Below, one piece after another: positions 1 to 56,875 of a stretch of 56,875 bases of DNA; positions within the stretch are counted from its first letter, which is position 1; each line of letters starts with the position of its first letter. Under the pieces are notes generated by a model. The model did not search any database and was not told where the DNA came from. It saw only the letters and a program-made list of their open reading frames with translations. The stretch is from positions 1-56,875 of the forward strand of contig MQRK01254813.1 of NCBI GenBank assembly GCA_001938485.1. Direction: 5' to 3'. Position numbers and translations under genes: made by a program. This stretch comes from Girardia tigrina. Its lineage: Eukaryota.

Positions 1-1
1 A

Positions 2-439
2 AAACCAAACGCTGGTCAAAAGGTACATTGGGTCACCATCCAGAAAAGATTGCCAAGGTCGTCTCACCTTCGCATTTGGTTTCGTCTTCTTATTCAATTG
101 TTGACCCCTCAGATAGTCGCATATGTACCCAACAACGACTCGTTACTCCCCCCCCATGACAGCGATCAGCCAGTATCCGAGGTTAAAGGAAATCGTTTCT
201 TCCGAAATGAAGAAGATGTCATCAGGTACAATCGATGGTACCGATCAGGTGCACTTCGTTCTACTCCACCTCCCCTCCAGAAAGTTGATATCGACGAAGC
301 ATTCCGACAGACTCCGCGGTACACGGATCATCCGTGGTATTCGCCACAACACTTTCCTGTGAAGATGGAGCCAAGTTGTCTGAATGATCATTTTAACACG
401 CTTCCGATTGATTTAACGGAAGACGATGATGGACAATAA
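2..439 (+). CDS. Open frame of unknown function running in from the window edge, just upstream of a probable 3' LTR (possible accessory ORF)
   Basis: Frame is open from base 2 to TAA at 437-439. No recognisable domain. Followed by T-rich sequence and a TG..CA unit. Confidence 0.3.
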   Translation, partial: KPNAGQKVHWVTIQKRLPRSSHLRIWFRLLIQLLTPQIVAYVPNNDSLLPPHDSDQPVSEVKGNRFFRNEEDVIRYNRWYRSGALRSTPPPLQKVDIDEAFRQTPRYTDHPWYSPQHFPVKMEPSCLNDHFNTLPIDLTEDDDGQ

Positions 440-596
440 CATTTTTTGTTGTTTTGTGTGTTTTATCTTATGATATTTTGATTATTCAGCTTATTCTTTC
501 TTATCTTGGTTAATGTATTCCACATATTCTTTCATATGTATCGTATTTTTGTTTATTTTATTTATGGGGACATAAATTTTATTGCCCCCCGACGAT

Positions 597-1110
597 TGTT
601 AAGTATATAAAAAATAAAGATTAAAAAATTAAATATTTTGTTTTAATTAATTGGGTCAAATAAAAAATTATTTACCCTTTTATGATAATAAATATAATTT
701 ATATATAAATAATTGAAATTAATTGTAGAAAGAACATAAATAATTAAAGGAAAAAGATTAAGTATTTATGTGAGAAAAATAAACAGAACTTAATTTTAAT
801 AAATAAAGAAAGTAAAGATGAAAGAAAAGGGTATAAAAGAGAAGAAAGTTAGGAAGATAAGTGCCCTTAATTATATATTGAAAAGTAAAGCGAAAAGTAG
901 CTAATTAATTTTAAAGAAAGAGTGATCAATTTTCAAATCAAAATTCAAAGAATCGTCTAGACGTAGTCTCACCCGACGATTTAATTTACATTTGAGCGAC
1001 TATATATAAAGCCCTCAACCAGAATTTACAAAAAAACAAAAAAGAGATTCATAATTGAAGAAAGGTGCGATCATTGATTGAATACCATATAAATTATATA
1101 TTGCTTAACA
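597..1110 (+). repeat. Probable LTR
   Basis: Perfect 7-bp terminal inverted repeat TGTTAAG...CTTAACA. TATA-like CTATATATAAAG near 1000. Confidence 0.55.
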
Positions 1111-1528
1111 TATTTTTATATATATCTAAATTGACCGGAGGTAAACGTTGCGTTTCCTCCCCTACCCAATATTTAAAATCTTGAATAAGTTTAAGTTCTT
1201 TTCAAATATAATTTTAAATTGTAATTTTTGTATAAAGTGAAAATACATATTTTTATTTAAAAGTCTCGTTTTCGTTTCTCATTTGAATAAATCATTTTAA
1301 TCACACCTATATACCAACATAAACATTAATTTTACCATTAATCTTTTCTTTCAATGAAAAGGAATTTATTTACAGTTATGTGTTAACTTATTTATTTTAC
1401 AATATAATTTATCAATAAATCGATATTTAACATCATTTTCATTGTAATTAAAATGAATCATGAGTCATGAAAATCCAATTACTATTTTTAAAAGGAAATG
1501 GAAGCATTTCATTATTGTGTGATATTAC

Positions 1529-2194
1529 TGTGAGGAATATGGGGTGTGTAATTGTTTTTTGTAGTGTTTGCATGTTTAAATGTTGTGTGTTGATTTGGGA
1601 TTGTGCCTCTCCTAATCAGATGGATGAGTAATATTTTAATTCTTATAATCTGAAACTAATTTATCTAAATTTGGATTTAATATCCAAATTTTTAATTTTT
1701 ATTATTGCAACTTTAAATAATTTTATTGATTTTATTTTTTAATAACCAAAGTCATCCATGAAAAGTATATTTCAAGACAATATATTTCGACGGATCTACC
1801 GTCATCTTCACGTCACTAATTAATAATCAATTCACCTGTATATAAATACAAAAATGATGATTATGTAATCGATTGCATGAAATCATGCTAATCAAAAATT
1901 CTCAATAAGCTGTTTGAGACTGCCATTTGAACATTGATTTTAGGGAAACGTGACCTAATTAACAATGCTTCACATGACACTCTCTCCCAATAACTGTCAT
2001 ATGTTTACACAGAATTTTGAAATTATCAATTATTATTTTTGTAAATTTAAAATAATGTTCTCAAGTATAGTTCAGATTATAATGAGAGATATTAAAAATT
2101 TGGATTATAGTGAAAGCAATACTATTGATCATCATAAAGATGATAAGAAATGTGAATGTCATAAATGTTCTGACAAATGTGAGTTCTCTTAAAA
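1529..2194 (+). mobile_element. Solo LTR of the 'TGTGAG' Gypsy LTR family
   Basis: ATTAC TSD at 1524-1528 and 2195-2199. Both ends match the reverse complement of the solo LTR at 23295-23756; the terminal AACA has mutated to AAAA. Confidence 0.8.
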
Positions 2195-3874
2195 ATTACT
2201 ATTAAATGGAAATAAATTTATCGATTTTTAACAATCAAATGTGGAATATTACATGATTTTATTGATTTTTGAAAATAATGTTTTATTTTATTTAGTTAAG
2301 TAACAACATAGTCGAATTTCATAATAGTTTATTTTAAATTACACAATAATAATTGAATATTATAACAACATTCAATTATCCGACTTACAATTTTTAATTT
2401 GAAACTCTTGTGTATTATTTCAACAATTCAATGTTGCGCGATTTCAAGATCTTGGATATTTCAAAGCCACTTCGTTAGGAGTTCGGAATTTCACAATTTT
2501 GTTGAGGTTAAAAGTGAGAAAAATTTTAAAAATTAAATTTTTTAATTAACAGATATAATCATAAATTATTTTTCTATTTACCATTGTCCAAGATGTAAGC
2601 AAGGTAGAGATGATCGACGAGAAGCAAGTCAAACTGATGACACAACAATTGATTCTGCTGCTACATGAAAGTAGAGAAGCGAATAAAGTTTTTTGCAATT
2701 TGAATTAGAGGAAAATAAAAAAAAATTATTTGTATATAAAGGAGATATCAAGTTATTGCATAAAAAGCTAATTCGAAAAATCTAAATAGTCAAGAATAGT
2801 GGTATTTCTACCAGAAAGTTTCCTGAACATGAGAGAGCAGCACATTTAGCTCGTATTAAAGAAATTAAAGATTAATATAAACAATTACGTCGTGATCTTG
2901 AAAAAAGAAATTGGAAATTTAGAAGTAAGAGATTCAAGAGAAGTGTCACATCTAAGCAAATGTTGAAAAATTCGGGTAAATAGAAATAGAGTGGTTGTTC
3001 GCCTACATCGGACTAAAGGTGGGACAATGCTCAAGATGTAAATTAAAAAGAAAATTTAGAATTGGAATTTTCGATTTGTCGTGCTCCCTCTTTTTTCAAC
3101 ATTTTGTAAGCTCAGAGCCCCCATCCGTTTTTTAGAGTTCAATGGCAACTCGTGTGTGCTTTGTGCTCTTTTCGATGATCACTCATGGTTGGAGGGAACA
3201 GACGCGCCTCCTTCGTGCACATCAACGAATTGTGTGTGCGTCGGAGCGCCTTCGGGTTCTCTACCAGTATCGAGTATGGTCCGACTGGCAGCTCAGCTTC
3301 TGGAGGGGTTGATGTTACTAAAGCCTGCATTTTAAATTACACTGATGAATTATTAAAGTAAGACAAAGAGAGCTCCAAGGAGATAAACGACGGTCCGTCC
3401 GCGTGCCCCTTGCATTCTGCGGCCGGCCTGCGTCATCTCCAAAAGGTTCTTCGTTTCGATTACAATCGAATTATACTTTATATTTATTTCGTGCTTGTAC
3501 TTAATTACGTTAATACGAGATTCTGTTAGATTCGGTTGTAATATATTATTTTATTTACTAGAATGTTTTGGCAATTCTTTATTTTAACTCGTCTACTTTA
3601 ACTCATTCAATTTTAATCTTTTTAATAAAGAAGTCCCTTTGAGCGTGGTCCAAGTGGGTGATGGCCAAAACGTTTAATCATGGTGATTGTTCCAACTGGT
3701 TTAAACTCAATAGTGGTTAAGACAAGTCGGAACTCCTCATTGACCGTATTAGCCGTAGACAGAATTTTTATTCCTTTCAACATGATATTGTTGATATTGC
3801 GGCTGATTATTAGAAGCAAAAGTGGTGGCGACAGTACACCCTTCGGGATGCAATCAAATAGAGTTGGTGTCAAG

Positions 3875-4802
3875 CCGCGATGTTTCAATGATCTGGTCTT
3901 AAATCTCGATGAAGATAAATCAAATGTTTCATCGAATTTTCAAGCGATGTTTAATGAGTTAACAGTTTTCCTCCAACAAATCAACATCAAAATTGACGAG
4001 TTCATCCCGCTCAACACAGTTCAAATTATCTTTTCCAAATCAGTGACAAATAATTTCGAAATCCAAAATAATTTATGTAACACAATCGGTTACGGTTGTT
4101 ACTTAAACGCATCTGGATTGAACCATTCGTGCTGGCCGAATTCCGTGTACACTTTTCAAAACAACCGACTTGTATTAAAAGCCCTTAAACGAATCAAACT
4201 CGGAGATCAATTGTTCACAAAATTACACTGACCCACTGCAGCTTCGCGCGGAGCGCCGCTCACGATTGCTCGAGCAGGATTTGTTTGAGTGCCGATGTGA
4301 AGCGTGTAGCGACGATCAACTGGAGCGAGAGATGTCTCAGCTCTTTTGCAGTCAGCCAAGTGGTTGTCAGGGAACTGTTCAGTTGATCGGAGACCCGTCG
4401 CAAGATTACCAGTGTGATAAATGTGGACACATTGAGACAAAATCAGAGATGAATTTTCGACACTCGATTTTTAAAGCCAAATTGTTCCACATCAACAATC
4501 TTATGTTCAATAGCAATTATGAAAAATCGTATGGGCTTTCTAGGAGAGGGCTGGACGAGTTTAATTTGAAGAACCAGAAAGAGAATTCCGAAGGACTTTA
4601 TCAGTTAAGCTTCGGAGAGCACGTTTTTGAATCCGTTATATTTTTTCGGTGATTATCAGGCGGTATTGGAAATATGTCAGTTGAAGTCCGGGTCTCGGTC
4701 GTGGATTCACGAGAGACTCGTCCGATTTCTGGCACTGAAAACCATCCTATCGCCAGGTGTCATCTCGAGAAATACAAGAAGTTGATCGAGTATTTGAGCT
4801 GA
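3875..4802 (+). pseudogene. Intronless, frameshifted fragment of a SMYD-family SET lysine methyltransferase
   Basis: IGYGCYLNASGLNHSCWPN...GDQLF, a 1-nt shift near 4219, then NYTDPL..ERR..L..FECRCEAC (post-SET), a second Cys cluster and a TPR-like tail (GTENHP). No N-terminal SET half or MYND. Confidence 0.8.
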
Positions 4803-5019
4803 TCTATCAACGATTTTATTTATATAATAGCTCCCAAAATACCACACCAAAACTGCGACCAATAGTACGGTTTCTCTATCGTTTGAGGAAGCTGACCAGT
4901 TCTTCGGAATCGGTTGTATAGCCCTGAGCACGGTTGAATCCAAGTATTGGTATTGGCGATTTGCAAATTTTCATTGATTATCGATGTTGGTGGTTCGAAA
5001 TCCAAAGTCTGCAGTGTAT

Positions 5020-5607
5020 ATGTAGGTTACCTACTTGTCCCGTCTTGCAACACGGACCAAGGAATTTTATATGATTGCGAGTCAAAGGGCTTTACGAAAC
5101 CCCACGGCGAAATTAATGTAAAGGTTCATTTCAGTGAGCTGTGATGTGACCTTGTCCGGTTTTCCCGGACGAGTGCAACATCAACACCATCTGAAGGTGT
5201 TCGTATCTGGGCGGATTTTGAGCGATCGTGTAAAGACCCGAAAGATGGTGAACTATGCTTGTGCAGGTTGAAGTCAGAGGAAACTCTGATGGAGGACCGC
5301 CGTGGATCTGACGTGCAAATCAATCGTCGTACATGAGTATAGGGGCGAAAGACTAATCGAACCACCTAGTAGCTGGTTCCTTCCGAAGTTTCCCTCAGGA
5401 TAGCTGACGTTTATGATTCCGTAGTTGAACCTGGTAAAGCGAATGATAAGAAGTATTGGGAGCGAAATGCTTTCAATTTATTCTCAAACTTTAAATGGGT
5501 TCGAAGTGCTCCTCTCTGTAATATTTTTGTTGGAGGTGTACATCGAATACAAATGCCTAGTGGGCCATTTTTTGTAAGCAGAACTGGCTATATGGGATGA
5601 ACCAAAC
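5020..5607 (+). rRNA. Isolated, mutated 28S (LSU) rRNA fragment, about the D3-D5 region; not a functional rDNA unit
   Basis: Conserved LSU blocks: CCCGTCTTG(C)AACACGGACCAAGG, ACCCGAAAGATGGTGAACTATGC, GGGGCGAAAGACTAATCGAACC, CGAAGTTTCCCTCAGGATAGC, GTAAGCAGAACTGGC. Confidence 0.9.
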
Positions 5608-7024
5608 ATTTTGTCTTTCGGAAGGACTATATGAGAGTAACATAAAAGACCACCTGACAAATAACCAAATCAGGACATGAACTGGACCGACAAAATTAAA
5701 CAAAAGGGGAATTTCAGTAAGTCTGTTCAAAGCTCATTTAATCATAAACTCATCTCGGCAGTAACATATACATCATTACTTAAAGTCAAATTTATTGCAA
5801 AACTGATTAACCAAACTTGTTGAGAATTCTTTCCTTGTACGCGATTTACGAATTATCAACAGCAAAATTTATTACTGTTTATTTAAAATTAAAATAGAAA
5901 TTAATTCAAGAATGAAAATGAAACAAAAATAAAATGGAATTTTTAACCCAAACAATAATAGATTATACAAATTTATTAGATAAGGTTACTAAATTTATTA
6001 TCAAATTTATTTAAATGAAACCAGATAATAGTCAATAATTAATAATCAACAAAATAATTAATGATAATTAATAATGATTAATTAACAATAAACTCTCCAA
6101 CAAACGCAATTCCATTAAGAATTATAAAATAAAAGAAACCAGAATAATTAATTCAAACTTTCCGACGAAATAAATTCAAGAATAAAAAAATAATTAAGAT
6201 TGATACATTTTCCAATCACCTTATTACCTCACTCATCTCATGGTAACTAATTCGCTTAACCACTTAACTCCTCTATGTACATATTTACATACTATTTCGA
6301 ACTCTACACCGCACACTCTTCCACGACTCCTACTTTATTACGCCTTGACTCTACATTCATTCTCAATACTAACTTCACCCACTCCTCTAACTCCACACAT
6401 TACCTACTTCTCGTGTACCTTTTCATCACCTCATAATAGTTATAGCGACATCGGATCGCCCATATAACTCTATTTGACATATTATCGAGCACAGATATGA
6501 ATATTAATGGCGACAGTAAAACAAAATAATAATAAACAAGGAAGATTAAATAAAGAAACATTTATTGAATTAACGTAAATAAATCATTATAACCAATAAT
6601 TATCAATGTAATAAAATAATAAAGAAAAACAAATAAAATCAACGATAAAACAAAGATAGGGGTTACCTATGAAATATATTCCCAATTTCTCCAAATTAAT
6701 CGACCAAATAATAATAGCAGGTTCTCCAAAATTGATAGACCAAATAATAATAATAAGCGGAAATAATCATCGCAATGCAGTCAAAATTATAATTGATAAA
6801 ATACGGCAAAAATGTAATTAATGAAATACGTCAAAATTTTGGTTCAACATTTGGTGTGTGTGCGTGCAGTGTGCGAAGTAGCGTATCGGGTATTTATATT
6901 GTGCCGGATATGTGCACTACCCGACACACCCGGGTATCTTGTTTATATTTTGATGCCTGTCTGCCTCTTGATTGATTCGCGAATATCGCTCTGGTAAGGC
7001 ATTGCGAGATTGCAATCGCATTAA

Positions 7025-7266
7025 CCCTAATGGGGCCGAAACTATTTCCTTTAGAAAAAAATGAATTTTTAATATTAATTCTGGTTTATTATATTTAAAT
7101 AACTTGTTTTACATTAAAAAATATTTTTTGTTTCATACGGTCTTTTTGTAATAGTGTGTCCTTTTAAAAGGATGGTTGCAACATAAGTTACACTTGGGAA
7201 CTGTCAAATTGATGTAAAAAAATATTTGAGCAGTGTTCTTTTAAAAGGACGGTGGCCCCATTCGGG
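7025..7266. mobile_element. piggyBac-type MITE
   Basis: TTAA on both sides (7021-7024, 7267-7270). TIR CCCTAATGGGGCC / GGCCCCATTCGGG, 12 of 13 matching. Confidence 0.8.
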
Positions 7267-7717
7267 TTAATGATTCAATTATTTAGATTGTCGGTGACTG
7301 TGGACCTACCGGATACCGGTTAGTTGTCGACCTGCAATTCTGCCTCTCGGTAAGTCGTTCGTCAAAAATGAAATATCGGCAGATATTTATTCACAAGGTT
7401 TGTTGTCGCTCGTTTATCATTTCAGACTTGACTTAACTCTTGTTTATCTTTAGATTGCTACCTGCGTGCCACTCCGACAAGTCCACCCGTTTTGATGTCA
7501 ATTTACCAGATGACATGTGTTTATCTCTGTGGGTGCGTTCCGAAAATCGTGCGGCTGCATGATTCAGGTTGATTCATTACGGGTAACATTTTAATTAACT
7601 TAATTAAGATTTCTTAATTGCTATTTTGGTTTTAGACGAATTCAAAAGGTTTTCTAAAGGTATCCAGCACGTTCTCCGAGCAATCCCGGGTTCATAAATA
7701 ATCTCAAGGCTGGCTCT

Positions 7718-7852
7718 CAGACCCCTCCGTACCTCGCCACTCCATTGACGCACAGAGTACTTAAACGTAACGGGAATAGTCGAGTTTGACTATTCCCAAA
7801 CTTCACAATAACTCTGTGCTCATGGTGTGGTGTAGGGATGGAAAGGGGTCTG
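7718..7852. repeat. Long imperfect fold-back hairpin, possibly a non-autonomous palindromic element
   Basis: Nested stems CAGACCCCT/AGGGGTCTG, GCACAGAGT/ACTCTGTGC and GGGAATAGTC/GACTATTCCC. Confidence 0.6.
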
Positions 7853-8379
7853 GTGTGATGGGAAAATACACTGTCGATCATAACAGATTCCAATTTGAAT
7901 TAATTATATATGCGCATATTTACATTAAAAAAGTAATTACTGTTAAAAATTAAAAAGAAAGAAAAGCTCTTTCAAATTTAAAAGAAATTTATATTGAGAA
8001 AATTTTGGTATTTAACTTCTTTTGAATTGTTTTCTAGTTAAATTATTATAATCTAAAATTGGAGTCTACGAATAAAAATGATATCGATCGAAATAGTCTT
8101 AATTATATCTGATAAATTATTAACGATAAATTAGAAGAACAACAGCTATTTGAGCGCAATATTCAATCTAATATGTATAAACTTTTAGGAAAATATTATT
8201 TAATTTTTGATTGTCATTCTCACCAATTCCTGTCAAAAACAATTAAATATCTGGCAGAAAAACCCGAAAAATTAACGCAAAGTAAACTCTGTTATTTCGA
8301 AACCATCCAGGAGATCTGTAATATTTGTAGTACTAGATTACACTACTAGATAATTGGTCGATTAAATGGAATTGGAAAA

Positions 8380-10858
8380 GTGAGGCTCCGAGTTATCTTC
8401 CGAATCGTCAGTCCGTTTTTAAGGACAACAAATTAAAAGATGTTGCAACGTTGAAAATTTTAGACGGTTGGGTAGAATAGGGTTATCTAATCGAGTACAA
8501 TGAGGAAGAAATGGGTAAATCGATAGGATCCATACTGATATTTGGAATATTACAGGCTAATAAGTCCAAGATAAGACCCATTTTTGATTTTAGAAAATTA
8601 AACATTTACGTGGACGTTTATAGTGGTTCTGCGGACACAAGTTTTGAAAAGCTCCGCGATTGGCGACGTAGGGGTTCGACTTTTTCAATGCTTGATTCGT
8701 CAGAGGCGTACATGCAGATTCATGTTCATAAGGAGATGTGGCGTTACCAATCTTGTATCATTAATAACAAAAAATATGCTTTAACTAGGATGGGTTTTGG
8801 TTTAAACATTGCACCAACTATAATGAACGAAATTGTCAGGTGGATTCTGAACTCTGACACCAGGATGCGTGAAAATACTGACTCTTATATTGATGATATT
8901 TATGTATATGAAAGTTTCATTTCTGTTAAAGAAGTAGAAAAAGTATTCAATAACATCGGTCTCAAATGTAAGAAACCGGAAAATCTGTCACATGCCAACG
9001 AAGTTCGAGTTTTAGGAATGAAAGTCTTTAAGGACCAACATGTAGTGAGATGGAAGAGGGACAATCAGGTACAGGATGAGCTGGATGTGGAATCAATTTC
9101 ACGTCGTGAGTTATATTCGTTATGTGGACAATTAGTATGAATACATCCGGCAGCTAATTGGCTACGCCCGTCATGTTCATATCTTCAACGAAGGTGGGAT
9201 GAAAAGATAGACGAAGAATTATTCGAGAAGATTAAATGGGTTTTAAAGTCAGTGAGGGAGACTGATCCTTGCAGAAATTTATGGGCTATTGATGACTGCA
9301 GGGAAGGTATTATATGGTGCGACGCAAGTTCAATAGCCATTGCTGCGGCGTTAGCAGTCAAAGGGAACATAGTCGAGGACGCATCATGGTTGAGAGAAAC
9401 TGATGATTCTAGACATATTAATGTAGCAGAACTAAAAGCAGTTATAAAGGGTTTAAACTTATGTGTGAAATGGGGTTTAAGAAGCGTGATAGTAAAATCG
9501 GATAATAAGTCAGTAGTTTTGTGGGTAACCACAACAATCTCAGATCGCGAAAAATTAAATACCAAAGCTTCATCTGAGCTTTTAATAAAACGAAGACTGT
9601 CGATGATCAAGGAGCTGTGTCAGGAGTATGGGATCGAGTTGAAGATCGAGTTTTTTAATAGCGAAGATAACAAGGCAGATGAGTTGACAAGAATCCCAAA
9701 ACAATTAAAAAGAAGCAATTGTTTTTTATCGGTTACGGATGATCTACTTAAGCTACAGCAACTTCATGATAAGTGTCATTTAGGTGCAAACAGAATGCGA
9801 TATCTATGTGCGAAGCAAGAAATAGGTGTGTCAAACGCGGATATCAAAGATGTCAAGAATGTCAATCCATCGATTCGGCACCCGTAAAATGGAAAACCGG
9901 TAGGCTGAGCGTCAACGAAAACTGGACAAGACTTGCTGCGGATGTTACAAAGTACAATCAACAAAAATTTTTAAGTGTAATCGATTGTGGTCCTTCTCGC
10001 TTTGCGATATGGAAATTAATTAAGTCTGAAGACATCAAGTCAATTGTCTCAGAATTCTCAAGTTTGTTCTGTGAACGCGGGACTCCCAAGGAACTAATTA
10101 TCGATAATTATACCACATTTCATTCGGTAGAATTCAGCAAACTAATGGAAAAGTGGAACGTTCGAGTCATGTATCGTGCCATCAGTCGACCCAACTGCAT
10201 CGGAATAATAGAAAGGAATCATAGAACAATCAAAAGAATTGCATTCAGATCAAATATCAGCATTTTGGAAGCCTTATGGTGGTATAATAACACACCATCT
10301 GAAGGAAAAGAAACACCAAGCTCGGCGCTATATAGCTATTTGCCAATAGGGTTAGATATAATTGGAAAAAGTGAAAAGGAGCCGTTCTGTGGAAATCCAG
10401 ATTATGTTGAGAATTAATTAGTGTGGGTAAAACCGGAAAGCAGTACACCATGTACACAGCAATGGGCCAAGGGTCTTGTCGTGAAAAGAATAGATCAAAG
10501 GAAATATTTAGTAAATTGCAACGGATTTTGTGGTACAAGACATATCGCAGACATTCGACCTAGACAGCCTGACTTGGTTGAAAATTCCAAGTCATACTAG
10601 TATGAATATGGAGGAAACTGCATCACTACCAGACAATCAAACACAAGAGGAACAATCATTGAACAGTAGGCCTAGTAGAGAAAGACGAAGACCGCCTTAT
10701 CTAAATGATTACATTGTGGATTCAGATTCTTCTGTGGACGAATCTGGTGGGAGTGTTGGATATTAGATATTTTAATTATTTGAAATATTTAATTTATTAA
10801 CAACATCACAATTTGGATGCAAACATTTATTTACAACACAAACAGATTCTTCACAACA
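8380..10858 (+). mobile_element. 5'-truncated Ty3/Gypsy-type LTR retrotransposon (RT-RNase H-integrase, PPT, 3' LTR)
   Basis: RT 8511-9140 (RPIFDFRKLN, MGFGLNIAP, YIDD). RNase H 9252-9700 (WCDASS, HINVAEL, NKADELTR). Integrase 9773-10417 (SVIDCGPSRF, DNYTTF, IERNHRTIK). Stops and frameshifts throughout. Confidence 0.9.
10754..10858 (+). repeat. Short (105 bp) 3' LTR
   Basis: Follows purine-rich GGTGGGAG. Termini TGTTG...CAACA. Confidence 0.65.
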
Positions 10859-11169
10859 ATTTTCATTGGTCATCTTTCTTTGATTAATATAGTTTTTGAT
10901 TAAATATTTAAATATGAAAAAATTAATGAATGGGGAAATTTTAATATTACATTTTAATTTCTCATAATTTTTATTGGATAAAAAGATATTATGTAATTTT
11001 TAAAATAAACATTAATTTTTAAAATATATTAAATTTAATAAGTTAAAATCGTTTACTGAAAACATTATTAAAATTCATAATTATCAAACTTTAATTAATT
11101 AGTACTTTAATTTAATATCATTAAATTAATTTCATTAGATTCAAATAATTAATCAAATAACATATCAAT

Positions 11170-11497
11170 CCCATCTGAGTAGGAGAGTCACAAATCTAAA
11201 CAGCATACAAACAACAAACTTACAACATTCACAATTATCCCTCACAATTTACTTTTTTGATAAATATTTTGTTTAAATATTATCAATTAAACAGCATTTT
11301 GAAAATAAACTTTTCGCGTGTTACAATATCTTAGGTTGTAATTTAAAATTCATGAATATTAATTTAAAATGCAAACTATGCTCGAATAACTATTCATCGC
11401 GAACAACCAATTTTCCATCTGGGCGAGAGAAACACATTTCCAAATGTTAAACTAAACATATAAAATTCAGCATATCAAATTTAAAATATTCCTCACA
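11170..11497 (-). repeat. Two diverged 5' heads of the 'TGTGAG' LTR family (starting at 11246 and 11497)
   Basis: Each reads on the minus strand as TGTGAGG, a GT-rich tract, then TCTC..CAGATGG. Confidence 0.65.
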
Positions 11498-13267
11498 GAT
11501 ATATTTCTCTATTATTCTGATATAAGTCTTCCAAACTTTCACTATAAATTCGTAAAATGTTTTCCGTTGTTGTGGAAAGTTAAAAATATATTCTAATAAA
11601 AATGTTAACTGTTCTTCATTTAAATATTGGTGAAGGCCCCTGAACCTTCTAGCTCAATTCGATGATATGCTCAATCTCAATGAAATTATTTAAAAATTAA
11701 CAAATTATTTTATTATAAAAATAAATACTTGTATGGATAGTCACAGGCGTATTACGGAGTTTTTACATTAAAAATTGTTAAAATAAAAAAGAGCGCCATG
11801 ATCTTGTCTTCTGTTTTCTTTCTTTTAACAGATCATTTGTCTATCTTTTATTCCGTCTTCTTCTGATGTCGCAAGCAATGTCATATTCTGTTTATAAGGG
11901 TCATTCAAAAACAAATTCTTGTAGCTCGTTCTAACTAATTTCGTATTCGGTGTCTTTAAAAACTTAATTTAAATTTAATTGATTACTTATTTAGATGTAC
12001 AATTTTTGAAACAATGTCTATACGGCTCCTGTACACATCCATCTAGCCCTACCGTTAACATTTTGACTTGAAACCTCCAAAAAAGAATCTTTTCAACTGG
12101 AATATATTTTTAACGTTTTTTTTCGAGAAATAATTCATAATTTTTGAATAATTTAGACATATATTTAAATTAATAATTAAATTATAAATTATCCAGGTAA
12201 AATGAGTCAACATTTAAGTACAAAATAAGTACAATTTTGAGTAATTGTAGACAAATTATTCATCGTCCAAAGAGTGATTGTTCATCGCATCAAGGTTCAA
12301 GCATCTTATCATCCACATGTTGGCGAGTCTGGACGGGTCCTATCTGATAATGTCAAATTGTTTATTATTAATTATAAATATTATTATATTATTTCTTTCT
12401 CGAAGTTATTTACAATAAAAAATTCGTTGTTTCCCTCGTGAGAACAAGTCCTTTTAGATTTATCAATTCCGATAAATATTTTTCTTCTAATTAAATTATT
12501 TGTGTTGCGTAATTGAGCCGTAGACAAAACAATTATTACGCAAGAGAAAGGAAATGTTCTTTTACTTCTTTAACGGGATGAACGATAAATAGTCACAGAA
12601 ACAATAACCAAATAATCGTTGGGGGTATAAACCATTCACCTTTGAATAAATTGAAGGCAAAAACCTTAAAAGTGATCAGTGCTTCCTTTTCTAACAAAAA
12701 TGTACATATGGGGTTTATATTGGGTTAGAAGAAACTGATAAACTTTCATTTAGAAATATATTGCAAAATAGATTGAATGAAAACATAATGTCGAAATTTG
12801 TTTAAGTTTTTTAATCTTTCAGCCTCAAAGTTCGATGTCTCATCTATTGGAAGTTGTGTGAACAAACTCTTCACATTCAAAAATAACATCCGTTCCGTTT
12901 CACGCTTGACGGACTGATTTAAAAAAGTCTATTTTTTAAGCTATCCTCAACTTTTAACGGATTTTAAATTAATAGCTAAAAAAGTTATTTTAAAGTTACG
13001 AAACAAAAATAAAATAAATGGTTAAAGAATGAATAATATAAAATAAAAAGGAAAGCTATGCTGATCATCTACTAATTTTATCCACATTTCAAGCAACATT
13101 TATATATAAATAGATATAAACTAAAAATTGAACATAAAGTGATAGTATTCATGTTACACATAAAGAAACTAATAACGAAACAGATCCAGATATGACTGAA
13201 TAAATGGAGGAGCTTGGATATGTATGGTGAATTACATGGTATTACCGATATTTTGTCGAGGGGCTGG

Positions 13268-13498
13268 TGTAACACATTTACATAGTTACAAATGTCATAT
13301 CAACATGCGAAAATAGACTGACTTACAACAAACTTATTTACAAGGACTTCAAGAAGCAAGGAAGAATAAATACAAAGATTATTTACAACAAGATTATTTA
13401 CAAGAACTTCAAGAAGCAAGGAAGAATAAGTACAAAGAGAATGTATTCCAAAGGAGTAAAGAAGGGAATAAATCACACAGACACCAATTGCTATAACA
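13268..13498 (+). repeat. Possible LTR containing a 60-bp tandem duplication
   Basis: GAGGGGCTGG followed by TGTAAC...TAACA. Duplicated unit at about 13324-13378 and 13384-13438. Confidence 0.45.
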
Positions 13499-13984
13499 TA
13501 TTGTGCCAAAAAATTGTAAGATTATCTGAAGAACAAATCTTTTATGGAAGAAGAACGCTAAACAATGAAAGAAGTTGCAGCAAATTTAAAAGAACGTAAA
13601 GAGACTTAAGCAAAGAATAATCAAAATAACAACATCAAAACCATTTGAAAGATATAAATCGATTTTTTAGGACCCATGGAAAGAAACAATAAGAAAAGAA
13701 AGATATATAATGGCTATGACGGATCATTACAGTAAATATATTATTTTAGTAACAATAAAAGAATAAAATGATGGTAACTGTAAGAGAGTGTTGTTGTTCA
13801 TTTTTTAATTTTCAGAAATAGGAAATTCGGTTTTTTAAAAATTTCGAATTATAATCGAAATTAAAAAAAATATTGGAAAATTAAAAAAAGAAAATGAAAA
13901 AATGAAAATTTGTTTAAATAACAAATTTAATCTTTTGTAGATTTTGAATAAATTTTGCAAGTCTTAATTTCTTTTTGATTTAGA

Positions 13985-15022
13985 ATGGAAGATAATTCCC
14001 AACCTAACATGGTGGCAGCGCTAGCGGATTCAATCACGAACCGGCTGATTCCCGACATGTTCCAGATCGGAAAAGACCTTGAGAAATTTATTTCTCGCTG
14101 CAGAAGATATTTTGAAGCAGCGGAAATTAACCAAAAGAAATGGCAAACATGTATTTCTCCATGATACATGAAGATCTCTTGGAAGCATATGAGAACACAG
14201 CTGGTAAAGCTGATAATTTTTTAGGATCGGCTAAGACTAGTGTTGGAGAAGCCGAGAGCAGCCGCAACGGATTGGGAAAAACTGTTGAGTTATCACAAAG
14301 GTGCTTATAACGCACAGACCTTTTTCAAAAAAGTAGACCGGTTAGTAAAAAATGCGTTGTCGCATAGACTCGAGGAAGAGGAGTTAAAAGCTCAAATGTT
14401 AATTCATTGCATTGGTGATGAAGATGTTATTCGTGAAATTAAATTACAGAAACTAAAGAGGGTCAAAGAAATATCTGAGTTCGTTGTACTCGTAGACGAA
14501 ATAAACCACGAAAAGAAGAGCAGGATCAATGCTGTCCGAAGTTATCGAGCTGTTGTTCAAAACAGCAGGGCTCCTGAGGTAACTAAAAAATGGGTAAATC
14601 GGATTCCGCCGAAAAAACAACTCTCAAGAGTGGAATCAACCGAGTCCAAATGCTATACTTGTCAGCAACCAGGACATTTCAGCAGAAATTGCAAACAAAG
14701 AAGACCTGTGCAGTGTTGGAATTGTAAAGAGACTGGGCACATCAGTCGAAACTGTCCTAACAGAGAGTCATTGGTTTGTTTCTTGTGCGGAAAAAAGGGA
14801 CATAGGCGAACATAATGTCCAGAAATACGCTGTGAAAAATGTGGTCGGTATGGGCATCTAGCAGCGACATGTTTAGTGAACTCTAACAGACAGAATAATG
14901 GTTACGACAATGGAAGATCGAGAATGCAGAACAATGATCGAAAATTTAAAATCAACACCATAAACGAAGATGAAGAACGCACATTTGATTATAATGAAGA
15001 AAAAAACGAAGAAAATTCTTAG
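13985..15022 (+). pseudogene. gag: Gypsy-type gag with four CCHC knuckles, cut at the gag/pol junction
   Basis: CYTCQQPGHFSRNC, CWNCKETGHISRNC, CFLCGKKGHRRT*C, CEKCGRYGHLAATC. AAAAAAC at 15001-15007. Homologous to 39576-40652. Confidence 0.85.
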
Positions 15023-15194
15023 GGTATATCCGGAACTTATGGAAGAGATCATTATTAAGGTTTAAAAAGAAGCCTTGTGTCTTGAGAAGAGAGGAAGCTT
15101 TCTGAAAGAACATGTTTCTCTTGATGAAGGGGAGTCCTTTATTTTTTTTATGATTACCCTGGATAGGGAGGGGGAGTCTTTCACTCTAAGATTA

Positions 15195-16176
15195 CTAGAG
15201 ATAGATTTTTGAGGAGAAAAGTTGGAATGTGAATTCAAAAAGAGCCGTATTAGAAAAGACTTTAATCAGAGAGAAGTAAATAGACACAGTAATGAACTTC
15301 TTAGTTAGAAATGGTGTTTTGTTCCATTTAAACTTAATATTTCTCTTTTTAATGAAGTAGTTCAACTTTTGCCTAACTACAGTCTCATTAATCTTAACAG
15401 TCTTGCCATTAAAGATATTGTAGGATAATTTACAAGCAAGGTGTTCCGCAAAATCAGTTAAAGTATCATCACAAAATGGGTCCTTATGGGATTTATCAAC
15501 TAAAAATAAAGAAAATTCGTCTATTAAAGTTTCCAAACTCGGTGAACTTTTCCAAAAAGATAGAGTGTTCGAGGTCAAAATGAGAGCCATCAGAGCGGAT
15601 GATAGACACTTTGTCCACTTCAGTCATCAGAATATCCTTGTATTCCAGACAAAATCCATTAAGAATTTTTTCACAGAAAATCTCAGATCTATTGCAAGAA
15701 ACTCTATAAGAAATGTAAGTTTTGAATAGATTAGTGACTTTTGAGGAGTCAAGGTGAATGACAACAGATTTTCTTGAACAAAAGGAGGTCAGATGATTCA
15801 CAAGGATTTGGACATCAAAGGAGACAGAGCTGCCCGTAAATAAGTTGAATCCCTCATTTTGACAGATAAAGGCGAAGAATTCATCAAAGGTTTTATCAGA
15901 AAGAAGACCATAAAAACTAAAATCAAAGTGCTTGGACACAAATTCTGTAAAAGAGGAGATAGTTTTAACATACTGAGGGATCACATATTTGTTCCTAATA
16001 CAGAAGACTTTGAGAGCATTTAAGAAGCTGTTGGAGTCAAATGAAAAGGGTTCTCCCAAGATATTAATAGAGGAAATCAAGGTATTAACGGAGATGTCCA
16101 AAGATATGTGACTACAAAAGAGAGAAAAGGTGTCATCCTCAAAGGTACCCGACTGAATCTTAATCTTACATAACAA
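15195..16176 (-). CDS. Frameshifted ORF of about 320 codons, unknown product, divergent from the NeSL-like ORF
   Basis: Overlapping ORFs 15496-16176 and 15195-15590. Sense strand is T/C-rich. No recognised motif. Confidence 0.35.
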
Positions 16177-16719
16177 TTCTTTAAATTGTAAATATAAAGG
16201 GTCAGATAAGTCAGTAGAGACACCCGAACACTTAAAAATGTCCGAAAATAATGAAAAAATCCCAGTTTATTAGTCGCAATTAAAGTATTAAGAGAAATAT
16301 TATATACAAATTCCTTCGGCTCAGCTTTGGTCCCTTTCACAGAGTTTCCCCGCTACCGGATTCCTTTACTGGAGCCGAGATCAAGCCATCACCAGATCCA
16401 ACATCAACCTTTTCACCGAGGATATCAGGAAAGGCACCCGTCCTAGACGTGCACTCAACAGAGTTAAGCAGGCTACCTCCATACACACACGGATCAAGGC
16501 TTTTGTCGGTTGGTGTTTTTCAAGATGCTCACAAGAATTGCTCAGAAGATTCGGGCCAAAACCGGGTTGTTTTTTGTTCCGTTTTTTTCCTCTGTTTCTA
16601 ATTGTTCTCCTTGGTCTCCAGCTGCTCCTTCCGGATCGCACACTGTCCTCCAGTCAACTGCCTTCCAACCAGCGCTCAACAGTACCTGCCAGAACACCTC
16701 GGAAACAAGGACCGGACAA

Positions 16720-16909
16720 ACTTACCTGGGATCTGCGCCAGAGTCAACTTACCCGGAACCAATTCAAGAGTATACTTACCTGGCACCAGCTTAGGAGTCA
16801 ACTTACCTGGGACCCACTTCTGGCGATCAGAAACATACTTACCTGGGACCAGCTCCAGGATCAACTTACCTGGGACCCTCTTCTGGTGATCAAAGGCATA
16901 CTTACCTGT
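16720..16909 (+). repeat. Seven-copy coding minisatellite with core ACTTACCTG (Thr-Tyr-Leu)
   Basis: Cores at 16720, 16747 (ACTTACCCG), 16774, 16801, 16837, 16864 and 16900. Spacing 27, 27, 27, 36, 27, 36. Confidence 0.9.
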
Positions 16910-17379
16910 TGTCAGAATCATCAAATACTGTGCAGAGTACGATCCGTAAGCCGGTAGAACTTCCAGATATCTCAAATGCTACTCCACTCCTGACTCCTAA
17001 TACAGAACTCCCTTCTGAATCGGACTTGGAAACTGCTCTAAATCTTTTTACTGATGGCCATGTTACCAGACAGCAGCTTCTTAGAAAATTTATCAAGAGG
17101 ATGACCAATAAAGAAGAATACTTTCAAAAGTTCTGCAAGGCTGCTCTTCAAGCATGTGGCTCCAACAAATCCAGAGACAACATAATAGGACAATGCACTC
17201 GTCTCATTAGCGTTCATTGTGCCTCCTCCATTTCGACTCTTCAGAGTAACTTTGCTGTTCAAGGTATCATCCAAAGTTATATCCGTCATTGAAGAGTGTA
17301 AGGCTGCACCCTCCACGTGGCTAGACCAGTCTGTTATTGCGCCTAATATTCCAGCCATGCCCAATGATATTTCTGATCT

Positions 17380-17810
17380 TTCTACTGCTCTAAGCTGTTT
17401 ATCGTTCTCCGGTTCTGATATTGACTGCTTCTTGAGCTCCTTTATTTGCTGTCACACTCACATTCCTCTGAGTTCCAGCGTCTCTCACTCGACTGTTGTT
17501 GATAGAAGCCTGATTGGTGACATTCCATATAACTCTCTAGATCTTCTTGTCCCAATTCTTCTCTGTGACTCATTGGATCCTCCTGCATGTCTCCCTCAAA
17601 GAGCGCTCTGCTTGTTGGTATGACCCCTTGAGAAGTGCATCTCCCTATCTTGGTGAAGCTCGGTTTGCTTGTGCTAAATTCATCAAGGCTCTTTAGAATA
17701 TGGTGGGTGATATCTCCCTCCGGGACAGTGAAACTCATGATTTCCCTGGACAAGTTAATGACTTTGACTGCGGACCAATGGTTTGTGTTTATGCTCTTTG
17801 GATCAGCTTC
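17380..17810 (+). pseudogene. Ulp1/peptidase C48 domain 1
   Basis: LLVPILLCD-(shift)-HWILLHVSLKERSACWYDPL...FPGQVNDFDCGPMVCVY: catalytic H, D and C plus the oxyanion Q. Confidence 0.8.
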
Positions 17811-17919
17811 CCGGGTTCCAATGTGGACAGTAGTCCCTATCATGTTAGAAAGGTGGTTCATTCGCTGGGAAATTGTACCTTTTCTGATGATGTGGGAGAC
17901 GGTCCAGGACCAAATACTC

Positions 17920-18420
17920 TCCTTCCCTTTTTGGCTTTCTCTAATCATCATGTAGATGCATTTGCTGAAACCTCTGATAATTGCCAGGATTTCTTTGTCT
18001 TTCTTGTAGATCTCTCCAGGGCTATTGTCACCAACAATAGATATTTCATTCTTGAACATTTCTGCCTTCGTGATATTGCCAACAAAAGAAGATTGCCTTT
18101 CCTCTCTTCTTTCGGCAATGTCGCTGGATAGTTGTGACTTGTGACTTCTCTTCTTCTACAATCTCTGTTTGGGATCCCGTTGGCCTTCAGTCGCTCTCTC
18201 TTTATCGATCTATCATTCTGACTTTATGCGATTTCTGTAAGGGCTTTCTGATGGTCCACCTTGTCTATGCTGATTCCCCCCTAACATTGTTACCTCTACA
18301 AAGTACATTGATAGTAGTCCTCTTATTTGTGGTTATTTGAGGAATTTTTCGGGAGTCTCTTTTGATGATAGGATCAACCTGAAAGCCATCCGAACCCTTG
18401 CTATGAAGTTTGTTCTTCGG
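17920..18420 (+). pseudogene. Second, degenerate Ulp1-like domain
   Basis: RWIVVTCDFSSSTISVWDPVG...IDSSPLICGYL parallels domain 1 but lacks the catalytic His and Cys. Confidence 0.55.
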
Positions 18421-18849
18421 TCATCTGATAAGGTTAAGAAATCTGCTCATCCTTCGACCACCTCTCACTGTGTGGCTGCTCGCAAAGTTCTTGCACTGAC
18501 CTTTAACAGGGATCATGCAAATGATGAACTTCACCAGCTTAATTCTGCCTTTTCTGGTCATATTTATTCTATTAGACCTGCAAAACCTCGTTCTCCATAT
18601 CTTGGCTGCTCAGAAGTGAACCCTAATAGAGTAGATCATGACAGAATTCAAAAAACTTATGTTGTAAATCCCAAGGCTGCTATGGCCCTAATAAGACCAC
18701 GGGTGAACGCATCTGCCAAACCAACTCCTGCGGATTTTACATATTTTGTCAAACGGAATAATTGTCATTTTAATTTCCTTCCTGACTCTTTTGACTGTCC
18801 TATTATGACAGGTCCTGCCTTCTCTCCTCACTTATTAAAACATGCATTT

Positions 18850-19186
18850 TTATAACTCGATTTCCAATTGCAATTTCTGCCAGGATACATCCCTCAATCT
18901 TTAAATAATCACCTGTTACTGATTGTAAAGCTTCATGAACTTCAATAATGTCTAATTTTTCTGATGTCAATAACATTTTTTCATTAACTATAGTTATTGA
19001 ATATCCGGTGTCTACCAAAGCACGAATTTTTCTGTTATTAAACAATACCATCATTGTTGGTCTCCTTCCGGATTTAGTTTTAATAGTAAAAACATAATTA
19101 CTGGGTACTCCCCATTGATTCCTTTTTTCAATGTTCCTGTGTTCATTATCATCAATCTTTTCTATATCTGGATTAATTGGTTTCAT
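18850..19186 (-). pseudogene. Retropepsin aspartic protease (start of pol), truncated
   Basis: RPTMMVLFNNRKIRALVDTGYSITIV...LQSVTGDYLKIEG. Confidence 0.85.
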
Positions 19187-19472
19187 TTCTTACAATTTAA
19201 TAAATGGATAGGAAGGAAGAGGTGTTAAATTTTCAGGTGGATAGTATAAATTTTGATCTTGATTTCTCAAAATTTGAATTTGATTTTCCTATGTCGTCCA
19301 CTCATTTTTGGATACTCCTGTTGGTTGAGTTTGATCTGTACCTGTTATTTCGTTTCCCTATATCATCTTCATTCCTTCTTCCATCACTCGTTGTACTTGG
19401 ATCACTAAATGAATCATCTGAATTTGACTCAAATTGTACCTTTTTATTTTTTCCTTTCCGATTTCGACGACT

Positions 19473-21376
19473 TTAATATTTTTTACACTGTTTAACTATT
19501 GTTTTTAATGATTTAATTTCTTTACTATGGTGATGGATAATTAAAAATTTCGCTAAAGTGGGTACACATCCCACGATCAATTGCCAAGATACACCAACCA
19601 TTGTATATAATCTATAAGTCGACAGAACTTGTGTTAAGACAACTTTTAACAAAACGTATATCACATAAACACCAATAAAGCCTACACATGCCTGACCAAA
19701 GAAAACAAATTTTCCCCAAATCTTTTTTAGAGTATTATATGCTGCTTTTTGATATTGATCAACGCTTAAAAAATTATCATAATTAACCTGAACAACACCT
19801 ACTGGTAGGACAGTCTCAACAATTTCTGTTATAAATCTTTTTCGTTTTGAAGGAATCAGTAAATTTCTTCGAGCATCCTCCACTTCTTCAGGGGAATAAA
19901 TACATGTTGTAGACATTTGATCCAAAGATGTAAAGTTTATAAGATAATCCAATTTTGTCAATTTCAATTTTTCGACATTTTTCACTTCTTTATTGTTTGG
20001 TAATGAAATCCACGTGTCAGGTGTCACTCGATATAATGGGGCTGTAATATCATTGCAATGTAGTAATACTGATTTAGTACAATTTTCAGTTAAAACTATT
20101 GTTATAGGTTCCACATACCTTAATTGTCCCTGATAATTCACTGGGAGTTCGTTAGTACACTGATTGAACTTAATTAGTTGAACAGAGACTTCATTACATT
20201 TATAAGTATATAGGACTTCTCCCATCACTCTACCGAATACTCCATTTTATGAAACTAGCATTGGTGCTACTAGGCTTGGATTTGTGAAAACTAAACCTAT
20301 CCGGTTTTTCAAAATTTCCCTATTTAGCTTACAATCATTCAATATTACTTCTCGATACATATTCTCAATAGTAAATTGGTTAAAATGAAATGCAAAATCA
20401 ATTTTATTACTTAGATATTGTGATAATTTCACATCAGCGTTATGCACAATTCCAGCATCTGGAAGTTTTTCTTTGGAAACATATAAACCTTTATAATTCG
20501 TAGTGTAAATAATTTATCCACAAAACTTCTGTTTATCTTTCCTAATAAACCTCATTCCATCGGATGTAATCGAGGACAATAAAACAGTTCCTAATTTCTT
20601 TTGAATTATTGGATATGCCTTTCTAGTTTGGTACTTTTTGGTTTTAAAATATCCGGTCTTTCTCTAATTTGCATTCCCTGAGCTTCAATAAAGTCTGCTG
20701 ATTTCAAAAATGCCAAATTGCACTCTTTGTAATTAACATTATATAATAAAACTGACTCTCCAGTCTGACAACTTGATTTTCTAAATTTGCAAAATGGATG
20801 TGATTGTAATTTTCCAGTTGCATCGTCAAATATTCCATCAAATGTTCTTAATTTGGTTTGATACTCTTCCGAAATCATAATTTTTTGTATAATTTTTCCT
20901 CCCAATTTTACAGGTTCACCTTCACAGTCACTATTTACTTCTATTACTCTCTTTCTAACAACTGATTCTCTCATTATTGCTCCTTCTTTAGCTGCGAGTT
21001 TTAAAGTTTCATCAATTTTTAATTCTTTCGTTTGAAATGCAGCTTCACAATTTTCAGGTAATATCTTCACAGTTCTGGGAATTGCATTTATCTTGATAAT
21101 AGAAGTATGACTCCATTTTCCACAATGATAAATATAAGTTGCTCTTTTCACAATACATTCTCTTACTTTAGCTCTACGAAATCCAGATTCCTGATATAGA
21201 TGATACAAAACATTTGTTTTCTCTTGAATATGTAACGGGTAAGCTTCTGAACATTCTGCTACATCTAGAAGAGAATAAATTTTTCCGACTTCAGTCTGAG
21301 AACAATCATACGCTACAAGAGCTTGTGTTTGATTCATTCCAAGAATAATAAATATGATTAAAGTAAACCACCACAA
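19473..21376 (-). pseudogene. env: Chuvirus-like (class III type) envelope glycoprotein
   Basis: Signal peptide LWWFTLIIFIILGMNQTQA, then LVAYDC, SLLDVAEC, HCGKWSHTS, GEVLYTYKC, CTNELPV, and IWGKFVFFG followed by a TM segment. This motif order is typical of chuvirus G and its retroelement-captured copies. Lesions at about 20230-20610. Confidence 0.8.
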
Positions 21377-21676
21377 TTTAGAAGTTTTTTCTTTGTTAAA
21401 TACATGTTTTGTCTTATCATTATTTATATTATCAATACTTTTCATAACTTTTTGTAAAAATGATTTATCTATTCTTGGAGTCAATGGTTCTTGGATTTCA
21501 CAAATACTTTCTCTTTTCATGTCATTACCAATTTCCTCATTATCAATACTCTCCAGAGGTACTTCTGGTTCACATTTTATCTCATTTTCGGTGATCATTG
21601 GTATAATTTCATTAGTATTCCTCATAACATTATTATCCATAAAATTTTTATCATAATCATTAAAATATTTACCCAT

Positions 21677-21895
21677 GAAAATCACTTGAATTTAATTTAT
21701 TTCACCATGTAAAATACCATAATCATAAACGTAATCTTCATCTTCTAATTCTTGATTTCTGTAAAATAATTTAATTGTTCCAGAGTTGTCAAGTATTCGT
21801 TTTACTTTTTCTCTAAGTTTTTTAACTTTAATACACCAATGTTCAGCTACATGAACAATACGATTGTCAGGAATATTAAATGCTAAAAATATTTT
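21677..21895 (-). pseudogene. Ubiquitin-like domain 2 (not in ORF track)
   Basis: KIFLAFNIPDNRIVHVAEHWCIKVKKLREKVKRILDNSGTIKLFYRNQELEDEDYVYDYGILHGEIN*IQVIF. Same frame as ORF 20606-21685. Confidence 0.7.
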
Positions 21896-22189
21896 TGATA
21901 CATTTGAATTTTCTTTACGAAGATACTTCGAAAATTTCTTTAGAAGATCGAAATCGAATCGAAGAAGAACGAAATTTTGTATTTTTGTGTATTTGAGCTA
22001 CCAACAAAGATTTAATTAAATGAATTAATCTTTCAGATACCGAAAACGTATCAATTTCCTTTAATAAACTAATAATGTATTCATCATCAAGATAATCACA
22101 TTTAAATTCATTAATTAATCTCAGTGCAACATCTTTTATACACATTTCAGTTTCTAATTCATATTTCTTTTCAGTATCCTTTTCTTGTA

Positions 22190-22859
22190 TTTTAACTTCC
22201 ACACTATTAATATACGAAGGTAATATTCCATAATCTAATAAATATTTATCATGTTCCATTACTTGATTATTAAAGATCAAAATTATGAGGGGTTAATTTA
22301 AATTTTTATCTCGCCTGAATAGTTTATTATTTTAAATTTAAAGGGTAAAATATTTTTATGTTAATTTGCTTATTAAATATTTTAAAAAATTAAAAATCAT
22401 ATAATAAAAGAAAATCATAAAAAATAAAATATTTATTTAAAAATAAAAAATATCTTTAATGTATCTATTAAATATCTTAAAATTAAAAATGTCAAGAAAA
22501 CAAAAATATTAAATATTNNNNNNNNNNNNNNNNNNNNNNNNNNNNNNNNNNNNNNNNNNNNNNNNNNCAGGATTTTAAAAATTAAATCGAAAAGAATTTA
22601 ATAGATTAATTTGGGTCGAGATAATTAATTTAAATTAACAGGAAAATTTGTTTTAGAAATGTGAATTGTTATATTAATAAATTTTGATGTTTTAAAAAAA
22701 ATGAATTCTGATATAGACGTTGCAACCACTTCTCACAAAAATAAAATTTTCAACTTCCATTTTATTTATTATCAACTCTTTTAAATCATTAACCTTACTC
22801 TGAGGTGATAAATCTATCATAGTAACTTCTCTTCCGCAACTATTAATCATAATTTCAAG
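22190..22859 (-). pseudogene. Ubiquitin-like domain 1, split by the insertion at 22284-22737
   Basis: Rejoined translation: LEIMINSCGREVTMIDLSPQSKVNDLKELIINKMEVENFILIFNNQVMEHDKYLLDYGILPSYINSVEVKI. Confidence 0.7.
22284..22737. mobile_element. Nested solo-LTR-like insertion (contains a run of N)
   Basis: AAAAT TSD at 22279-22283 and 22738-22742. Termini TATGAG...CTCACA. Excision restores the reading frame. Confidence 0.75.
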
Positions 22860-23294
22860 TTTTTCAAATATTAAAATCTGTCTTAATTCTTTTCAAAGAT
22901 TTTTCATCAATAACTTTATTTTATTTTTTGAATTGTCATTATCATGTAAATAATTTGATAACAATTTTAATAAATTTGCAGTTTTCTCTGTAGTAACTTC
23001 CATTCCCGCAATCTTTGCTGCATAATTATATACTTTCTTAGTACTTTCTTTATTTAAATCTATTTGATTTGATAATCGATTTATACTAATTCTAATTTTA
23101 TCCAATTTTAAATCATTAATTCTCAAACAACTTTGTTGCTGTTTAATTTCTTCATCATTTGACTGATCTGATTTCCTTTTAATATTCTTACATTTCAAAC
23201 CATTAAACATAGATGTTTTATTAGACGTTTCATCTACTCTAGCAAATAATCTGTCAAATTGAGTTTTTAACTCATCAAATTCATATTTTATAGT

Positions 23295-23756
23295 TGTTAA
23301 GAGAACTCACACATTTGACAGAACATTTATTACATTCACAAATTTTATCATCTTTATGATGATCAATATTATTGCTTTCACTAGAATCCATTAATTAATT
23401 TTCAATATCTCCCATTATAATCTGAACTACACATGATAAGATTATTTTATTTAAAAATATTTAATTTAAATTTGATTGGCTAAAATAAAATATTTTTATA
23501 GACATTTTTAAACATTAATTTGATTTTAATTATATAAAAATTTACAAAAATAAAATCATTAAAATTATTTAAAAGTTGCAATAATAAAAACTAAAAATTT
23601 GAATATTAAATCTAAATTTAAATAAATTAGTTTCAGATTTAAAAAATTAAGTATTGATAATCCATCTGGTTAGGAGAGGCATAATCCCAAATCAACATAC
23701 AACATTTAAACATGCAAACACTACAAAAAACAATTATACACCAAATATTCCTCACA
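23295..23756 (-). mobile_element. Solo LTR of the 'TGTGAG' family
   Basis: ATAGT TSD at 23290-23294 and 23757-23761. TG..CA termini. Excision restores the frame (...DDDSTNTIKYEFDELK...). Confidence 0.9.
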
Positions 23757-24979
23757 ATAGTATTAGTACTATCATCATCTGAAGATACACAGCCAACATC
23801 GACAGGTTTATCCTGGAATTTTATTTGTTTCTTTAAAATTGATGGTGATGATTGTTTTATATTGGATCTACATGATCTCTCAACATGTTCATATTTTTTG
23901 CACTTTTCACATTGAATTTAGCCTTTTAAATTTACTTTGTCACGTTACGGTGACGGTGTTAACGATCTCGTTTTAAATCTACAAACATTCGATGTATAAC
24001 CCTGTTTACCACAATTAAAGCAAGTTTTAATATTTGGTGATTTGATTGTTGTTTAAACCAACATTGATTACTAAGATGACCAACTTTGTTGCAATTATAG
24101 CATCTTGGAATTCTTTGGTCAAATTGTTTTTGGTCATTTCTAAATCTTGGGTGATCATTTTGTTGGAAATTGTTTGATCTGGTAAACTTAGGACTTCTGT
24201 CTCCGTTGTTTTTGTTGTTATTTTGGAAATATTGATTTCTTGTCCTTCTGTCGTCTGGTTGTTGGGATCTTTGCATTCTAGGAGAAACATAACCATCACT
24301 TTCATCTTCAGATTCACTTCTATTTATAATTGATTTGGGTGGACGTTGAAATGATTTCATGGTAGTCATAAAAACTGGGCGAGCTTGACCAATGTTTGAA
24401 TTCATTTCAATTATCATAGCTTTTTTCACTAATTCATCAAAATTTTCATATTCAGCCAGACTCAGTGCTGCTTTTAAGTGATTTTGAATTCCAGACCAAA
24501 ATTGATCCTCTACAAATTTATTTGTTTGTTCCGACCACATTTCCTTTTCGCCAAAAGCTTTTTCTGCTAGGGTAGATAGATGAAAGCGAATTCACTAACT
24601 GATTCATTGCTATTTTGCACTCTTGTATAGAATTTCTTTCGTAAAATTCGTCCGATAACTCCGCTGATTAATTTTTCAGCAAGGGCATCCTTTATTCTTG
24701 ACCACTCAACCACTGTACGTTTATCAATTTGATTAAAAGCTTCACGAGCTGCACCTTTCAATACAAAGGTAATCTTTGAATCATTATTTTGTCTGACCAG
24801 CCATAGGCCGATGCGTACTTATAGTAATCAGTCATAAAATCAACAAAATCGACAGGATCTCCTCCATATTGATTCACAGGTAATCTCTGGAAGCTTGCCA
24901 AATCGTTATTTACTTCTCTATTTTCTTCAATCATGATTTTATTTCCAAGTTTTTTATTCCTTAAATAATATCTAGACAC
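23757..24979 (-). pseudogene. gag: gag (capsid plus three CCHC knuckles)
   Basis: QRLPLY/LKGAAREAF, RVQNSNESVSEFA, DQFWSGI. Knuckles CYNCNKVGHLSNQC, CFNCGKQGYTSNVC, CEKCKKYEHVERSC. Confidence 0.85.
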
Positions 24980-25126
24980 TTTTAAATACTTTCTTTAACA
25001 CAATTTAATATTTTCTTTAATAATTCGATAAATACTCAGCAAAATAATCTTTAATATATTTGTCCTAAAGAATTTTCACACGGAATGTGCTTCAATTGAT
25101 TCAGAAAGATAATTTTCAATTAAATA

Positions 25127-25138
25127 GTCGGCTCACCA
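25127..25138 (-). promoter_or_regulatory. Primer-binding site TGGTGAGCCGAC (tRNA uncertain, Arg-like)
   Basis: TGG-initiated, 9 nt inside the LTR end and upstream of gag. Confidence 0.55.
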
Positions 25139-25147
25139 AATATATGA

Positions 25148-25765
25148 TGTTGGGTATTACAATTAAATCTAGTGTCTATCTTTATTTATTTTAAACTACT
25201 GATCTGACTCCAAATGACCAAAAGGTTTCTTCCAACAATAATATATGAAGAATGAACAAAACCTTTAAATAATAATTTTTTCTGCAAACAACAATTGAAG
25301 TACAAATATAAATTCAACTCTATTAGTACGCTACAACTCAAAGATCACATTTCGATCAAACAGTTACAACAACTTCTTAGTTCGAGCGATGCTAGAATGA
25401 TTTATTTAAAACTTAACTTCTCCTTTACAGGATACTAAAAACTTTTTCTATTATTTCTTTATTTAAAAAAAACGATAATAAAAGAAATTAACAAACAAGT
25501 TTACCGCACATATAATTCAAAGTCAATTTTCTTTTGAGTTATCAATTGAGAGTCTGTAACTGAAATAACTATTGCTTATATACTAGTTTTTCCTAACCTT
25601 GAAAATTGAATAACAAAAACAAATCTCAAAATATTTACAAATATTTTATAAATTTTATTAAAATAACTATTATAATAATCAAAAATTATTAATTTTAACC
25701 AGCGAATTATTTTAAATTTTTTATTAAATTTTAAAATTTAATTTACATTTTTCGGAACCCCAACA
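25148..25765 (-). repeat. 5' LTR of the env-bearing element
   Basis: Perfect TGTTGGG...CCCAACA termini adjacent to the PBS. Confidence 0.7.
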
Positions 25766-26371
25766 TATTTAGGAATCGGAAGCTTGAAGGTAATCGTAAT
25801 TTTTTTACTTATTGCTGCTGGAACACAACATTAGAGTAACATTAGACAAATTTCGTACAGCTACACGAATTAGAAAACAATTAAAAGAAGAAAATACTGA
25901 AGAATACAAACAAATCATTAAAATTAGGTATTAAACGTTTCGCATTAATAATTTTTTTAGTTTTATTTTGGCGGTTAATGGTTAACCCATTAACAGAATT
26001 TTCTTTGATTATGGCAATAAGCTACATTTTTTTATTTCTTTTTATTATTCTTTTTTGAAAATGTATTTATTTATTTATATTCTTTTTTTAACCTTTTTAT
26101 TTGTAAAAATCATTTATTAAAAAACGAAATAATAAAACTCTCTGGAGCGGAAAATTGAATGATTGACCGAACATTTTGCTAGTTTGGGAAAGAATATATA
26201 ATGTAAATAAATTAAATAAATAATAAATAAGTTTAAGTAAATTAAAACAATTAAATAAAGTTTAAAGTAATTAAAAAAGTTAAAATAAATAAATAAAATT
26301 AAAAAAAATAAATTAATTAAATTAATCGCGAGATATTTCAAAGTAATCGCTATTCTTTTTATCATCAATTA

Positions 26372-28679
26372 CACTATTCTACATTTTTTCAATTCAAAAT
26401 TTTTTCTGAGACTGTTTGAGTCGTATCCTACTCAGTTTTTCACGCTGATTTCAGAACTGTTTACCGTTATTTTCTATGACGTCCAGTTTCAGAGATAAAG
26501 CCTAATATTGTTTTCTGTAAATGTATTCCTCAAGTGACCCAACGTAAACTGCAACATCAAGTTTGATACAGAGAGTTTCATATAAATTACATCATATTNN
26601 NNNNNNNNNNNNNNNNNNNNNNNNNNNNNNNNNNNNNNNNNNNNNNNNNNNNNNNNNNNNNNNNNNATACTGAGCGTCTGGTGAAATCGCTCACCATGCT
26701 CATCGCTAATATTTCCCAAATCTGAAGGGAAAAAATCCAGATGGCTTCTCAAGAAGTGAATCTTCAATGACATGTTCACCCCCATGTCTCTGAAGGCAGC
26801 AAGCATCTCGTTTATGACATCCTTGTAGTCATTTGAGCGGTGTTTCCCTGCAAAAGAAAGTAAGAATATTAAAAATCCAAAGCAAAACTATTTATTTTGC
26901 ATATTGGCACTAACCCAGAAAGTTTCTCACGGTCTTGATCACTGCCTCCCAAGCGCGGCATTCAACGGGATTTAAAGCATTCTTGAACTCTTCATGTTTC
27001 ATCAGTCTACATATGTCAGGTCCAACAAAGACACCCTNNNNNNNNNNNNNNNNNNNNNNNNNNNNNNNNNNNNNNNNNNNNNNNNNNNNNNNNNNNNNNN
27101 NNNNNNNNNNNNNNNNNNNNNNNNNNNNNNNNNNNNNNNNNNNNNNNNNNNNNNNNNNNNNNNNNNNNNNNNNNNNNNNNNNNNNNNNNNNNNNNNNGAT
27201 ATTTGTTTGTCCAGGTGTTCTGTTCACTCTTGGTGGCCACTGAGCTCTGTCATAGTGTTCTGCTCGGGCCCGGCTGTCCCATAAACACAAGAAACAACAA
27301 TACTTCGTGTAACCAGTCTGCAAACCAGTGAGGATGCCAATCATCTTAAAATCGCCACCCACCATCCATTGATACTCTTCATAGCGCAGTAACTGGAAAA
27401 GGTATTTCATTACCTCGTACGATTCTTTGGCTTCTCNNNNNNNNNNNNNNNNNNNNNNNNNNNNNNNNNNNNNNNNNNNNNNNNNNNNNNNNNNNNNNNN
27501 NNNNNNNNNNNNNNNNNNNNNNNNNNNNNNNNNNNNNNNNNNNNNNNNNNNNNNNNNNNNNNNNNNNNNNNNNNNNNNNNNNNNNNNNNNNNNNNNNNNN
27601 NNNNNNNNNNNNNNNNNNNNNNNNNNNNNNNNNNNNNNNNNNNNNNNNNNNNNNNNNNNNNNNNNNNNNNNNNNNNNNNNNNNNNNNNNNNNNNNNNNNN
27701 NNNNNNNNNNNNNNNNNNNNNNNNNNNNNNNNNNNNNNNNNNNNNNNNNNNNNNNNNNNNNNNNNNNNNNNNNNNNNNNNNNNNNNNNNNNNNNNNNNNN
27801 NNNNNNNNNNNNNNNNNNNNNNNNNNNNNNNNNNNNNNNNNNNNNNNNNNNNNNNNNNNNNNNNNNNNNNNNNNNNNNNNNNNNNNNNNNNNNNNNNNNN
27901 NNNNNNNNNNNNNNNNNNNNNNNNNNNNNNNNNNNNNNNNNNNNNNNNNNNNNNNNNNNNNNNNNNNNNNNNNNNNNNNNNNNNNNNNNNNNNNNNNNNN
28001 NNNNNNNNNNNNNNNNNNNNNNNNNNNNNNNNNNNNNNNNNNNNNNNNNNNNNNNNNNNNNNNNNNNNNNNNNNNNNNNNNNNNNNNNNNNNNNNNNNNN
28101 NNNNNNNNNNNNNNNNNNNNNNNNNNNNNNNNNNNNNNNNNNNNNNNNNNNNNNNNNNNNNNNNNNNNNNNNNNNNNNNNNNNNNNNNNNNNNNNNNAGT
28201 ACCGCTCTTTGATGAGTGGGGTAATCTGCATCCTCATATCAGTAAATACATATTCTCCACAAATATAGCAGAAGTGGTTAGGATCATTTAAACATCGTCT
28301 TCTTTGCGACATTTCCCAGGAATAAAAAAATAAAATATTCAAATTTCCCTGCAATACAATAGTAATCATAGTAATAATAATAACTAACTAACTAACATAT
28401 ACTTAAATCAATTCTTAATATTAATTATTATTTATTGTTGTCATTATAAAACCATAGATATGAAAGTGCTTTTTTAATTGCAGTCAGGATTTCCATAGAC
28501 ATCCTGAAGATATGTGAGGTCTATGGAGTTTTCAAAAAGCTAATGAAACTTGAACTGTGACTAATCTAAAAATCTGGACGTGATGGAGGAAAATGGCTAG
28601 TATATTTGAAATCAGCATCAAAAACAACATAGAAGTAGCCTATTGCCGTACGAGAAAAAAAAATTGATGTAGAGTAGTG
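26372..28679 (-). mobile_element. Chapaev3-type DNA transposon (much of the interior is N)
   Basis: TIR CACTATTCTACA / CACTACTCTACA with TTA TSD. Transposase motifs FCYICGE, GLQTGYTKYCCFLCLWDSR and MSLKIHFLRSHLDFFP..SDEHGERFHQ. 67-nt GT-AG intron at 26848-26914. Confidence 0.85.
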
Positions 28680-30111
28680 TTATAATAAAACTCTGTAGAA
28701 CACATTCCGAATAAATATCGCACAACAATAAACATTTTTGTTGTTTGCGAACTTAAATTGTTTGATATATTACAATTACTTTAACAAAAGTGTATTAATT
28801 GATGATAAAAATTCAAATTGTCTCTCAACGATATTCACGAAAACTAATACCGATGATATAATCGTTTCTAAATTAATTCAGTCGATTAAAACAAATTTTC
28901 TCGAACAAATTTCAAAGGATCCTTATCAAAATCGATCGCTTAAATAATTAAGGAAAATCAATTGAATGAGTTCTCGATATGTGTATGTGTGTGAATGTAA
29001 ATGTGTGTTGTGGTATAGAAAATATTAATTATGATTTCGCGTGTGTTTTAATGTAATTAATGTGTGAATGTGATTGGATATGTGTATGTAAATATGAAAT
29101 TGCTAATGTGATTAGTGTTTGTGTGTGAATGCCTTGTAACAAAAAATGTCGTCATAATTGGCAATTTGTGGTAAAAAATGTCTCAATTTGTGAAAGGAAA
29201 AAAAATTTTGTGTTCATTTAATAAAAAATTTTGAAAAGAAATTATCTCGATTCTCCTTGTTTAAATTAAAAAAAAATATAAAAAAAGTACTTTCCAAATT
29301 AAACGAATTGGGTTTCATAAATCGACAGTTTGACAAAGTCTTATGATAAAACGTTTGAATTAAATCCAATAAAAGATTCAAATATCGTTAGTGAATTTAA
29401 AAACGACATTTCGATTTTACTGACAATAAATAGAATTTTCCTGAATCGCATCTACTGTAATTATAATCAAGATGATAAAAATTGCCCGGAGACAATTCAA
29501 TCGATTTGTAATTATTTAATCAAACTCGTTGTGTTTTCTAATCGAAATGTGGCATTAATAGCAATAAAAATTATGCCTTCGTCTTTATTTGCGTATCTTT
29601 CCATTTGTTCGACAATCGTGGGTTTTGAATTAATGTGGAGGCACGGTTTTCAAGTATCAACTCTCTTTTAACGCAACATTTACAATTATGTAAACAGAAA
29701 AGATAAATCTTGATACAAATTCATTAATACCAATTGCGAATGTAATTCGGAAATCTTTTCTTCAAATCGGAAATCACGTAATTCTTTGACTTTATTTCTT
29801 CGATAATTAGACGCATTTTTTCGCAGTTTTCTTCAACGTCATTTTTGTATTTATCAATTTATTTTGTCATTTGTTCAAGACCGAGTGATTTTTAGTTAAT
29901 GTCCTGTTATTAATGTTTGGTGATCAATAAGATCTTGAGTCCGGCAATTCTGTTGCTTCTAATTCCATATTATTAATAGTTTCTTAAGATTTTATCAAAT
30001 GGTTTTTCGTTTCTTCTAATTCAACAGATTATTCTTGGCTTTTCTCAATTGACAAGTTATTTTCTTTTTTTCAGATTCGAATTCAAGAATTTTTTATTGA
30101 AATTTCCCCGT

Positions 30112-30210
30112 TGTGAGGAATTTTTTGAATTTTTGATATTTTGTGTTTCAATGTTGTACGTTGATTGTGTCTTTCCTATTCAGATGGTTCATTAATATTT
30201 GAATTCTTAT
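30112..30210 (+). repeat. 'TGTGAG' LTR head
   Basis: TGTGAGGAAT, a GT-rich tract, then TTCCTATTCAGATGG. Confidence 0.65.
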
Positions 30211-32074
30211 TATCTGAAAATATACAATGTTTAAATTTGTTTCTAATCTAAAATAATTGTAAAATTTTAAATAAGTAAATTAATTTTATTTAAAAATTTT
30301 TAAAGAAATAAATTGAATTAATATTTTTTAAATAATTAATAATCATTTTAATTTTTTTAACTAATAATATTTTGAATAAGTTATTTGACAATTTATTTAA
30401 ATCTTCATTTATTCAGATAATAAGATTAAAGTCATTAATTAATCAGACGGATGCAATCTTACGAGAGCTTTTACGAAGATTGTCCCGAGGACAATCAAAC
30501 TTGTTGTAATAATAAAAATATTAAAAGTCATACTGGTGTTCTTAATAATCGTGATTTCCGAATGAGTCTCGAGATCGCGTTTTTTCTTCTTCTTTAATTA
30601 AGAGTTCTTTTTGCAGTTGTTCCAGTTCAAATAAAAGAGCTGCCTTTTCGTATAGTTTTATTTCGTAAAATTTTGCGAATTTTAATTCTAACGATCTGTT
30701 TTTTTGACGAACTGATTCATTGTCATGTGGACTTTCAAATGAAAGTTTTTAACCAAAACAACTTCTGATTGTAATTAATCTTTTGTTTCTTCAATTCGTT
30801 GCAATTGATTGTCCAACTCATTTTTGCTGGCTTTTGCCGAGCTTAATTTTTTTGCAATTGTTCCGACTTATATTCCGAATTTTGCTGCTTTGCCTTTTCT
30901 TTACAATTCTCTACGTACTGGATTTGGCGCCTGTGGAAATCTGTAATGTGGGGAAGAAAGCGAATCTTAGCGGTAAAAAAATATTTGTAGTAATTTGATG
31001 GCGTTTGAGAGTTGTAGTGGCAGCCATCACACCCGCGCAAGACGTGGATCGATACGGTCGAGAAGAAAGTCGCAGGACTATGAGTGGTGTAGTGGAATTT
31101 CATTAATTGGTCAATCAATTTGATTTATTGATCGATTTATGTATTATTAAAACAATCGATTAAATCCAAATATTGCATATCGATTTAAAAATCGCAAAAA
31201 AATCGAGAATAAGAGAGAATATCCATGATTTATTGAAAAAAAATATATTTTATAAAAAAATATCTAATCATTTCGAATTTGCACAATCACTTTGTGAATA
31301 TTTAAACAATTGTTTCGGGTCAATATTGTTTTATTAACTATATACATAAGAATAGTTAATTTTCTTTTTTTATAGATACGTAAAATGCGATTTTATTTTA
31401 ATAATAACAATAGTATTTTTATGTTAATAATGATTTTTTTCTTCTTAGATTTTTTATGTAATATAAAGTGGTCACTACAGCGCCCATTTTAATTTCCTAT
31501 TCTCTAATTATTCCGTTAATTTATTTATCTCATCATCTTTCATTTTCACTTTTCGAGTCCGTCTGTTACTTATGGTTTGTAATTGCATTTTAAGTTCACA
31601 TATTTGTTCCTCATAATCGTTTTTGGCTTTCTTACTAGATTTCAAGTGTTTGAAGAAATCTTTAATTTTTCTGAGCATTCTTCAAGAGATTTGAAGCTTT
31701 TTCCTGTTAATTCATTATTGTATTGTAGAGTTTCCTTAAACGAGTAGCAGCCTGAATCACTCATAAATACACACGGAAAAAGTTCGAATTTCACTCTTGA
31801 AATTCTCATAGAAAGACTCTGTTACTTGTGCTGATGATTCTGTCACATACAATTAAAGACTTTCCATGCAAAGCAATTGATGGTTGTCGTTCTGCATATA
31901 TATATATATATATACATATATATATAACATTGAAGTAGATATATCGTTCATTATTTTTTTAAATTAACGAGCAGGCATAAAACTTGTGTCAACGATTCTT
32001 TACTATTGATACTTATTATAAATATATAAACTAAAAAAATTTAAAATTATTTCTTCAAATTACTCAAGTAAATT

Positions 32075-32520
32075 AATTAATCCCTTGATCATTTTATTTA
32101 CAAGATCCATTGTTTATTACAAGAAACATTGTGACAGAGACGCATACGGAAAATGTAAAACTTCTATGCTATCTATGTAAGTAAATATTTAATTATAAAA
32201 GATATATTCCCATGGCACATAATGTCTTTGGTCATCGTAAAAATAAAACAACGATTCCTTTACCCATAAATTATAATTTCAATCATCATTACACAAGTGA
32301 ATAAATTAATCCCTTGAACATTTTATTTACTAGATCCATTGTTTATTACAAGAAACATTGTGATAGGGATGCATACGGAAAATGTAAAACTTCTATGCTA
32401 TCTGTGTAAGTAAATATTTAATTATAAAAGATATATTCCCATTGCACATAATGTCATTGGTCATTGTAAAAATAAAACAACGATTCCTTTACCCATAAAT
32501 TATAATTTCCATCATCATTA
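32075..32520 (+). repeat. Tandem duplication of about 229 bp abutting the lectin ATG
   Basis: Near-identical copies at about 32075-32291 and 32304-32520. Confidence 0.9.
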
Positions 32521-33294
32521 ATGGAACTAATATTTGCATTAGTTCTATTAAGTTTATATTTTTATCCATCAATCGCTCCTGCTTGTCCGACNTCATTTCA
32601 AGCTTGTGGAAATATTTGTATTTATGTTTTTCCTAAAGCTTTAACTTTTTGCGACTCGAATGCCTTTTGCATTGGGATGGGGGCCCGATTAGCTATTGAG
32701 AAAGATCTCCCATCAATTTTCAATTGCAATATTTTACAAAATGACACGTCTTATGGAATAGGAATGGCCGATTTATTGAATGAGAGGTATCAGAATAAAA
32801 CTGGCTGGATATTTTCGGATGGATCACAAATACAAAATGTGACCTATTGGTTTAAAGCGGAACCTAAAAACAATGACGGTTTGGCAGACTGTGTTATGAC
32901 ATTATCATTAAGATTATCTAACGTTCCATGTATCGGCGGAAAACGACCATTTATTTGTGTAGCTGACACAAGTCTAAATGCATCATATAAAAAAATTGTA
33001 AAAGCTTTGGCACCAATATTCAATAATGATGATGAAGAAGGATGTTACGATTCAGTGAAGATAAACAGCGCCTTTGCCGATAGACACGTTGAATGTGCAT
33101 CTCTGTATGATTTAGTNNNNNNGTTATTTATTTATTTATTTATTTACAGAAGTCTCGAAAAGTCTTACTACAAATCTTTTTACTTTGATTCTATTCAGAA
33201 CGAGTGTATCATGGTCAAATATATCGACAGTTCCTTACCTAAATCGTGGGACACAACCGCAAGTAACTGGTCCAGATATGCGATAGCGCCGTGA
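32521..33294 (+). CDS. Secreted C-type lectin domain protein with a C-terminal PAN/apple-like segment
   Basis: Signal peptide, CIYVF..LTFCDSNAFC..GARLA, GWIFSDG, WFKAEPKN, DCV, C..RPFIC. Probable short intron at about 33105-33149 (GTATGA..TTTACAG). Confidence 0.75.
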   Translation: MELIFALVLLSLYFYPSIAPACPXSFQACGNICIYVFPKALTFCDSNAFCIGMGARLAIEKDLPSIFNCNILQNDTSYGIGMADLLNERYQNKTGWIFSDGSQIQNVTYWFKAEPKNNDGLADCVMTLSLRLSNVPCIGGKRPFICVADTSLNASYKKIVKALAPIFNNDDEEGCYDSVKINSAFADRHVECASLYDLXXXLFIYLFIYRSLEKSYYKSFYFDSIQNECIMVKYIDSSLPKSWDTTASNWSRYAIAP

Positions 33295-33615
33295 TATCTT
33301 TCATTAACAATTTGTAAACTTTGAGTTATGTTCATTTCCTTTTGGTTTTTCCTTTGATTTATCTCCCTTCTTTTATTACATCTGTTTTATTCATTCTGTC
33401 ATATTTTAATTAAACTACTTGCTTTATTGTTAAATTTAATATATATAAATAAAGAACATAGATAAAAGTTATACTGTTCGGGATTCAAATATTTAAATTA
33501 TTACATTTCAAAATTCAATTATTATCATTATTTATAAAATCGAAAAGAAAGAAGCCCNNNNNNNNNNNNNNNNNNNNNNNNNNNNNNNNNNNNNNNNNNN
33601 NNNNNNNNTTATATA

Positions 33616-34380
33616 TTGGGTTGTTGCATAAGTTCCCGCCGTTTTTAAAATAATTATTTTCAAAGAAGTCAAAGAATTTTAACAACCCAAATAATGACTC
33701 AGTTAATTATATATTTAATGAAATCATAATATTTTAACATCAAAAATAATAACACTTCAATCAATTATGTACTCTCCTTCATTGTTCACTACTTCTTCCC
33801 ATCTTTCCTCCAGTTTGTTTATTCCATTTGGCCAGAAATCTTTAGGTCGAGTCTCGAACAAGTTGTTGAGCCAATTCTTAAGATGTTCCTGATTGTCGAA
33901 GCTAAGACTCCTCATTTCATTTGAAAGGCAGCGGAAGAGATGGTAATCCGTGAGGGTGAGGTCTGGGGAATAGGGAGGATGTTGAAAGACATCTCAACCG
34001 AGCTCTTGGAGTGCCGTCTTGACAGTTCTTGCGGTGTATGATCGAGCATTGTCATAGATGAGGATCACCTGGCGTTGTCGATCCGGTCGTTTTTGTTGAA
34101 TTGCCTCATTGACTCGATGCAATTGGGCTTTATAGAGATTCTTTCTACTGTCATGTTCTTTCCAAGCATTTCCCAGTGGATTAGACCTTCCCAATCCAAC
34201 CATACGCAAATCATAGTCCTCATCGGGTGCAGCTCTTTCTTGATCCTGGGCTTAGGCTTCTCTCACGGACTCACCCACTCTTTCATTTGCTTCATTTTCA
34301 CATAGATACACCATTTCTCGTCTCCAGTGACGATTCTGTATAAGAAACGTTGCTTGTGGCCATGGGTTCCTTGGTGTCGA
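33616..34380 (-). mobile_element. mariner (DD34D) remnant
   Basis: IVTGDEKW, DNARSY, HPPYSPDLTLTDYHLF. Terminus TA|TTGGGTTG. Confidence 0.9.
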
Positions 34381-34989
34381 TCTTCAAACGAAGCAGCCGT
34401 ATTTGCGGACAGAAAGAGGTAAAGAAACAAAAGTACAAGTGGTACAAACAATAATAAAACTAATGACGAAAATGAATGAATATTATTTATTTATCTGATT
34501 ATTATTATTTATTTACATTTCCCCTTTTTCGAGCTCAATGATAATCAGAATCGGTTTAAATGACAAAATCTTTTATTTGTTTTACCTTTATTTGCAGATA
34601 GATCAATATAACGTGTATACTAGGGTGCCAAAAAATATATATTGTAAAAAATAAGTCGAAGTTTTTAAGGACCTCACCCTCTAAATCTGTATAGATGAAA
34701 TATGCAGTTATTTTTTTCAACTGGACATTGAAGTAAGATGAATCAAACCGAGTGTTAAGATAACTTTTACTTTGTTATATTGCATAGTGGACTGGATANN
34801 NNNNNNNNNNNNNNNNNNNNNNNNNNNNNNNNNNNNNNNNNNNNNNNNNNNNNNNNNNNNNNNNNNNNNNNNNNNNNNNNNNNNNNNNNNNNNNNNNNNN
34901 NNNNNNNNNNNNNNNNNNNNNNNNNNNNNNNNNNNNNNNNNNNNNNNNNNNNNNNNNNNNNNNNNNNNNNNNNNNNNNNNNNNNNNNNN

Positions 34990-35772
34990 TTAATGCATTC
35001 AAAATGAAAAATGAGCGCACATCTTGCACTAAAATAGCTAATAAAATTATTACACCTTTCTCTAAAAGTACTGTGAGACGAAACTTAATCTCACTAGGTT
35101 ATAAATATCTACCTAGTGTATGTTCCATAATTTTAAGTGATGCTCAAAAAAAACAGCGCGTGAAAATGGTTAGAAGCTACATAACGCAGCGCATCGATTT
35201 TCATAAAGTAGTATTTACTGATGAATCTCGTTTTTCTTTTGACGGTAATGATAATTGTCATACCTGGTCAAAAAACTCACGACCTATTGTCAATAGGAGA
35301 CCTTACAAAGGAGGATCCATAATGGTATGGGGTGCTATGACTTATACAGGTCAATTACTACTGCGTATAATCGAAGGAAACTTAAACAGCGAGAAATATT
35401 GTGATCTTCTCAGAGATGATATTTTCCCTGTCTTAAAATCATCAATGGAGTCATTTATATTTCAACAAGACAACGCCCCGTGACACACAAGTAAATATAC
35501 GATCAGTACCATTGAGGAGGAAGGCGTTGAAATTTTAAAATGGCCAGCTTATAGTCCAGATATCAGTCCAATTGAGAAAATTTGGTTCATATTAAAGAAC
35601 AGAGTGTATGAAAATACTCAGTTTAAGGATAAACAGTCTCTTTGGTCCAAAATCGAAAGTGATGGAGAAAAGTTGACCACAAACGAACTAAATCTTTTTC
35701 CAAGGTTGTATGCAAGATTTTACGAAAATATGTGTGACATATTGTGCTCAAATGGTGAACTTATAAAATAAG
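34990..35772 (+). mobile_element. Tc1 (DD34E) transposase remnant
   Basis: VVFTDESRF, GGSIMVWG, FQQDNAP*H, WPAYSPDISPIE. Confidence 0.9.
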
Positions 35773-36975
35773 TGTATTTTATAATAATAAATGTCATTTA
35801 TTATTAAGTTGAGTGCCTTGAAGTATAGTGCAAAAATAATGAACCGTTTTTAATGTCCCAATTTTATGATAAAGATATTTCAAAGAAAAATATGTAAGTA
35901 AAGAAAAGGGTGAATATAACGTATAATAGACATTTAAATTAGCTATTGAATGACATATAACATTCCATATATAGCGTGATGCAATTAGATAATTTATCAA
36001 TTGCAAAAAAAATTGAATCGGGGTTTATATTGTCGTTTTCATTTATAATTAGGCTAAAAGTAATTTCATTGTAAATAGGTCTCAAATTGCGAATTTTCAG
36101 AGATTTTGGAAAATTGTTTATTGTTTTAACCATGGTAGTGAATCAGAGCAAGAGGCATTTGGCTTATTGGGTCGGTATCACAGAATGATTCAGGATTGGT
36201 AATACTTGCGCATCGATTGGCCCGCTGTTATTGAAAAATTTGTTTCAGTGCCGAAGCCATTATTACTACCGTTTTCTGGGGGCATATCAGGGGCTGTAGT
36301 AACTCGTATATTATGCTAAAATATATTTTAAAATATATATTAATACTAAAATTTTCTTTTTATTGTTGGGACCAGTGAGTTTTTCCTTCACGTCAGCCTC
36401 GGGCTTATTTATTGCACTGGCACACAGGCAGACGAAGGGAAAACTCCCAGAATCTAAAAAACTAAAAATAAAATATAATTTAAAATTAATTAATTGAAAA
36501 AGAGAAATTTTTAATTGGTTTTGACCCTAGGATCCTGTCGATTTGAATATTTTCTTGTGAGAATTTGATGGCCTGATTTTTTGACGTGGGTTTGATCGGA
36601 ATTTCGGCCATCTTCGAGTTTTTTCTCTCTGAGGACTGTTGACTTGTGATAGATGATTGAAGTTCGACTGTGAGAATTGTCTGCTTGCTGGTTCTGTGAG
36701 TTTTTGTGACGAAAGATTGGTATAAATTCGTCTGACTTTGTACACTCTACCAGAACTTTTGCCATCAAATATATTTTTTAAAAGAATTTGACTTGGTAAA
36801 TTTTACCTGTCGAGACTGTTGACGATCAGGCAATAAATATTTCTCGAGAAGATTTAAAGCTGCCGATCTGCATGACTTGTAGCGCTACGCTCAAACGGAA
36901 TCTGGACCACGTTATATATTATGACTGCCGCAGATCATGCACGACAGAATTCTTATAAATCCATATCTTGGTGTT

Positions 36976-37920
36976 AGTGAGAAATATTTTTGAATGGTGC
37001 TTATTGTGTGATGTTTGTTATGTGGTTTTAGGATTGTGTTTCTCCCACCAAGATAGAAGATTGATATTTTAAATATTTTAAAGCATCGAATTATTTATAC
37101 AATTTTAGAATTTAAATAACTAACTTTAAAATTAACTTAATATATCGTAAATATCTAAAATATTTTTTAAATAATTAAAATTATTTTGTAATTTAAACTA
37201 TAAATTATTTTGATATCGAATTGTAAATAAATTGTAATTTAAATTTGTTCAAATATATAAGGCGTTTAGAAATCGAATTAAATTTATCAATCAAGAACGA
37301 TGACTAGTTACATAAGTTTTGTGGAGAATTGTCCTAGTGATAATTCAAATTGTTATATCAATAAATGTATTGAAAATCAAATTAGCTTCGTTAAAAGAGT
37401 TGTCTATCGAAAGATTTCTCAGCAAGAAATGAGGTTCTGCCAGTTTTGTGGATAATTTATATGACTATAGGAAAGTAATTAAATTGGTTGTACGAGAACA
37501 AACCGTAGAGTCCGGGATTTCCAGTAAGATTGTTGAACGATCGACATTGAGTACAGGCTAATCTGTCATGAACAAATAATGAATGAATGAATTTAACAAT
37601 TCATTTCAAATGTCTGTAGGGGGTATTAATTTTGAATAATAAAAAGAAATAAGAAAATCATTCCCTTAAATGTAAGATTTTATAAAACTAACAAATACTA
37701 AATTATAATTGATGATGATGGAGTATGAAACTTCAAAACATGTACAATATTCAATTTCTTTGAGAAATATTCGTAGAATCGTTCCTTTTGTATCGGTAAT
37801 AGAAAAAGAATATTATGATTGTGAGGAATATTTTAAATTGTTTGAATGTGTAAATGTATTGATGTTGTACGTTGATTTAAGTATGTTGAATTTAGAATGG
37901 TGATTCTCCACCCAGATGGA
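36976..37920 (+). repeat. Two further 'TGTGAG' LTR heads (36976-37057 and 37820-37920)
   Basis: Same GTGAG.AATAT...TCTCC..C(C/A)AGAT architecture. Confidence 0.6.
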
Positions 37921-37939
37921 AATTGGTATTTTTGTCAAA

Positions 37940-38110
37940 TTACGTAATGTCAAGGCAACACTTTTGAAATGGTCTATCGCTACTGTAAAAATGCTGCTGA
38001 GGCGAATTTTGCAACAATCAGTATCAAGACATTTTACGATTCTTATCGTGTTCCGACTAGTGTAAATTTGTTCAAAATACCACTCCTCTTTTCTGATTTT
38101 CAAAAATCAC
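37940..38110 (-). mobile_element. Possible Zator-like transposase scrap
   Basis: W...IRIVKCLDTDCCKIRLSS resembles the LQIVKC..CC..RS motif as recalled from Zator-type proteins. Short and decayed. Confidence 0.3.
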
Positions 38111-38189
38111 AATTGTATTCAGAATTATCTGGATCAACGAACTCAGCATTTGTAGGATAATTCAATAATTTATTAATTTTATTTAATTC

Positions 38190-38794
38190 ATATAAAATTT
38201 ATTAAATGTAATAAAAATTAAATAAATTATTATTTTAATATGTAATGTTCATTCTAACTGTTCAGAAAGTGTGGTATTTAACTCAATAGGAACCCCATCT
38301 CTCTGGCTGTATCGCTTCACATCGAAAAAGTTATGTAATTAATCAACGGCTCATAATGTTTAAAATGTCTTTTAATTTATTAATTCTCAATTTTTGGTGG
38401 AAACCCGAAAAAAAGATGAAACGATAAATCACAATTACAACTGCATTATACAAAAAAAATCGAAGACCCCTAAAAGCATCACACAAATAAGAATCAGATA
38501 ATTTGAATTCGACATCCTTGACCATTTATTAGTATAAGTTAATAAATATTAATTAATATTTAATAAGAGATAGAGAAAATAATTGATGTTGTAAAACTAA
38601 TGATCAGAAAAACGAATGTAAAATAAAATGTGTCTCCTCTTAGAGTAATAAAAATATAATTAATAAACATAATTTATTTACATTTCGCAACGAAATTCGA
38701 TTTAAATATTATAGGGAAAGACGCAAATATAAAATTTATTAAATGTAATAAAAATTAAATAATTTATTATTTTAATATGTAATGTTCATTCTAA
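38190..38794 (+). repeat. Direct repeat pair of about 67 bp (38190-38257 and 38728-38794)
   Basis: ATATAAAATTTATTAAATGTAATAAAAATT...GTTCATTCTAA occurs twice. Confidence 0.75.
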
Positions 38795-39575
38795 AGTTAA
38801 TTCGAAATCATTTGGAATAATATAATAATAAAATATAATAATTGTTGGGAACGTTCATAAAATATAAAATTTTTGAATCTTATGAAATTATTAAATAAAC
38901 AATTACATTCCGTAAAATATTGTTATAAATATGTTAAAATAGATTTTCAGAAATTTAATGTAAAAAAATTAATTTAATTAAGAAATAAAATAAATTTTAC
39001 GGTAGGGTTATTAAAAGATTTATTATAAAGTAAAATAACGTTAATTTCAAATTTGATGAAAATATTTATTTGAAATAAAATAAAAGTAATTTAAGTTGGA
39101 TATTTTATTTGCGAAATGAAAGTAAACTAAACTATTTTTTGTAACTTTTAAATCAAAGTAAATTTAAAATGTGGTTATAATTTTTTTTGGAAAATGTAAT
39201 TATAATTTTTATAGGAAATTAAAGTTGGAATTAAAAAATAATTGAAAACCATTAAATTGACTTAAATAAAAAATGCGATTTTAATTTTTTATTGGAAAAT
39301 GTAATTGAGAAACAGTTAAATTTAAATGTACCATAAAATTGAAAAATTAATAAAAGACGCAACAAAATTTTTGTGACAAAATTTTAATTCTCTATAATTT
39401 TTATTAAAGAAAATATAAAATTTTAATTTGTAAAAAAATATACAAACCATATTTTTATTTATATCTATTTTTATTTATATTGGTTGTGTAAAAATGAAAG
39501 TGCAAAAGTTCCTCAAAAAATATTTGTTTAAAAAAAATCAAATTGTTATAGAAATAAATTTTTGTGTTCATTATA

Positions 39576-40652
39576 ATGTCTTTTGAGCAAGAACCCAATA
39601 TGGCGACCATAGCTAGCAACTCGGATCATTTGATTGGGAGACTAATGCCGGAAAAATATCGGAGACAGGACAATGTCGAAACATTTATATCGGCTTGTGC
39701 TCGATATTTCAAAGTGGCAAAGGTCCAGGAAAATATTCAGGAAATATTGGTGATAGGGTTATTGTCCCACGAGTTAATACCAATATATGAAAGTGTTCCT
39801 GCGGATATAAAAGGATATGAAGCCTGACTTCGTGAAGCTTTCCTTAAGAAAAGCACATTTATGGAAGACTTAGAAGAGGCTGTACATTTTGAGAGGTCCG
39901 GAGAATCGTTCGAGGAGTACTTTGCTAAAGTAAATAAATTAGCAGAGAAATTAGCAAAACACCAATGGACAAAAGAGGAAATAGAAAGATGTCTTCTAAT
40001 TCACGGATCAAAGGACAGTGATGCGAAAAAGGAGATTAAACTCAGAGACATTAAGGAGATACCGGAAATAAAGAACTTGATGAGGAAAGTAGATGAAGTC
40101 CGGACATCTGAAAAACCTGTTCATGCGGTAAGACCAACGTACAGAGAAGCGGTAAAAAGAGGAAACACAGCCGGGAATTCGATGAGGAAAACGGAAACAT
40201 CGGAGAGACGACATCCTTTACGTAACAACAATACATGCTGGAACTGCAAAGAAATAGGCCATAGAAGCAGTGAATGTAAGCGAGAAAAGAAGATCACGTG
40301 CTACGCATGTGGAGAAACGGGCCATGTGTGCCGAAAATGTAAGACGATAATATGTAACAGGTGTAACGATCCGGGACATAAGGCGGATGTGTGTTACACG
40401 AATCTGAACCGACGTCATCACAGAAGGAACGAGTATCAAAAGAGAAAAGAGTATCATGGGAGAACACAGAGGGACAATCGACAGCCACCACGGAGTCAGG
40501 AAAGAGACGGGAGAAAATGTAAGTCGGAGGAATACCTGAGAGGTATTCAAAGAGGACGATAGATAGCAATGATGGAAGAAGAAGAGTGCAGAGAATCTGA
40601 AAAAAACGAGCAATGCCAAGACGACGAGGAACCGATCTTGGCACTACAGTGA
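39576..40652 (+). pseudogene. gag: Gypsy-type gag with three CCHC knuckles
   Basis: CWNCKEIGHRSSEC, CYACGETGHVCRKC, CNRCNDPGHKADVC. Two in-frame premature stops. Confidence 0.85.
40601..40643 (+). promoter_or_regulatory. -1 ribosomal frameshift signal
   Basis: A AAA AAC in the gag frame, a 6-nt spacer, and an 8-bp stem TGCCAAGA/TCTTGGCA. The -1 frame is open (ORF at 40613). Confidence 0.8.
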
Positions 40653-40964
40653 GTCTTTCATTACACAAACCAAACCATATAAATTATATATATAATAGTA
40701 ATAATATCAGTAATATAAATAATATTAGTAGTAAATTAAATAATAGTAATCGTTTTAATAAAATTGATAAAAATAAGTCACAAAGTATGAACGACCAGGA
40801 ACCGGAAATGGATCATAAAGTGATTAAGTTTATTAAAAAGATATCGGATAAATCAGGAGAACTCTTAATAATTAATAATGAGAAAAATGTACCGATTATG
40901 TATAACAAACGTGAGCAGCATAGAGGAAACTGTCATAGGCAGTGTTTTCATTTTTGTTTAACAC

Positions 40965-41173
40965 ATGGAAGACGCAGTACGTTCTCAGCGTGCCATCATC
41001 TTTTTCCTTTGGAAAGAGGATACTCCAGTGTCTGACATTGTGCGCCGCTTATCAAATGTGTTTCAAGGAAGAGCCCTGCAAAAGTCTGCCGTCTACAATT
41101 GGGTGCATCAATTATAAAATGGACGTGAATCCTTGGACGACGAGGACAGGAGTGGACGTTCAGCAACGGCATG
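40965..41173 (+). mobile_element. mariner transposase N-terminal HTH fragment (not in ORF track)
   Basis: MEDAVRSQRAIIFFLWKE..DIVRRLSNVFQGRALQKSAVYNWV..NGRESLDDEDRSGR. Confidence 0.8.
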
Positions 41174-41527
41174 AAGGCATTAGTGAATGAGTATTTTGAA
41201 AAGTTTGACAGTGATGAGGATGATGAATGACATTGTATTCCTTCAATATACCTTATCAACCTTTCAAAAAGTGAACATTTTAATATACATATGTTACATA
41301 TGTATAATATTATTGTTATATATTATATACAATCACTATACATATCATCAACTATTTACTGAAGAATCATCACAATATCAAACATTAATATTAGTATATT
41401 ATTGTTATATACATATAGTACATTATATACATATATATTATTGTTACATAATATATGATCACAAGTAGTGATCATATAGTGATTCACAACACAGTCAACA
41501 TAGTTCAAATGTTTCTGATGTTTAAAA

Positions 41528-42193
41528 TGTTATATTATTATCTATTTGTATTATTATAATATGTTTATATATCATATTGAGACATCTTATATATCATATT
41601 GAGACATATCATATAGTACATCTTTCTATTGCGTAACTATATTGTTCATATTCATATATCCATACTATTAATACGTTCACCATAATCATTTATGACTTCC
41701 ATAGATTGTATACGTATAAGTGTATTACCTCCACTTGTATATTTTTTACATATGTAAATAAATAAGTGTTCTATATAACCTTGTCACGTTTTAATTCAAT
41801 TAAAGATTAATCAAATAATCGTTTCTGAAAGTAACATGTAAAACATTTGTTAACGTGATGATAATAATTCAAGTTAATCTATATTATACACAAATGCAAC
41901 AATTCTTCATTCATTTCTAAATTCAGCTTTACTTTCTCTAATACATATTTCATTTATGTTACAATATCAATTTTAACAAATGTATTAACCTATTTTATTT
42001 AAAACCAAGACTAAATTATTACAAGATTGGATGTAATGCACTTATTAGTATACAATCTATGGAATTCATAAATGATTATGGTGAACGTATTAATAGTATG
42101 GATATATGAATATGAACAATATAGTTACGCAATAGAAAGATGTAGTATATGATGTCTCAATATGATATATAACCATAATATAATAATATAACA
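41528..42193. repeat. Fold-back/MITE with long inverted arms
   Basis: About 41528-41713 is the reverse complement of about 42048-42193; the core of roughly 100 bp is nearly identical. Confidence 0.8.
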
Positions 42194-42299
42194 TGTAACA
42201 TTAACACAACAATACAACTTGTATCAACAATTAAATACAACGAATATCTGACAATTTCCATATTGCATACAAAAAATTATTATTATTATTTAAAATTAT

Positions 42300-43745
42300 T
42301 TGAAATTAAAAATAAATTTAAACATTACATATTTTTAGATAATAAGAATTCAAATATTAATCATCCATCTGGGTAGGAGAGACATATTTCCAAATCAACA
42401 TACACATTCAAACACAAAACATCAAACATTCAAAATATTTCTCACATCCCCCTCGATTTAAATGGCTTTAGCCATTCAACATTTCTAATAAAACTTCTTC
42501 CATCTTCAAGCTGTAACTCGTAACTTTTTTCATGATTTCTTTTCACCACTGTTACGGGACCCATGTAACGGCCATCTTCTTTTGAGACATTTTCCTTCTT
42601 AATTAATACTTTGTCTCCGACTTCTAAAATCCTTCTTGTCTCTGTTTTTGGTTCAACTGCTTTCAAATTTTTGTTATCTTCGTAATTGTTTTTCCACCAA
42701 TGTTTCAGTTTTCTTCAAAATACACTCTCGGTCGGTGACATGCCTATCGTAGCTTGTACAGTACTATTTAACATAAACTCGACTTCTGATAAGATTTCTG
42801 TCCAATCTTTATGATCTCCATCCTTCATTCTAATATTTAAAGCATCTCTGATCGTGCAAAACTGTCTTTCCACGATTCCATTTGTGTTATGATGATATGG
42901 ACTCGAATAAAATACCTCAACTTTAATTTTTTCCCCATGTCCTTGAACAAAACCGATTCAAATGTTTTTCCTCTGCCTACGTGGATTTCTTTTGGTGGTC
43001 CGAATTTCGATATCCATCTGTCCAATAATAATTTTCTAACTGTTTTTTCATCTTGACTAGCTGCTGCATTCAAGCTAATATATCTATTAAACTGGTCAAT
43101 TATTGCAAATATATATTGACATCCATTTATATTTCTTTTGAATGATCCACAAAAATCAATGTATATTTTCTGGAAAGGTTCATCCGCTAATTGCTTTATA
43201 TGTTTTTCTTTTATTTTGGTTTTTAATGTCTTCCTTTTTTGATAATTTATGCAACTTTGAACGATTTCTTTTATAAATTATCTCATATTTTTCAAAATTG
43301 GTGTTTAATTCATTCTGTCTTTTAGTTTTTGAAAAGCCTCATAACATTCTTTAGTCCAAATCAGTTTCTTATCCTTATTTTTACCACATAAACCTTCCAA
43401 TACTTTTGCATATCTTGCGTAATCCTTTATAAATTTTCTGTAGTAATTTGTCAAGCCCAAAAAGCTTNGTAAATGTTTAATGCATGATGGGCTTTGAAAC
43501 TTGCTTATCGCGTCAATCTTTGATTTATCTGTTTCAATACCATCTTTGCTTATTATATATCCTAAGAATTTAGTCTTTTCTACTAAAAATTGACACTTCT
43601 CCGGATGTATTCTCACACCTGATTCTTTGATTTTCTACAATACGTTTTTTACTCTTTGAATATGTTCTTTCTTATCTTTTGCAAAAATCAAAATATCATC
43701 CAAATGTACGACTGCTTCTTTCCAATTCAAATCTCCTAAAATGAT
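42300..43745 (-). mobile_element. Gypsy pol remnant (RT end, RNase H deleted, integrase, PPT, start of 3' LTR)
   Basis: VHLDDILIF, KCQF..FLGYII, FLGLTNYYRKFI, integrase SPYHHNTNGIVER. PPT GAGGGGGA at 42447-42454, then TGTGAGAAATAT from 42446. Confidence 0.9.
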
Positions 43746-44339
43746 TACTAACTTTAATAATAGAATTTATTACACTTGTTTGATTGTAAAATGAGCGCGA
43801 TGAAATTTGTCATGAAGAGAAGATGCTATTAATAAAACAGCTGAGTGTATTTATATGAAATTTCAAGAGAAAAATTAAATAATGAATGATGATTCAGAAG
43901 AAATATGGAAGTCTTTCTTTAGTGGCATCCACAACGCCGGCAATCATGCTGACCGTGTTCTCATTGTGGTTGTCTCTGGCCACGCACCTCTACGCTCGCG
44001 TTTTGCGTCACAACTAATAAGTTACTCATTTTATCTCTATATAGTTCTACCTTGCGGAACACGACGCTCAAACTCTCGGGTCTGCTCGAAACATCTGGAA
44101 TGGTCGTGTCTTGGACGAGGATCGTTGTCTCAATCGCAAATCGTCTTATTGTCTCAGTTAAAAATCGTCTCGTCCAAATTCCCACGCATCAAATTAGCTG
44201 CCGTAGTTTCGCAACTGATTGATTTAAACAAATGCGAAACTATTCACTTGTGTAACCGATTATCACTAAAATCGCGAACGAGAGAGTTTGTCCATCGAAT
44301 CGGCGACGAAATTCCAGTCGGAAAAAAAAATTTGGAAAA

Positions 44340-44605
44340 TTTGAGGACAGATATTTTTAAAAATAAATCAATCGTTGAAGCAGAGGAATTCTACTATAAT
44401 ACAATTACAAAAAATCAATTGTACTAATCACAGACGAATTGGTCGTCAAGACGACGGGGGTTGCGATGTATGTTTCATGGGAAATTTTAATTTGAAAGCG
44501 AATTGGTTATCTTATTCTTTTGGTGTTAATTATATCTGGGAGTTTGATGATCTGGAAATTTCGACGAAATTTAATTGTTTTGTCAGAACATTCGATCCTT
44601 CAGTG
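44340..44605 (+). pseudogene. Captured METTL24-like (Methyltransf_22) fragment; second copy at about 52670-52933
   Basis: C..HRRIGRQDDGGCDVC...SYSFGVNYIWEFD...FNCFVRTFDPS follows the R.G..DGGW.VC / YSFG.N..W.FD / C.V..FDP pattern. Confidence 0.65.
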
Positions 44606-44656
44606 ACAAAAAAAATCCGAATGAAATTCCAGCAAGCTAAAAATAGGCAACCCACG

Positions 44657-44859
44657 ATTGGCCGATCTAAAAATAGATTGGCCCATCTGAGAATGATGTT
44701 AATTTTTTGTGAAAAATGATTTATTGAAATTTAACTTTTCCGAAAAATATTCGGTGATTTCGATTCTTGTTTAAATTAATTAATTTGAGAAATTAAATAA
44801 ATTTTGGCGCAAAGTGATTTTTTTTAATCTGATTTGTTTTTTAAAAAAGCAGCCATTTT
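44657..44859 (+). promoter_or_regulatory. Candidate LTR promoter
   Basis: Two inverted CCAAT boxes (ATTGG at 44657 and 44677) and YY1-like GCAGCCATTTT at 44849-44859, present in both LTRs. Confidence 0.4.
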
Positions 44860-45636
44860 TTTTATTTTAAAACTTTTTCTTGTTTTCTGGAAAATAGAGA
44901 TTGAGAGGTTCGAGTTTCGGTGGCCGTGGTTTGATTTCGTACAATTTTTTTTTAAAAATGGAATCGGTACCAAACAACACGATTTACATGAACAATCTCG
45001 ATAAAAGAATCAAAAAATAAAAGCTGAAAAAAGCTCTATTTGCCGTGTTCTCTCAATTCGGACGAAATCTCAAAATTATGGTCAGTACACGATTAAAATT
45101 GAAAGGTTTGTTGTGTTTGAAAATATCAAATGCCCTGAAGCTTATTGTACTAAGTCAATTGAAAATAGAGAAATAAAAAAGCTCTTAAATGAAAATGATT
45201 ATGAATTGTATATGAGAAAATCGTTAAATCGTGTTAAGCCAAAGTTGGTCAATTCATATCAATGTCAAACTCCGAACTGTGACTTCTTCTGTGAATTATA
45301 TGACAAAAATCTGAAGACCTTAAAATGTCCAAAATGTAAAGAGGAAAATTGTCTTTCTTGTAAAGCTGTCCACCCAAAAGAGAAATGTAAAGACTATCAA
45401 GCTAGAAATATTTGTGCCAGCTAAAACCGCGATGCAATCCGGAACCTTTTGGACGAGGAATTGGAGAATCGAATCTGATCAGCCAGAGAAAGATGTGCGA
45501 ATAACGTTGGAAACGGCAATCGGGAAATTTGAAATCAGTGAGATTATTAATTTAAATCCCCCGTGTCCCGCAACCCACCCACCATCGCTAACACGTCGCA
45601 ACCACAAAGCTGCGCTGACTCTTGCACAACCATTTC

Positions 45637-45654
45637 TGGTAACAGAGCGTGGTT
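45637..45654 (+). promoter_or_regulatory. PBS resembling the complement of initiator tRNA-Met
   Basis: TGGTAACAGAGCGTGGTT, 4 nt after the LTR end. Confidence 0.75.
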
Positions 45655-46296
45655 GCGGCGCTCTGGTGTTGGGGGGTGGTCTTCCGGGTCGTGGGCTTGT
45701 TTGTGGATCTCGAGCATTCTTCCCCCTGATGGATGAGTGTCAGAGTATGTTTGAAAGAGTTAATGTTTTGAATGTGAATGATGTTATGTGGATTGAGAGT
45801 GATGACTTAAAACAATTTGAGAACTGCGCTAAGTTTCTGTGGAGGTTTCCGATAGTGACTGCTGTTGCGCTTGTCATGCTGAGTCTTTGCGAATCTAGAG
45901 TGAAGAGTCCCACCGATTAAATATTGAGTCCAACACCCGGACGAGACTTCTCCCTCAGGGTTCGCTGTATTATTTAAACATGTTTGATTGTGTTTCGGTG
46001 AATGTTTGGTTGAGGATGTCACTGTCGGAGAATCATAGAGTCAAGTATCCAGTAGCTGATCTAGAAATACTAAATTGTAATTTGAAGTGCAATGGAAATG
46101 TGCAGTCGTCGGATGAATCTTGGTCGAGATCGAGTCGCATCATTGGAGAGGATGATTGTTCGACACTGCAATTAGAGTTCGCAGCACTGAAAAACCAGTC
46201 TGATCCGAACTCGGAAGGATTTAAAAATTATGATGACCAGCTACAGGTGAATGAGACACCCCTGACCAAGGAAGAGAGCTGTTTTAAGGAATTGTA

Positions 46297-46524
46297 GGGA
46301 AATTATTTGTCAAAACGCTCAAAGGAAAGACCACAAAGTTAGAGATCAATTCCAGTGACTCAATAGACGAAATCAAGGCCAAGATCCAGGAGAAAGAAGG
46401 TGTTCCTCCTGATCAACAAAGGTTTATTTTCGCCGGTAAACAGCTCGAGAACGGGAAAATGTTTGGCGAATACAACATACATAAAGATGCAACCATCCAT
46501 TTCCTTTTGCGGTTACGAGGAGGA
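46297..46524 (+). CDS. Ubiquitin moiety in the gag N-terminal region (not in ORF track)
   Basis: [76 protein letters not shown]. 48 of 76 residues identical to canonical ubiquitin by manual alignment. Confidence 0.95.
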
Positions 46525-46597
46525 AGCGATAAGAAGACCGCTGGAGTGGAAAGTCCAGAAACAATGGGAAGAAGGATTGTACCAAAAGCCAAATTGA

Positions 46598-48280
46598 AAG
46601 AGAAATTTGACAAGGAGACGTAATCAAGCCTAGGAGGTACTTCGAACGAATGAGGAAGTGCAGAAAAGAGGTGAAGATTACGAAAATTAGTTCGAAAAGG
46701 CGATAAAAAAGTTCGAAGATCTCGTACATTTGGGGAAGGAATTAGGTCACAAAGATGAAGTGGTAAAGCTGATGGACAAGATGACAGAGATCGAGAACAA
46801 ACATGATGAATATCAGTCAAAATTTGAGGCGGAGACCGATCGGAAATGGAAATCAACTGTAGCTTCAGAAAACAAGAATTTCAATCATTCGCCAGCAAGT
46901 TTGGGAACGTTCAGATTGAAACGATTGCAGCTGCCCAGGTTCTCTGGGAATGTTATAGAATATGCCAAGTGGAGACAGATTTTCGACGAATTTGTCGACA
47001 AGATGGAGATTCTAGATGTGGACAAGCAGCTGCAATTGGAAGAATGTCTAGACGGTCAAGCTCGAGAGCTTGTGAAAAATTTCGGATTTGGAGGAGGAGC
47101 TTATAAAGCTATACTAGACAAACTTGAGAAGTTTTATGGTGGTGAAAATCACAGTTACTCGGCGATTGTAAAGGAGGTAGCCGAGTTTCGCCCCATTTCC
47201 GAAGTCACAGCTGCACAATTGGACAAAATTGTGTACTTGCTGGATAGTCTTGTGCTGAGATTAAGGACAATTTGGAAGGCAGGGGAATTTGGCAATGGAC
47301 TGCTCTACCAAAGTCTGTTGCAAAAGCTGCCAGTGGACATAATATTAATGTGGGAGAGGCACCGCCAAGGATCGAATCTTGGAGAAGAAATGGTGACCTT
47401 GAAAGAGTAGCTGGAGAAGGAAGCAGAACTCCAAAGAATGGCGGCCGAATCAGTCCATGGCATCGGGATGTTGAGTGCCGATAGAAATAGGCGAACGATC
47501 ATAAACAATGATCGAAAAAAATCCTTTGTTTCTATGGCTGCAGAGTTTCAAAAATCAAAGAGAAGTCATCAGGGAACAGAGAAGAAAGCTGTGTACAGAA
47601 ATTATGAAAGAGGATATTGCAGATTCGGCCAAAATTGTCGGTTCTCGCACCCAGAGCTTTGCAAGAACATCTTCAAACAATCGTGTAATACGGTCAACTG
47701 CAGATACTTTCACAGAAAGATCGGTACTGAAAACCGCCACGATGCAGAGTCCAATGATGGACATAAAGATGAACACGGTGAGTCTGGAAGTAGAAATCAC
47801 ATGCTGATCACGAGCACCAGCACCAGACAGAGTCAACAGAGGGAGCAACAAGGAGTTATTGCTCTGCGAACCGTAAGCGCGTGGGTGACGAATGGTGACA
47901 AGTGGTTGAGAGGAAATTTTCTATTAGATGACCCCAGCACAGAGACTTTCGTGAGTCAAGCCTTCGCGAATGAATTGCAGCTGTATGGAGATCAAGCCAA
48001 GATCAGTGTCCAAGTTCTAGGAGGAGCAAGAAGGTTAATACCAGTGCAGAGAGTGAAATTTCAAATATGTGATGAAAAAGGACGAGTTAAAGAGAGTGTC
48101 TCAGCACTTGTGGTGAAAAATGTGACCGAGCCGATGGAAATAGTTCATTGGAATCAGGCAAAATCCAAGTGGAGTCATTTAAAAGGAATACGTTTTCCGA
48201 GGATCGGCAAGAAAGGTGTGATTGATGGACTGATCGGTGCAAATTATTTGAAATTGCAAACAGCATTAAAAGAAATTTGA
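46598..48280 (+). pseudogene. gag: BEL/Pao gag (DUF1759-type) and aspartic protease
   Basis: LKRLQLPRFSGNVIEYAKWRQIF..LEECLDGQA..LQKLP. CCCH fingers at 47591-47713. Protease-like FLLDDPSTETFVS and IDGLIGAN. Confidence 0.85.
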
Positions 48281-51200
48281 GGACATCCGGAAGATCCAGT
48301 TGCGCAACTTACTCCGCTGGGATGGACGTGTGTGGGGAAGGTACATCAAGACTATAAATCAACTCAATCCAATTTTATTTGGACATTTTTCAGCCGCGAA
48401 ATCAAAGCAGAGAGCAACGTGGAACTTCTCTGGAAATTGGAAGAATTCGAAAATCTCGACGATGTCAGAGGAAAAGTTAATGCAACTGAAGGAAATGGGA
48501 TCCTAAGTCGAACATCGGAAGCTGTTCATTATGACGGGGAGAGACACTGTGTCGGGTTACCATGAAAAGACAAGGTGGAATTGTGACCAAGCACGTTTGT
48601 AATGGAAAATATTAGATTGAAATCCCTCCGAAAATTGCTAGATAAACAACCGGAAGTGAAAGAGCTTTATCAGAGAGTGTTGCAAGAATATATCGAAAAA
48701 GGATACATTTCAGAAATGGGATCCGTGAACAGAGATAGACAACAATGGATCTTACCACACTTCCCTGTGGTCAAGCGTAACCAAGGAGAAATTAAACTCC
48801 GAATTGTGTTTGATGCAGCCGCCCAAGTTCAAGGGAGATGTCTTAACGATTATTAGCACACAGGGCCAAAGCTGCAGTCAGAATTATTGGATGTACTTCT
48901 GAGAATGCGAAAAAATCGTATGTAATATCGTGTGATATCAAGGAAATGTATCTGCAAGTAGAGGTGTGTAAAGATGATAGAAAATTCTTGCGTTTCCTAT
49001 GGGAAGACAATCAGAGCGGAATATTGAAGATTTTCGAATTCAATCGAGTGGTGTTTTGTCTAAATTCGTCGCCGTTTTTAGCACAGCTCGTTTGCAGAAT
49101 AAATGCAGATCAATTTGAAGAAAAATATCCACGAGCGGTGGAAGTTATAAAGAAATCGACATATATGGATGCCTGTATAGATTCTGTGAATTCGGAAAAG
49201 GAGGAGACAAAGCTGTTCAGACAATTAGAAGAGATATGGGATCACGCCGGTATGGAAGTTCATAAATGGGCCTCAATTTCTGAAAGATTGATGCAGTTAG
49301 TTCCGGAAGAGAAGCGATCAAAGAATATTACGTTTGAAAAAGAAGGGGCGAAGACTACCAAAACCTTGGGGTTGAAATGGGACGTCTCAAATGATATCTA
49401 TTGTTTTGACGCCAGAAAAGTGGATGGTGAAACGAAAATGACAAAACGAACTTTACTTAGTCAGCTAGCAAGGATTTTCGATCCATTAGGATTTTTGAGT
49501 TGTGTCACCATAAAGGGAAAGATCTTAATGCATAAACTGTGGATCATGAACTTAGACTGGGACGATAATTTGCCAGAGGAATTCCGAAAACTCTTTCGGA
49601 ATTGGCATGAACAATTGGAACGGTTAGATCGATTGCAATTCAAACGATATCTGGGAGTTTCGNCAGAATCTTCGATTTCATGCCATGTGTTTTGTGATGC
49701 CTCTTGCGAAGCCTATGGGACCGCAGTATATTTGAGAGTAGAAAATGAGAACGAAGTAGTACAACTACTCAAGTGTTTGCAAAAGCTCGAGTGACTCCAG
49801 TGAAATCGGTCTCGATTCCAAGATTGGAGCTCGTCGCGGCATGTTTAGCGGTGAAGGTGGGCCAGAGAGTGTTCAATTCGTTGGGAGTCAATGTCGAACA
49901 GACATTTTATTGGACAGACAAGATGGATGTCTTATATTGGATTCAGCAACGAAGCAAGGTCTTCAAAATGTTCGTGGCAAATCGTGTAAGTTACATCCAA
50001 GAACGAACAACAGGGCTTCAATGGCGTGATGTGAGTTCAAAGTCCAATCCTGCTGATTTGCTCATGCGAGAAGCAACGGTTGAAAAATTAACGACCAATG
50101 AGATCTGGAGAAGTGGACCTGAGTTTCTGTCAAAAGGAAGTGAAGAGTGGCCGAAGCAACCAGCAATGTCAATTAAAGCAAAAACGAAAAACGCAGAAAA
50201 GAGTTCATAATGATGACTGTAGTTTCGGTGATGAACCAGAGGAGATAGATGATACCAAATTCTGGATTCTGACAGGAGAAACGGAGTGGGCGAAGGCAAT
50301 TGCGGAAAAGGCCGAAAGTCTAAAAGACGAGATGGAAAATACACCAAGAAAAGATGTAATAGACAATAACAGTTTATCTAAAAATGAATCTCAATGGACG
50401 CGCATGGCTGAGAAAATGTTAATAAAAGAAGATCAATTGAATCATTTTTAGAAAGAGATAAAGCTCCTATAGAATGGGGCTGATTGTCCAGTGAGCAGTC
50501 AAATTTTGAAAGCAAATCCAGTGATTGCATCAGACGGATTGCTTCGATCGAACAGCAGGATTGTATTGACTGATGTGGTACCGTGGGAAACTAAGTAACC
50601 GGTCATATTAGCTCACGATTCGGATATTACAAAAATGATTATCAACCACTACCACGTTAATCTAAAACATTGTGCCGGGGTCAGCCATCTACATGCCGAA
50701 TTGTCAAGGAAGTATTGGTTCCCAAAAATGAAAAGGAAAATCAAAACGGTGATCAGACGATGTCAAGAATGTAGACGGAACTCTGCGACTGGAAAGTTCC
50801 AAAAGATGGCACCTTTACCAGAGTTCAGATTGAAGGAACCATTACGGGCTTTTTCAGTAGTAGGAGTCGACTATGCGGGACCTATTTGTATCAAGGTCGG
50901 ACGTGGGAAGGTCCAGGATAAAAGGTATATCTGTCTGTTTACTTGCCTCCAGAGTCGAGGCATACGTCTCGAACTGGCCTCAAGTCTGGAAACAGATGCC
51001 TTCATCAGAGCGTTTATACGATTCATGAGCAGACGAGGACTACCTTCCACAGTTGTGAGTGACAATGGTACAAATTTCGTCGGTGCCGTGAACGAGATAG
51101 TGGAGTTGAAGCTGGACAATTATAGATTGCGAAGTGAGCACGAGAAACATGAGATCAGATGGATCTTCAATCCACCAGGAGCTCCACATTTCGGAGGGGC

Positions 51201-51735
51201 ATATGAGGCAATGGTAAAGTCCGTCAAAAGAGTTCTAAATAAAATCCTACCGGAGGCCGATGTGACGGAAGAGGAGTTGACAACAGCTTTGATCATGACG
51301 GAGGGGATTATAAACGGGAGACCATTGACTATGAAGTGTGAAGATCCTGTTGAGGAAGTCCCTTTGTCACCAAATAATCTGATTATAGCTGGGTGGGATG
51401 GAGAGCATCCTGGAGAATTAGCAGGATCCACTAAAAGTCGTATTGTTGCCCGATGGTGACATGTTCAGAATTTAACCAAACAGTTCTGGTGTAGATGGAG
51501 GAAAGAAGTTCTGATCTCTAAGGAGAACTAGAGAGAAATAGAGGAGAGGAGAGATTAGATTCTTACCTGGAGATAATGTATGGATATTGGAAGAGAATGC
51601 CAGACAGGACATTGGAAGATTGGGAGAATTACACAAGTATTCCCAGGTAGAGATGATGTGGTTCGTGTGGTGGACGTCGAGATTGGAAAGAAGGTCCACC
51701 GAATGCCTGTGAATAAATTGTGTAAGATGTAATTA
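48281..51735 (+). pseudogene. pol: BEL/Pao pol (RT, RNase H, integrase) with several stops and frameshifts
   Basis: LPHFPV..KLRIVFDAA, YMDA (mutated YMDD), FCDAS..AYG, SIPRLEL, GVDYAGP, SDNGTNFVGA, PPGAPHFGG. Confidence 0.95.
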
Positions 51736-53285
51736 TATGAGGAGGATCCAACCCAGTTGAGTCAATAAAAGAGTTATTTCGGGAGGGGCGATTGATCCAA
51801 AACAGCCTAGGTCAAGTTTCGGGAATTCTGGAAGGGGGAAATGGAAGAGATCAATCGCGAGACCGAAACCACCTGCTGGTGAAGAAAGTGGAGAAATGAT
51901 TGGAAGGATGTGGAGGAGATGTCTCGACTTGAAGGGCTGAGGGCCTGAGAAAAATAAGGTATGATCTATGGAAAGTTGATGAGTGAGTATGTTGAACAGT
52001 AAGGTATGGTTGAGAATGAATGTGATGAATAGTTGAAAGCTTGAAATAGACTGTTGGGTATGATTGAGTATGAATCTGACCACTAGTGGTCAGAAGGGGG
52101 GAGAATGTTTGATTGTAAAATGAGCGCGATGAAATTCGTCATGAAGAGAAAATGCTATTAATAAAACAGCTGAGTGTATTTATATGAAATTTCAAGAGAA
52201 AAATTAAATAATGAATGATGATTCAGAAGAAATATGAAAGTCTTTCTTTAGTGACATCCACAACGTCGGCAATCATGCTGACCGTGTTCTCATTGTGGTT
52301 GTCTCTGGCCACGCACCTCTACGCTCGCGTTTTGCGTCACAACTAATAAGTTACTCATTTTATCTCTATATAGTTCTACCTTGCGGAACACGACGCTCAA
52401 ACTCTCGGGTCTGCTCGAAACATCTGGAATGGTCGTGTCTTGGACGAGGATCGTTGTCTCAATCGCAAATCGTCTTATTGTCTCAGTTAAAAATCGTCTC
52501 GTCCAAATTCCCACGCATCAAATTAGCTGCCGTAGTTTCGCAACTGATTGATTTAAACAAATGCGAAACTATTCACTTGTGTAACCGATTATCACTAAAA
52601 TCGCGAACGAGAGAGTTTGTCCATCGAATCGGCGACGAAATTCCAGTCGGAAAAAAAATTTGGAAAATTTGAGGACAGATATTTTTAAAAATAAATCAAT
52701 CGTTGAAGCAGAGGAATTCTACTATAATACAATTACAAAAAATCAATTGTACTAATCACAGACGAATTGGTCGTCAAGACGACGGGGGTTGCGATGTATG
52801 TTTCATGGGAAATTTTAATTTGAAAGCGAATTGGTTATCTTATTCTTTTGGTGTTAATTATATCTGGGAGTTTGATGATCTGGAAATTTCGACGAAATTT
52901 AATTGTTTTGTCAGAACATTCGATCCTTCAGTAACAAAAAAAATCCGAATGAAATTCCAGCCAGTTAAAAATAGGCAACCCACGATTGGCCGATCTAAAA
53001 ATAGATTGGCCAATCTGGGAATGATGTTAATTTTTTGTGAAAAATGATTTATTGAAATTTAACGTTTCCGAAAAATATTCGGTTATTTCGATTCTTGTTT
53101 AAATTAATTAATTTGAGAAATTAAATAAATTTTGGCGCAAAGTGATTTTTTTTAATCTGATTTGTTTTTTAAAAGAAGCAGCCATTTTTTATTTTAAAAC
53201 GTTTTCTTGTTTGCTGGAAAATAGAGATTGAGAGGTTCGAGTTTCGGTGGCTGTGGTTTGATTTCGTACAAAATTTTTTTTAAAA

Positions 53286-53458
53286 ATGGAATCGGTACCA
53301 AACAGCACAATTTACATGAACAATCTTGATAAAAGAATCAAAAAAGAAGAGCTAAAAAAGCTCTATTTGCCGTGTTCTCTCAATTCGAACGAAATCTCGA
53401 AATTATGGTCAGTACACGATTAAAATTGAAAGGTCAAGCGTTTGTTGTGTTTGAAAAT
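53286..53458 (+). pseudogene. Captured U1A/U2B''(SNF) RRM1 N-terminal fragment; second copy at 44958-45124
   Basis: [34 protein letters not shown](G/E)..L.IMVSTRLKLKGQAFVVF. Confidence 0.9.
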
Positions 53459-53737
53459 ATCAAATGCCCTGAAGCTTATTGTACTAAGTCAATTGAAAAT
53501 AGAGAAATAAAAAAGCTCTTAAATGAAAATGATTATGAATTGTATATGAGAAAATCGTTAAATCGTGTTAAGCCAAAGTTGGTCAATTCATATCAATGTC
53601 AAACTCCGAACTGTGACTTCTTCTGTGAATTATATGACAAAAATCTGAAGACCTTAAAATGTCCAAAATGTAAAGAGGAAAATTGTCTTTCTTGTAAAGC
53701 TGTCCACCCAAAAGAGAAATGTAAAGACTATCAAGCT
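53459..53737 (+). pseudogene. Captured RBR E3 ligase (HOIL-1/RBCK1-like) fragment covering the RING1 end and IBR; second copy at 45125-45403
   Basis: IKCP..C...IENREIKKLL..Y..SL..NSYQCQTPNC..C..KCPKC..NCLSCKAVH..CKDYQ. Confidence 0.8.
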
Positions 53738-53833
53738 AGAAAAGACAGAATATTTGTGCCACCTAAAACCGCGATGCAATCCGGAACCTTTTGGATGAGG
53801 AATTGGAGAATCGAATCTGATCAGCTAGAGAAA
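53738..53833 (+). pseudogene. Captured NDUFS4 (complex I 18-kDa subunit) fragment; second copy at about 45404-45491
   Basis: RKDRIFVPPKTAMQSGTFW(T/M)RNWRIESD, compared with the family motif R.VRIF.P...AMQSG...T..W.IEFD. Confidence 0.75.
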
Positions 53834-54179
53834 GATGTGCGAATAACGTTGGAAACGGCAATCGGGAAATTTGAAATCAGTGAGATTATTAATTTAAATC
53901 CCCCGTGTCCCGCAACCCACCCACCATCGCTAACACGTCGCAACCACAAAGCTGCGCTGGGCTCTTGCACCACCAACACTTAGTAAAACAAGGTCATTTT
54001 TTAAAATGAATTTAATAATTTTTACTTTATCGAGATCTAAACTTCCTAAATGAAAAAATAACAATATCATTGCATTTAATGGTGATCTCATTTTTGAAAA
54101 AGATAATCTCATATTGGTGTTTTCATTTAAGACTTTTTAATAAAATTAAAAGCTTTTATTGTTATTAAAATAAATGATG

Positions 54180-55030
54180 AATAAAATAAATAAAACCGTG
54201 GTTTCGATAGATTTTACAAACAAACAGGAAGAACCTTGGAGTTAGAAACGACAAACAATCATGTTGGAAAAATTACCCAAGAAATCAGCTTTTTTATCGA
54301 AAATTTAATTGAAAGAAATAATACAATTACCTTGAAAAATTAAATTTGAAATATATTTGAAGTTAATTTGTCAGTTGAAACGATTAAGAAACATCTTAAT
54401 AAATTAAAAATTACTCTTAAAAGAAGTAGTCATGTTCTTGATAGAGAAAATGACGAAGAAAGACTTGAATTGAGAAAAGTATATGCTGTAGATTTCCTTA
54501 CCAAATTTTCAGTCGATGATAGGAAAAATATTTTTTATTGATGAGAGTGGATATAACCTGGATCTTAGACAAAATTATGGAAGAATTTTATCAGGGAAAA
54601 GGGTTTACAATGTTGTTCCTGCAATTAGAGGAAGGAACACAAAACCTTTAATGTCCATAAATAATGAACGTATTATTTATTATAAAATTTTTTAAGGTAG
54701 TTGTAATAGTGCAATCTTTTCTGAATTTTTAGTCGAACTTAATCAAAACTTGGTTGATACTTCCCAAATAACTGATGGAAAATTGATTATAGATAACGCT
54801 CCGCCACACACATCAGAAAACACGAGACTAAATTTTTCAAGATTACGTAATGAACCAAAATTTATATCACCGTATTCATTTATGCTGAATCCAAATGAAT
54901 TTAGTTTCAGCAAAATAAAAAATTCCGTTAGAACAGTAATGAATCAAAATATAATTGATGATTTTGGAGAAGTTATTTTAAATGGGATATGATCTGTGAC
55001 ACTGGATGATTGTAATGGATAATTATAGGT
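54180..55030 (+). mobile_element. IS630/Tc1-like DD34E transposase remnant
   Basis: KITLKR, IFIDESGYN, RGRN, IIDNAPPH with 34 residues to the E in SPYSFMLNPNE. Confidence 0.85.
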
Positions 55031-55633
55031 TAAATAGGAGTATAGTATATGTAATATATTAATTTTACAAATAAATATAAGAAAATATTATATGATAAAA
55101 TTTCATGAGTCGGGTATTTTTTTTGTATCTATATTTTCTGATAAAGTACAAATTTTATCTACAATTTTCATCTACTATTTTGATTGGTGTGTCATTTTTT
55201 TTAAAAATCAAACAGTTTTATTTTAATTTAACAAACATGAGTTATTGATTTATTGTTTATCAATTCGATATCGATTCGAAAATTTGAGTCTGCTCAACAA
55301 TTAATCCAATTCCTTGTTTTATTTTGATTATTTATCAGTTAATTGTTGTCGTTTTCATTGAACGATCTTACAAATCGATCAGGTAAATGAGATTTTTCAA
55401 TTATCCTTTATCAAAACAAAAAAAACAAAACAAAATCTCTAATAAAAAATGATTTTATTTTGCAGAATCTTTGTCGACATTATTATGTTTCATAATGTTT
55501 AATAAAAATTCCATTAATTAATTTCGGTTAATTACTTATATGCGTTTGTTTAAATGAAGATATACGACACACGTTAACCAAGAACAGAAATTAAAAATAA
55601 AGAAATCGATATATTAACAAGTACGTAAGTGAT

Positions 55634-55875
55634 AATTTCAGACAAATTTTTACAATCGTTTATTTATCCACCTTCCGAATAAAATCCAATCCCTTACGAA
55701 TTTTTGCTATTGTCAATCTATCAATCTTTCAGATCCAAACCAATTTCGGACAAATTTTTACAATCGTTTATTTATCCACCTCCCAAATAAAATCCAATTC
55801 CTGACAAATTTTTGCAATTGTTTATCTATCAAACATTCAAATCAAAATCCATTTTTACAATCGATTATTTATCAA
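55634..55875 (+). repeat. Tandem repeat of about 108 bp (two copies plus a partial third)
   Basis: AATTTC.GACAAATTTTTACAATCGTTTATTTATCCACC is repeated. Confidence 0.75.
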
Positions 55876-56875
55876 TCATTCGATTCATTTTTCTATCAAA
55901 GATTATATATCACTGCATAAAGAGTTGTAAGTTAAAATTTTATTTTTTTTGTGTATATTCATAGTTATAATTAAATCCCTGTCTTAATTTTATTTTTATT
56001 TAATTATAGTAAAAATTAACTATAATAGTATATATATAGGAGTATAAGTATAGGTTAATTAGGAGAAACTGTGCTCTTGTAATAAAAAAATAGGTTTGAA
56101 AAAAATTGTGTTTGTCTGATTTTGTTGGTTTTAAATATATGTTTTATATATTTTATTACATATAAAAACACTTAAATTTTTTTAAAAATAAATTAAAAAA
56201 AATTTAATTCATTGATTAATGTCTTAATTTATATTTGAAAAGTCTTAAATGATAATTGAAAAGTTCTAAATGATACTGGAAATGCTATAAAAGTCGGTTT
56301 TAAACATTGAATTTAATTTCAATTGAAGATTTTAATGAAATATTCAGAACGAGTGAGTTTAAATTAGTGAGGACGAGTATTTCTGAGGAATTATAATTCG
56401 TTTGTTTTGAAAATTTTAAAGAGAATTTTAAAGAACGATTTTAGCCAAATGAAGTTCAAGTTGTAAAATATTTTGTCGTGGCGTTTTGAGAGTATTGCGG
56501 TTGAGTCATTTTAGACGGGTTACTTGGCCTTTGCGATTTTTTAATAGATAGATTTGTTTTTGCCGAATTTTATCAATTGGAAGAAAACGATTATTTTGAG
56601 CTGATTAATGTTCCAATATGAGTCGAACAAATAAAACAATTTTGGCATTCTTAAAAATATTCACTTGAGCACCATGATTTTTATAGTAGTTGTCTTAGGC
56701 ATCTCAAGGACTGCAAAAACATACAGCATAACGACAATGATATTTGTACAATTGTAACTGTAAGTAGCGTTTATGCCACTTTCATTATTATCATATTCTT
56801 GAGCCATGATTTAACACCACAAAAATTTATTCATATAACAATTCACATTTCTAAAACAAATTTTCCTGTTAATTT

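Follow-up and report, generated by a model that had tools for sequence, protein, structure and literature searches.

A Ty3/gypsy retroelement family of Girardia tigrina with a gB-type glycoprotein between Gag and protease in a putative membrane-threaded polyprotein

In a 56,875-nucleotide stretch of Girardia tigrina contig MQRK01254813.1 (the window), a glycoprotein-coding region lies between the gag and protease (PR) regions of a Ty3/gypsy element, which raises the question of whether the glycoprotein (G) belongs to the element and whether it is made as part of one polyprotein with Gag and Pol.

The window copy and its insertions

The copy is decayed and truncated at its 3' end, and it occupies the minus strand from 25765 to 18825. 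The order of parts and the coordinates given in a first-pass annotation, from LTR, PBS and gag through ubiquitin-like domains (UBLs), signal peptide, G, TM and tail to protease, held as follows.

25148..25765, minus strand: 5' LTR, 618 bp, TG...CA ends, 9% divergence from the LTR pair of one sister copy
25127..25138, minus strand: PBS-like site TGGTGAG..., starting 9 nt past the LTR
23757..24934, minus strand: gag, with a capsid-like region and three CCHC knuckles (all three seen in sister frames); three frame changes plus stops
23295..23756, minus strand: secondary insertion 1, solo-LTR-like, TG...CA ends, 5-bp duplication; further copies in the window and genome
22738..23294, minus strand: linker and beginning of UBL1
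22284..22737, minus strand: secondary insertion 2, TGTGAG start, 5-bp duplication, 50-N run inside
21695..22283, minus strand: remainder of UBL1 and, after a helical spacer, UBL2 (SUMO/ubiquitin-like); one frame change
21320..21373, minus strand: predicted internal signal peptide of G (signal 1); dN/dS of 0.16 between subfamilies
19700..21319, minus strand: ectodomain of G, a fusion glycoprotein of class III (gB/chuvirus-type); one frame change plus stops
19635..19691, minus strand: predicted TM of G, from hydrophobicity
19070..19634, minus strand: predicted cytosolic tail with amphipathic segment, basic cluster, and low-complexity spacer; stops plus one frame change
18825..19069, minus strand: aspartic protease, DTG at 19012-19004; 3' end lost at 18825, where an unrelated multi-copy repeat cuts it off

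Pfam matches in the window copy were to the zinc knuckle (PF00098), G (PF24664; E values of 4e-21 and 3e-43), and the aspartic protease (PF13975). In a sister copy, the stretch with the UBLs matched PF11976/PF00240, and the UBL pieces of the window copy itself gave no UBL match in the Pfam scan. The LTR end together with the PBS-like site recurred in 24 of 25 pattern matches among the fetched loci, the remaining one being a chance match. Six frame changes and up to ten in-frame stops were counted inside alignments of the window copy; as previously annotated, one stop separates UBL2 from G and a single frame change falls in the G-tail-PR stretch. Both inserts (approximately 23756-23295 and 22737-22284) start with TGTGAG and are flanked by 5-bp duplications, and sister copies (88-95% identity) carry neither insert and are contiguous over both sites, in agreement with the first reading of these segments as insertions with target site duplications. 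RT, RNase H and integrase of this copy are absent from the window because the end of another multi-copy repeat cuts the protease at 18825; this repeat gave no useful match in Pfam or Atlas.

Family copies and the single reading frame

Sister copies run on past the protease into RT-RNase H-integrase, and at least 153 matches to G were found in the genome. The family spans about 13-14 kb, with LTRs of 0.6 kb and an ORF estimated at roughly 3,200 codons, and in one two-LTR copy the LTRs are 1.6% apart and flanked by a 4-bp target duplication. The TG...CA ends with a target duplication in the 4-6 bp range, and the order PR-RT-RH-IN with gypsy-type RT and RNase H, are those of Ty3/gypsy (Metaviridae) elements; the PBS-like site is conserved and starts with TGG. 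Named matches of the family Pol were of the Ty3/gypsy type only, and its Pfam domains were also Ty3/gypsy. In a FastTree phylogeny built from RTs without named reference elements, the RTs of this genome and of all G-bearing Pol formed one 28-row clade (support of 94).

Junctions between domains were counted at fetched loci in which both anchors were found, an open junction being one with no N gap; query copies were included, and the loci had partly been picked for long frames. On this basis, the gag-knuckle junction was open in 7 of 24 loci, knuckle-UBL1 in 5 of 23, UBL2-signal-G in 12 of 25, G-TM-PR in 6 of 22, PR-RT in 4 of 16, IN-signal 2-ectodomain in 3 of 12, and ectodomain-TM2 in 4 of 8. 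The majority of crossings in the fetched copies were broken or contained N gaps. With regard to the one ORF proposed at first pass, each tested junction was open in several copies, and the frame was unbroken throughout in none of the fetched copies of this genome. Stops were scattered (116 at 99 positions, 64 at 58, and 36 at 35), no single stop position was common to more than four copies, and frame changes at the G-PR junction varied in size and sign between copies. Break sites were not common to the copies, on which ground programmed stops or frameshifts at the junctions were rejected.

All domains were under purifying selection. The dN/dS values between subfamilies were 0.09 to 0.10 for G, 0.06 to 0.07 for the TM region, 0.12 to 0.15 for PR, 0.14 to 0.17 for a conserved 160-codon spacer between PR and RT, 0.00 to 0.13 for the second signal peptide (signal 2), and 0.26 to 0.40 for the FN3 domains, whose rate of evolution is three to four times that of G. 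Relatives P0002-P0004 gave no match to PF00692 (dUTPase). Gag, linker, UBL, G, tail and PR agreed in their near (86-97%) and far (68-83%) relatives, and database proteins P0002, P0004, P0067, P0138 and P0148 each combine parts of gag with G and PR on a single chain, P0002 (3865 aa) having the order knuckles-G-PR-RT-RH-IN. A single membrane-threaded polyprotein is therefore well supported by open junctions in several copies, nonrecurring breaks, purifying selection on all domains, and the presence of Gag, G and Pol in one predicted protein in database relatives, and the earlier proposal of one Gag-G-Pol frame stands.

We consider it probable that the family copies encode Gag, two UBLs, a gB-type G, PR, RT, RNase H, integrase and a three-FN3 protein in one frame, with four predicted crossings of the ER membrane, and that they likely give rise to enveloped particles. 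Within this model, the domain order, the open natural junctions, the folds, the purifying selection and the separate exonuclease ORF are direct observations. The analysis adds copy-level and selection evidence for the single frame as the conserved state of a compact family, as well as an explicit, testable four-pass membrane topology.

It is improbable, in our estimation, that the frame is continuous and most G is nevertheless made from a subgenomic RNA, either spliced or internally initiated, as with errantivirus env, the polyprotein route serving mainly for Pol. Drosophila errantiviruses as a rule express env from a spliced RNA, and LTR elements do not usually make Gag and Pol in equal amounts; both points count for such an RNA, as does an in-frame Met located 22 codons upstream of signal 1 in 18 of 27 copies. 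However, this candidate start codon is Ile in 7 of the 27, these being copies of other subfamilies, and translation of Pol must in any case pass through signal 1 and the TM, both of which precede Pol in one frame. Contigs of four runs, three of them only presumed to be RNA, argue weakly in the same direction: GT..AG ends were present at 0 of the 15 joints listed (of 29), and one 2.7-kb contig extends from upstream of signal 1 to the protease. These contigs covered the sister copy in 30 of 30 bins.

Glycoprotein, membrane topology and the post-integrase protein

The fold of G, predicted on a natural stop-free stretch from a sister copy (pLDDT of 89), best matched herpes gB (E value of 7e-14) and chuvirus G (E value of 2e-39), which is the class that had been expected. 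Twelve near-invariant cysteines are common to G and viral glycoproteins, and the gB-type ectodomain sits between a signal/TM and a TM, as in HSV/gB errantiviruses. No solved structure was matched by the G sequence at an E value under 0.04, and a search for homologs of near length, run with part of G, returned one protein.

Sister copies continue in frame from integrase into the predicted signal 2, three FN3 domains and a TM. The model of this post-integrase region matched three-FN3 fragments (E value of 2e-10), and 6 members out of 23 had an fn3 match. In relatives, the corresponding slot is filled by an ectodomain that is FN3-like, Ig or of an unrelated kind. Next, upstream of the 3' LTR, comes an ORF of its own for a DEDD exonuclease (Pfam PF00929). 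The second surface protein behind integrase, which lay beyond the first-pass annotation, is the less known part of the layout; no post-integrase second membrane protein was found in the literature searched, with subscription journals, figures and bioRxiv supplements outside reach. Some relatives have extra protease domains beside the membrane anchors.

Topology was predicted from simple hydrophobicity scales with a home-made weighting. The predicted arrangement (Gag cytosolic, G luminal, and Pol cytosolic) agreed with the hydrophobicity pattern in 19 proteins, all 19 of which have one insertable segment after the G ectodomain and a second segment that scores poorly. Two TMs after G, which would make Pol luminal, were rejected on this rough scale, the second segment being noninserting in 19/19. 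Counting against the topology, the segment following the G TM reaches Kyte-Doolittle values of up to 1.5 to 1.7 in this G. tigrina family; a positive-inside bias directly at the G TM was absent from most of the 19 proteins. Both scans missed signal 2 of this family, which has only weak hydrophobicity. Hydrophobic segments lie behind integrase in 12 of 13 proteins, the hydrophobicity scan finding none there in P0003.

Under the proposed model, Gag-UBL would remain cytosolic, signal 1 would direct G into the lumen and be cut by signal peptidase, and one TM would bring the chain back to the cytosol, where the amphipathic tail would rest on the membrane, followed by protease-RT-RNase H-integrase. 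Signal 2 would then direct the FN3 ectodomain into the lumen, with the final TM as its anchor, and the element protease would cut the tethers that hold Gag and the enzymes at the membrane. All parts would be produced in equal amounts at one membrane. We infer this course of processing. G would be the fusogen, and the faster-evolving FN3 protein, by inference only, would likely serve in attachment or host contact.

More tentatively, the clade may encode a two-part envelope in one polyprotein, in which a conserved gB-type fusogen before the protease is paired with an exchangeable attachment protein (three FN3 domains here, Ig or unrelated ones in relatives) behind integrase, with both ends of Pol tethered to the membrane and Pol released, in some relatives, by extra protease domains. 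If true, this would be a retroelement that divides binding from fusion in a herpesvirus-like way and has a tropism slot with swappable content. To our knowledge, gB-type retroelements have no known attachment protein, and if the FN3 protein were the receptor-binding partner of G, it would offer a handle on their choice of cells. We regard as unlikely that the polyprotein is as described and that G and the FN3 protein no longer form infectious particles, acting instead in spread between touching cells, in superinfection exclusion or as a host-receptor decoy; the faster evolution of FN3 and the Ig or unrelated ectodomains in its slot favor such a role, whereas G retains its 12 near-invariant cysteines, a complete gB-type fold and a dN/dS near 0.1. 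A chimeric locus, with G as a secondary viral insertion or the protease from another element, could be read from the heavily broken state of the window copy and its nesting among other repeats, but it was rejected as extremely improbable, given the many genomic G matches, sisters colinear from LTR through protease, a protease 97-98% identical to 12 other copies over 276 nt (up to the cut point), identity that co-varies over all regions, and an order common to relatives elsewhere. G is thus native to the element and the protease is its own, as first annotated, and the refuting case named there, an insertion of G between gag and PR, does not apply to sisters and relatives that share the order.

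Relation to described elements

The architecture had at first been put forward as one that could be undescribed, but the GAG-G-POL layout is already published for flatworm elements, namely, Burro (PMC6431247) and the GAG-ENV-POL errantiviruses (PMC13524379). An env in frame between gag and pol was termed 'the first case' in planarian Burro in 2019 (PMC6431247); its single ORF carries, ahead of PR and RT-RH-IN, an env with matches to fusion glycoproteins of mononegaviruses, and there are accessory ORFs (Arkhipova and Yushenova 2019, PMC6431247). The G. tigrina family shares with Burro / GYPSM1 the in-frame env between gag and PR, the SUMO-like PF11976 and 2-3 CCHC knuckles (PMC6431247), and the best G match among cluster representatives has a weak Bcl-2 match upstream, the same as Burro. 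In contrast to the compact 13-14 kb family, Burro exceeds 30 kb and has a 4,900-5,100-aa ORF with MATH, BCL2, BIR and ankyrin (PMC6431247), none of which gave Pfam matches in the sister-copy pieces scanned. Burro / GYPSM1 is also characterized by a dUTPase-like domain between PR and RT, where the G. tigrina family has its conserved 160-codon spacer. A post-integrase membrane protein, predicted in the G. tigrina sister copies, is not mentioned for Burro (PMC6431247).

GAG-ENV-POL gB-type errantiviruses have been catalogued in flatworms, nematodes and bryozoans (Chary and Hayashi, eLife, PMC13524379), and those from different phyla do not form one clade (PMC13524379). Gene order, gB-type ENV, Ty3/gypsy Pol and multi-copy state are common to our family and to Smed_errantivirus_1 and _2 (PMC13524379). 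Over the one published ENV stretch of Smed_errantivirus_1 that was compared, 45 of 64 positions agreed with G of the window copy when counted by eye, and on that single stretch the ENV is close to the Platyhelminthes C1a group (PMC13524379). The Smed elements are listed without a PBS (PMC13524379), whereas the PBS-like site is conserved here. The main text of PMC13524379 does not contain 'polyprotein', 'in-frame', 'fused', 'ubiquitin', 'fibronectin', 'immunoglobulin' or 'exonuclease'.

The nematode endogenous retroviruses (NERV) are likened to the G. tigrina family by description only. NERV, of Sacco et al. 2022 in J Gen Virol, reportedly has a continuous gag-env-pro-pol ORF. As relayed in PMC13524379, its ENV lies before POL, as in our family. 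Anakin elements, in the part of their description used here (Dezordi et al. 2020, PMC7642597), carry a chuvirus G of the same glycoprotein class but have a BEL/Pao Pol with env 3' of pol, in contrast to the Ty3/gypsy Pol and the G 5' of PR found here. Identity with Troyka was rejected, its CG termini and 3-bp TSD, as given in the consulted portion of PMC12440569, not matching this family. According to the sections drawn on of Rodriguez et al. 2017 (PMC5408684), the exonuclease ORFs of rotifer gypsy elements are of the DEDDy type, and the rotifer ORF3, like the G. tigrina ORF with its PF00929 match, is a separate 3'-5' exonuclease ORF located before the 3' LTR.

Structure of the window copy and modeled fold of the glycoprotein

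Three-frame translation and Pfam searches confirmed the minus-strand order that the first-pass annotation had read from the sequence, namely, gag with a CCHC knuckle, a linker, the gB/chuvirus-type glycoprotein (G), and an aspartic protease (PR). The window G matched PF24664 (E values of 4e-21 and 3e-43), and a PBS-like site with TGG at its start was found 9 nt past the LTR.

25765-25148, minus strand, LTR with TG...CA ends

The two insertions with target site duplications were also borne out: both start with TGTGAG and are flanked by 5-bp duplications, and sister copies elsewhere in the genome lack both inserts and are contiguous across the flanking sequence. Insert 1 was found elsewhere as a free repeat; a second copy of this repeat, inverted and with an interruption of ~280 bp within it, lies at window 1522-2207. 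The window copy carries six frame changes and, inside alignments, up to ten in-frame stops. Because sister similarity ends at 18825, the exact end of another multi-copy repeat, the window copy is truncated at its 3' end within the protease. That repeat (window about 15000-18825) is GC-richer and cuts the protease; Pfam and Atlas searches with it gave no match, and it contains a one-frame motif that may resemble DIRS-type elements.

G was modeled from a natural stop-free stretch of a sister copy (97 rows; pLDDT of 89). The best PDB matches were herpesvirus gB (E = 7e-14) and the best viral-library matches were chuvirus glycoproteins (E = 2e-39; TM score of 0.67), in agreement with the chuvirus G or gB class III fold that had been expected.

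A single gag-G-Pol frame and its relatives

Junctions were scored on 76 loci plus the window, only where both anchors were present.

Junctions open without an N gap (tallies include the query copies and are therefore biased upward)
gag-knuckle: 7 of 24
knuckle-UBL1 (ubiquitin-like domain 1): 5 of 23
UBL2-signal-G: 12 of 25
G-TM-PR: 6 of 22
PR-RT: 4 of 16
IN-signal 2-ectodomain: 3 of 12
ectodomain-TM2: 4 of 8

The remaining crossings held stops, frame changes, N gaps, or large indels scattered in position; any single stop was common to at most 4 copies, and the G-PR frame changes varied (+1, +1, -1, -1, +8, -8, and -19). A whole unbroken frame was seen in none of the fetched copies. Between pairs of subfamilies, dN/dS was 0.03 to 0.30 in gag, linker, UBLs, signal, G, tail, PR, and RT, and near-neutral values were confined to short spacers. 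Among predicted database proteins of other assemblies, P0002 (3865 aa; 4 cluster members) holds knuckles, G, proteases, RT, RNase H, and integrase in order, and P0004, P0067, P0138, and P0148 each hold gag parts, G, and protease. The single frame claimed for gag, G, and Pol is thus well supported, with each junction open in several natural copies, breaks scattered, and relatives holding one chain. In 15 top G matches, chosen by length or position, a protease lay behind G in 9 and a gag or knuckle match lay ahead of it in 3; remoter matches (about 22 to 28% identity) were for the most part stand-alone proteins about 650 aa in length.

Named RT matches were of the Ty3/gypsy type. A FastTree RT-RNase H tree of 136 rows, which holds no named errantivirus, Burro, or NERV sequences, placed all 11 own-genome rows, all 11 G-bearing database rows, and 6 others in one clade (SH-like support of 94). 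Nematode elements with a continuous gag-env-pro-pol ORF were reportedly described by Sacco et al. in 2022. Chary and Hayashi (PMC13524379) describe errantiviruses of GAG-ENV-POL order with a gB-type ENV from three phyla (Nematoda, Bryozoa, and Platyhelminthes), Schmidtea accounting for six; in a stretch of the Smed_errantivirus_1 ENV given there, 45 of 64 positions match the window G when compared by eye. The closeness of G to Schmidtea elements would suggest a planarian-like flatworm as the likely host. The proposal of an undescribed architecture does not hold, such elements being already in print; it is well supported that the observation is real and that the layout belongs to this published kind.

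Predicted topology and the post-integrase protein

In the proposed topology, signal 1 (the predicted signal peptide of G) would carry the chain from cytosol to lumen and be cut by signal peptidase, the G TM would return it to the cytosol, where Pol would stay, and signal 2 would lead into the lumen again, followed by TM2. On a rough insertion scale, the first segment past the G ectodomain scored -1.1 to +2.0 and the second +3.0 to +8.9 in 19 proteins; an odd number of crossings between G and protease is therefore predicted, which would agree with what Pol function requires. Against this topology, the second segment is moderately hydrophobic in the window's family, the charge bias at the G TM is weak, and signal 2 is weak. 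Separate initiation of G is not conserved, since the Met 22 codons ahead of signal 1 in 18 of 27 copies is Ile in 7 of 27. Contigs from four sequence runs (three of them RNA by guess) span a sister copy throughout, one extending from signal 1 to protease, and among 15 listed joints out of 29, none had splice-type ends; as evidence on the G message, this is weak.

In sister copies, the integrase frame extends about 420 residues further. The added part comprises a short hydrophobic stretch that is conserved, an ectodomain of all-beta type, and a stalk leading to a strong TM. A model of this region (23 rows; pLDDT of 73) matched three-domain FN3 fragments (E = 2e-10) with low whole-chain TM scores; 6 of 23 members had a Pfam fn3 match, and Atlas supported the FN3 assignment with high confidence. 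Hydrophobic segments, usually one signal-like and one terminal, lay behind integrase in 12 of 13 proteins checked, P0003 being the one with none; P0004 has Ig domains in this slot. By dN/dS between subfamilies, the rate of evolution of the FN3 ectodomain is three to four times that of G, which would fit a putative host-contact role. No post-integrase FN3/Ig membrane protein was found in the open-access text searched. It is this surface protein and the predicted four-pass topology that merit follow-up.

Farther downstream, an exonuclease match of RNase T type falls in a separate ORF, about 530 codons long, which precedes the 3' LTR in two copies; rotifer gypsy elements also bear exonuclease ORFs (PMC5408684). 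Two or three aspartic-protease-like domains occur in P0001, P0002, P0003, P0138 to P0141, and P0148, located beside the G tail and ahead of RT; P0002 and P0003 also have such a domain after integrase. The extra domains may free cytosolic parts from membrane anchors. In P0036, signal-like and TM-like segments about 170 residues apart lie ahead of the protease without a G match and may represent one more small membrane protein of the clade.

Genomic copies and other elements in the window

Searches of the fragmented 1.43-Gb assembly, in which all counts are lower bounds, gave at least 153 matches to the C-terminal half of G (148 of 3122 candidates scored), at least 106 to the UBL region, and at least 110 to the post-integrase region. 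The analysis covered 96 fetched stretches, selected partly by long open frames or LTR matches. The family has at least three subfamilies, one with 86 to 97% DNA identity to the window and the others with 68 to 83%, and identity shifted in step across all element regions. One two-LTR copy spans 12.9 kb, with internal damage and a 4-bp duplication; its LTRs differ at 10 of 622 bases. In another subfamily, LTRs were 98.9 to 100% alike between copies. The family was therefore recently active. The window copy, whose LTR lies 9% away from the pair of the two-LTR copy, is older. At locus L020, one subfamily is inserted in another (nesting or joining, by insertion or assembly error), and at L013, foreign pol sequence leads into G (insertion or assembly error).

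Fragments of further LTR elements, covering RT, RNase H, integrase, and a zinc-knuckle gag, lie at window 8481-10417 and 14225-14815, and an isolated large-subunit rRNA fragment lies at 5060-5734. Direct repeats of 1.87 kb at 43777-45632 and 52106-53975 (97% identity, 8.3 kb apart) probably represent the two LTRs of a further element; both contain a broken fragment resembling the N terminus of the U1A/U2B'' snRNP protein.

Follow-up and report, generated by a model that had tools for sequence, protein, structure and literature searches.

What two ubiquitin-like (UBL) domains may be doing between the Gag and Env regions of a retroelement is the question raised by this locus of Girardia tigrina. 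The window, by which the whole analyzed stretch of 56,875 nucleotides is meant, carries on its minus strand a decayed, virus-like, gypsy-type LTR retroelement with the order GAG-ENV-POL. The element belongs to subfamily A, which is compared below with subfamily B and with families C and D. Its parts, and the sequences inserted into it, are as follows.

25765 to 18825, minus strand: whole element, with LTR, primer-site-like stretch, gag, UBL region, env, and protease
25148 to 25765, minus strand: 5' LTR with TGTTGGG...CCCAACA ends, matching the 3' LTR of copy L032
25127 to 25138, minus strand: primer-binding-site-like stretch, beginning with TGG a few bases past the LTR; seen in A and B copies too
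23762 to 24934, minus strand: gag, with capsid from the first codons and then zinc knuckles; broken in the window copy
23295 to 23756, unstranded: second insert, with TG...CA ends and an ATAGT duplication
23103 to 23294, minus strand: spacer downstream of the zinc knuckles, coiled-coil-like and of low complexity, as judged from sequence
22870 to 23102, minus strand: helical domain of module 1, with an in-frame stop near its end in the window copy
22743 to 22865, minus strand: N-terminal part of UBL1, two strands and a helix
22284 to 22737, unstranded: 454-bp repeat inserted into UBL1, with an AAAAT duplication
22182 to 22283, minus strand: C-terminal part of UBL1, without GG
21900 to 22139, minus strand: module 2, helical domain; the modeled part shows three helices; frameshifted in the window copy
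21671 to 21895, minus strand: UBL2, a beta-grasp domain whose first helix is basic; the window copy has a stop codon in the last strand
21374 to 21670, minus strand: acidic-then-basic linker without the AT-hook or Bcl-2-like domain found in families C and D and in L166
21320 to 21373, minus strand: stretch of hydrophobic residues resembling an internal signal; its end is a small-residue site directly ahead of the env ectodomain
19536 to 21319, minus strand: env, a fusion glycoprotein of class III (gB type; PF24664) with two hydrophobic stretches toward its C terminus; disrupted in the window copy
18825 to 19535, minus strand: env tail, linker with an LPxY/YPxxxL-like stretch, and aspartic protease; the element ends here by truncation

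The assignment to Ty3/gypsy is based on the LTRs, which have TG...CA ends and are followed by a primer-binding site, and on the order of pol, RT having been compared only pairwise among local families. The two LTRs of one copy are 96.7% identical over 299 bp. The order PR-RT-(RH)-IN is present in copies L028, L074, and L085, with RNase H not scored separately in A and B. The primer-site-like stretch follows the LTR end after 6 to 11 bases in A and B copies (25127 to 25147 in the window), and a tRNA gene pattern search returned no match for a cognate tRNA. Env matched PF24664 (E values of 3e-43 and 4e-21) with the protease downstream, which shows that the env region separating gag from pol is of class III, gB type. 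Gag has three zinc knuckles in the copies; it starts with capsid sequence and has no Gly2, and a matrix-sized leader ahead of the capsid was not seen. The element is compact, at about 13 kb in one copy, and about 12.4 kb separate the LTR copies in one element. Within the otherwise divergent linker from the env tail to the protease, LPxY followed by YPxxxL is common to A and B (about 19230 to 19200 in the window; L036, L074, and L082). By its motifs, this stretch could be either a late-domain candidate or a protease cleavage site.

Copies were sought in the 1.43-Gb, AT-rich assembly. For subfamily A, 40 of 986 first-look candidates were scored, and the 39 copies other than the window element were 92 to 94% identical; those examined were broken. 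The text of a paper on flatworm errantiviruses takes more than 98% identity as its criterion for intact copies (PMC13524379). All 150 candidates for subfamily B were scored. In one locus (L037; G000 C245028), a subfamily A fragment abuts a subfamily B element tail to tail. Besides the insert within UBL1, the window copy is disrupted by two stop codons, one directly ahead of UBL1 and one in the final strand of UBL2, by a frameshift that falls between the two modules, by the second insert, and by the 3' truncation inside pol.

UBL1 had been described as visible only after removal of an insertion at 22284 to 22737, and the copies bore this out. The insert is 454 bp long and flanked by the 5-bp target duplication AAAAT, and its flanks are joined directly in other copies. 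It was absent from the site in 18 of 19 other copies, the 19th (L008) ending too close to show the site. The insert has TATGAG...CTCACA ends and is a repeat in its own right, with all 40 scored matches at 95 to 100% identity (250 candidates); it is probably a solo LTR. The second insert is probably a solo LTR of another family, and further copies of its repeat lie at 1522 to 2195 and 42291 to 42414 of the window.

The rest of the window also contains mobile sequence. A BEL/Pao element (DUF1759, CCCH finger, RT, peptidase A17, and integrase) occupies 46691 to 51456 and is flanked by two long direct repeats, 8.3 kb apart within 43777 to 45617 and 52106 to 53959, which encode IBR and weak NDUS4 matches. 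Pieces of other LTR elements (RT, RNase H-like, integrase, and zinc knuckles) were found at 8481 to 10414, 14225 to 14812, 39828 to 40559, and 42840 to 43634. Short frames matched a SET domain (3662 to 4228; E value of 2.5e-6) and a C-type lectin (32506 to 33291; E value of 2.2e-5).

The two peptides quoted in the preliminary description were recovered in place in the minus-strand translation, and the domain boundaries were corrected to about 21895 to 21671 for UBL2 and about 22865 to 22182 for UBL1. The window's own UBL pieces gave no significant Pfam match (best E values of 0.12 to 0.14, for UBL2). Among natural subfamily A frames from insert-free copies, the PF00240 cutoff was reached in four of seven (25.4 to 35.5 bits) and missed in three. 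In insert-free frames UBL1 alone scored 25.2 bits (Pfam E value of 1.4e-5), and UBL2 alone matched PF11976 with an E value of 0.0015 and PF00240 with one of 0.02. The database protein P0003, 94% identical over the query, passed both PF00240 and PF11976. Subfamily B frames showed a weak ubiquitin match in Pfam in only one of seven. Against a profile built from distant lineages only, window UBL1 and UBL2, with an X at each break, scored 30 and 67 bits, and neither score was reached by any of 500 shuffles. The proposal of two ubiquitin-like domains between Gag and Env is thus upheld by the Pfam matches of uninterrupted copies, by the profile scores, and by the UBL2 model described below. The two domains also resemble each other, as had been noticed (local score of 72, reached by 0 of 1,000 shuffles).

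A C-terminal GG, the criterion for a conjugatable ubiquitin-like modifier, was found near the end of none of the 162 module matches. The domains lack GG, are in frame with Gag, and are kept across copies and subfamilies under purifying selection, in agreement with their earlier description as integral domains. Two features were added by the present analysis: each UBL is the second half of a module that begins with a helical domain, and the modules share the frame of Env as well, adjoining its internal signal. UHRF1 was considered as the UBL donor and was not established, the best PDB sequence match having an E value of 0.007 to 0.03 with ISG15 and ubiquilin about equal.

The structure prediction suggested at the outset gave a beta-grasp fold for UBL2; for UBL1, support came from homology. 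Module 2, modeled from a 26-row alignment, reached a pLDDT of 86 and showed three helices followed by a beta-grasp. In Foldseek the UBL2 model placed SUMO1 on top (E value of 7e-6, rmsd of 1.6 Å). In a wide VIA search the best match had a Z score of 10.7 and an rmsd of 1.3 Å over 76 aligned residues, and ISG15, ubiquitin variants, midnolin, Dsk2, and BAG6 fell within one Z unit (10.7 to 9.8), indicating that no single UBL family is singled out. Other fold matches were Rad60 SLD2, Rad23, and FAT10, and identity to ubiquitin-family structures was 10 to 25%. UBL1 is probably also a beta-grasp domain, judging from its homology to UBL2 and the Pfam match given above; a single-sequence model of both modules together reached a pLDDT of 35.

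The helical part was barely covered by the Foldseek and VIA comparisons, and it gave no match to PF08711 or the PDB. The stretch between the UBLs had been considered as a third beta-grasp (FERM/RA-like) domain, an idea that was dropped when it was modeled as helices. An origin from the TFIIS N-terminal domain (TND), suggested by eye, was rejected as well: with shallow profiles, hhalign probabilities against the TNDs of Med26, TFIIS, and IWS1 were 0.2 to 0.4% and not above shuffles. The assembly does contain several near-identical TND exons (L139 to L153), which by eye are Med26-like, TFIIS-like, and Elongin-A-like.

The repeating unit is therefore a helical bundle followed by a UBL, about 140 to 160 amino acids long, with about 142 aligned positions in the iterated profile. 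Subfamilies A and B each have two modules. Modules 1 and 2 are 21 to 23% identical to each other, and like modules are 33 to 35% identical between A and B, indicating that the duplication is older than the split of A and B. Families C and D, which are more distant, have a single module, and so do the relatives in other samples. The module is kept at 13 to 35% identity among A, B, and C/D, and it occurs in five proteins from other samples (P0005 to P0007, P0009, and P0011). A representative library gave eight matches: one A-like (P0004), five with the module (P0007 twice), one 56-amino-acid fragment, and one with a UBL only. The fungal tandem UBLs of P0010 were rejected as a relative, the match running through the UBL only. 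A search of 90%-clustered proteins found only P0003, one over proteins of 1,746 to 4,985 amino acids found none, and viral contigs contained no relative of the module.

Burro-like giants of the same genome have a Pfam ubiquitin match between capsid and env. A second region in them matched the whole module (hhalign probability of 84% over 112 columns), a third scored below 1%, and one control window reached 23%. Of everything that lies between gag and env, only the module recurred in all env-bearing families examined in this genome; its signal was clear in A to D and weak in the Burro-like families, and its number ranged from one to perhaps three. An apparent third module in L126 adjoins N gaps and was set aside as a probable assembly duplication. 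Two Burro-like families (L119, 1 to 9999, and L121, 2 to 8014; G000 C249044 and C246636) have natural open frames of 3,300 to 4,100 amino acids, which contain capsid, knuckles, UBL, env, protease, and dUTPase and up to three possible degenerate helical-UBL modules.

Downstream of the module, families C and D carry an AT-hook and a weak Bcl-2-like match, both missing from A and B. The same pair, with the Bcl-2-like pattern WI/YL...GGW, lies between the module and the Env signal in L094 (2241 to 2903) and in the metagenome contig L166 (2503 to 3057). In L166, the contig of P0005, the same order leads into the signal and then into a PF24664 env, all in one frame interrupted by one TGA. This single in-frame TGA (L166, 3058 to 3060) separates the frame of Gag, module, and Bcl-2-like domain from the env signal and could be a mutation or a read-through site.

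Frame continuity was followed through the spacing of neighboring domains, pairs with N being excluded; copies retrieved through protein searches overrepresent open frames. Spacing was in frame from CCHC to coiled coil in 14 of 23 copies, from coiled coil to UBL1 in 11 of 19, from UBL1 to UBL2 in 30 of 37, and from UBL2 to env in 27 of 32. Across env the count was two of five, and from env to protease it was two of four, none open over the full span. P0003 is a natural protein of 799 amino acids that runs from Gag to UBL2 in one frame. The env tail and protease share an open frame in L036 and L085 (partial open frames), the module-env-protease region of L094 (family C) is free of stops, and open frames of C-type copies join the env start to the protease. 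A single polyprotein up to Env is well supported, and in A and B it likely continues to the end of pol.

Ahead of the Env ectodomain lie a basic patch and then a hydrophobic stretch, and behind it come two more hydrophobic stretches. The stretch ahead of the ectodomain forms a hydropathy peak in subfamily B and in other families and lies below the threshold used in A frames. This arrangement suggests a topology in which Gag and the modules would be cytosolic, Env luminal, and Pol cytosolic, with cleavage presumably occurring at the internal signal-like stretch.

Selection was estimated by counting, from segments that contain no stop and are close to saturation. In the comparison of A with B, dN/dS was 0.53 (0.30 to 0.88) for UBL1 and 0.51 (0.26 to 0.88) for UBL2, so that the proposed check among family copies found purifying selection on both domains. 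Core values for the same comparison were 0.19 for capsid, 0.16 for NC, 0.11 to 0.24 for env, and 0.26 for protease. Within subfamilies the UBLs gave 0.27 to 0.44, except for A1 at 0.71 (five sequences). The helical parts had values of 1.13 and 0.68 between A and B, with intervals that include 1, and were indistinguishable from neutral. Shifted-frame controls were mostly near or above 1, and three went down to 0.52 to 0.63, indicating that the purifying signal is moderate. The UBLs are 38 to 46% identical between A and B, the coiled-coil-like spacer is 47% identical, and capsid, NC, and env are 62 to 76% identical. By these estimates, selection on the UBLs appears purifying yet relaxed, with surfaces that diverge fast. 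Few alignment positions are invariant (G126, N133, and nearly K89). The first UBL helix has a net charge of +3 or more in 23 of 26 rows, and the UBL as a whole carries a negative net charge in both subfamilies, A and B.

A UBL between Gag and an in-frame Env has already been published, for the giant planarian gypsy elements Burro and GYPSM1, in which it is a Ubi2/SUMO-like domain (PF11976; PMC6431247). Burro was compared through its published description, and env identity was measured against the Burro-like families of this genome (about 30% for the window element). Like the window element, Burro encodes one polyprotein with Gag, three CCHC knuckles, the Ubi2/SUMO-like domain, and an in-frame env followed by PR-RT-IN; its env is described as having mononegaviral similarity (PMC6431247). 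It differs in size, its internal region reaching up to 25 kb with an open reading frame of about 4,900 amino acids, and its published account describes no helical partner domain (PMC6431247); the window element, for its part, has two UBL modules. Unlike Burro, the A and B frames scanned contain no MATH, BIR, ankyrin, BCL2, or dUTPase domain; BCL2-like and dUTPase signals are present in other families of the genome. Flatworm errantiviruses share the GAG-ENV-POL order and an HSV/gB-type env (PMC13524379). By a count made by eye, 91 of 148 env residues are identical to the printed segment of Smed_errantivirus_1, which agrees with the window element in gene order and env class (PMC13524379). Ubiquitin is not mentioned in the text and seven text supplements of that paper (PMC13524379). 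The literature searched contained no tandem helical-UBL module in a compact element that lacks Bcl-2.

Ubiquitin folds inside viral polyproteins are also known from the ubiquitin inserts of pestiviruses, whose cleavage is GG dependent. The element resembles these and engineered Gag-ubiquitin fusions (PMC2958808) in that respect. It differs in that both carry near-exact ubiquitin, whereas the domains described here have 10 to 25% identity, no GG, and no intact L8/I44 patch. As a comparison of how things work, with no homology claimed, the foamy virus Env leader is a cytosolic, membrane-anchored N-terminal part of Env tied to budding and ubiquitin. That leader is a separate, short protein that the host ubiquitinates (PMC3705266). 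The leader proposed here is joined to the end of Gag and brings ubiquitin folds of its own.

The reading that we tentatively favor, while holding it as possible rather than probable, is a membrane-tethered, matrix-like adaptor. The UBLs are the second halves of a tandemly duplicated helical-bundle and UBL module in the stretch from Gag to Env, and they would act as nonconjugatable adaptor domains of a cytosolic, membrane-tethered leader that links the capsid side to the Env-bearing membrane and stands in for a matrix protein. Membrane insertion would occur at the internal signal, signal peptidase would free the Env ectodomain, and the element's own protease would later trim the polyprotein. 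This adaptor is favored by the frame shared from Gag through both modules into Env and by a Gag that starts at the capsid without Gly2, together with the kept fold, the helical partner, the lysine, and the basic first helix. The few invariant positions suit a kept fold better than a kept host-binding face, and the module persists across A, B, C/D, other samples, and the Burro-like giants while the AT-hook and Bcl-2-like cargo is lost in A and B. A precedent is offered by foamy virus, in which a Gag without a membrane-targeting domain is reported to rely on the cytosolic Env leader peptide (PMC3705266). However, in A and B the UBL as a whole has a negative net charge, an AT-rich genome yields lysine-rich proteins anyway, and Burro-like UBLs have no basic helix. 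The fast evolution and the lack of a clear purifying signal in the helical parts between A and B would be unusual for a core structural layer, Env-to-protease continuity in A and B amounts to the two in-frame spacings and two partial open frames, and the variable number of modules and their host-modulating neighbors in relatives also argue against the adaptor. More doubtful is the wider proposal that in these enveloped flatworm retroelements the matrix protein has given way to a ubiquitin-fold module, which follows the nucleocapsid and is anchored through the Env signal peptide, so that one membrane-threading polyprotein would covalently couple capsid, matrix equivalent, fusogen, and enzymes. 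Ranking close behind the adaptor, and somewhat doubtful itself, is the possibility that the modules are host-modulating cargo, which a leader anchored in the endoplasmic reticulum would either release or display and which would serve as a decoy or an adaptor toward the machinery of ubiquitin, SUMO, or the proteasome. Fast surface change and varying copy number would suit such a conflict, and the same interval of relatives has Bcl-2-like and AT-hook domains (weak Pfam E values of 0.025 to 0.37). Burro is described with MATH, BIR, and BCL2 domains (PMC6431247), and the IAP region of Burro1 is cited as protecting stem cells (as cited in PMC13465017). The best fold matches include SUMO1, ISG15, and Rad60 SLD2, but they are tied among many UBLs and indicate no single partner, and no surface patch is conserved across lineages.

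The remaining readings have less in their favor. A built-in degron, which would send surplus or misinserted Gag-leader polyprotein to the proteasome or p97 and so offset the equal output of a single frame, is unlikely. One frame would imply equimolar Gag, Env, and Pol, the fold matches include the proteasome-binding UBLs of Dsk2, Rad23, midnolin, FAT10, and BAG6, and the I44 and V70 equivalents are hydrophobic in most UBL2 rows; yet UBLs on the Gag side of the membrane anchor would remove Gag and not surplus Pol, and the equivalents of L8, G47, and K48 are lost. These losses, read from positions mapped through the alignment of 26 rows, also bear on the budding signal put forward in the preliminary description, in which the UBLs would imitate monoubiquitin and, as an intrinsic late domain, bring in ESCRT. 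It fares poorly and is quite unlikely. GG-less ubiquitin fused to Gag is reported to drive ESCRT-dependent release, in a manner that requires L8 and I44 (PMC2958808), but none of the 26 rows has Leu at the L8 position and 5 have Ile at the I44 position (a hydrophobic residue in 21), with Asn at the latter in UBL1 of subfamily B; the G47 equivalent is Gly in 3 of 26 and the K48 equivalent Lys in 0 of 26. The UBLs would be cytosolic and near the membrane by the proposed topology, and the natural frames scanned contain no PTAP/PSAP motif; against this, LPxY followed by YPxxxL in the env-tail linker of A and B offers a conventional candidate, though it may be a protease site. Very unlikely is a role as passive, fast-folding spacers that would keep a long polyprotein soluble and Gag away from the membrane. 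The kept fold, the drifting surfaces, and an omega of about 0.5 would agree with spacers, but the fixed pairing of helical domain and UBL at about 20% identity across lineages and the near-invariant lysine exceed what a spacer needs.

GAG-ENV-POL elements have no obvious matrix protein, and an established coupling of capsid and envelope in them was not found in the literature searched. The helical-UBL module is a small, foldable candidate for this coupling. If the modules instead serve as decoys, the ubiquitin system would join the apoptosis cargo known from Burro.

Follow-up and report, generated by a model that had tools for sequence, protein, structure and literature searches.

Ubiquitin in frame before Gag, and host-derived N-termini in the LTRs, of a BEL/Pao-type retrotransposon family in Girardia tigrina

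According to their ICTV profile, BEL/Pao elements (Belpaoviridae) have LTRs of 0.2–1.2 kb, do not code in the region that follows the 5' LTR, and use tRNA Arg or Gly as primers (PMC8742986). The word ubiquitin is absent from the main text of the 2011 survey of these elements (PMC3118150). Sporadic pestivirus mutants and laboratory fusions are known to use a borrowed ubiquitin as a cleavage signal. In cytopathic pestiviruses, a host-derived and often mosaic insert ending in ubiquitin is placed in frame before a viral protein (PMC8310069, PMC13517609). Host hydrolases still cut a pestivirus ubiquitin of which the first three residues are missing, and NS3 is released (PMC8310069). LTR-mediated retrocopies consist of partial host mRNAs, with several donors contributing to a chimera, short words in common at the junctions and additional copying rounds (Tan et al. 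2016, PMC5131818), and BEL/Pao elements are among their carriers (PMC5131818). Burro, a group of giant gypsy elements of planarians, encodes a polyprotein with many host-like domains, including a Ubi2/SUMO-like motif (PMC6431247). In the portions of the literature covered here, neither a ubiquitin-Gag BEL element nor an LTR supplying host start codons was found; a database entry may exist.

The window analysed here is the whole stretch of 56,875 nucleotides of contig MQRK01254813.1 (Girardia tigrina, assembly GCA_001938485.1). It contains one copy of the element, with the following features.

43772..43776, no strand: left 5-bp target-site duplication
43777..45632, plus: 5' LTR (TG...CA, 1856 bp), two conserved element parts set in a mosaic of host mRNA pieces
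43786..44650, plus: variable upstream LTR part with host-derived scraps and no frame bias (borders approximate)
44655..44860, plus: conserved promoter-like core, with two CCAAT-type words (44657, 44677), TTTGGCGC (44803) and CAGCCATTTT (44850)
44958..45130, plus: captured RRM N-terminus (RRM by Pfam), which we take to be from a U1A/U2B''-like gene, with its own ATG at 44958; frameshifted in this copy
45131..45406, plus: captured IBR-domain piece (RBR E3 ligase)
45407..45489, plus: captured NDUS4 piece
45537..45632, plus: conserved LTR 3' core (96 bp), Gag frame open and the other two closed in most copies
45637..45652, plus: primer-binding site (PBS), read through in frame, complementary to genomic tRNA-Met-like 3' ends
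45653..46296, plus: leader from PBS to ubiquitin, frame kept in the family and protein near neutral; broken here at about 45833 and 46300
46297..46524, plus: divergent ubiquitin, ending LRLRGG and followed by Ser
46525..47410, plus: linker and Gag (DUF1759 at about 46940–47368), with a frameshift at about 46555–46560 and stops
47411..48280, plus: CCCH zinc finger and protease (DUF1758)
48847..50210, plus: reverse transcriptase and Peptidase_A17 region, broken
50599..51459, plus: integrase (H2C2 zinc finger and core)
52092..52105, plus: polypurine tract (PPT)
52106..53975, plus: 3' LTR, a mosaic like the 5' LTR; RRM-IBR-NDUS4-core open for 183 codons
53976..53980, no strand: right 5-bp target-site duplication

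Judged by its Pol, the window ubiquitin belongs to a BEL/Pao-type retrotransposon, with atypical LTR and leader traits. LTRs, PBS, polypurine tract, DUF1759 Gag, protease, reverse transcriptase (RT), Peptidase_A17 and integrase are shared with BEL/Pao elements and stand in the same order (PMC8742986; PMC3118150). By Pfam, the domain order is DUF1759, DUF1758, RVT_1, Peptidase_A17, Integrase_H2C2 and rve, and the nearest ESM Atlas clusters are all DUF1759. The element differs from the BEL/Pao profile in its LTR lengths (554–2419 bp, mostly above 1.3 kb and up to about 2.4 kb), in a coding region after the LTR, in a PBS that looks tRNA-Met-type and in the ubiquitin before Gag. The PBS matches 13 tRNA-like 3' ends in the genome. 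In some of these a CAT triplet occupies the anticodon position; no tRNA was called at such loci by ARAGORN (five loci) or Rfam (three loci). We read it, as an assumption of our own, as the initiator-tRNA (Met) type. A promoter role is inferred for the conserved LTR core, and its words presumably correspond to the factors NF-Y, E2F and YY1.

The window copy is dead. The initial annotation had placed one frameshift on each side of the ubiquitin; both exist, at about 46300 and at 46555–46560, and both are absent from the four sister copies compared. Stops in gag-pol are found at 46631, 46688, 47408 and 48278, with more beyond these. A fully open gag-pol copy was not seen in the fragmented assembly. 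The two window LTRs are 97.3% identical, with 28 mismatches in 1852 bases aligned by BLAST. The initial annotation had put the difference at about 2% and had dated the divergence of the ubiquitin from it to before the insertion. Host ubiquitin is the wrong yardstick for that dating, because sister lineages carry near-canonical ubiquitin. RNA-type assemblies cover the window LTR piecewise, with unattached ends where the pieces join, and leader and ubiquitin (45793–46541) lie together on one RNA-Seq metatranscriptome contig; both are contigs that indicate presence only. On the left, the element adjoins decayed frames that resemble, by eye, a gypsy-like RT, an integrase and a chromodomain (42442–43634, minus strand).

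The ubiquitin at 46297–46524 comprises 76 stop-free codons and is recognised by Pfam (E = 5e-26). It is identical to Pro19 ubiquitin (PDB alignment) at 48 of 76 positions, as first reported, and to the genome's own ubiquitin at 49 of 76, the difference being due to Ser19 in the host protein. All seven lysines, L8, R42, I44, R72 and the terminal GG are retained, as had been stated, and V70 is replaced by L. AlphaFold on a 17-row alignment returned the ubiquitin order of helix and strands (pLDDT 78.8); a model from the single sequence was poor and uninformative (60.3). The initial description needs a correction at the N-terminus: Met1 is missing and the first one or two codons stem from the break at about 46300, so that the window ubiquitin is not an independent start.

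A DNA search of the genome gave 44 matches among the 40 scored of 218 candidates, and a protein search with ubiquitin gave 2405 first-look candidates. The fetched loci held 101 distinct ubiquitin units, a sample biased to matches near the window type. By linker class, 65 of these are element-borne and 30 are host polyubiquitin, ribosomal fusions or a zinc-knuckle fusion. Five of the six unclassed units look element-borne too, and one unit of the polyubiquitin class is the upstream unit of an element. The Gag N-terminal motif follows GG in frame in 29 of 42 element copies (strict pattern), and 20 of the 42 have at least 100 open codons after GG.

At least three lineages carry ubiquitin in frame directly before Gag, and a fourth is probable. 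Lineage A is that of the window and carries a near-canonical and two divergent ubiquitin types. Lineage B has an LRLCGG tail and an RT that is 44% identical, while the RT of lineage C is 36–44% identical. Further lineages (L299, 755–1132; L117) have a ubiquitin with an LQGG end before a Gag-like helix; in L299 an HSP90-like remnant stands upstream of it. In a family C copy (L261, 7448–7901, minus strand), the full unit is preceded by a longer, decayed ubiquitin with a GS end, whose nearest match is unit 2 of the host tri-ubiquitin gene L077. In two family B derivatives (L062, 360–3107, and L265), Gag runs into long coiled-coil repeats without a capsid match; these derivatives are possibly non-autonomous.

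Outside this assembly, a query of ubiquitin plus Gag was swamped by polyubiquitin, and a Gag-only query covering 1.84 billion representatives was then used. Ubiquitin or its tail precedes Gag in six of the best 150 Gag relatives. One of the six is 86% identical and likely comes from the same or a close species. The other five have Gag proteins that are 26–35% identical, on short JGI or ENA contigs, and one distant relative shares the HSP90 remnant of family B before its ubiquitin. A separate Gag-only search against longer proteins returned no case among 4920, and a metagenome contig scan none among 30 candidates.

The LTRs of the family consist of a variable upstream part, the conserved core, about 180–280 AT-rich bases, the ATG of a host-like N-terminus, more coding pieces and the 96-bp end. 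Only 9–19 bases after the polypurine tract are common to the LTR starts. Exact 5-bp target duplications flank 17 of the 25 LTRs scored as solo, a set that includes at least two 3' LTRs whose PPT is variant and one LTR at the edge of its locus. These duplications indicate that the host-piece mosaics are true LTRs. After the core, host-like N-termini of RRM, SMC_N, PRS7 and small GTPase type are found, and we take the captured genes to be U1A, SMC1, PRMT1, PSMC2 and IFT22. Long natural frames open in the LTR with a different, Pfam-confirmed host protein per copy, namely PRMT, RNA polymerase N subunit with HSP90, HR1, and 14-3-3 with PRMT. The leader begins within the LTR, and does so in captured host N-termini that are interchangeable. 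Two natural frames of 802 and 915 codons (11–12 and 6 unresolved residues) run from the host piece through PBS and leader into ubiquitin and Gag; the in-frame leader-ubiquitin-Gag fusion, for which the initial annotation had suggested a test, is present in natural sister copies.

The reading frame of these pieces was assessed by stop counts, since stops in the LTR core confound a test by open-run length. Across the 80 codons that precede the LTR 3' core, 68 LTRs contain 80 stops in the Gag frame versus 406 and 322 in the other two (24 matches with N or contig ends, counting duplicates, were skipped), and 41 of the 68 have none in the Gag frame. The Gag frame is the lowest in stops in 15 of 20 LTR sequence groups (binomial p = 1.7e-4); the groups share nested older pieces, and in the remaining five the Gag frame is not the lowest. 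As a control, the region before the promoter core has 122, 139 and 148 stops in 33 LTRs and shows no bias (7 of 17 groups, p = 0.33). Pfam was run on 104 of 153 LTR segments, 46 post-core and 58 pre-core. Among the post-core segments with domains, 19 of 21 are in the Gag frame, representing eight domain types, and none of the 58 pre-core segments has a domain. In the seven best-kept LTRs, the first in-frame ATG follows the CCAAT words at a distance of 179–276 nt. Among the 20 family-A copies in which a PBS was seen, 15 have it in frame with ubiquitin, at eight different spacings.

The captured pieces are mostly under weak constraint (dN/dS 0.46–0.98), and two are clearly below 1, SMC1 (0.46) and HSP90 (0.47). 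Genomic parents were sought for three pieces. The Rab21 piece lacks two GT-AG introns of its parent, which indicates an mRNA origin in this one case; of the other two parents, one has a single exon across the matching region, and that of the SMC1 piece was not among 40 scored matches. Short shared words were seen by eye at two junctions, 7 nt at IBR/NDUS4 and 4–5 nt at Rab21. Two solo family-A LTRs (L187, L190) hold in frame a stretch like the family B LTR end, PBS and repeat leader; one family has thus captured RNA of the other. In another locus (L170, at 1501), the match of the host parent to the first piece of one LTR begins just after AG, two bases before the ATG, and no matching upstream exon was found within 800 bases. 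A spliced-leader origin of the first LTR bases is conceivable on account of this AG; all 12 pattern matches sought for it were LTR starts or truncated LTRs, and none was a leader gene.

The ubiquitin is under purifying selection inside the element, as the initial annotation had suggested. In the same near-canonical copies, dN/dS is 0.84 for the leader, 0.20 for the ubiquitin and 0.50 for the N-terminal part of Gag; with transition weighting, the values are 1.13, 0.27 and 0.70. Pairwise values for ubiquitin range from 0.05 to 0.32 within and between element types (natural copies; pairs are not independent), and the window type gives 0.21 among its five copies.

Based on the composition of these frames, we consider it probable that the expressed frame runs from LTR-captured host starts through leader and ubiquitin into Gag, with the ubiquitin serving as a site at which deubiquitinases free Gag. 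Transcription would start just past the conserved LTR core. The reverse transcriptase would leave its template at a short word shared with a host mRNA packaged alongside, copy that mRNA to its 5' end and switch back, and both new LTRs would inherit the new host start. Only captures in the Gag frame would be productive. Translation would initiate at the captured host ATG, and host deubiquitinases would cut the polyprotein after Gly76, yielding Gag-Pol with a fixed Ser, Met or Gly N-terminus and a leader-ubiquitin piece as waste. The interchangeable host N-termini in the leader would give the ubiquitin a likely purpose. We lean, with less assurance, towards the wider proposal that the element has no fixed start of its own and snatches host mRNA 5' ends into its LTR to be translated into Gag-Pol, the cut ubiquitin making any start harmless. 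Such a process would amount to large-scale exon shuffling, leaving hundreds of solo LTRs with promoter and chimeric ORF, and would occur in other species too.

Of the readings offered by the initial annotation, pestivirus-like cleavage would fit best. The layout of a pestivirus-type signal is found in the element: ubiquitin is in frame directly before Gag, GG is intact and the next residue is not Pro. Cleavage at Gly76 is likely, because cellular deubiquitinases cut N-terminal ubiquitin fusions and truncated pestivirus ubiquitin still releases NS3. Pestivirus inserts are sporadic, belong to an RNA virus and lie within the polyprotein, whereas the element ubiquitin appears fixed and selected, is diverging in several lineages and stands behind exchangeable host starts. 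UbL40, UbS27a, polyubiquitin and the laboratory ubiquitin-fusion method are likewise linear ubiquitin-X fusions, in which the cut after Gly76 sets the N-terminus of X (PMC7047443). In these fusions, however, ubiquitin is N-terminal and released free; in the element it is internal and the predicted product is leader-ubiquitin. LTR-mediated retrocopies are internal and flanked by discontinuous elements (PMC5131818), in contrast to captures that lie inside both LTRs and solo LTRs, with gag-pol order kept and the Gag frame held. Burro is a gypsy and not a BEL/Pao element, and its host-like domains are part of the polyprotein; in the passages covered, its description mentions neither a near-canonical ubiquitin joined to Gag through Gly-Gly nor LTRs with variable host starts (PMC6431247).

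Two observations count against host starts: in-frame ATGs are also present after the PBS, and near-canonical ubiquitin types keep Met1 (16 of 18 copies in family A, 10 of 10 in family B). The captured pieces with dN/dS below 1 and the five LTR groups in which the Gag frame is not the lowest also speak against the proposal. Short shared words between coding sequences may themselves carry an in-frame bias, which is a possible weak point of this part of the proposal. Against cleavage counts the Cys at position 74 in family B, where 24 of 24 copies have C or L. No report of cleavage of a C74 or L74 ubiquitin was found in the literature covered, and none of the passages covered of PMC7047443 deals with R74.

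A ubiquitin that stays on Gag as a folded tag, recruiting trafficking factors or aiding folding, is an unlikely alternative to a cut site. Constraint does cover the whole ubiquitin fold beyond the tail, R74 is replaced in families B and D, and the hydrophobic patch is mostly kept within the genome. In ten diverged ubiquitin-Gag fusions, however, G75 and G76 are invariant, as are L71 and L73, and the next residue is Ser in seven, Met in two and Gly in one, never Pro. The same fusions keep I44 in only five of nine cases, K48 in eight of nine, K63 and R72 in eight of ten each and R74 in six of ten. Moreover, cellular deubiquitinases cut N-terminal ubiquitin fusions, a reaction that a change of Gly76 prevents (PMC7047443). 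What counts against a cut site is the conservation within the genome: 34 of 40 A/C copies and 24 of 24 B copies keep GG, and G76 (29 of 32) is no better conserved than other conserved positions.

It is equally improbable that the ubiquitin is a by-product of the capture of abundant mRNAs, its conservation reflecting re-capture and the frame bias reflecting in-frame microhomology or mRNA surveillance in place of a use of host starts. Capture by the element does extend to many other genes, and the ubiquitins of families A, B and C match units of the host tri-ubiquitin gene L077. The near-canonical ubiquitins are patchworks of this gene (pS 0.10–0.31 in parts): family B residues 2–51 match its unit 1, and family A/C residues 2–26 and the upstream remnant match its units 3 and 2. 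These types have in part been refreshed from host L077 mRNA, and part of their low dN/dS is therefore host selection. The window type, in contrast, is far from every L077 unit in every third (pS 0.57–0.90) and equally far from UbL40, UbS27a and the other polyubiquitins, yet shows the low dN/dS given above. Recent passive capture of a divergent host ubiquitin-like gene, which had been named as one possible refutation of constraint within the element, is rejected for the window type, as no close donor was found among the host genes checked (polyubiquitins, UbL40, UbS27a and the tri-ubiquitin gene). Other captures turn over, whereas ubiquitin holds its place before Gag in lineages with Gag proteins of only 26–35% identity. 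The nucleotide tree of the ubiquitins has no settled root and yields no count of captures. The host ubiquitin loci (L077, L296, L304, L050–L059) comprise many short AT-rich polyubiquitins and the one GC3-rich tri-ubiquitin gene, and decayed UbL40 copies are found at L317–L319.

Somewhat less probable still is a useful leader-ubiquitin, that is, a variant ubiquitin or host-domain decoy that is conjugated and disturbs host ubiquitin signalling. The window type has the lysines, R42, R72 and GG for it, E3-UB fusions show that an N-terminal extension does not prevent activation and conjugation of ubiquitin (PMC7047443), and some leaders contain pieces of the ubiquitin system (IBR, PRS7). That a free variant ubiquitin is released and interferes with chains, as the initial annotation had considered, is not borne out. 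To be freed as a monomer, the ubiquitin would need either Met1 or a Gly-Gly ahead of it. None of the 14 copies of the divergent types has Met1, so that translation must begin upstream in them, and the upstream ubiquitin-tail remnant ends in GS or GN in 16 of 18 copies, so that the product would remain fused to the leader. The leaders vary between copies and evolve near neutrality, and I44, K63, R72 and R74 vary (K63 and R72 each in two of the ten distant fusions) while GG does not.

That the LTR host pieces act as RNA, as small RNAs against host genes or by masking, with ubiquitin making the cargo tolerable, is very improbable: Drosophila telomeric elements do take up fragments of the host and produce piRNAs directed at them (PMC13534243), and the upstream LTR part has host scraps without frame bias, but the named donors are unrelated housekeeping genes with no silencing gene among them, and a frame bias after the promoter core is not predicted.

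If the cleavage and host-start proposal is true, the ubiquitin of this family would be a fixed, selected retrotransposon module coupled to the ongoing uptake of host starts into the LTR, and a new mode of retroelement expression. It would also explain a genome full of chimeric host-gene scraps, each solo LTR being a promoter-like core with a mosaic of in-frame host N-termini. The elements hold naturally occurring ubiquitin variants (R74C, Q, K, Y; R72K, N) with which the needs of deubiquitinases can be probed. Caution is advised in such genomes, as thousands of ubiquitin-like matches and many apparent gene duplicates may be element cargo.

Two further observations were made. At three loci (L273, 1489–2367, minus strand; L300; L302), a single frame encodes Met-ubiquitin-GG, then a further, degenerate ubiquitin, and CCHC zinc knuckles. 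This fusion occurs in at least three copies, has codons near those of the AT-rich host polyubiquitins and is possibly a second, independent fusion of ubiquitin to a Gag-like protein. Elsewhere in the window, positions 16718–16930 contain tandem units of 27–63 nt, each with ACTTACCTGG; we take the minus strand of this word to be a repeated 5' splice-site-like word, and the plus strand, in our reading, resembles the start of U1 snRNA.
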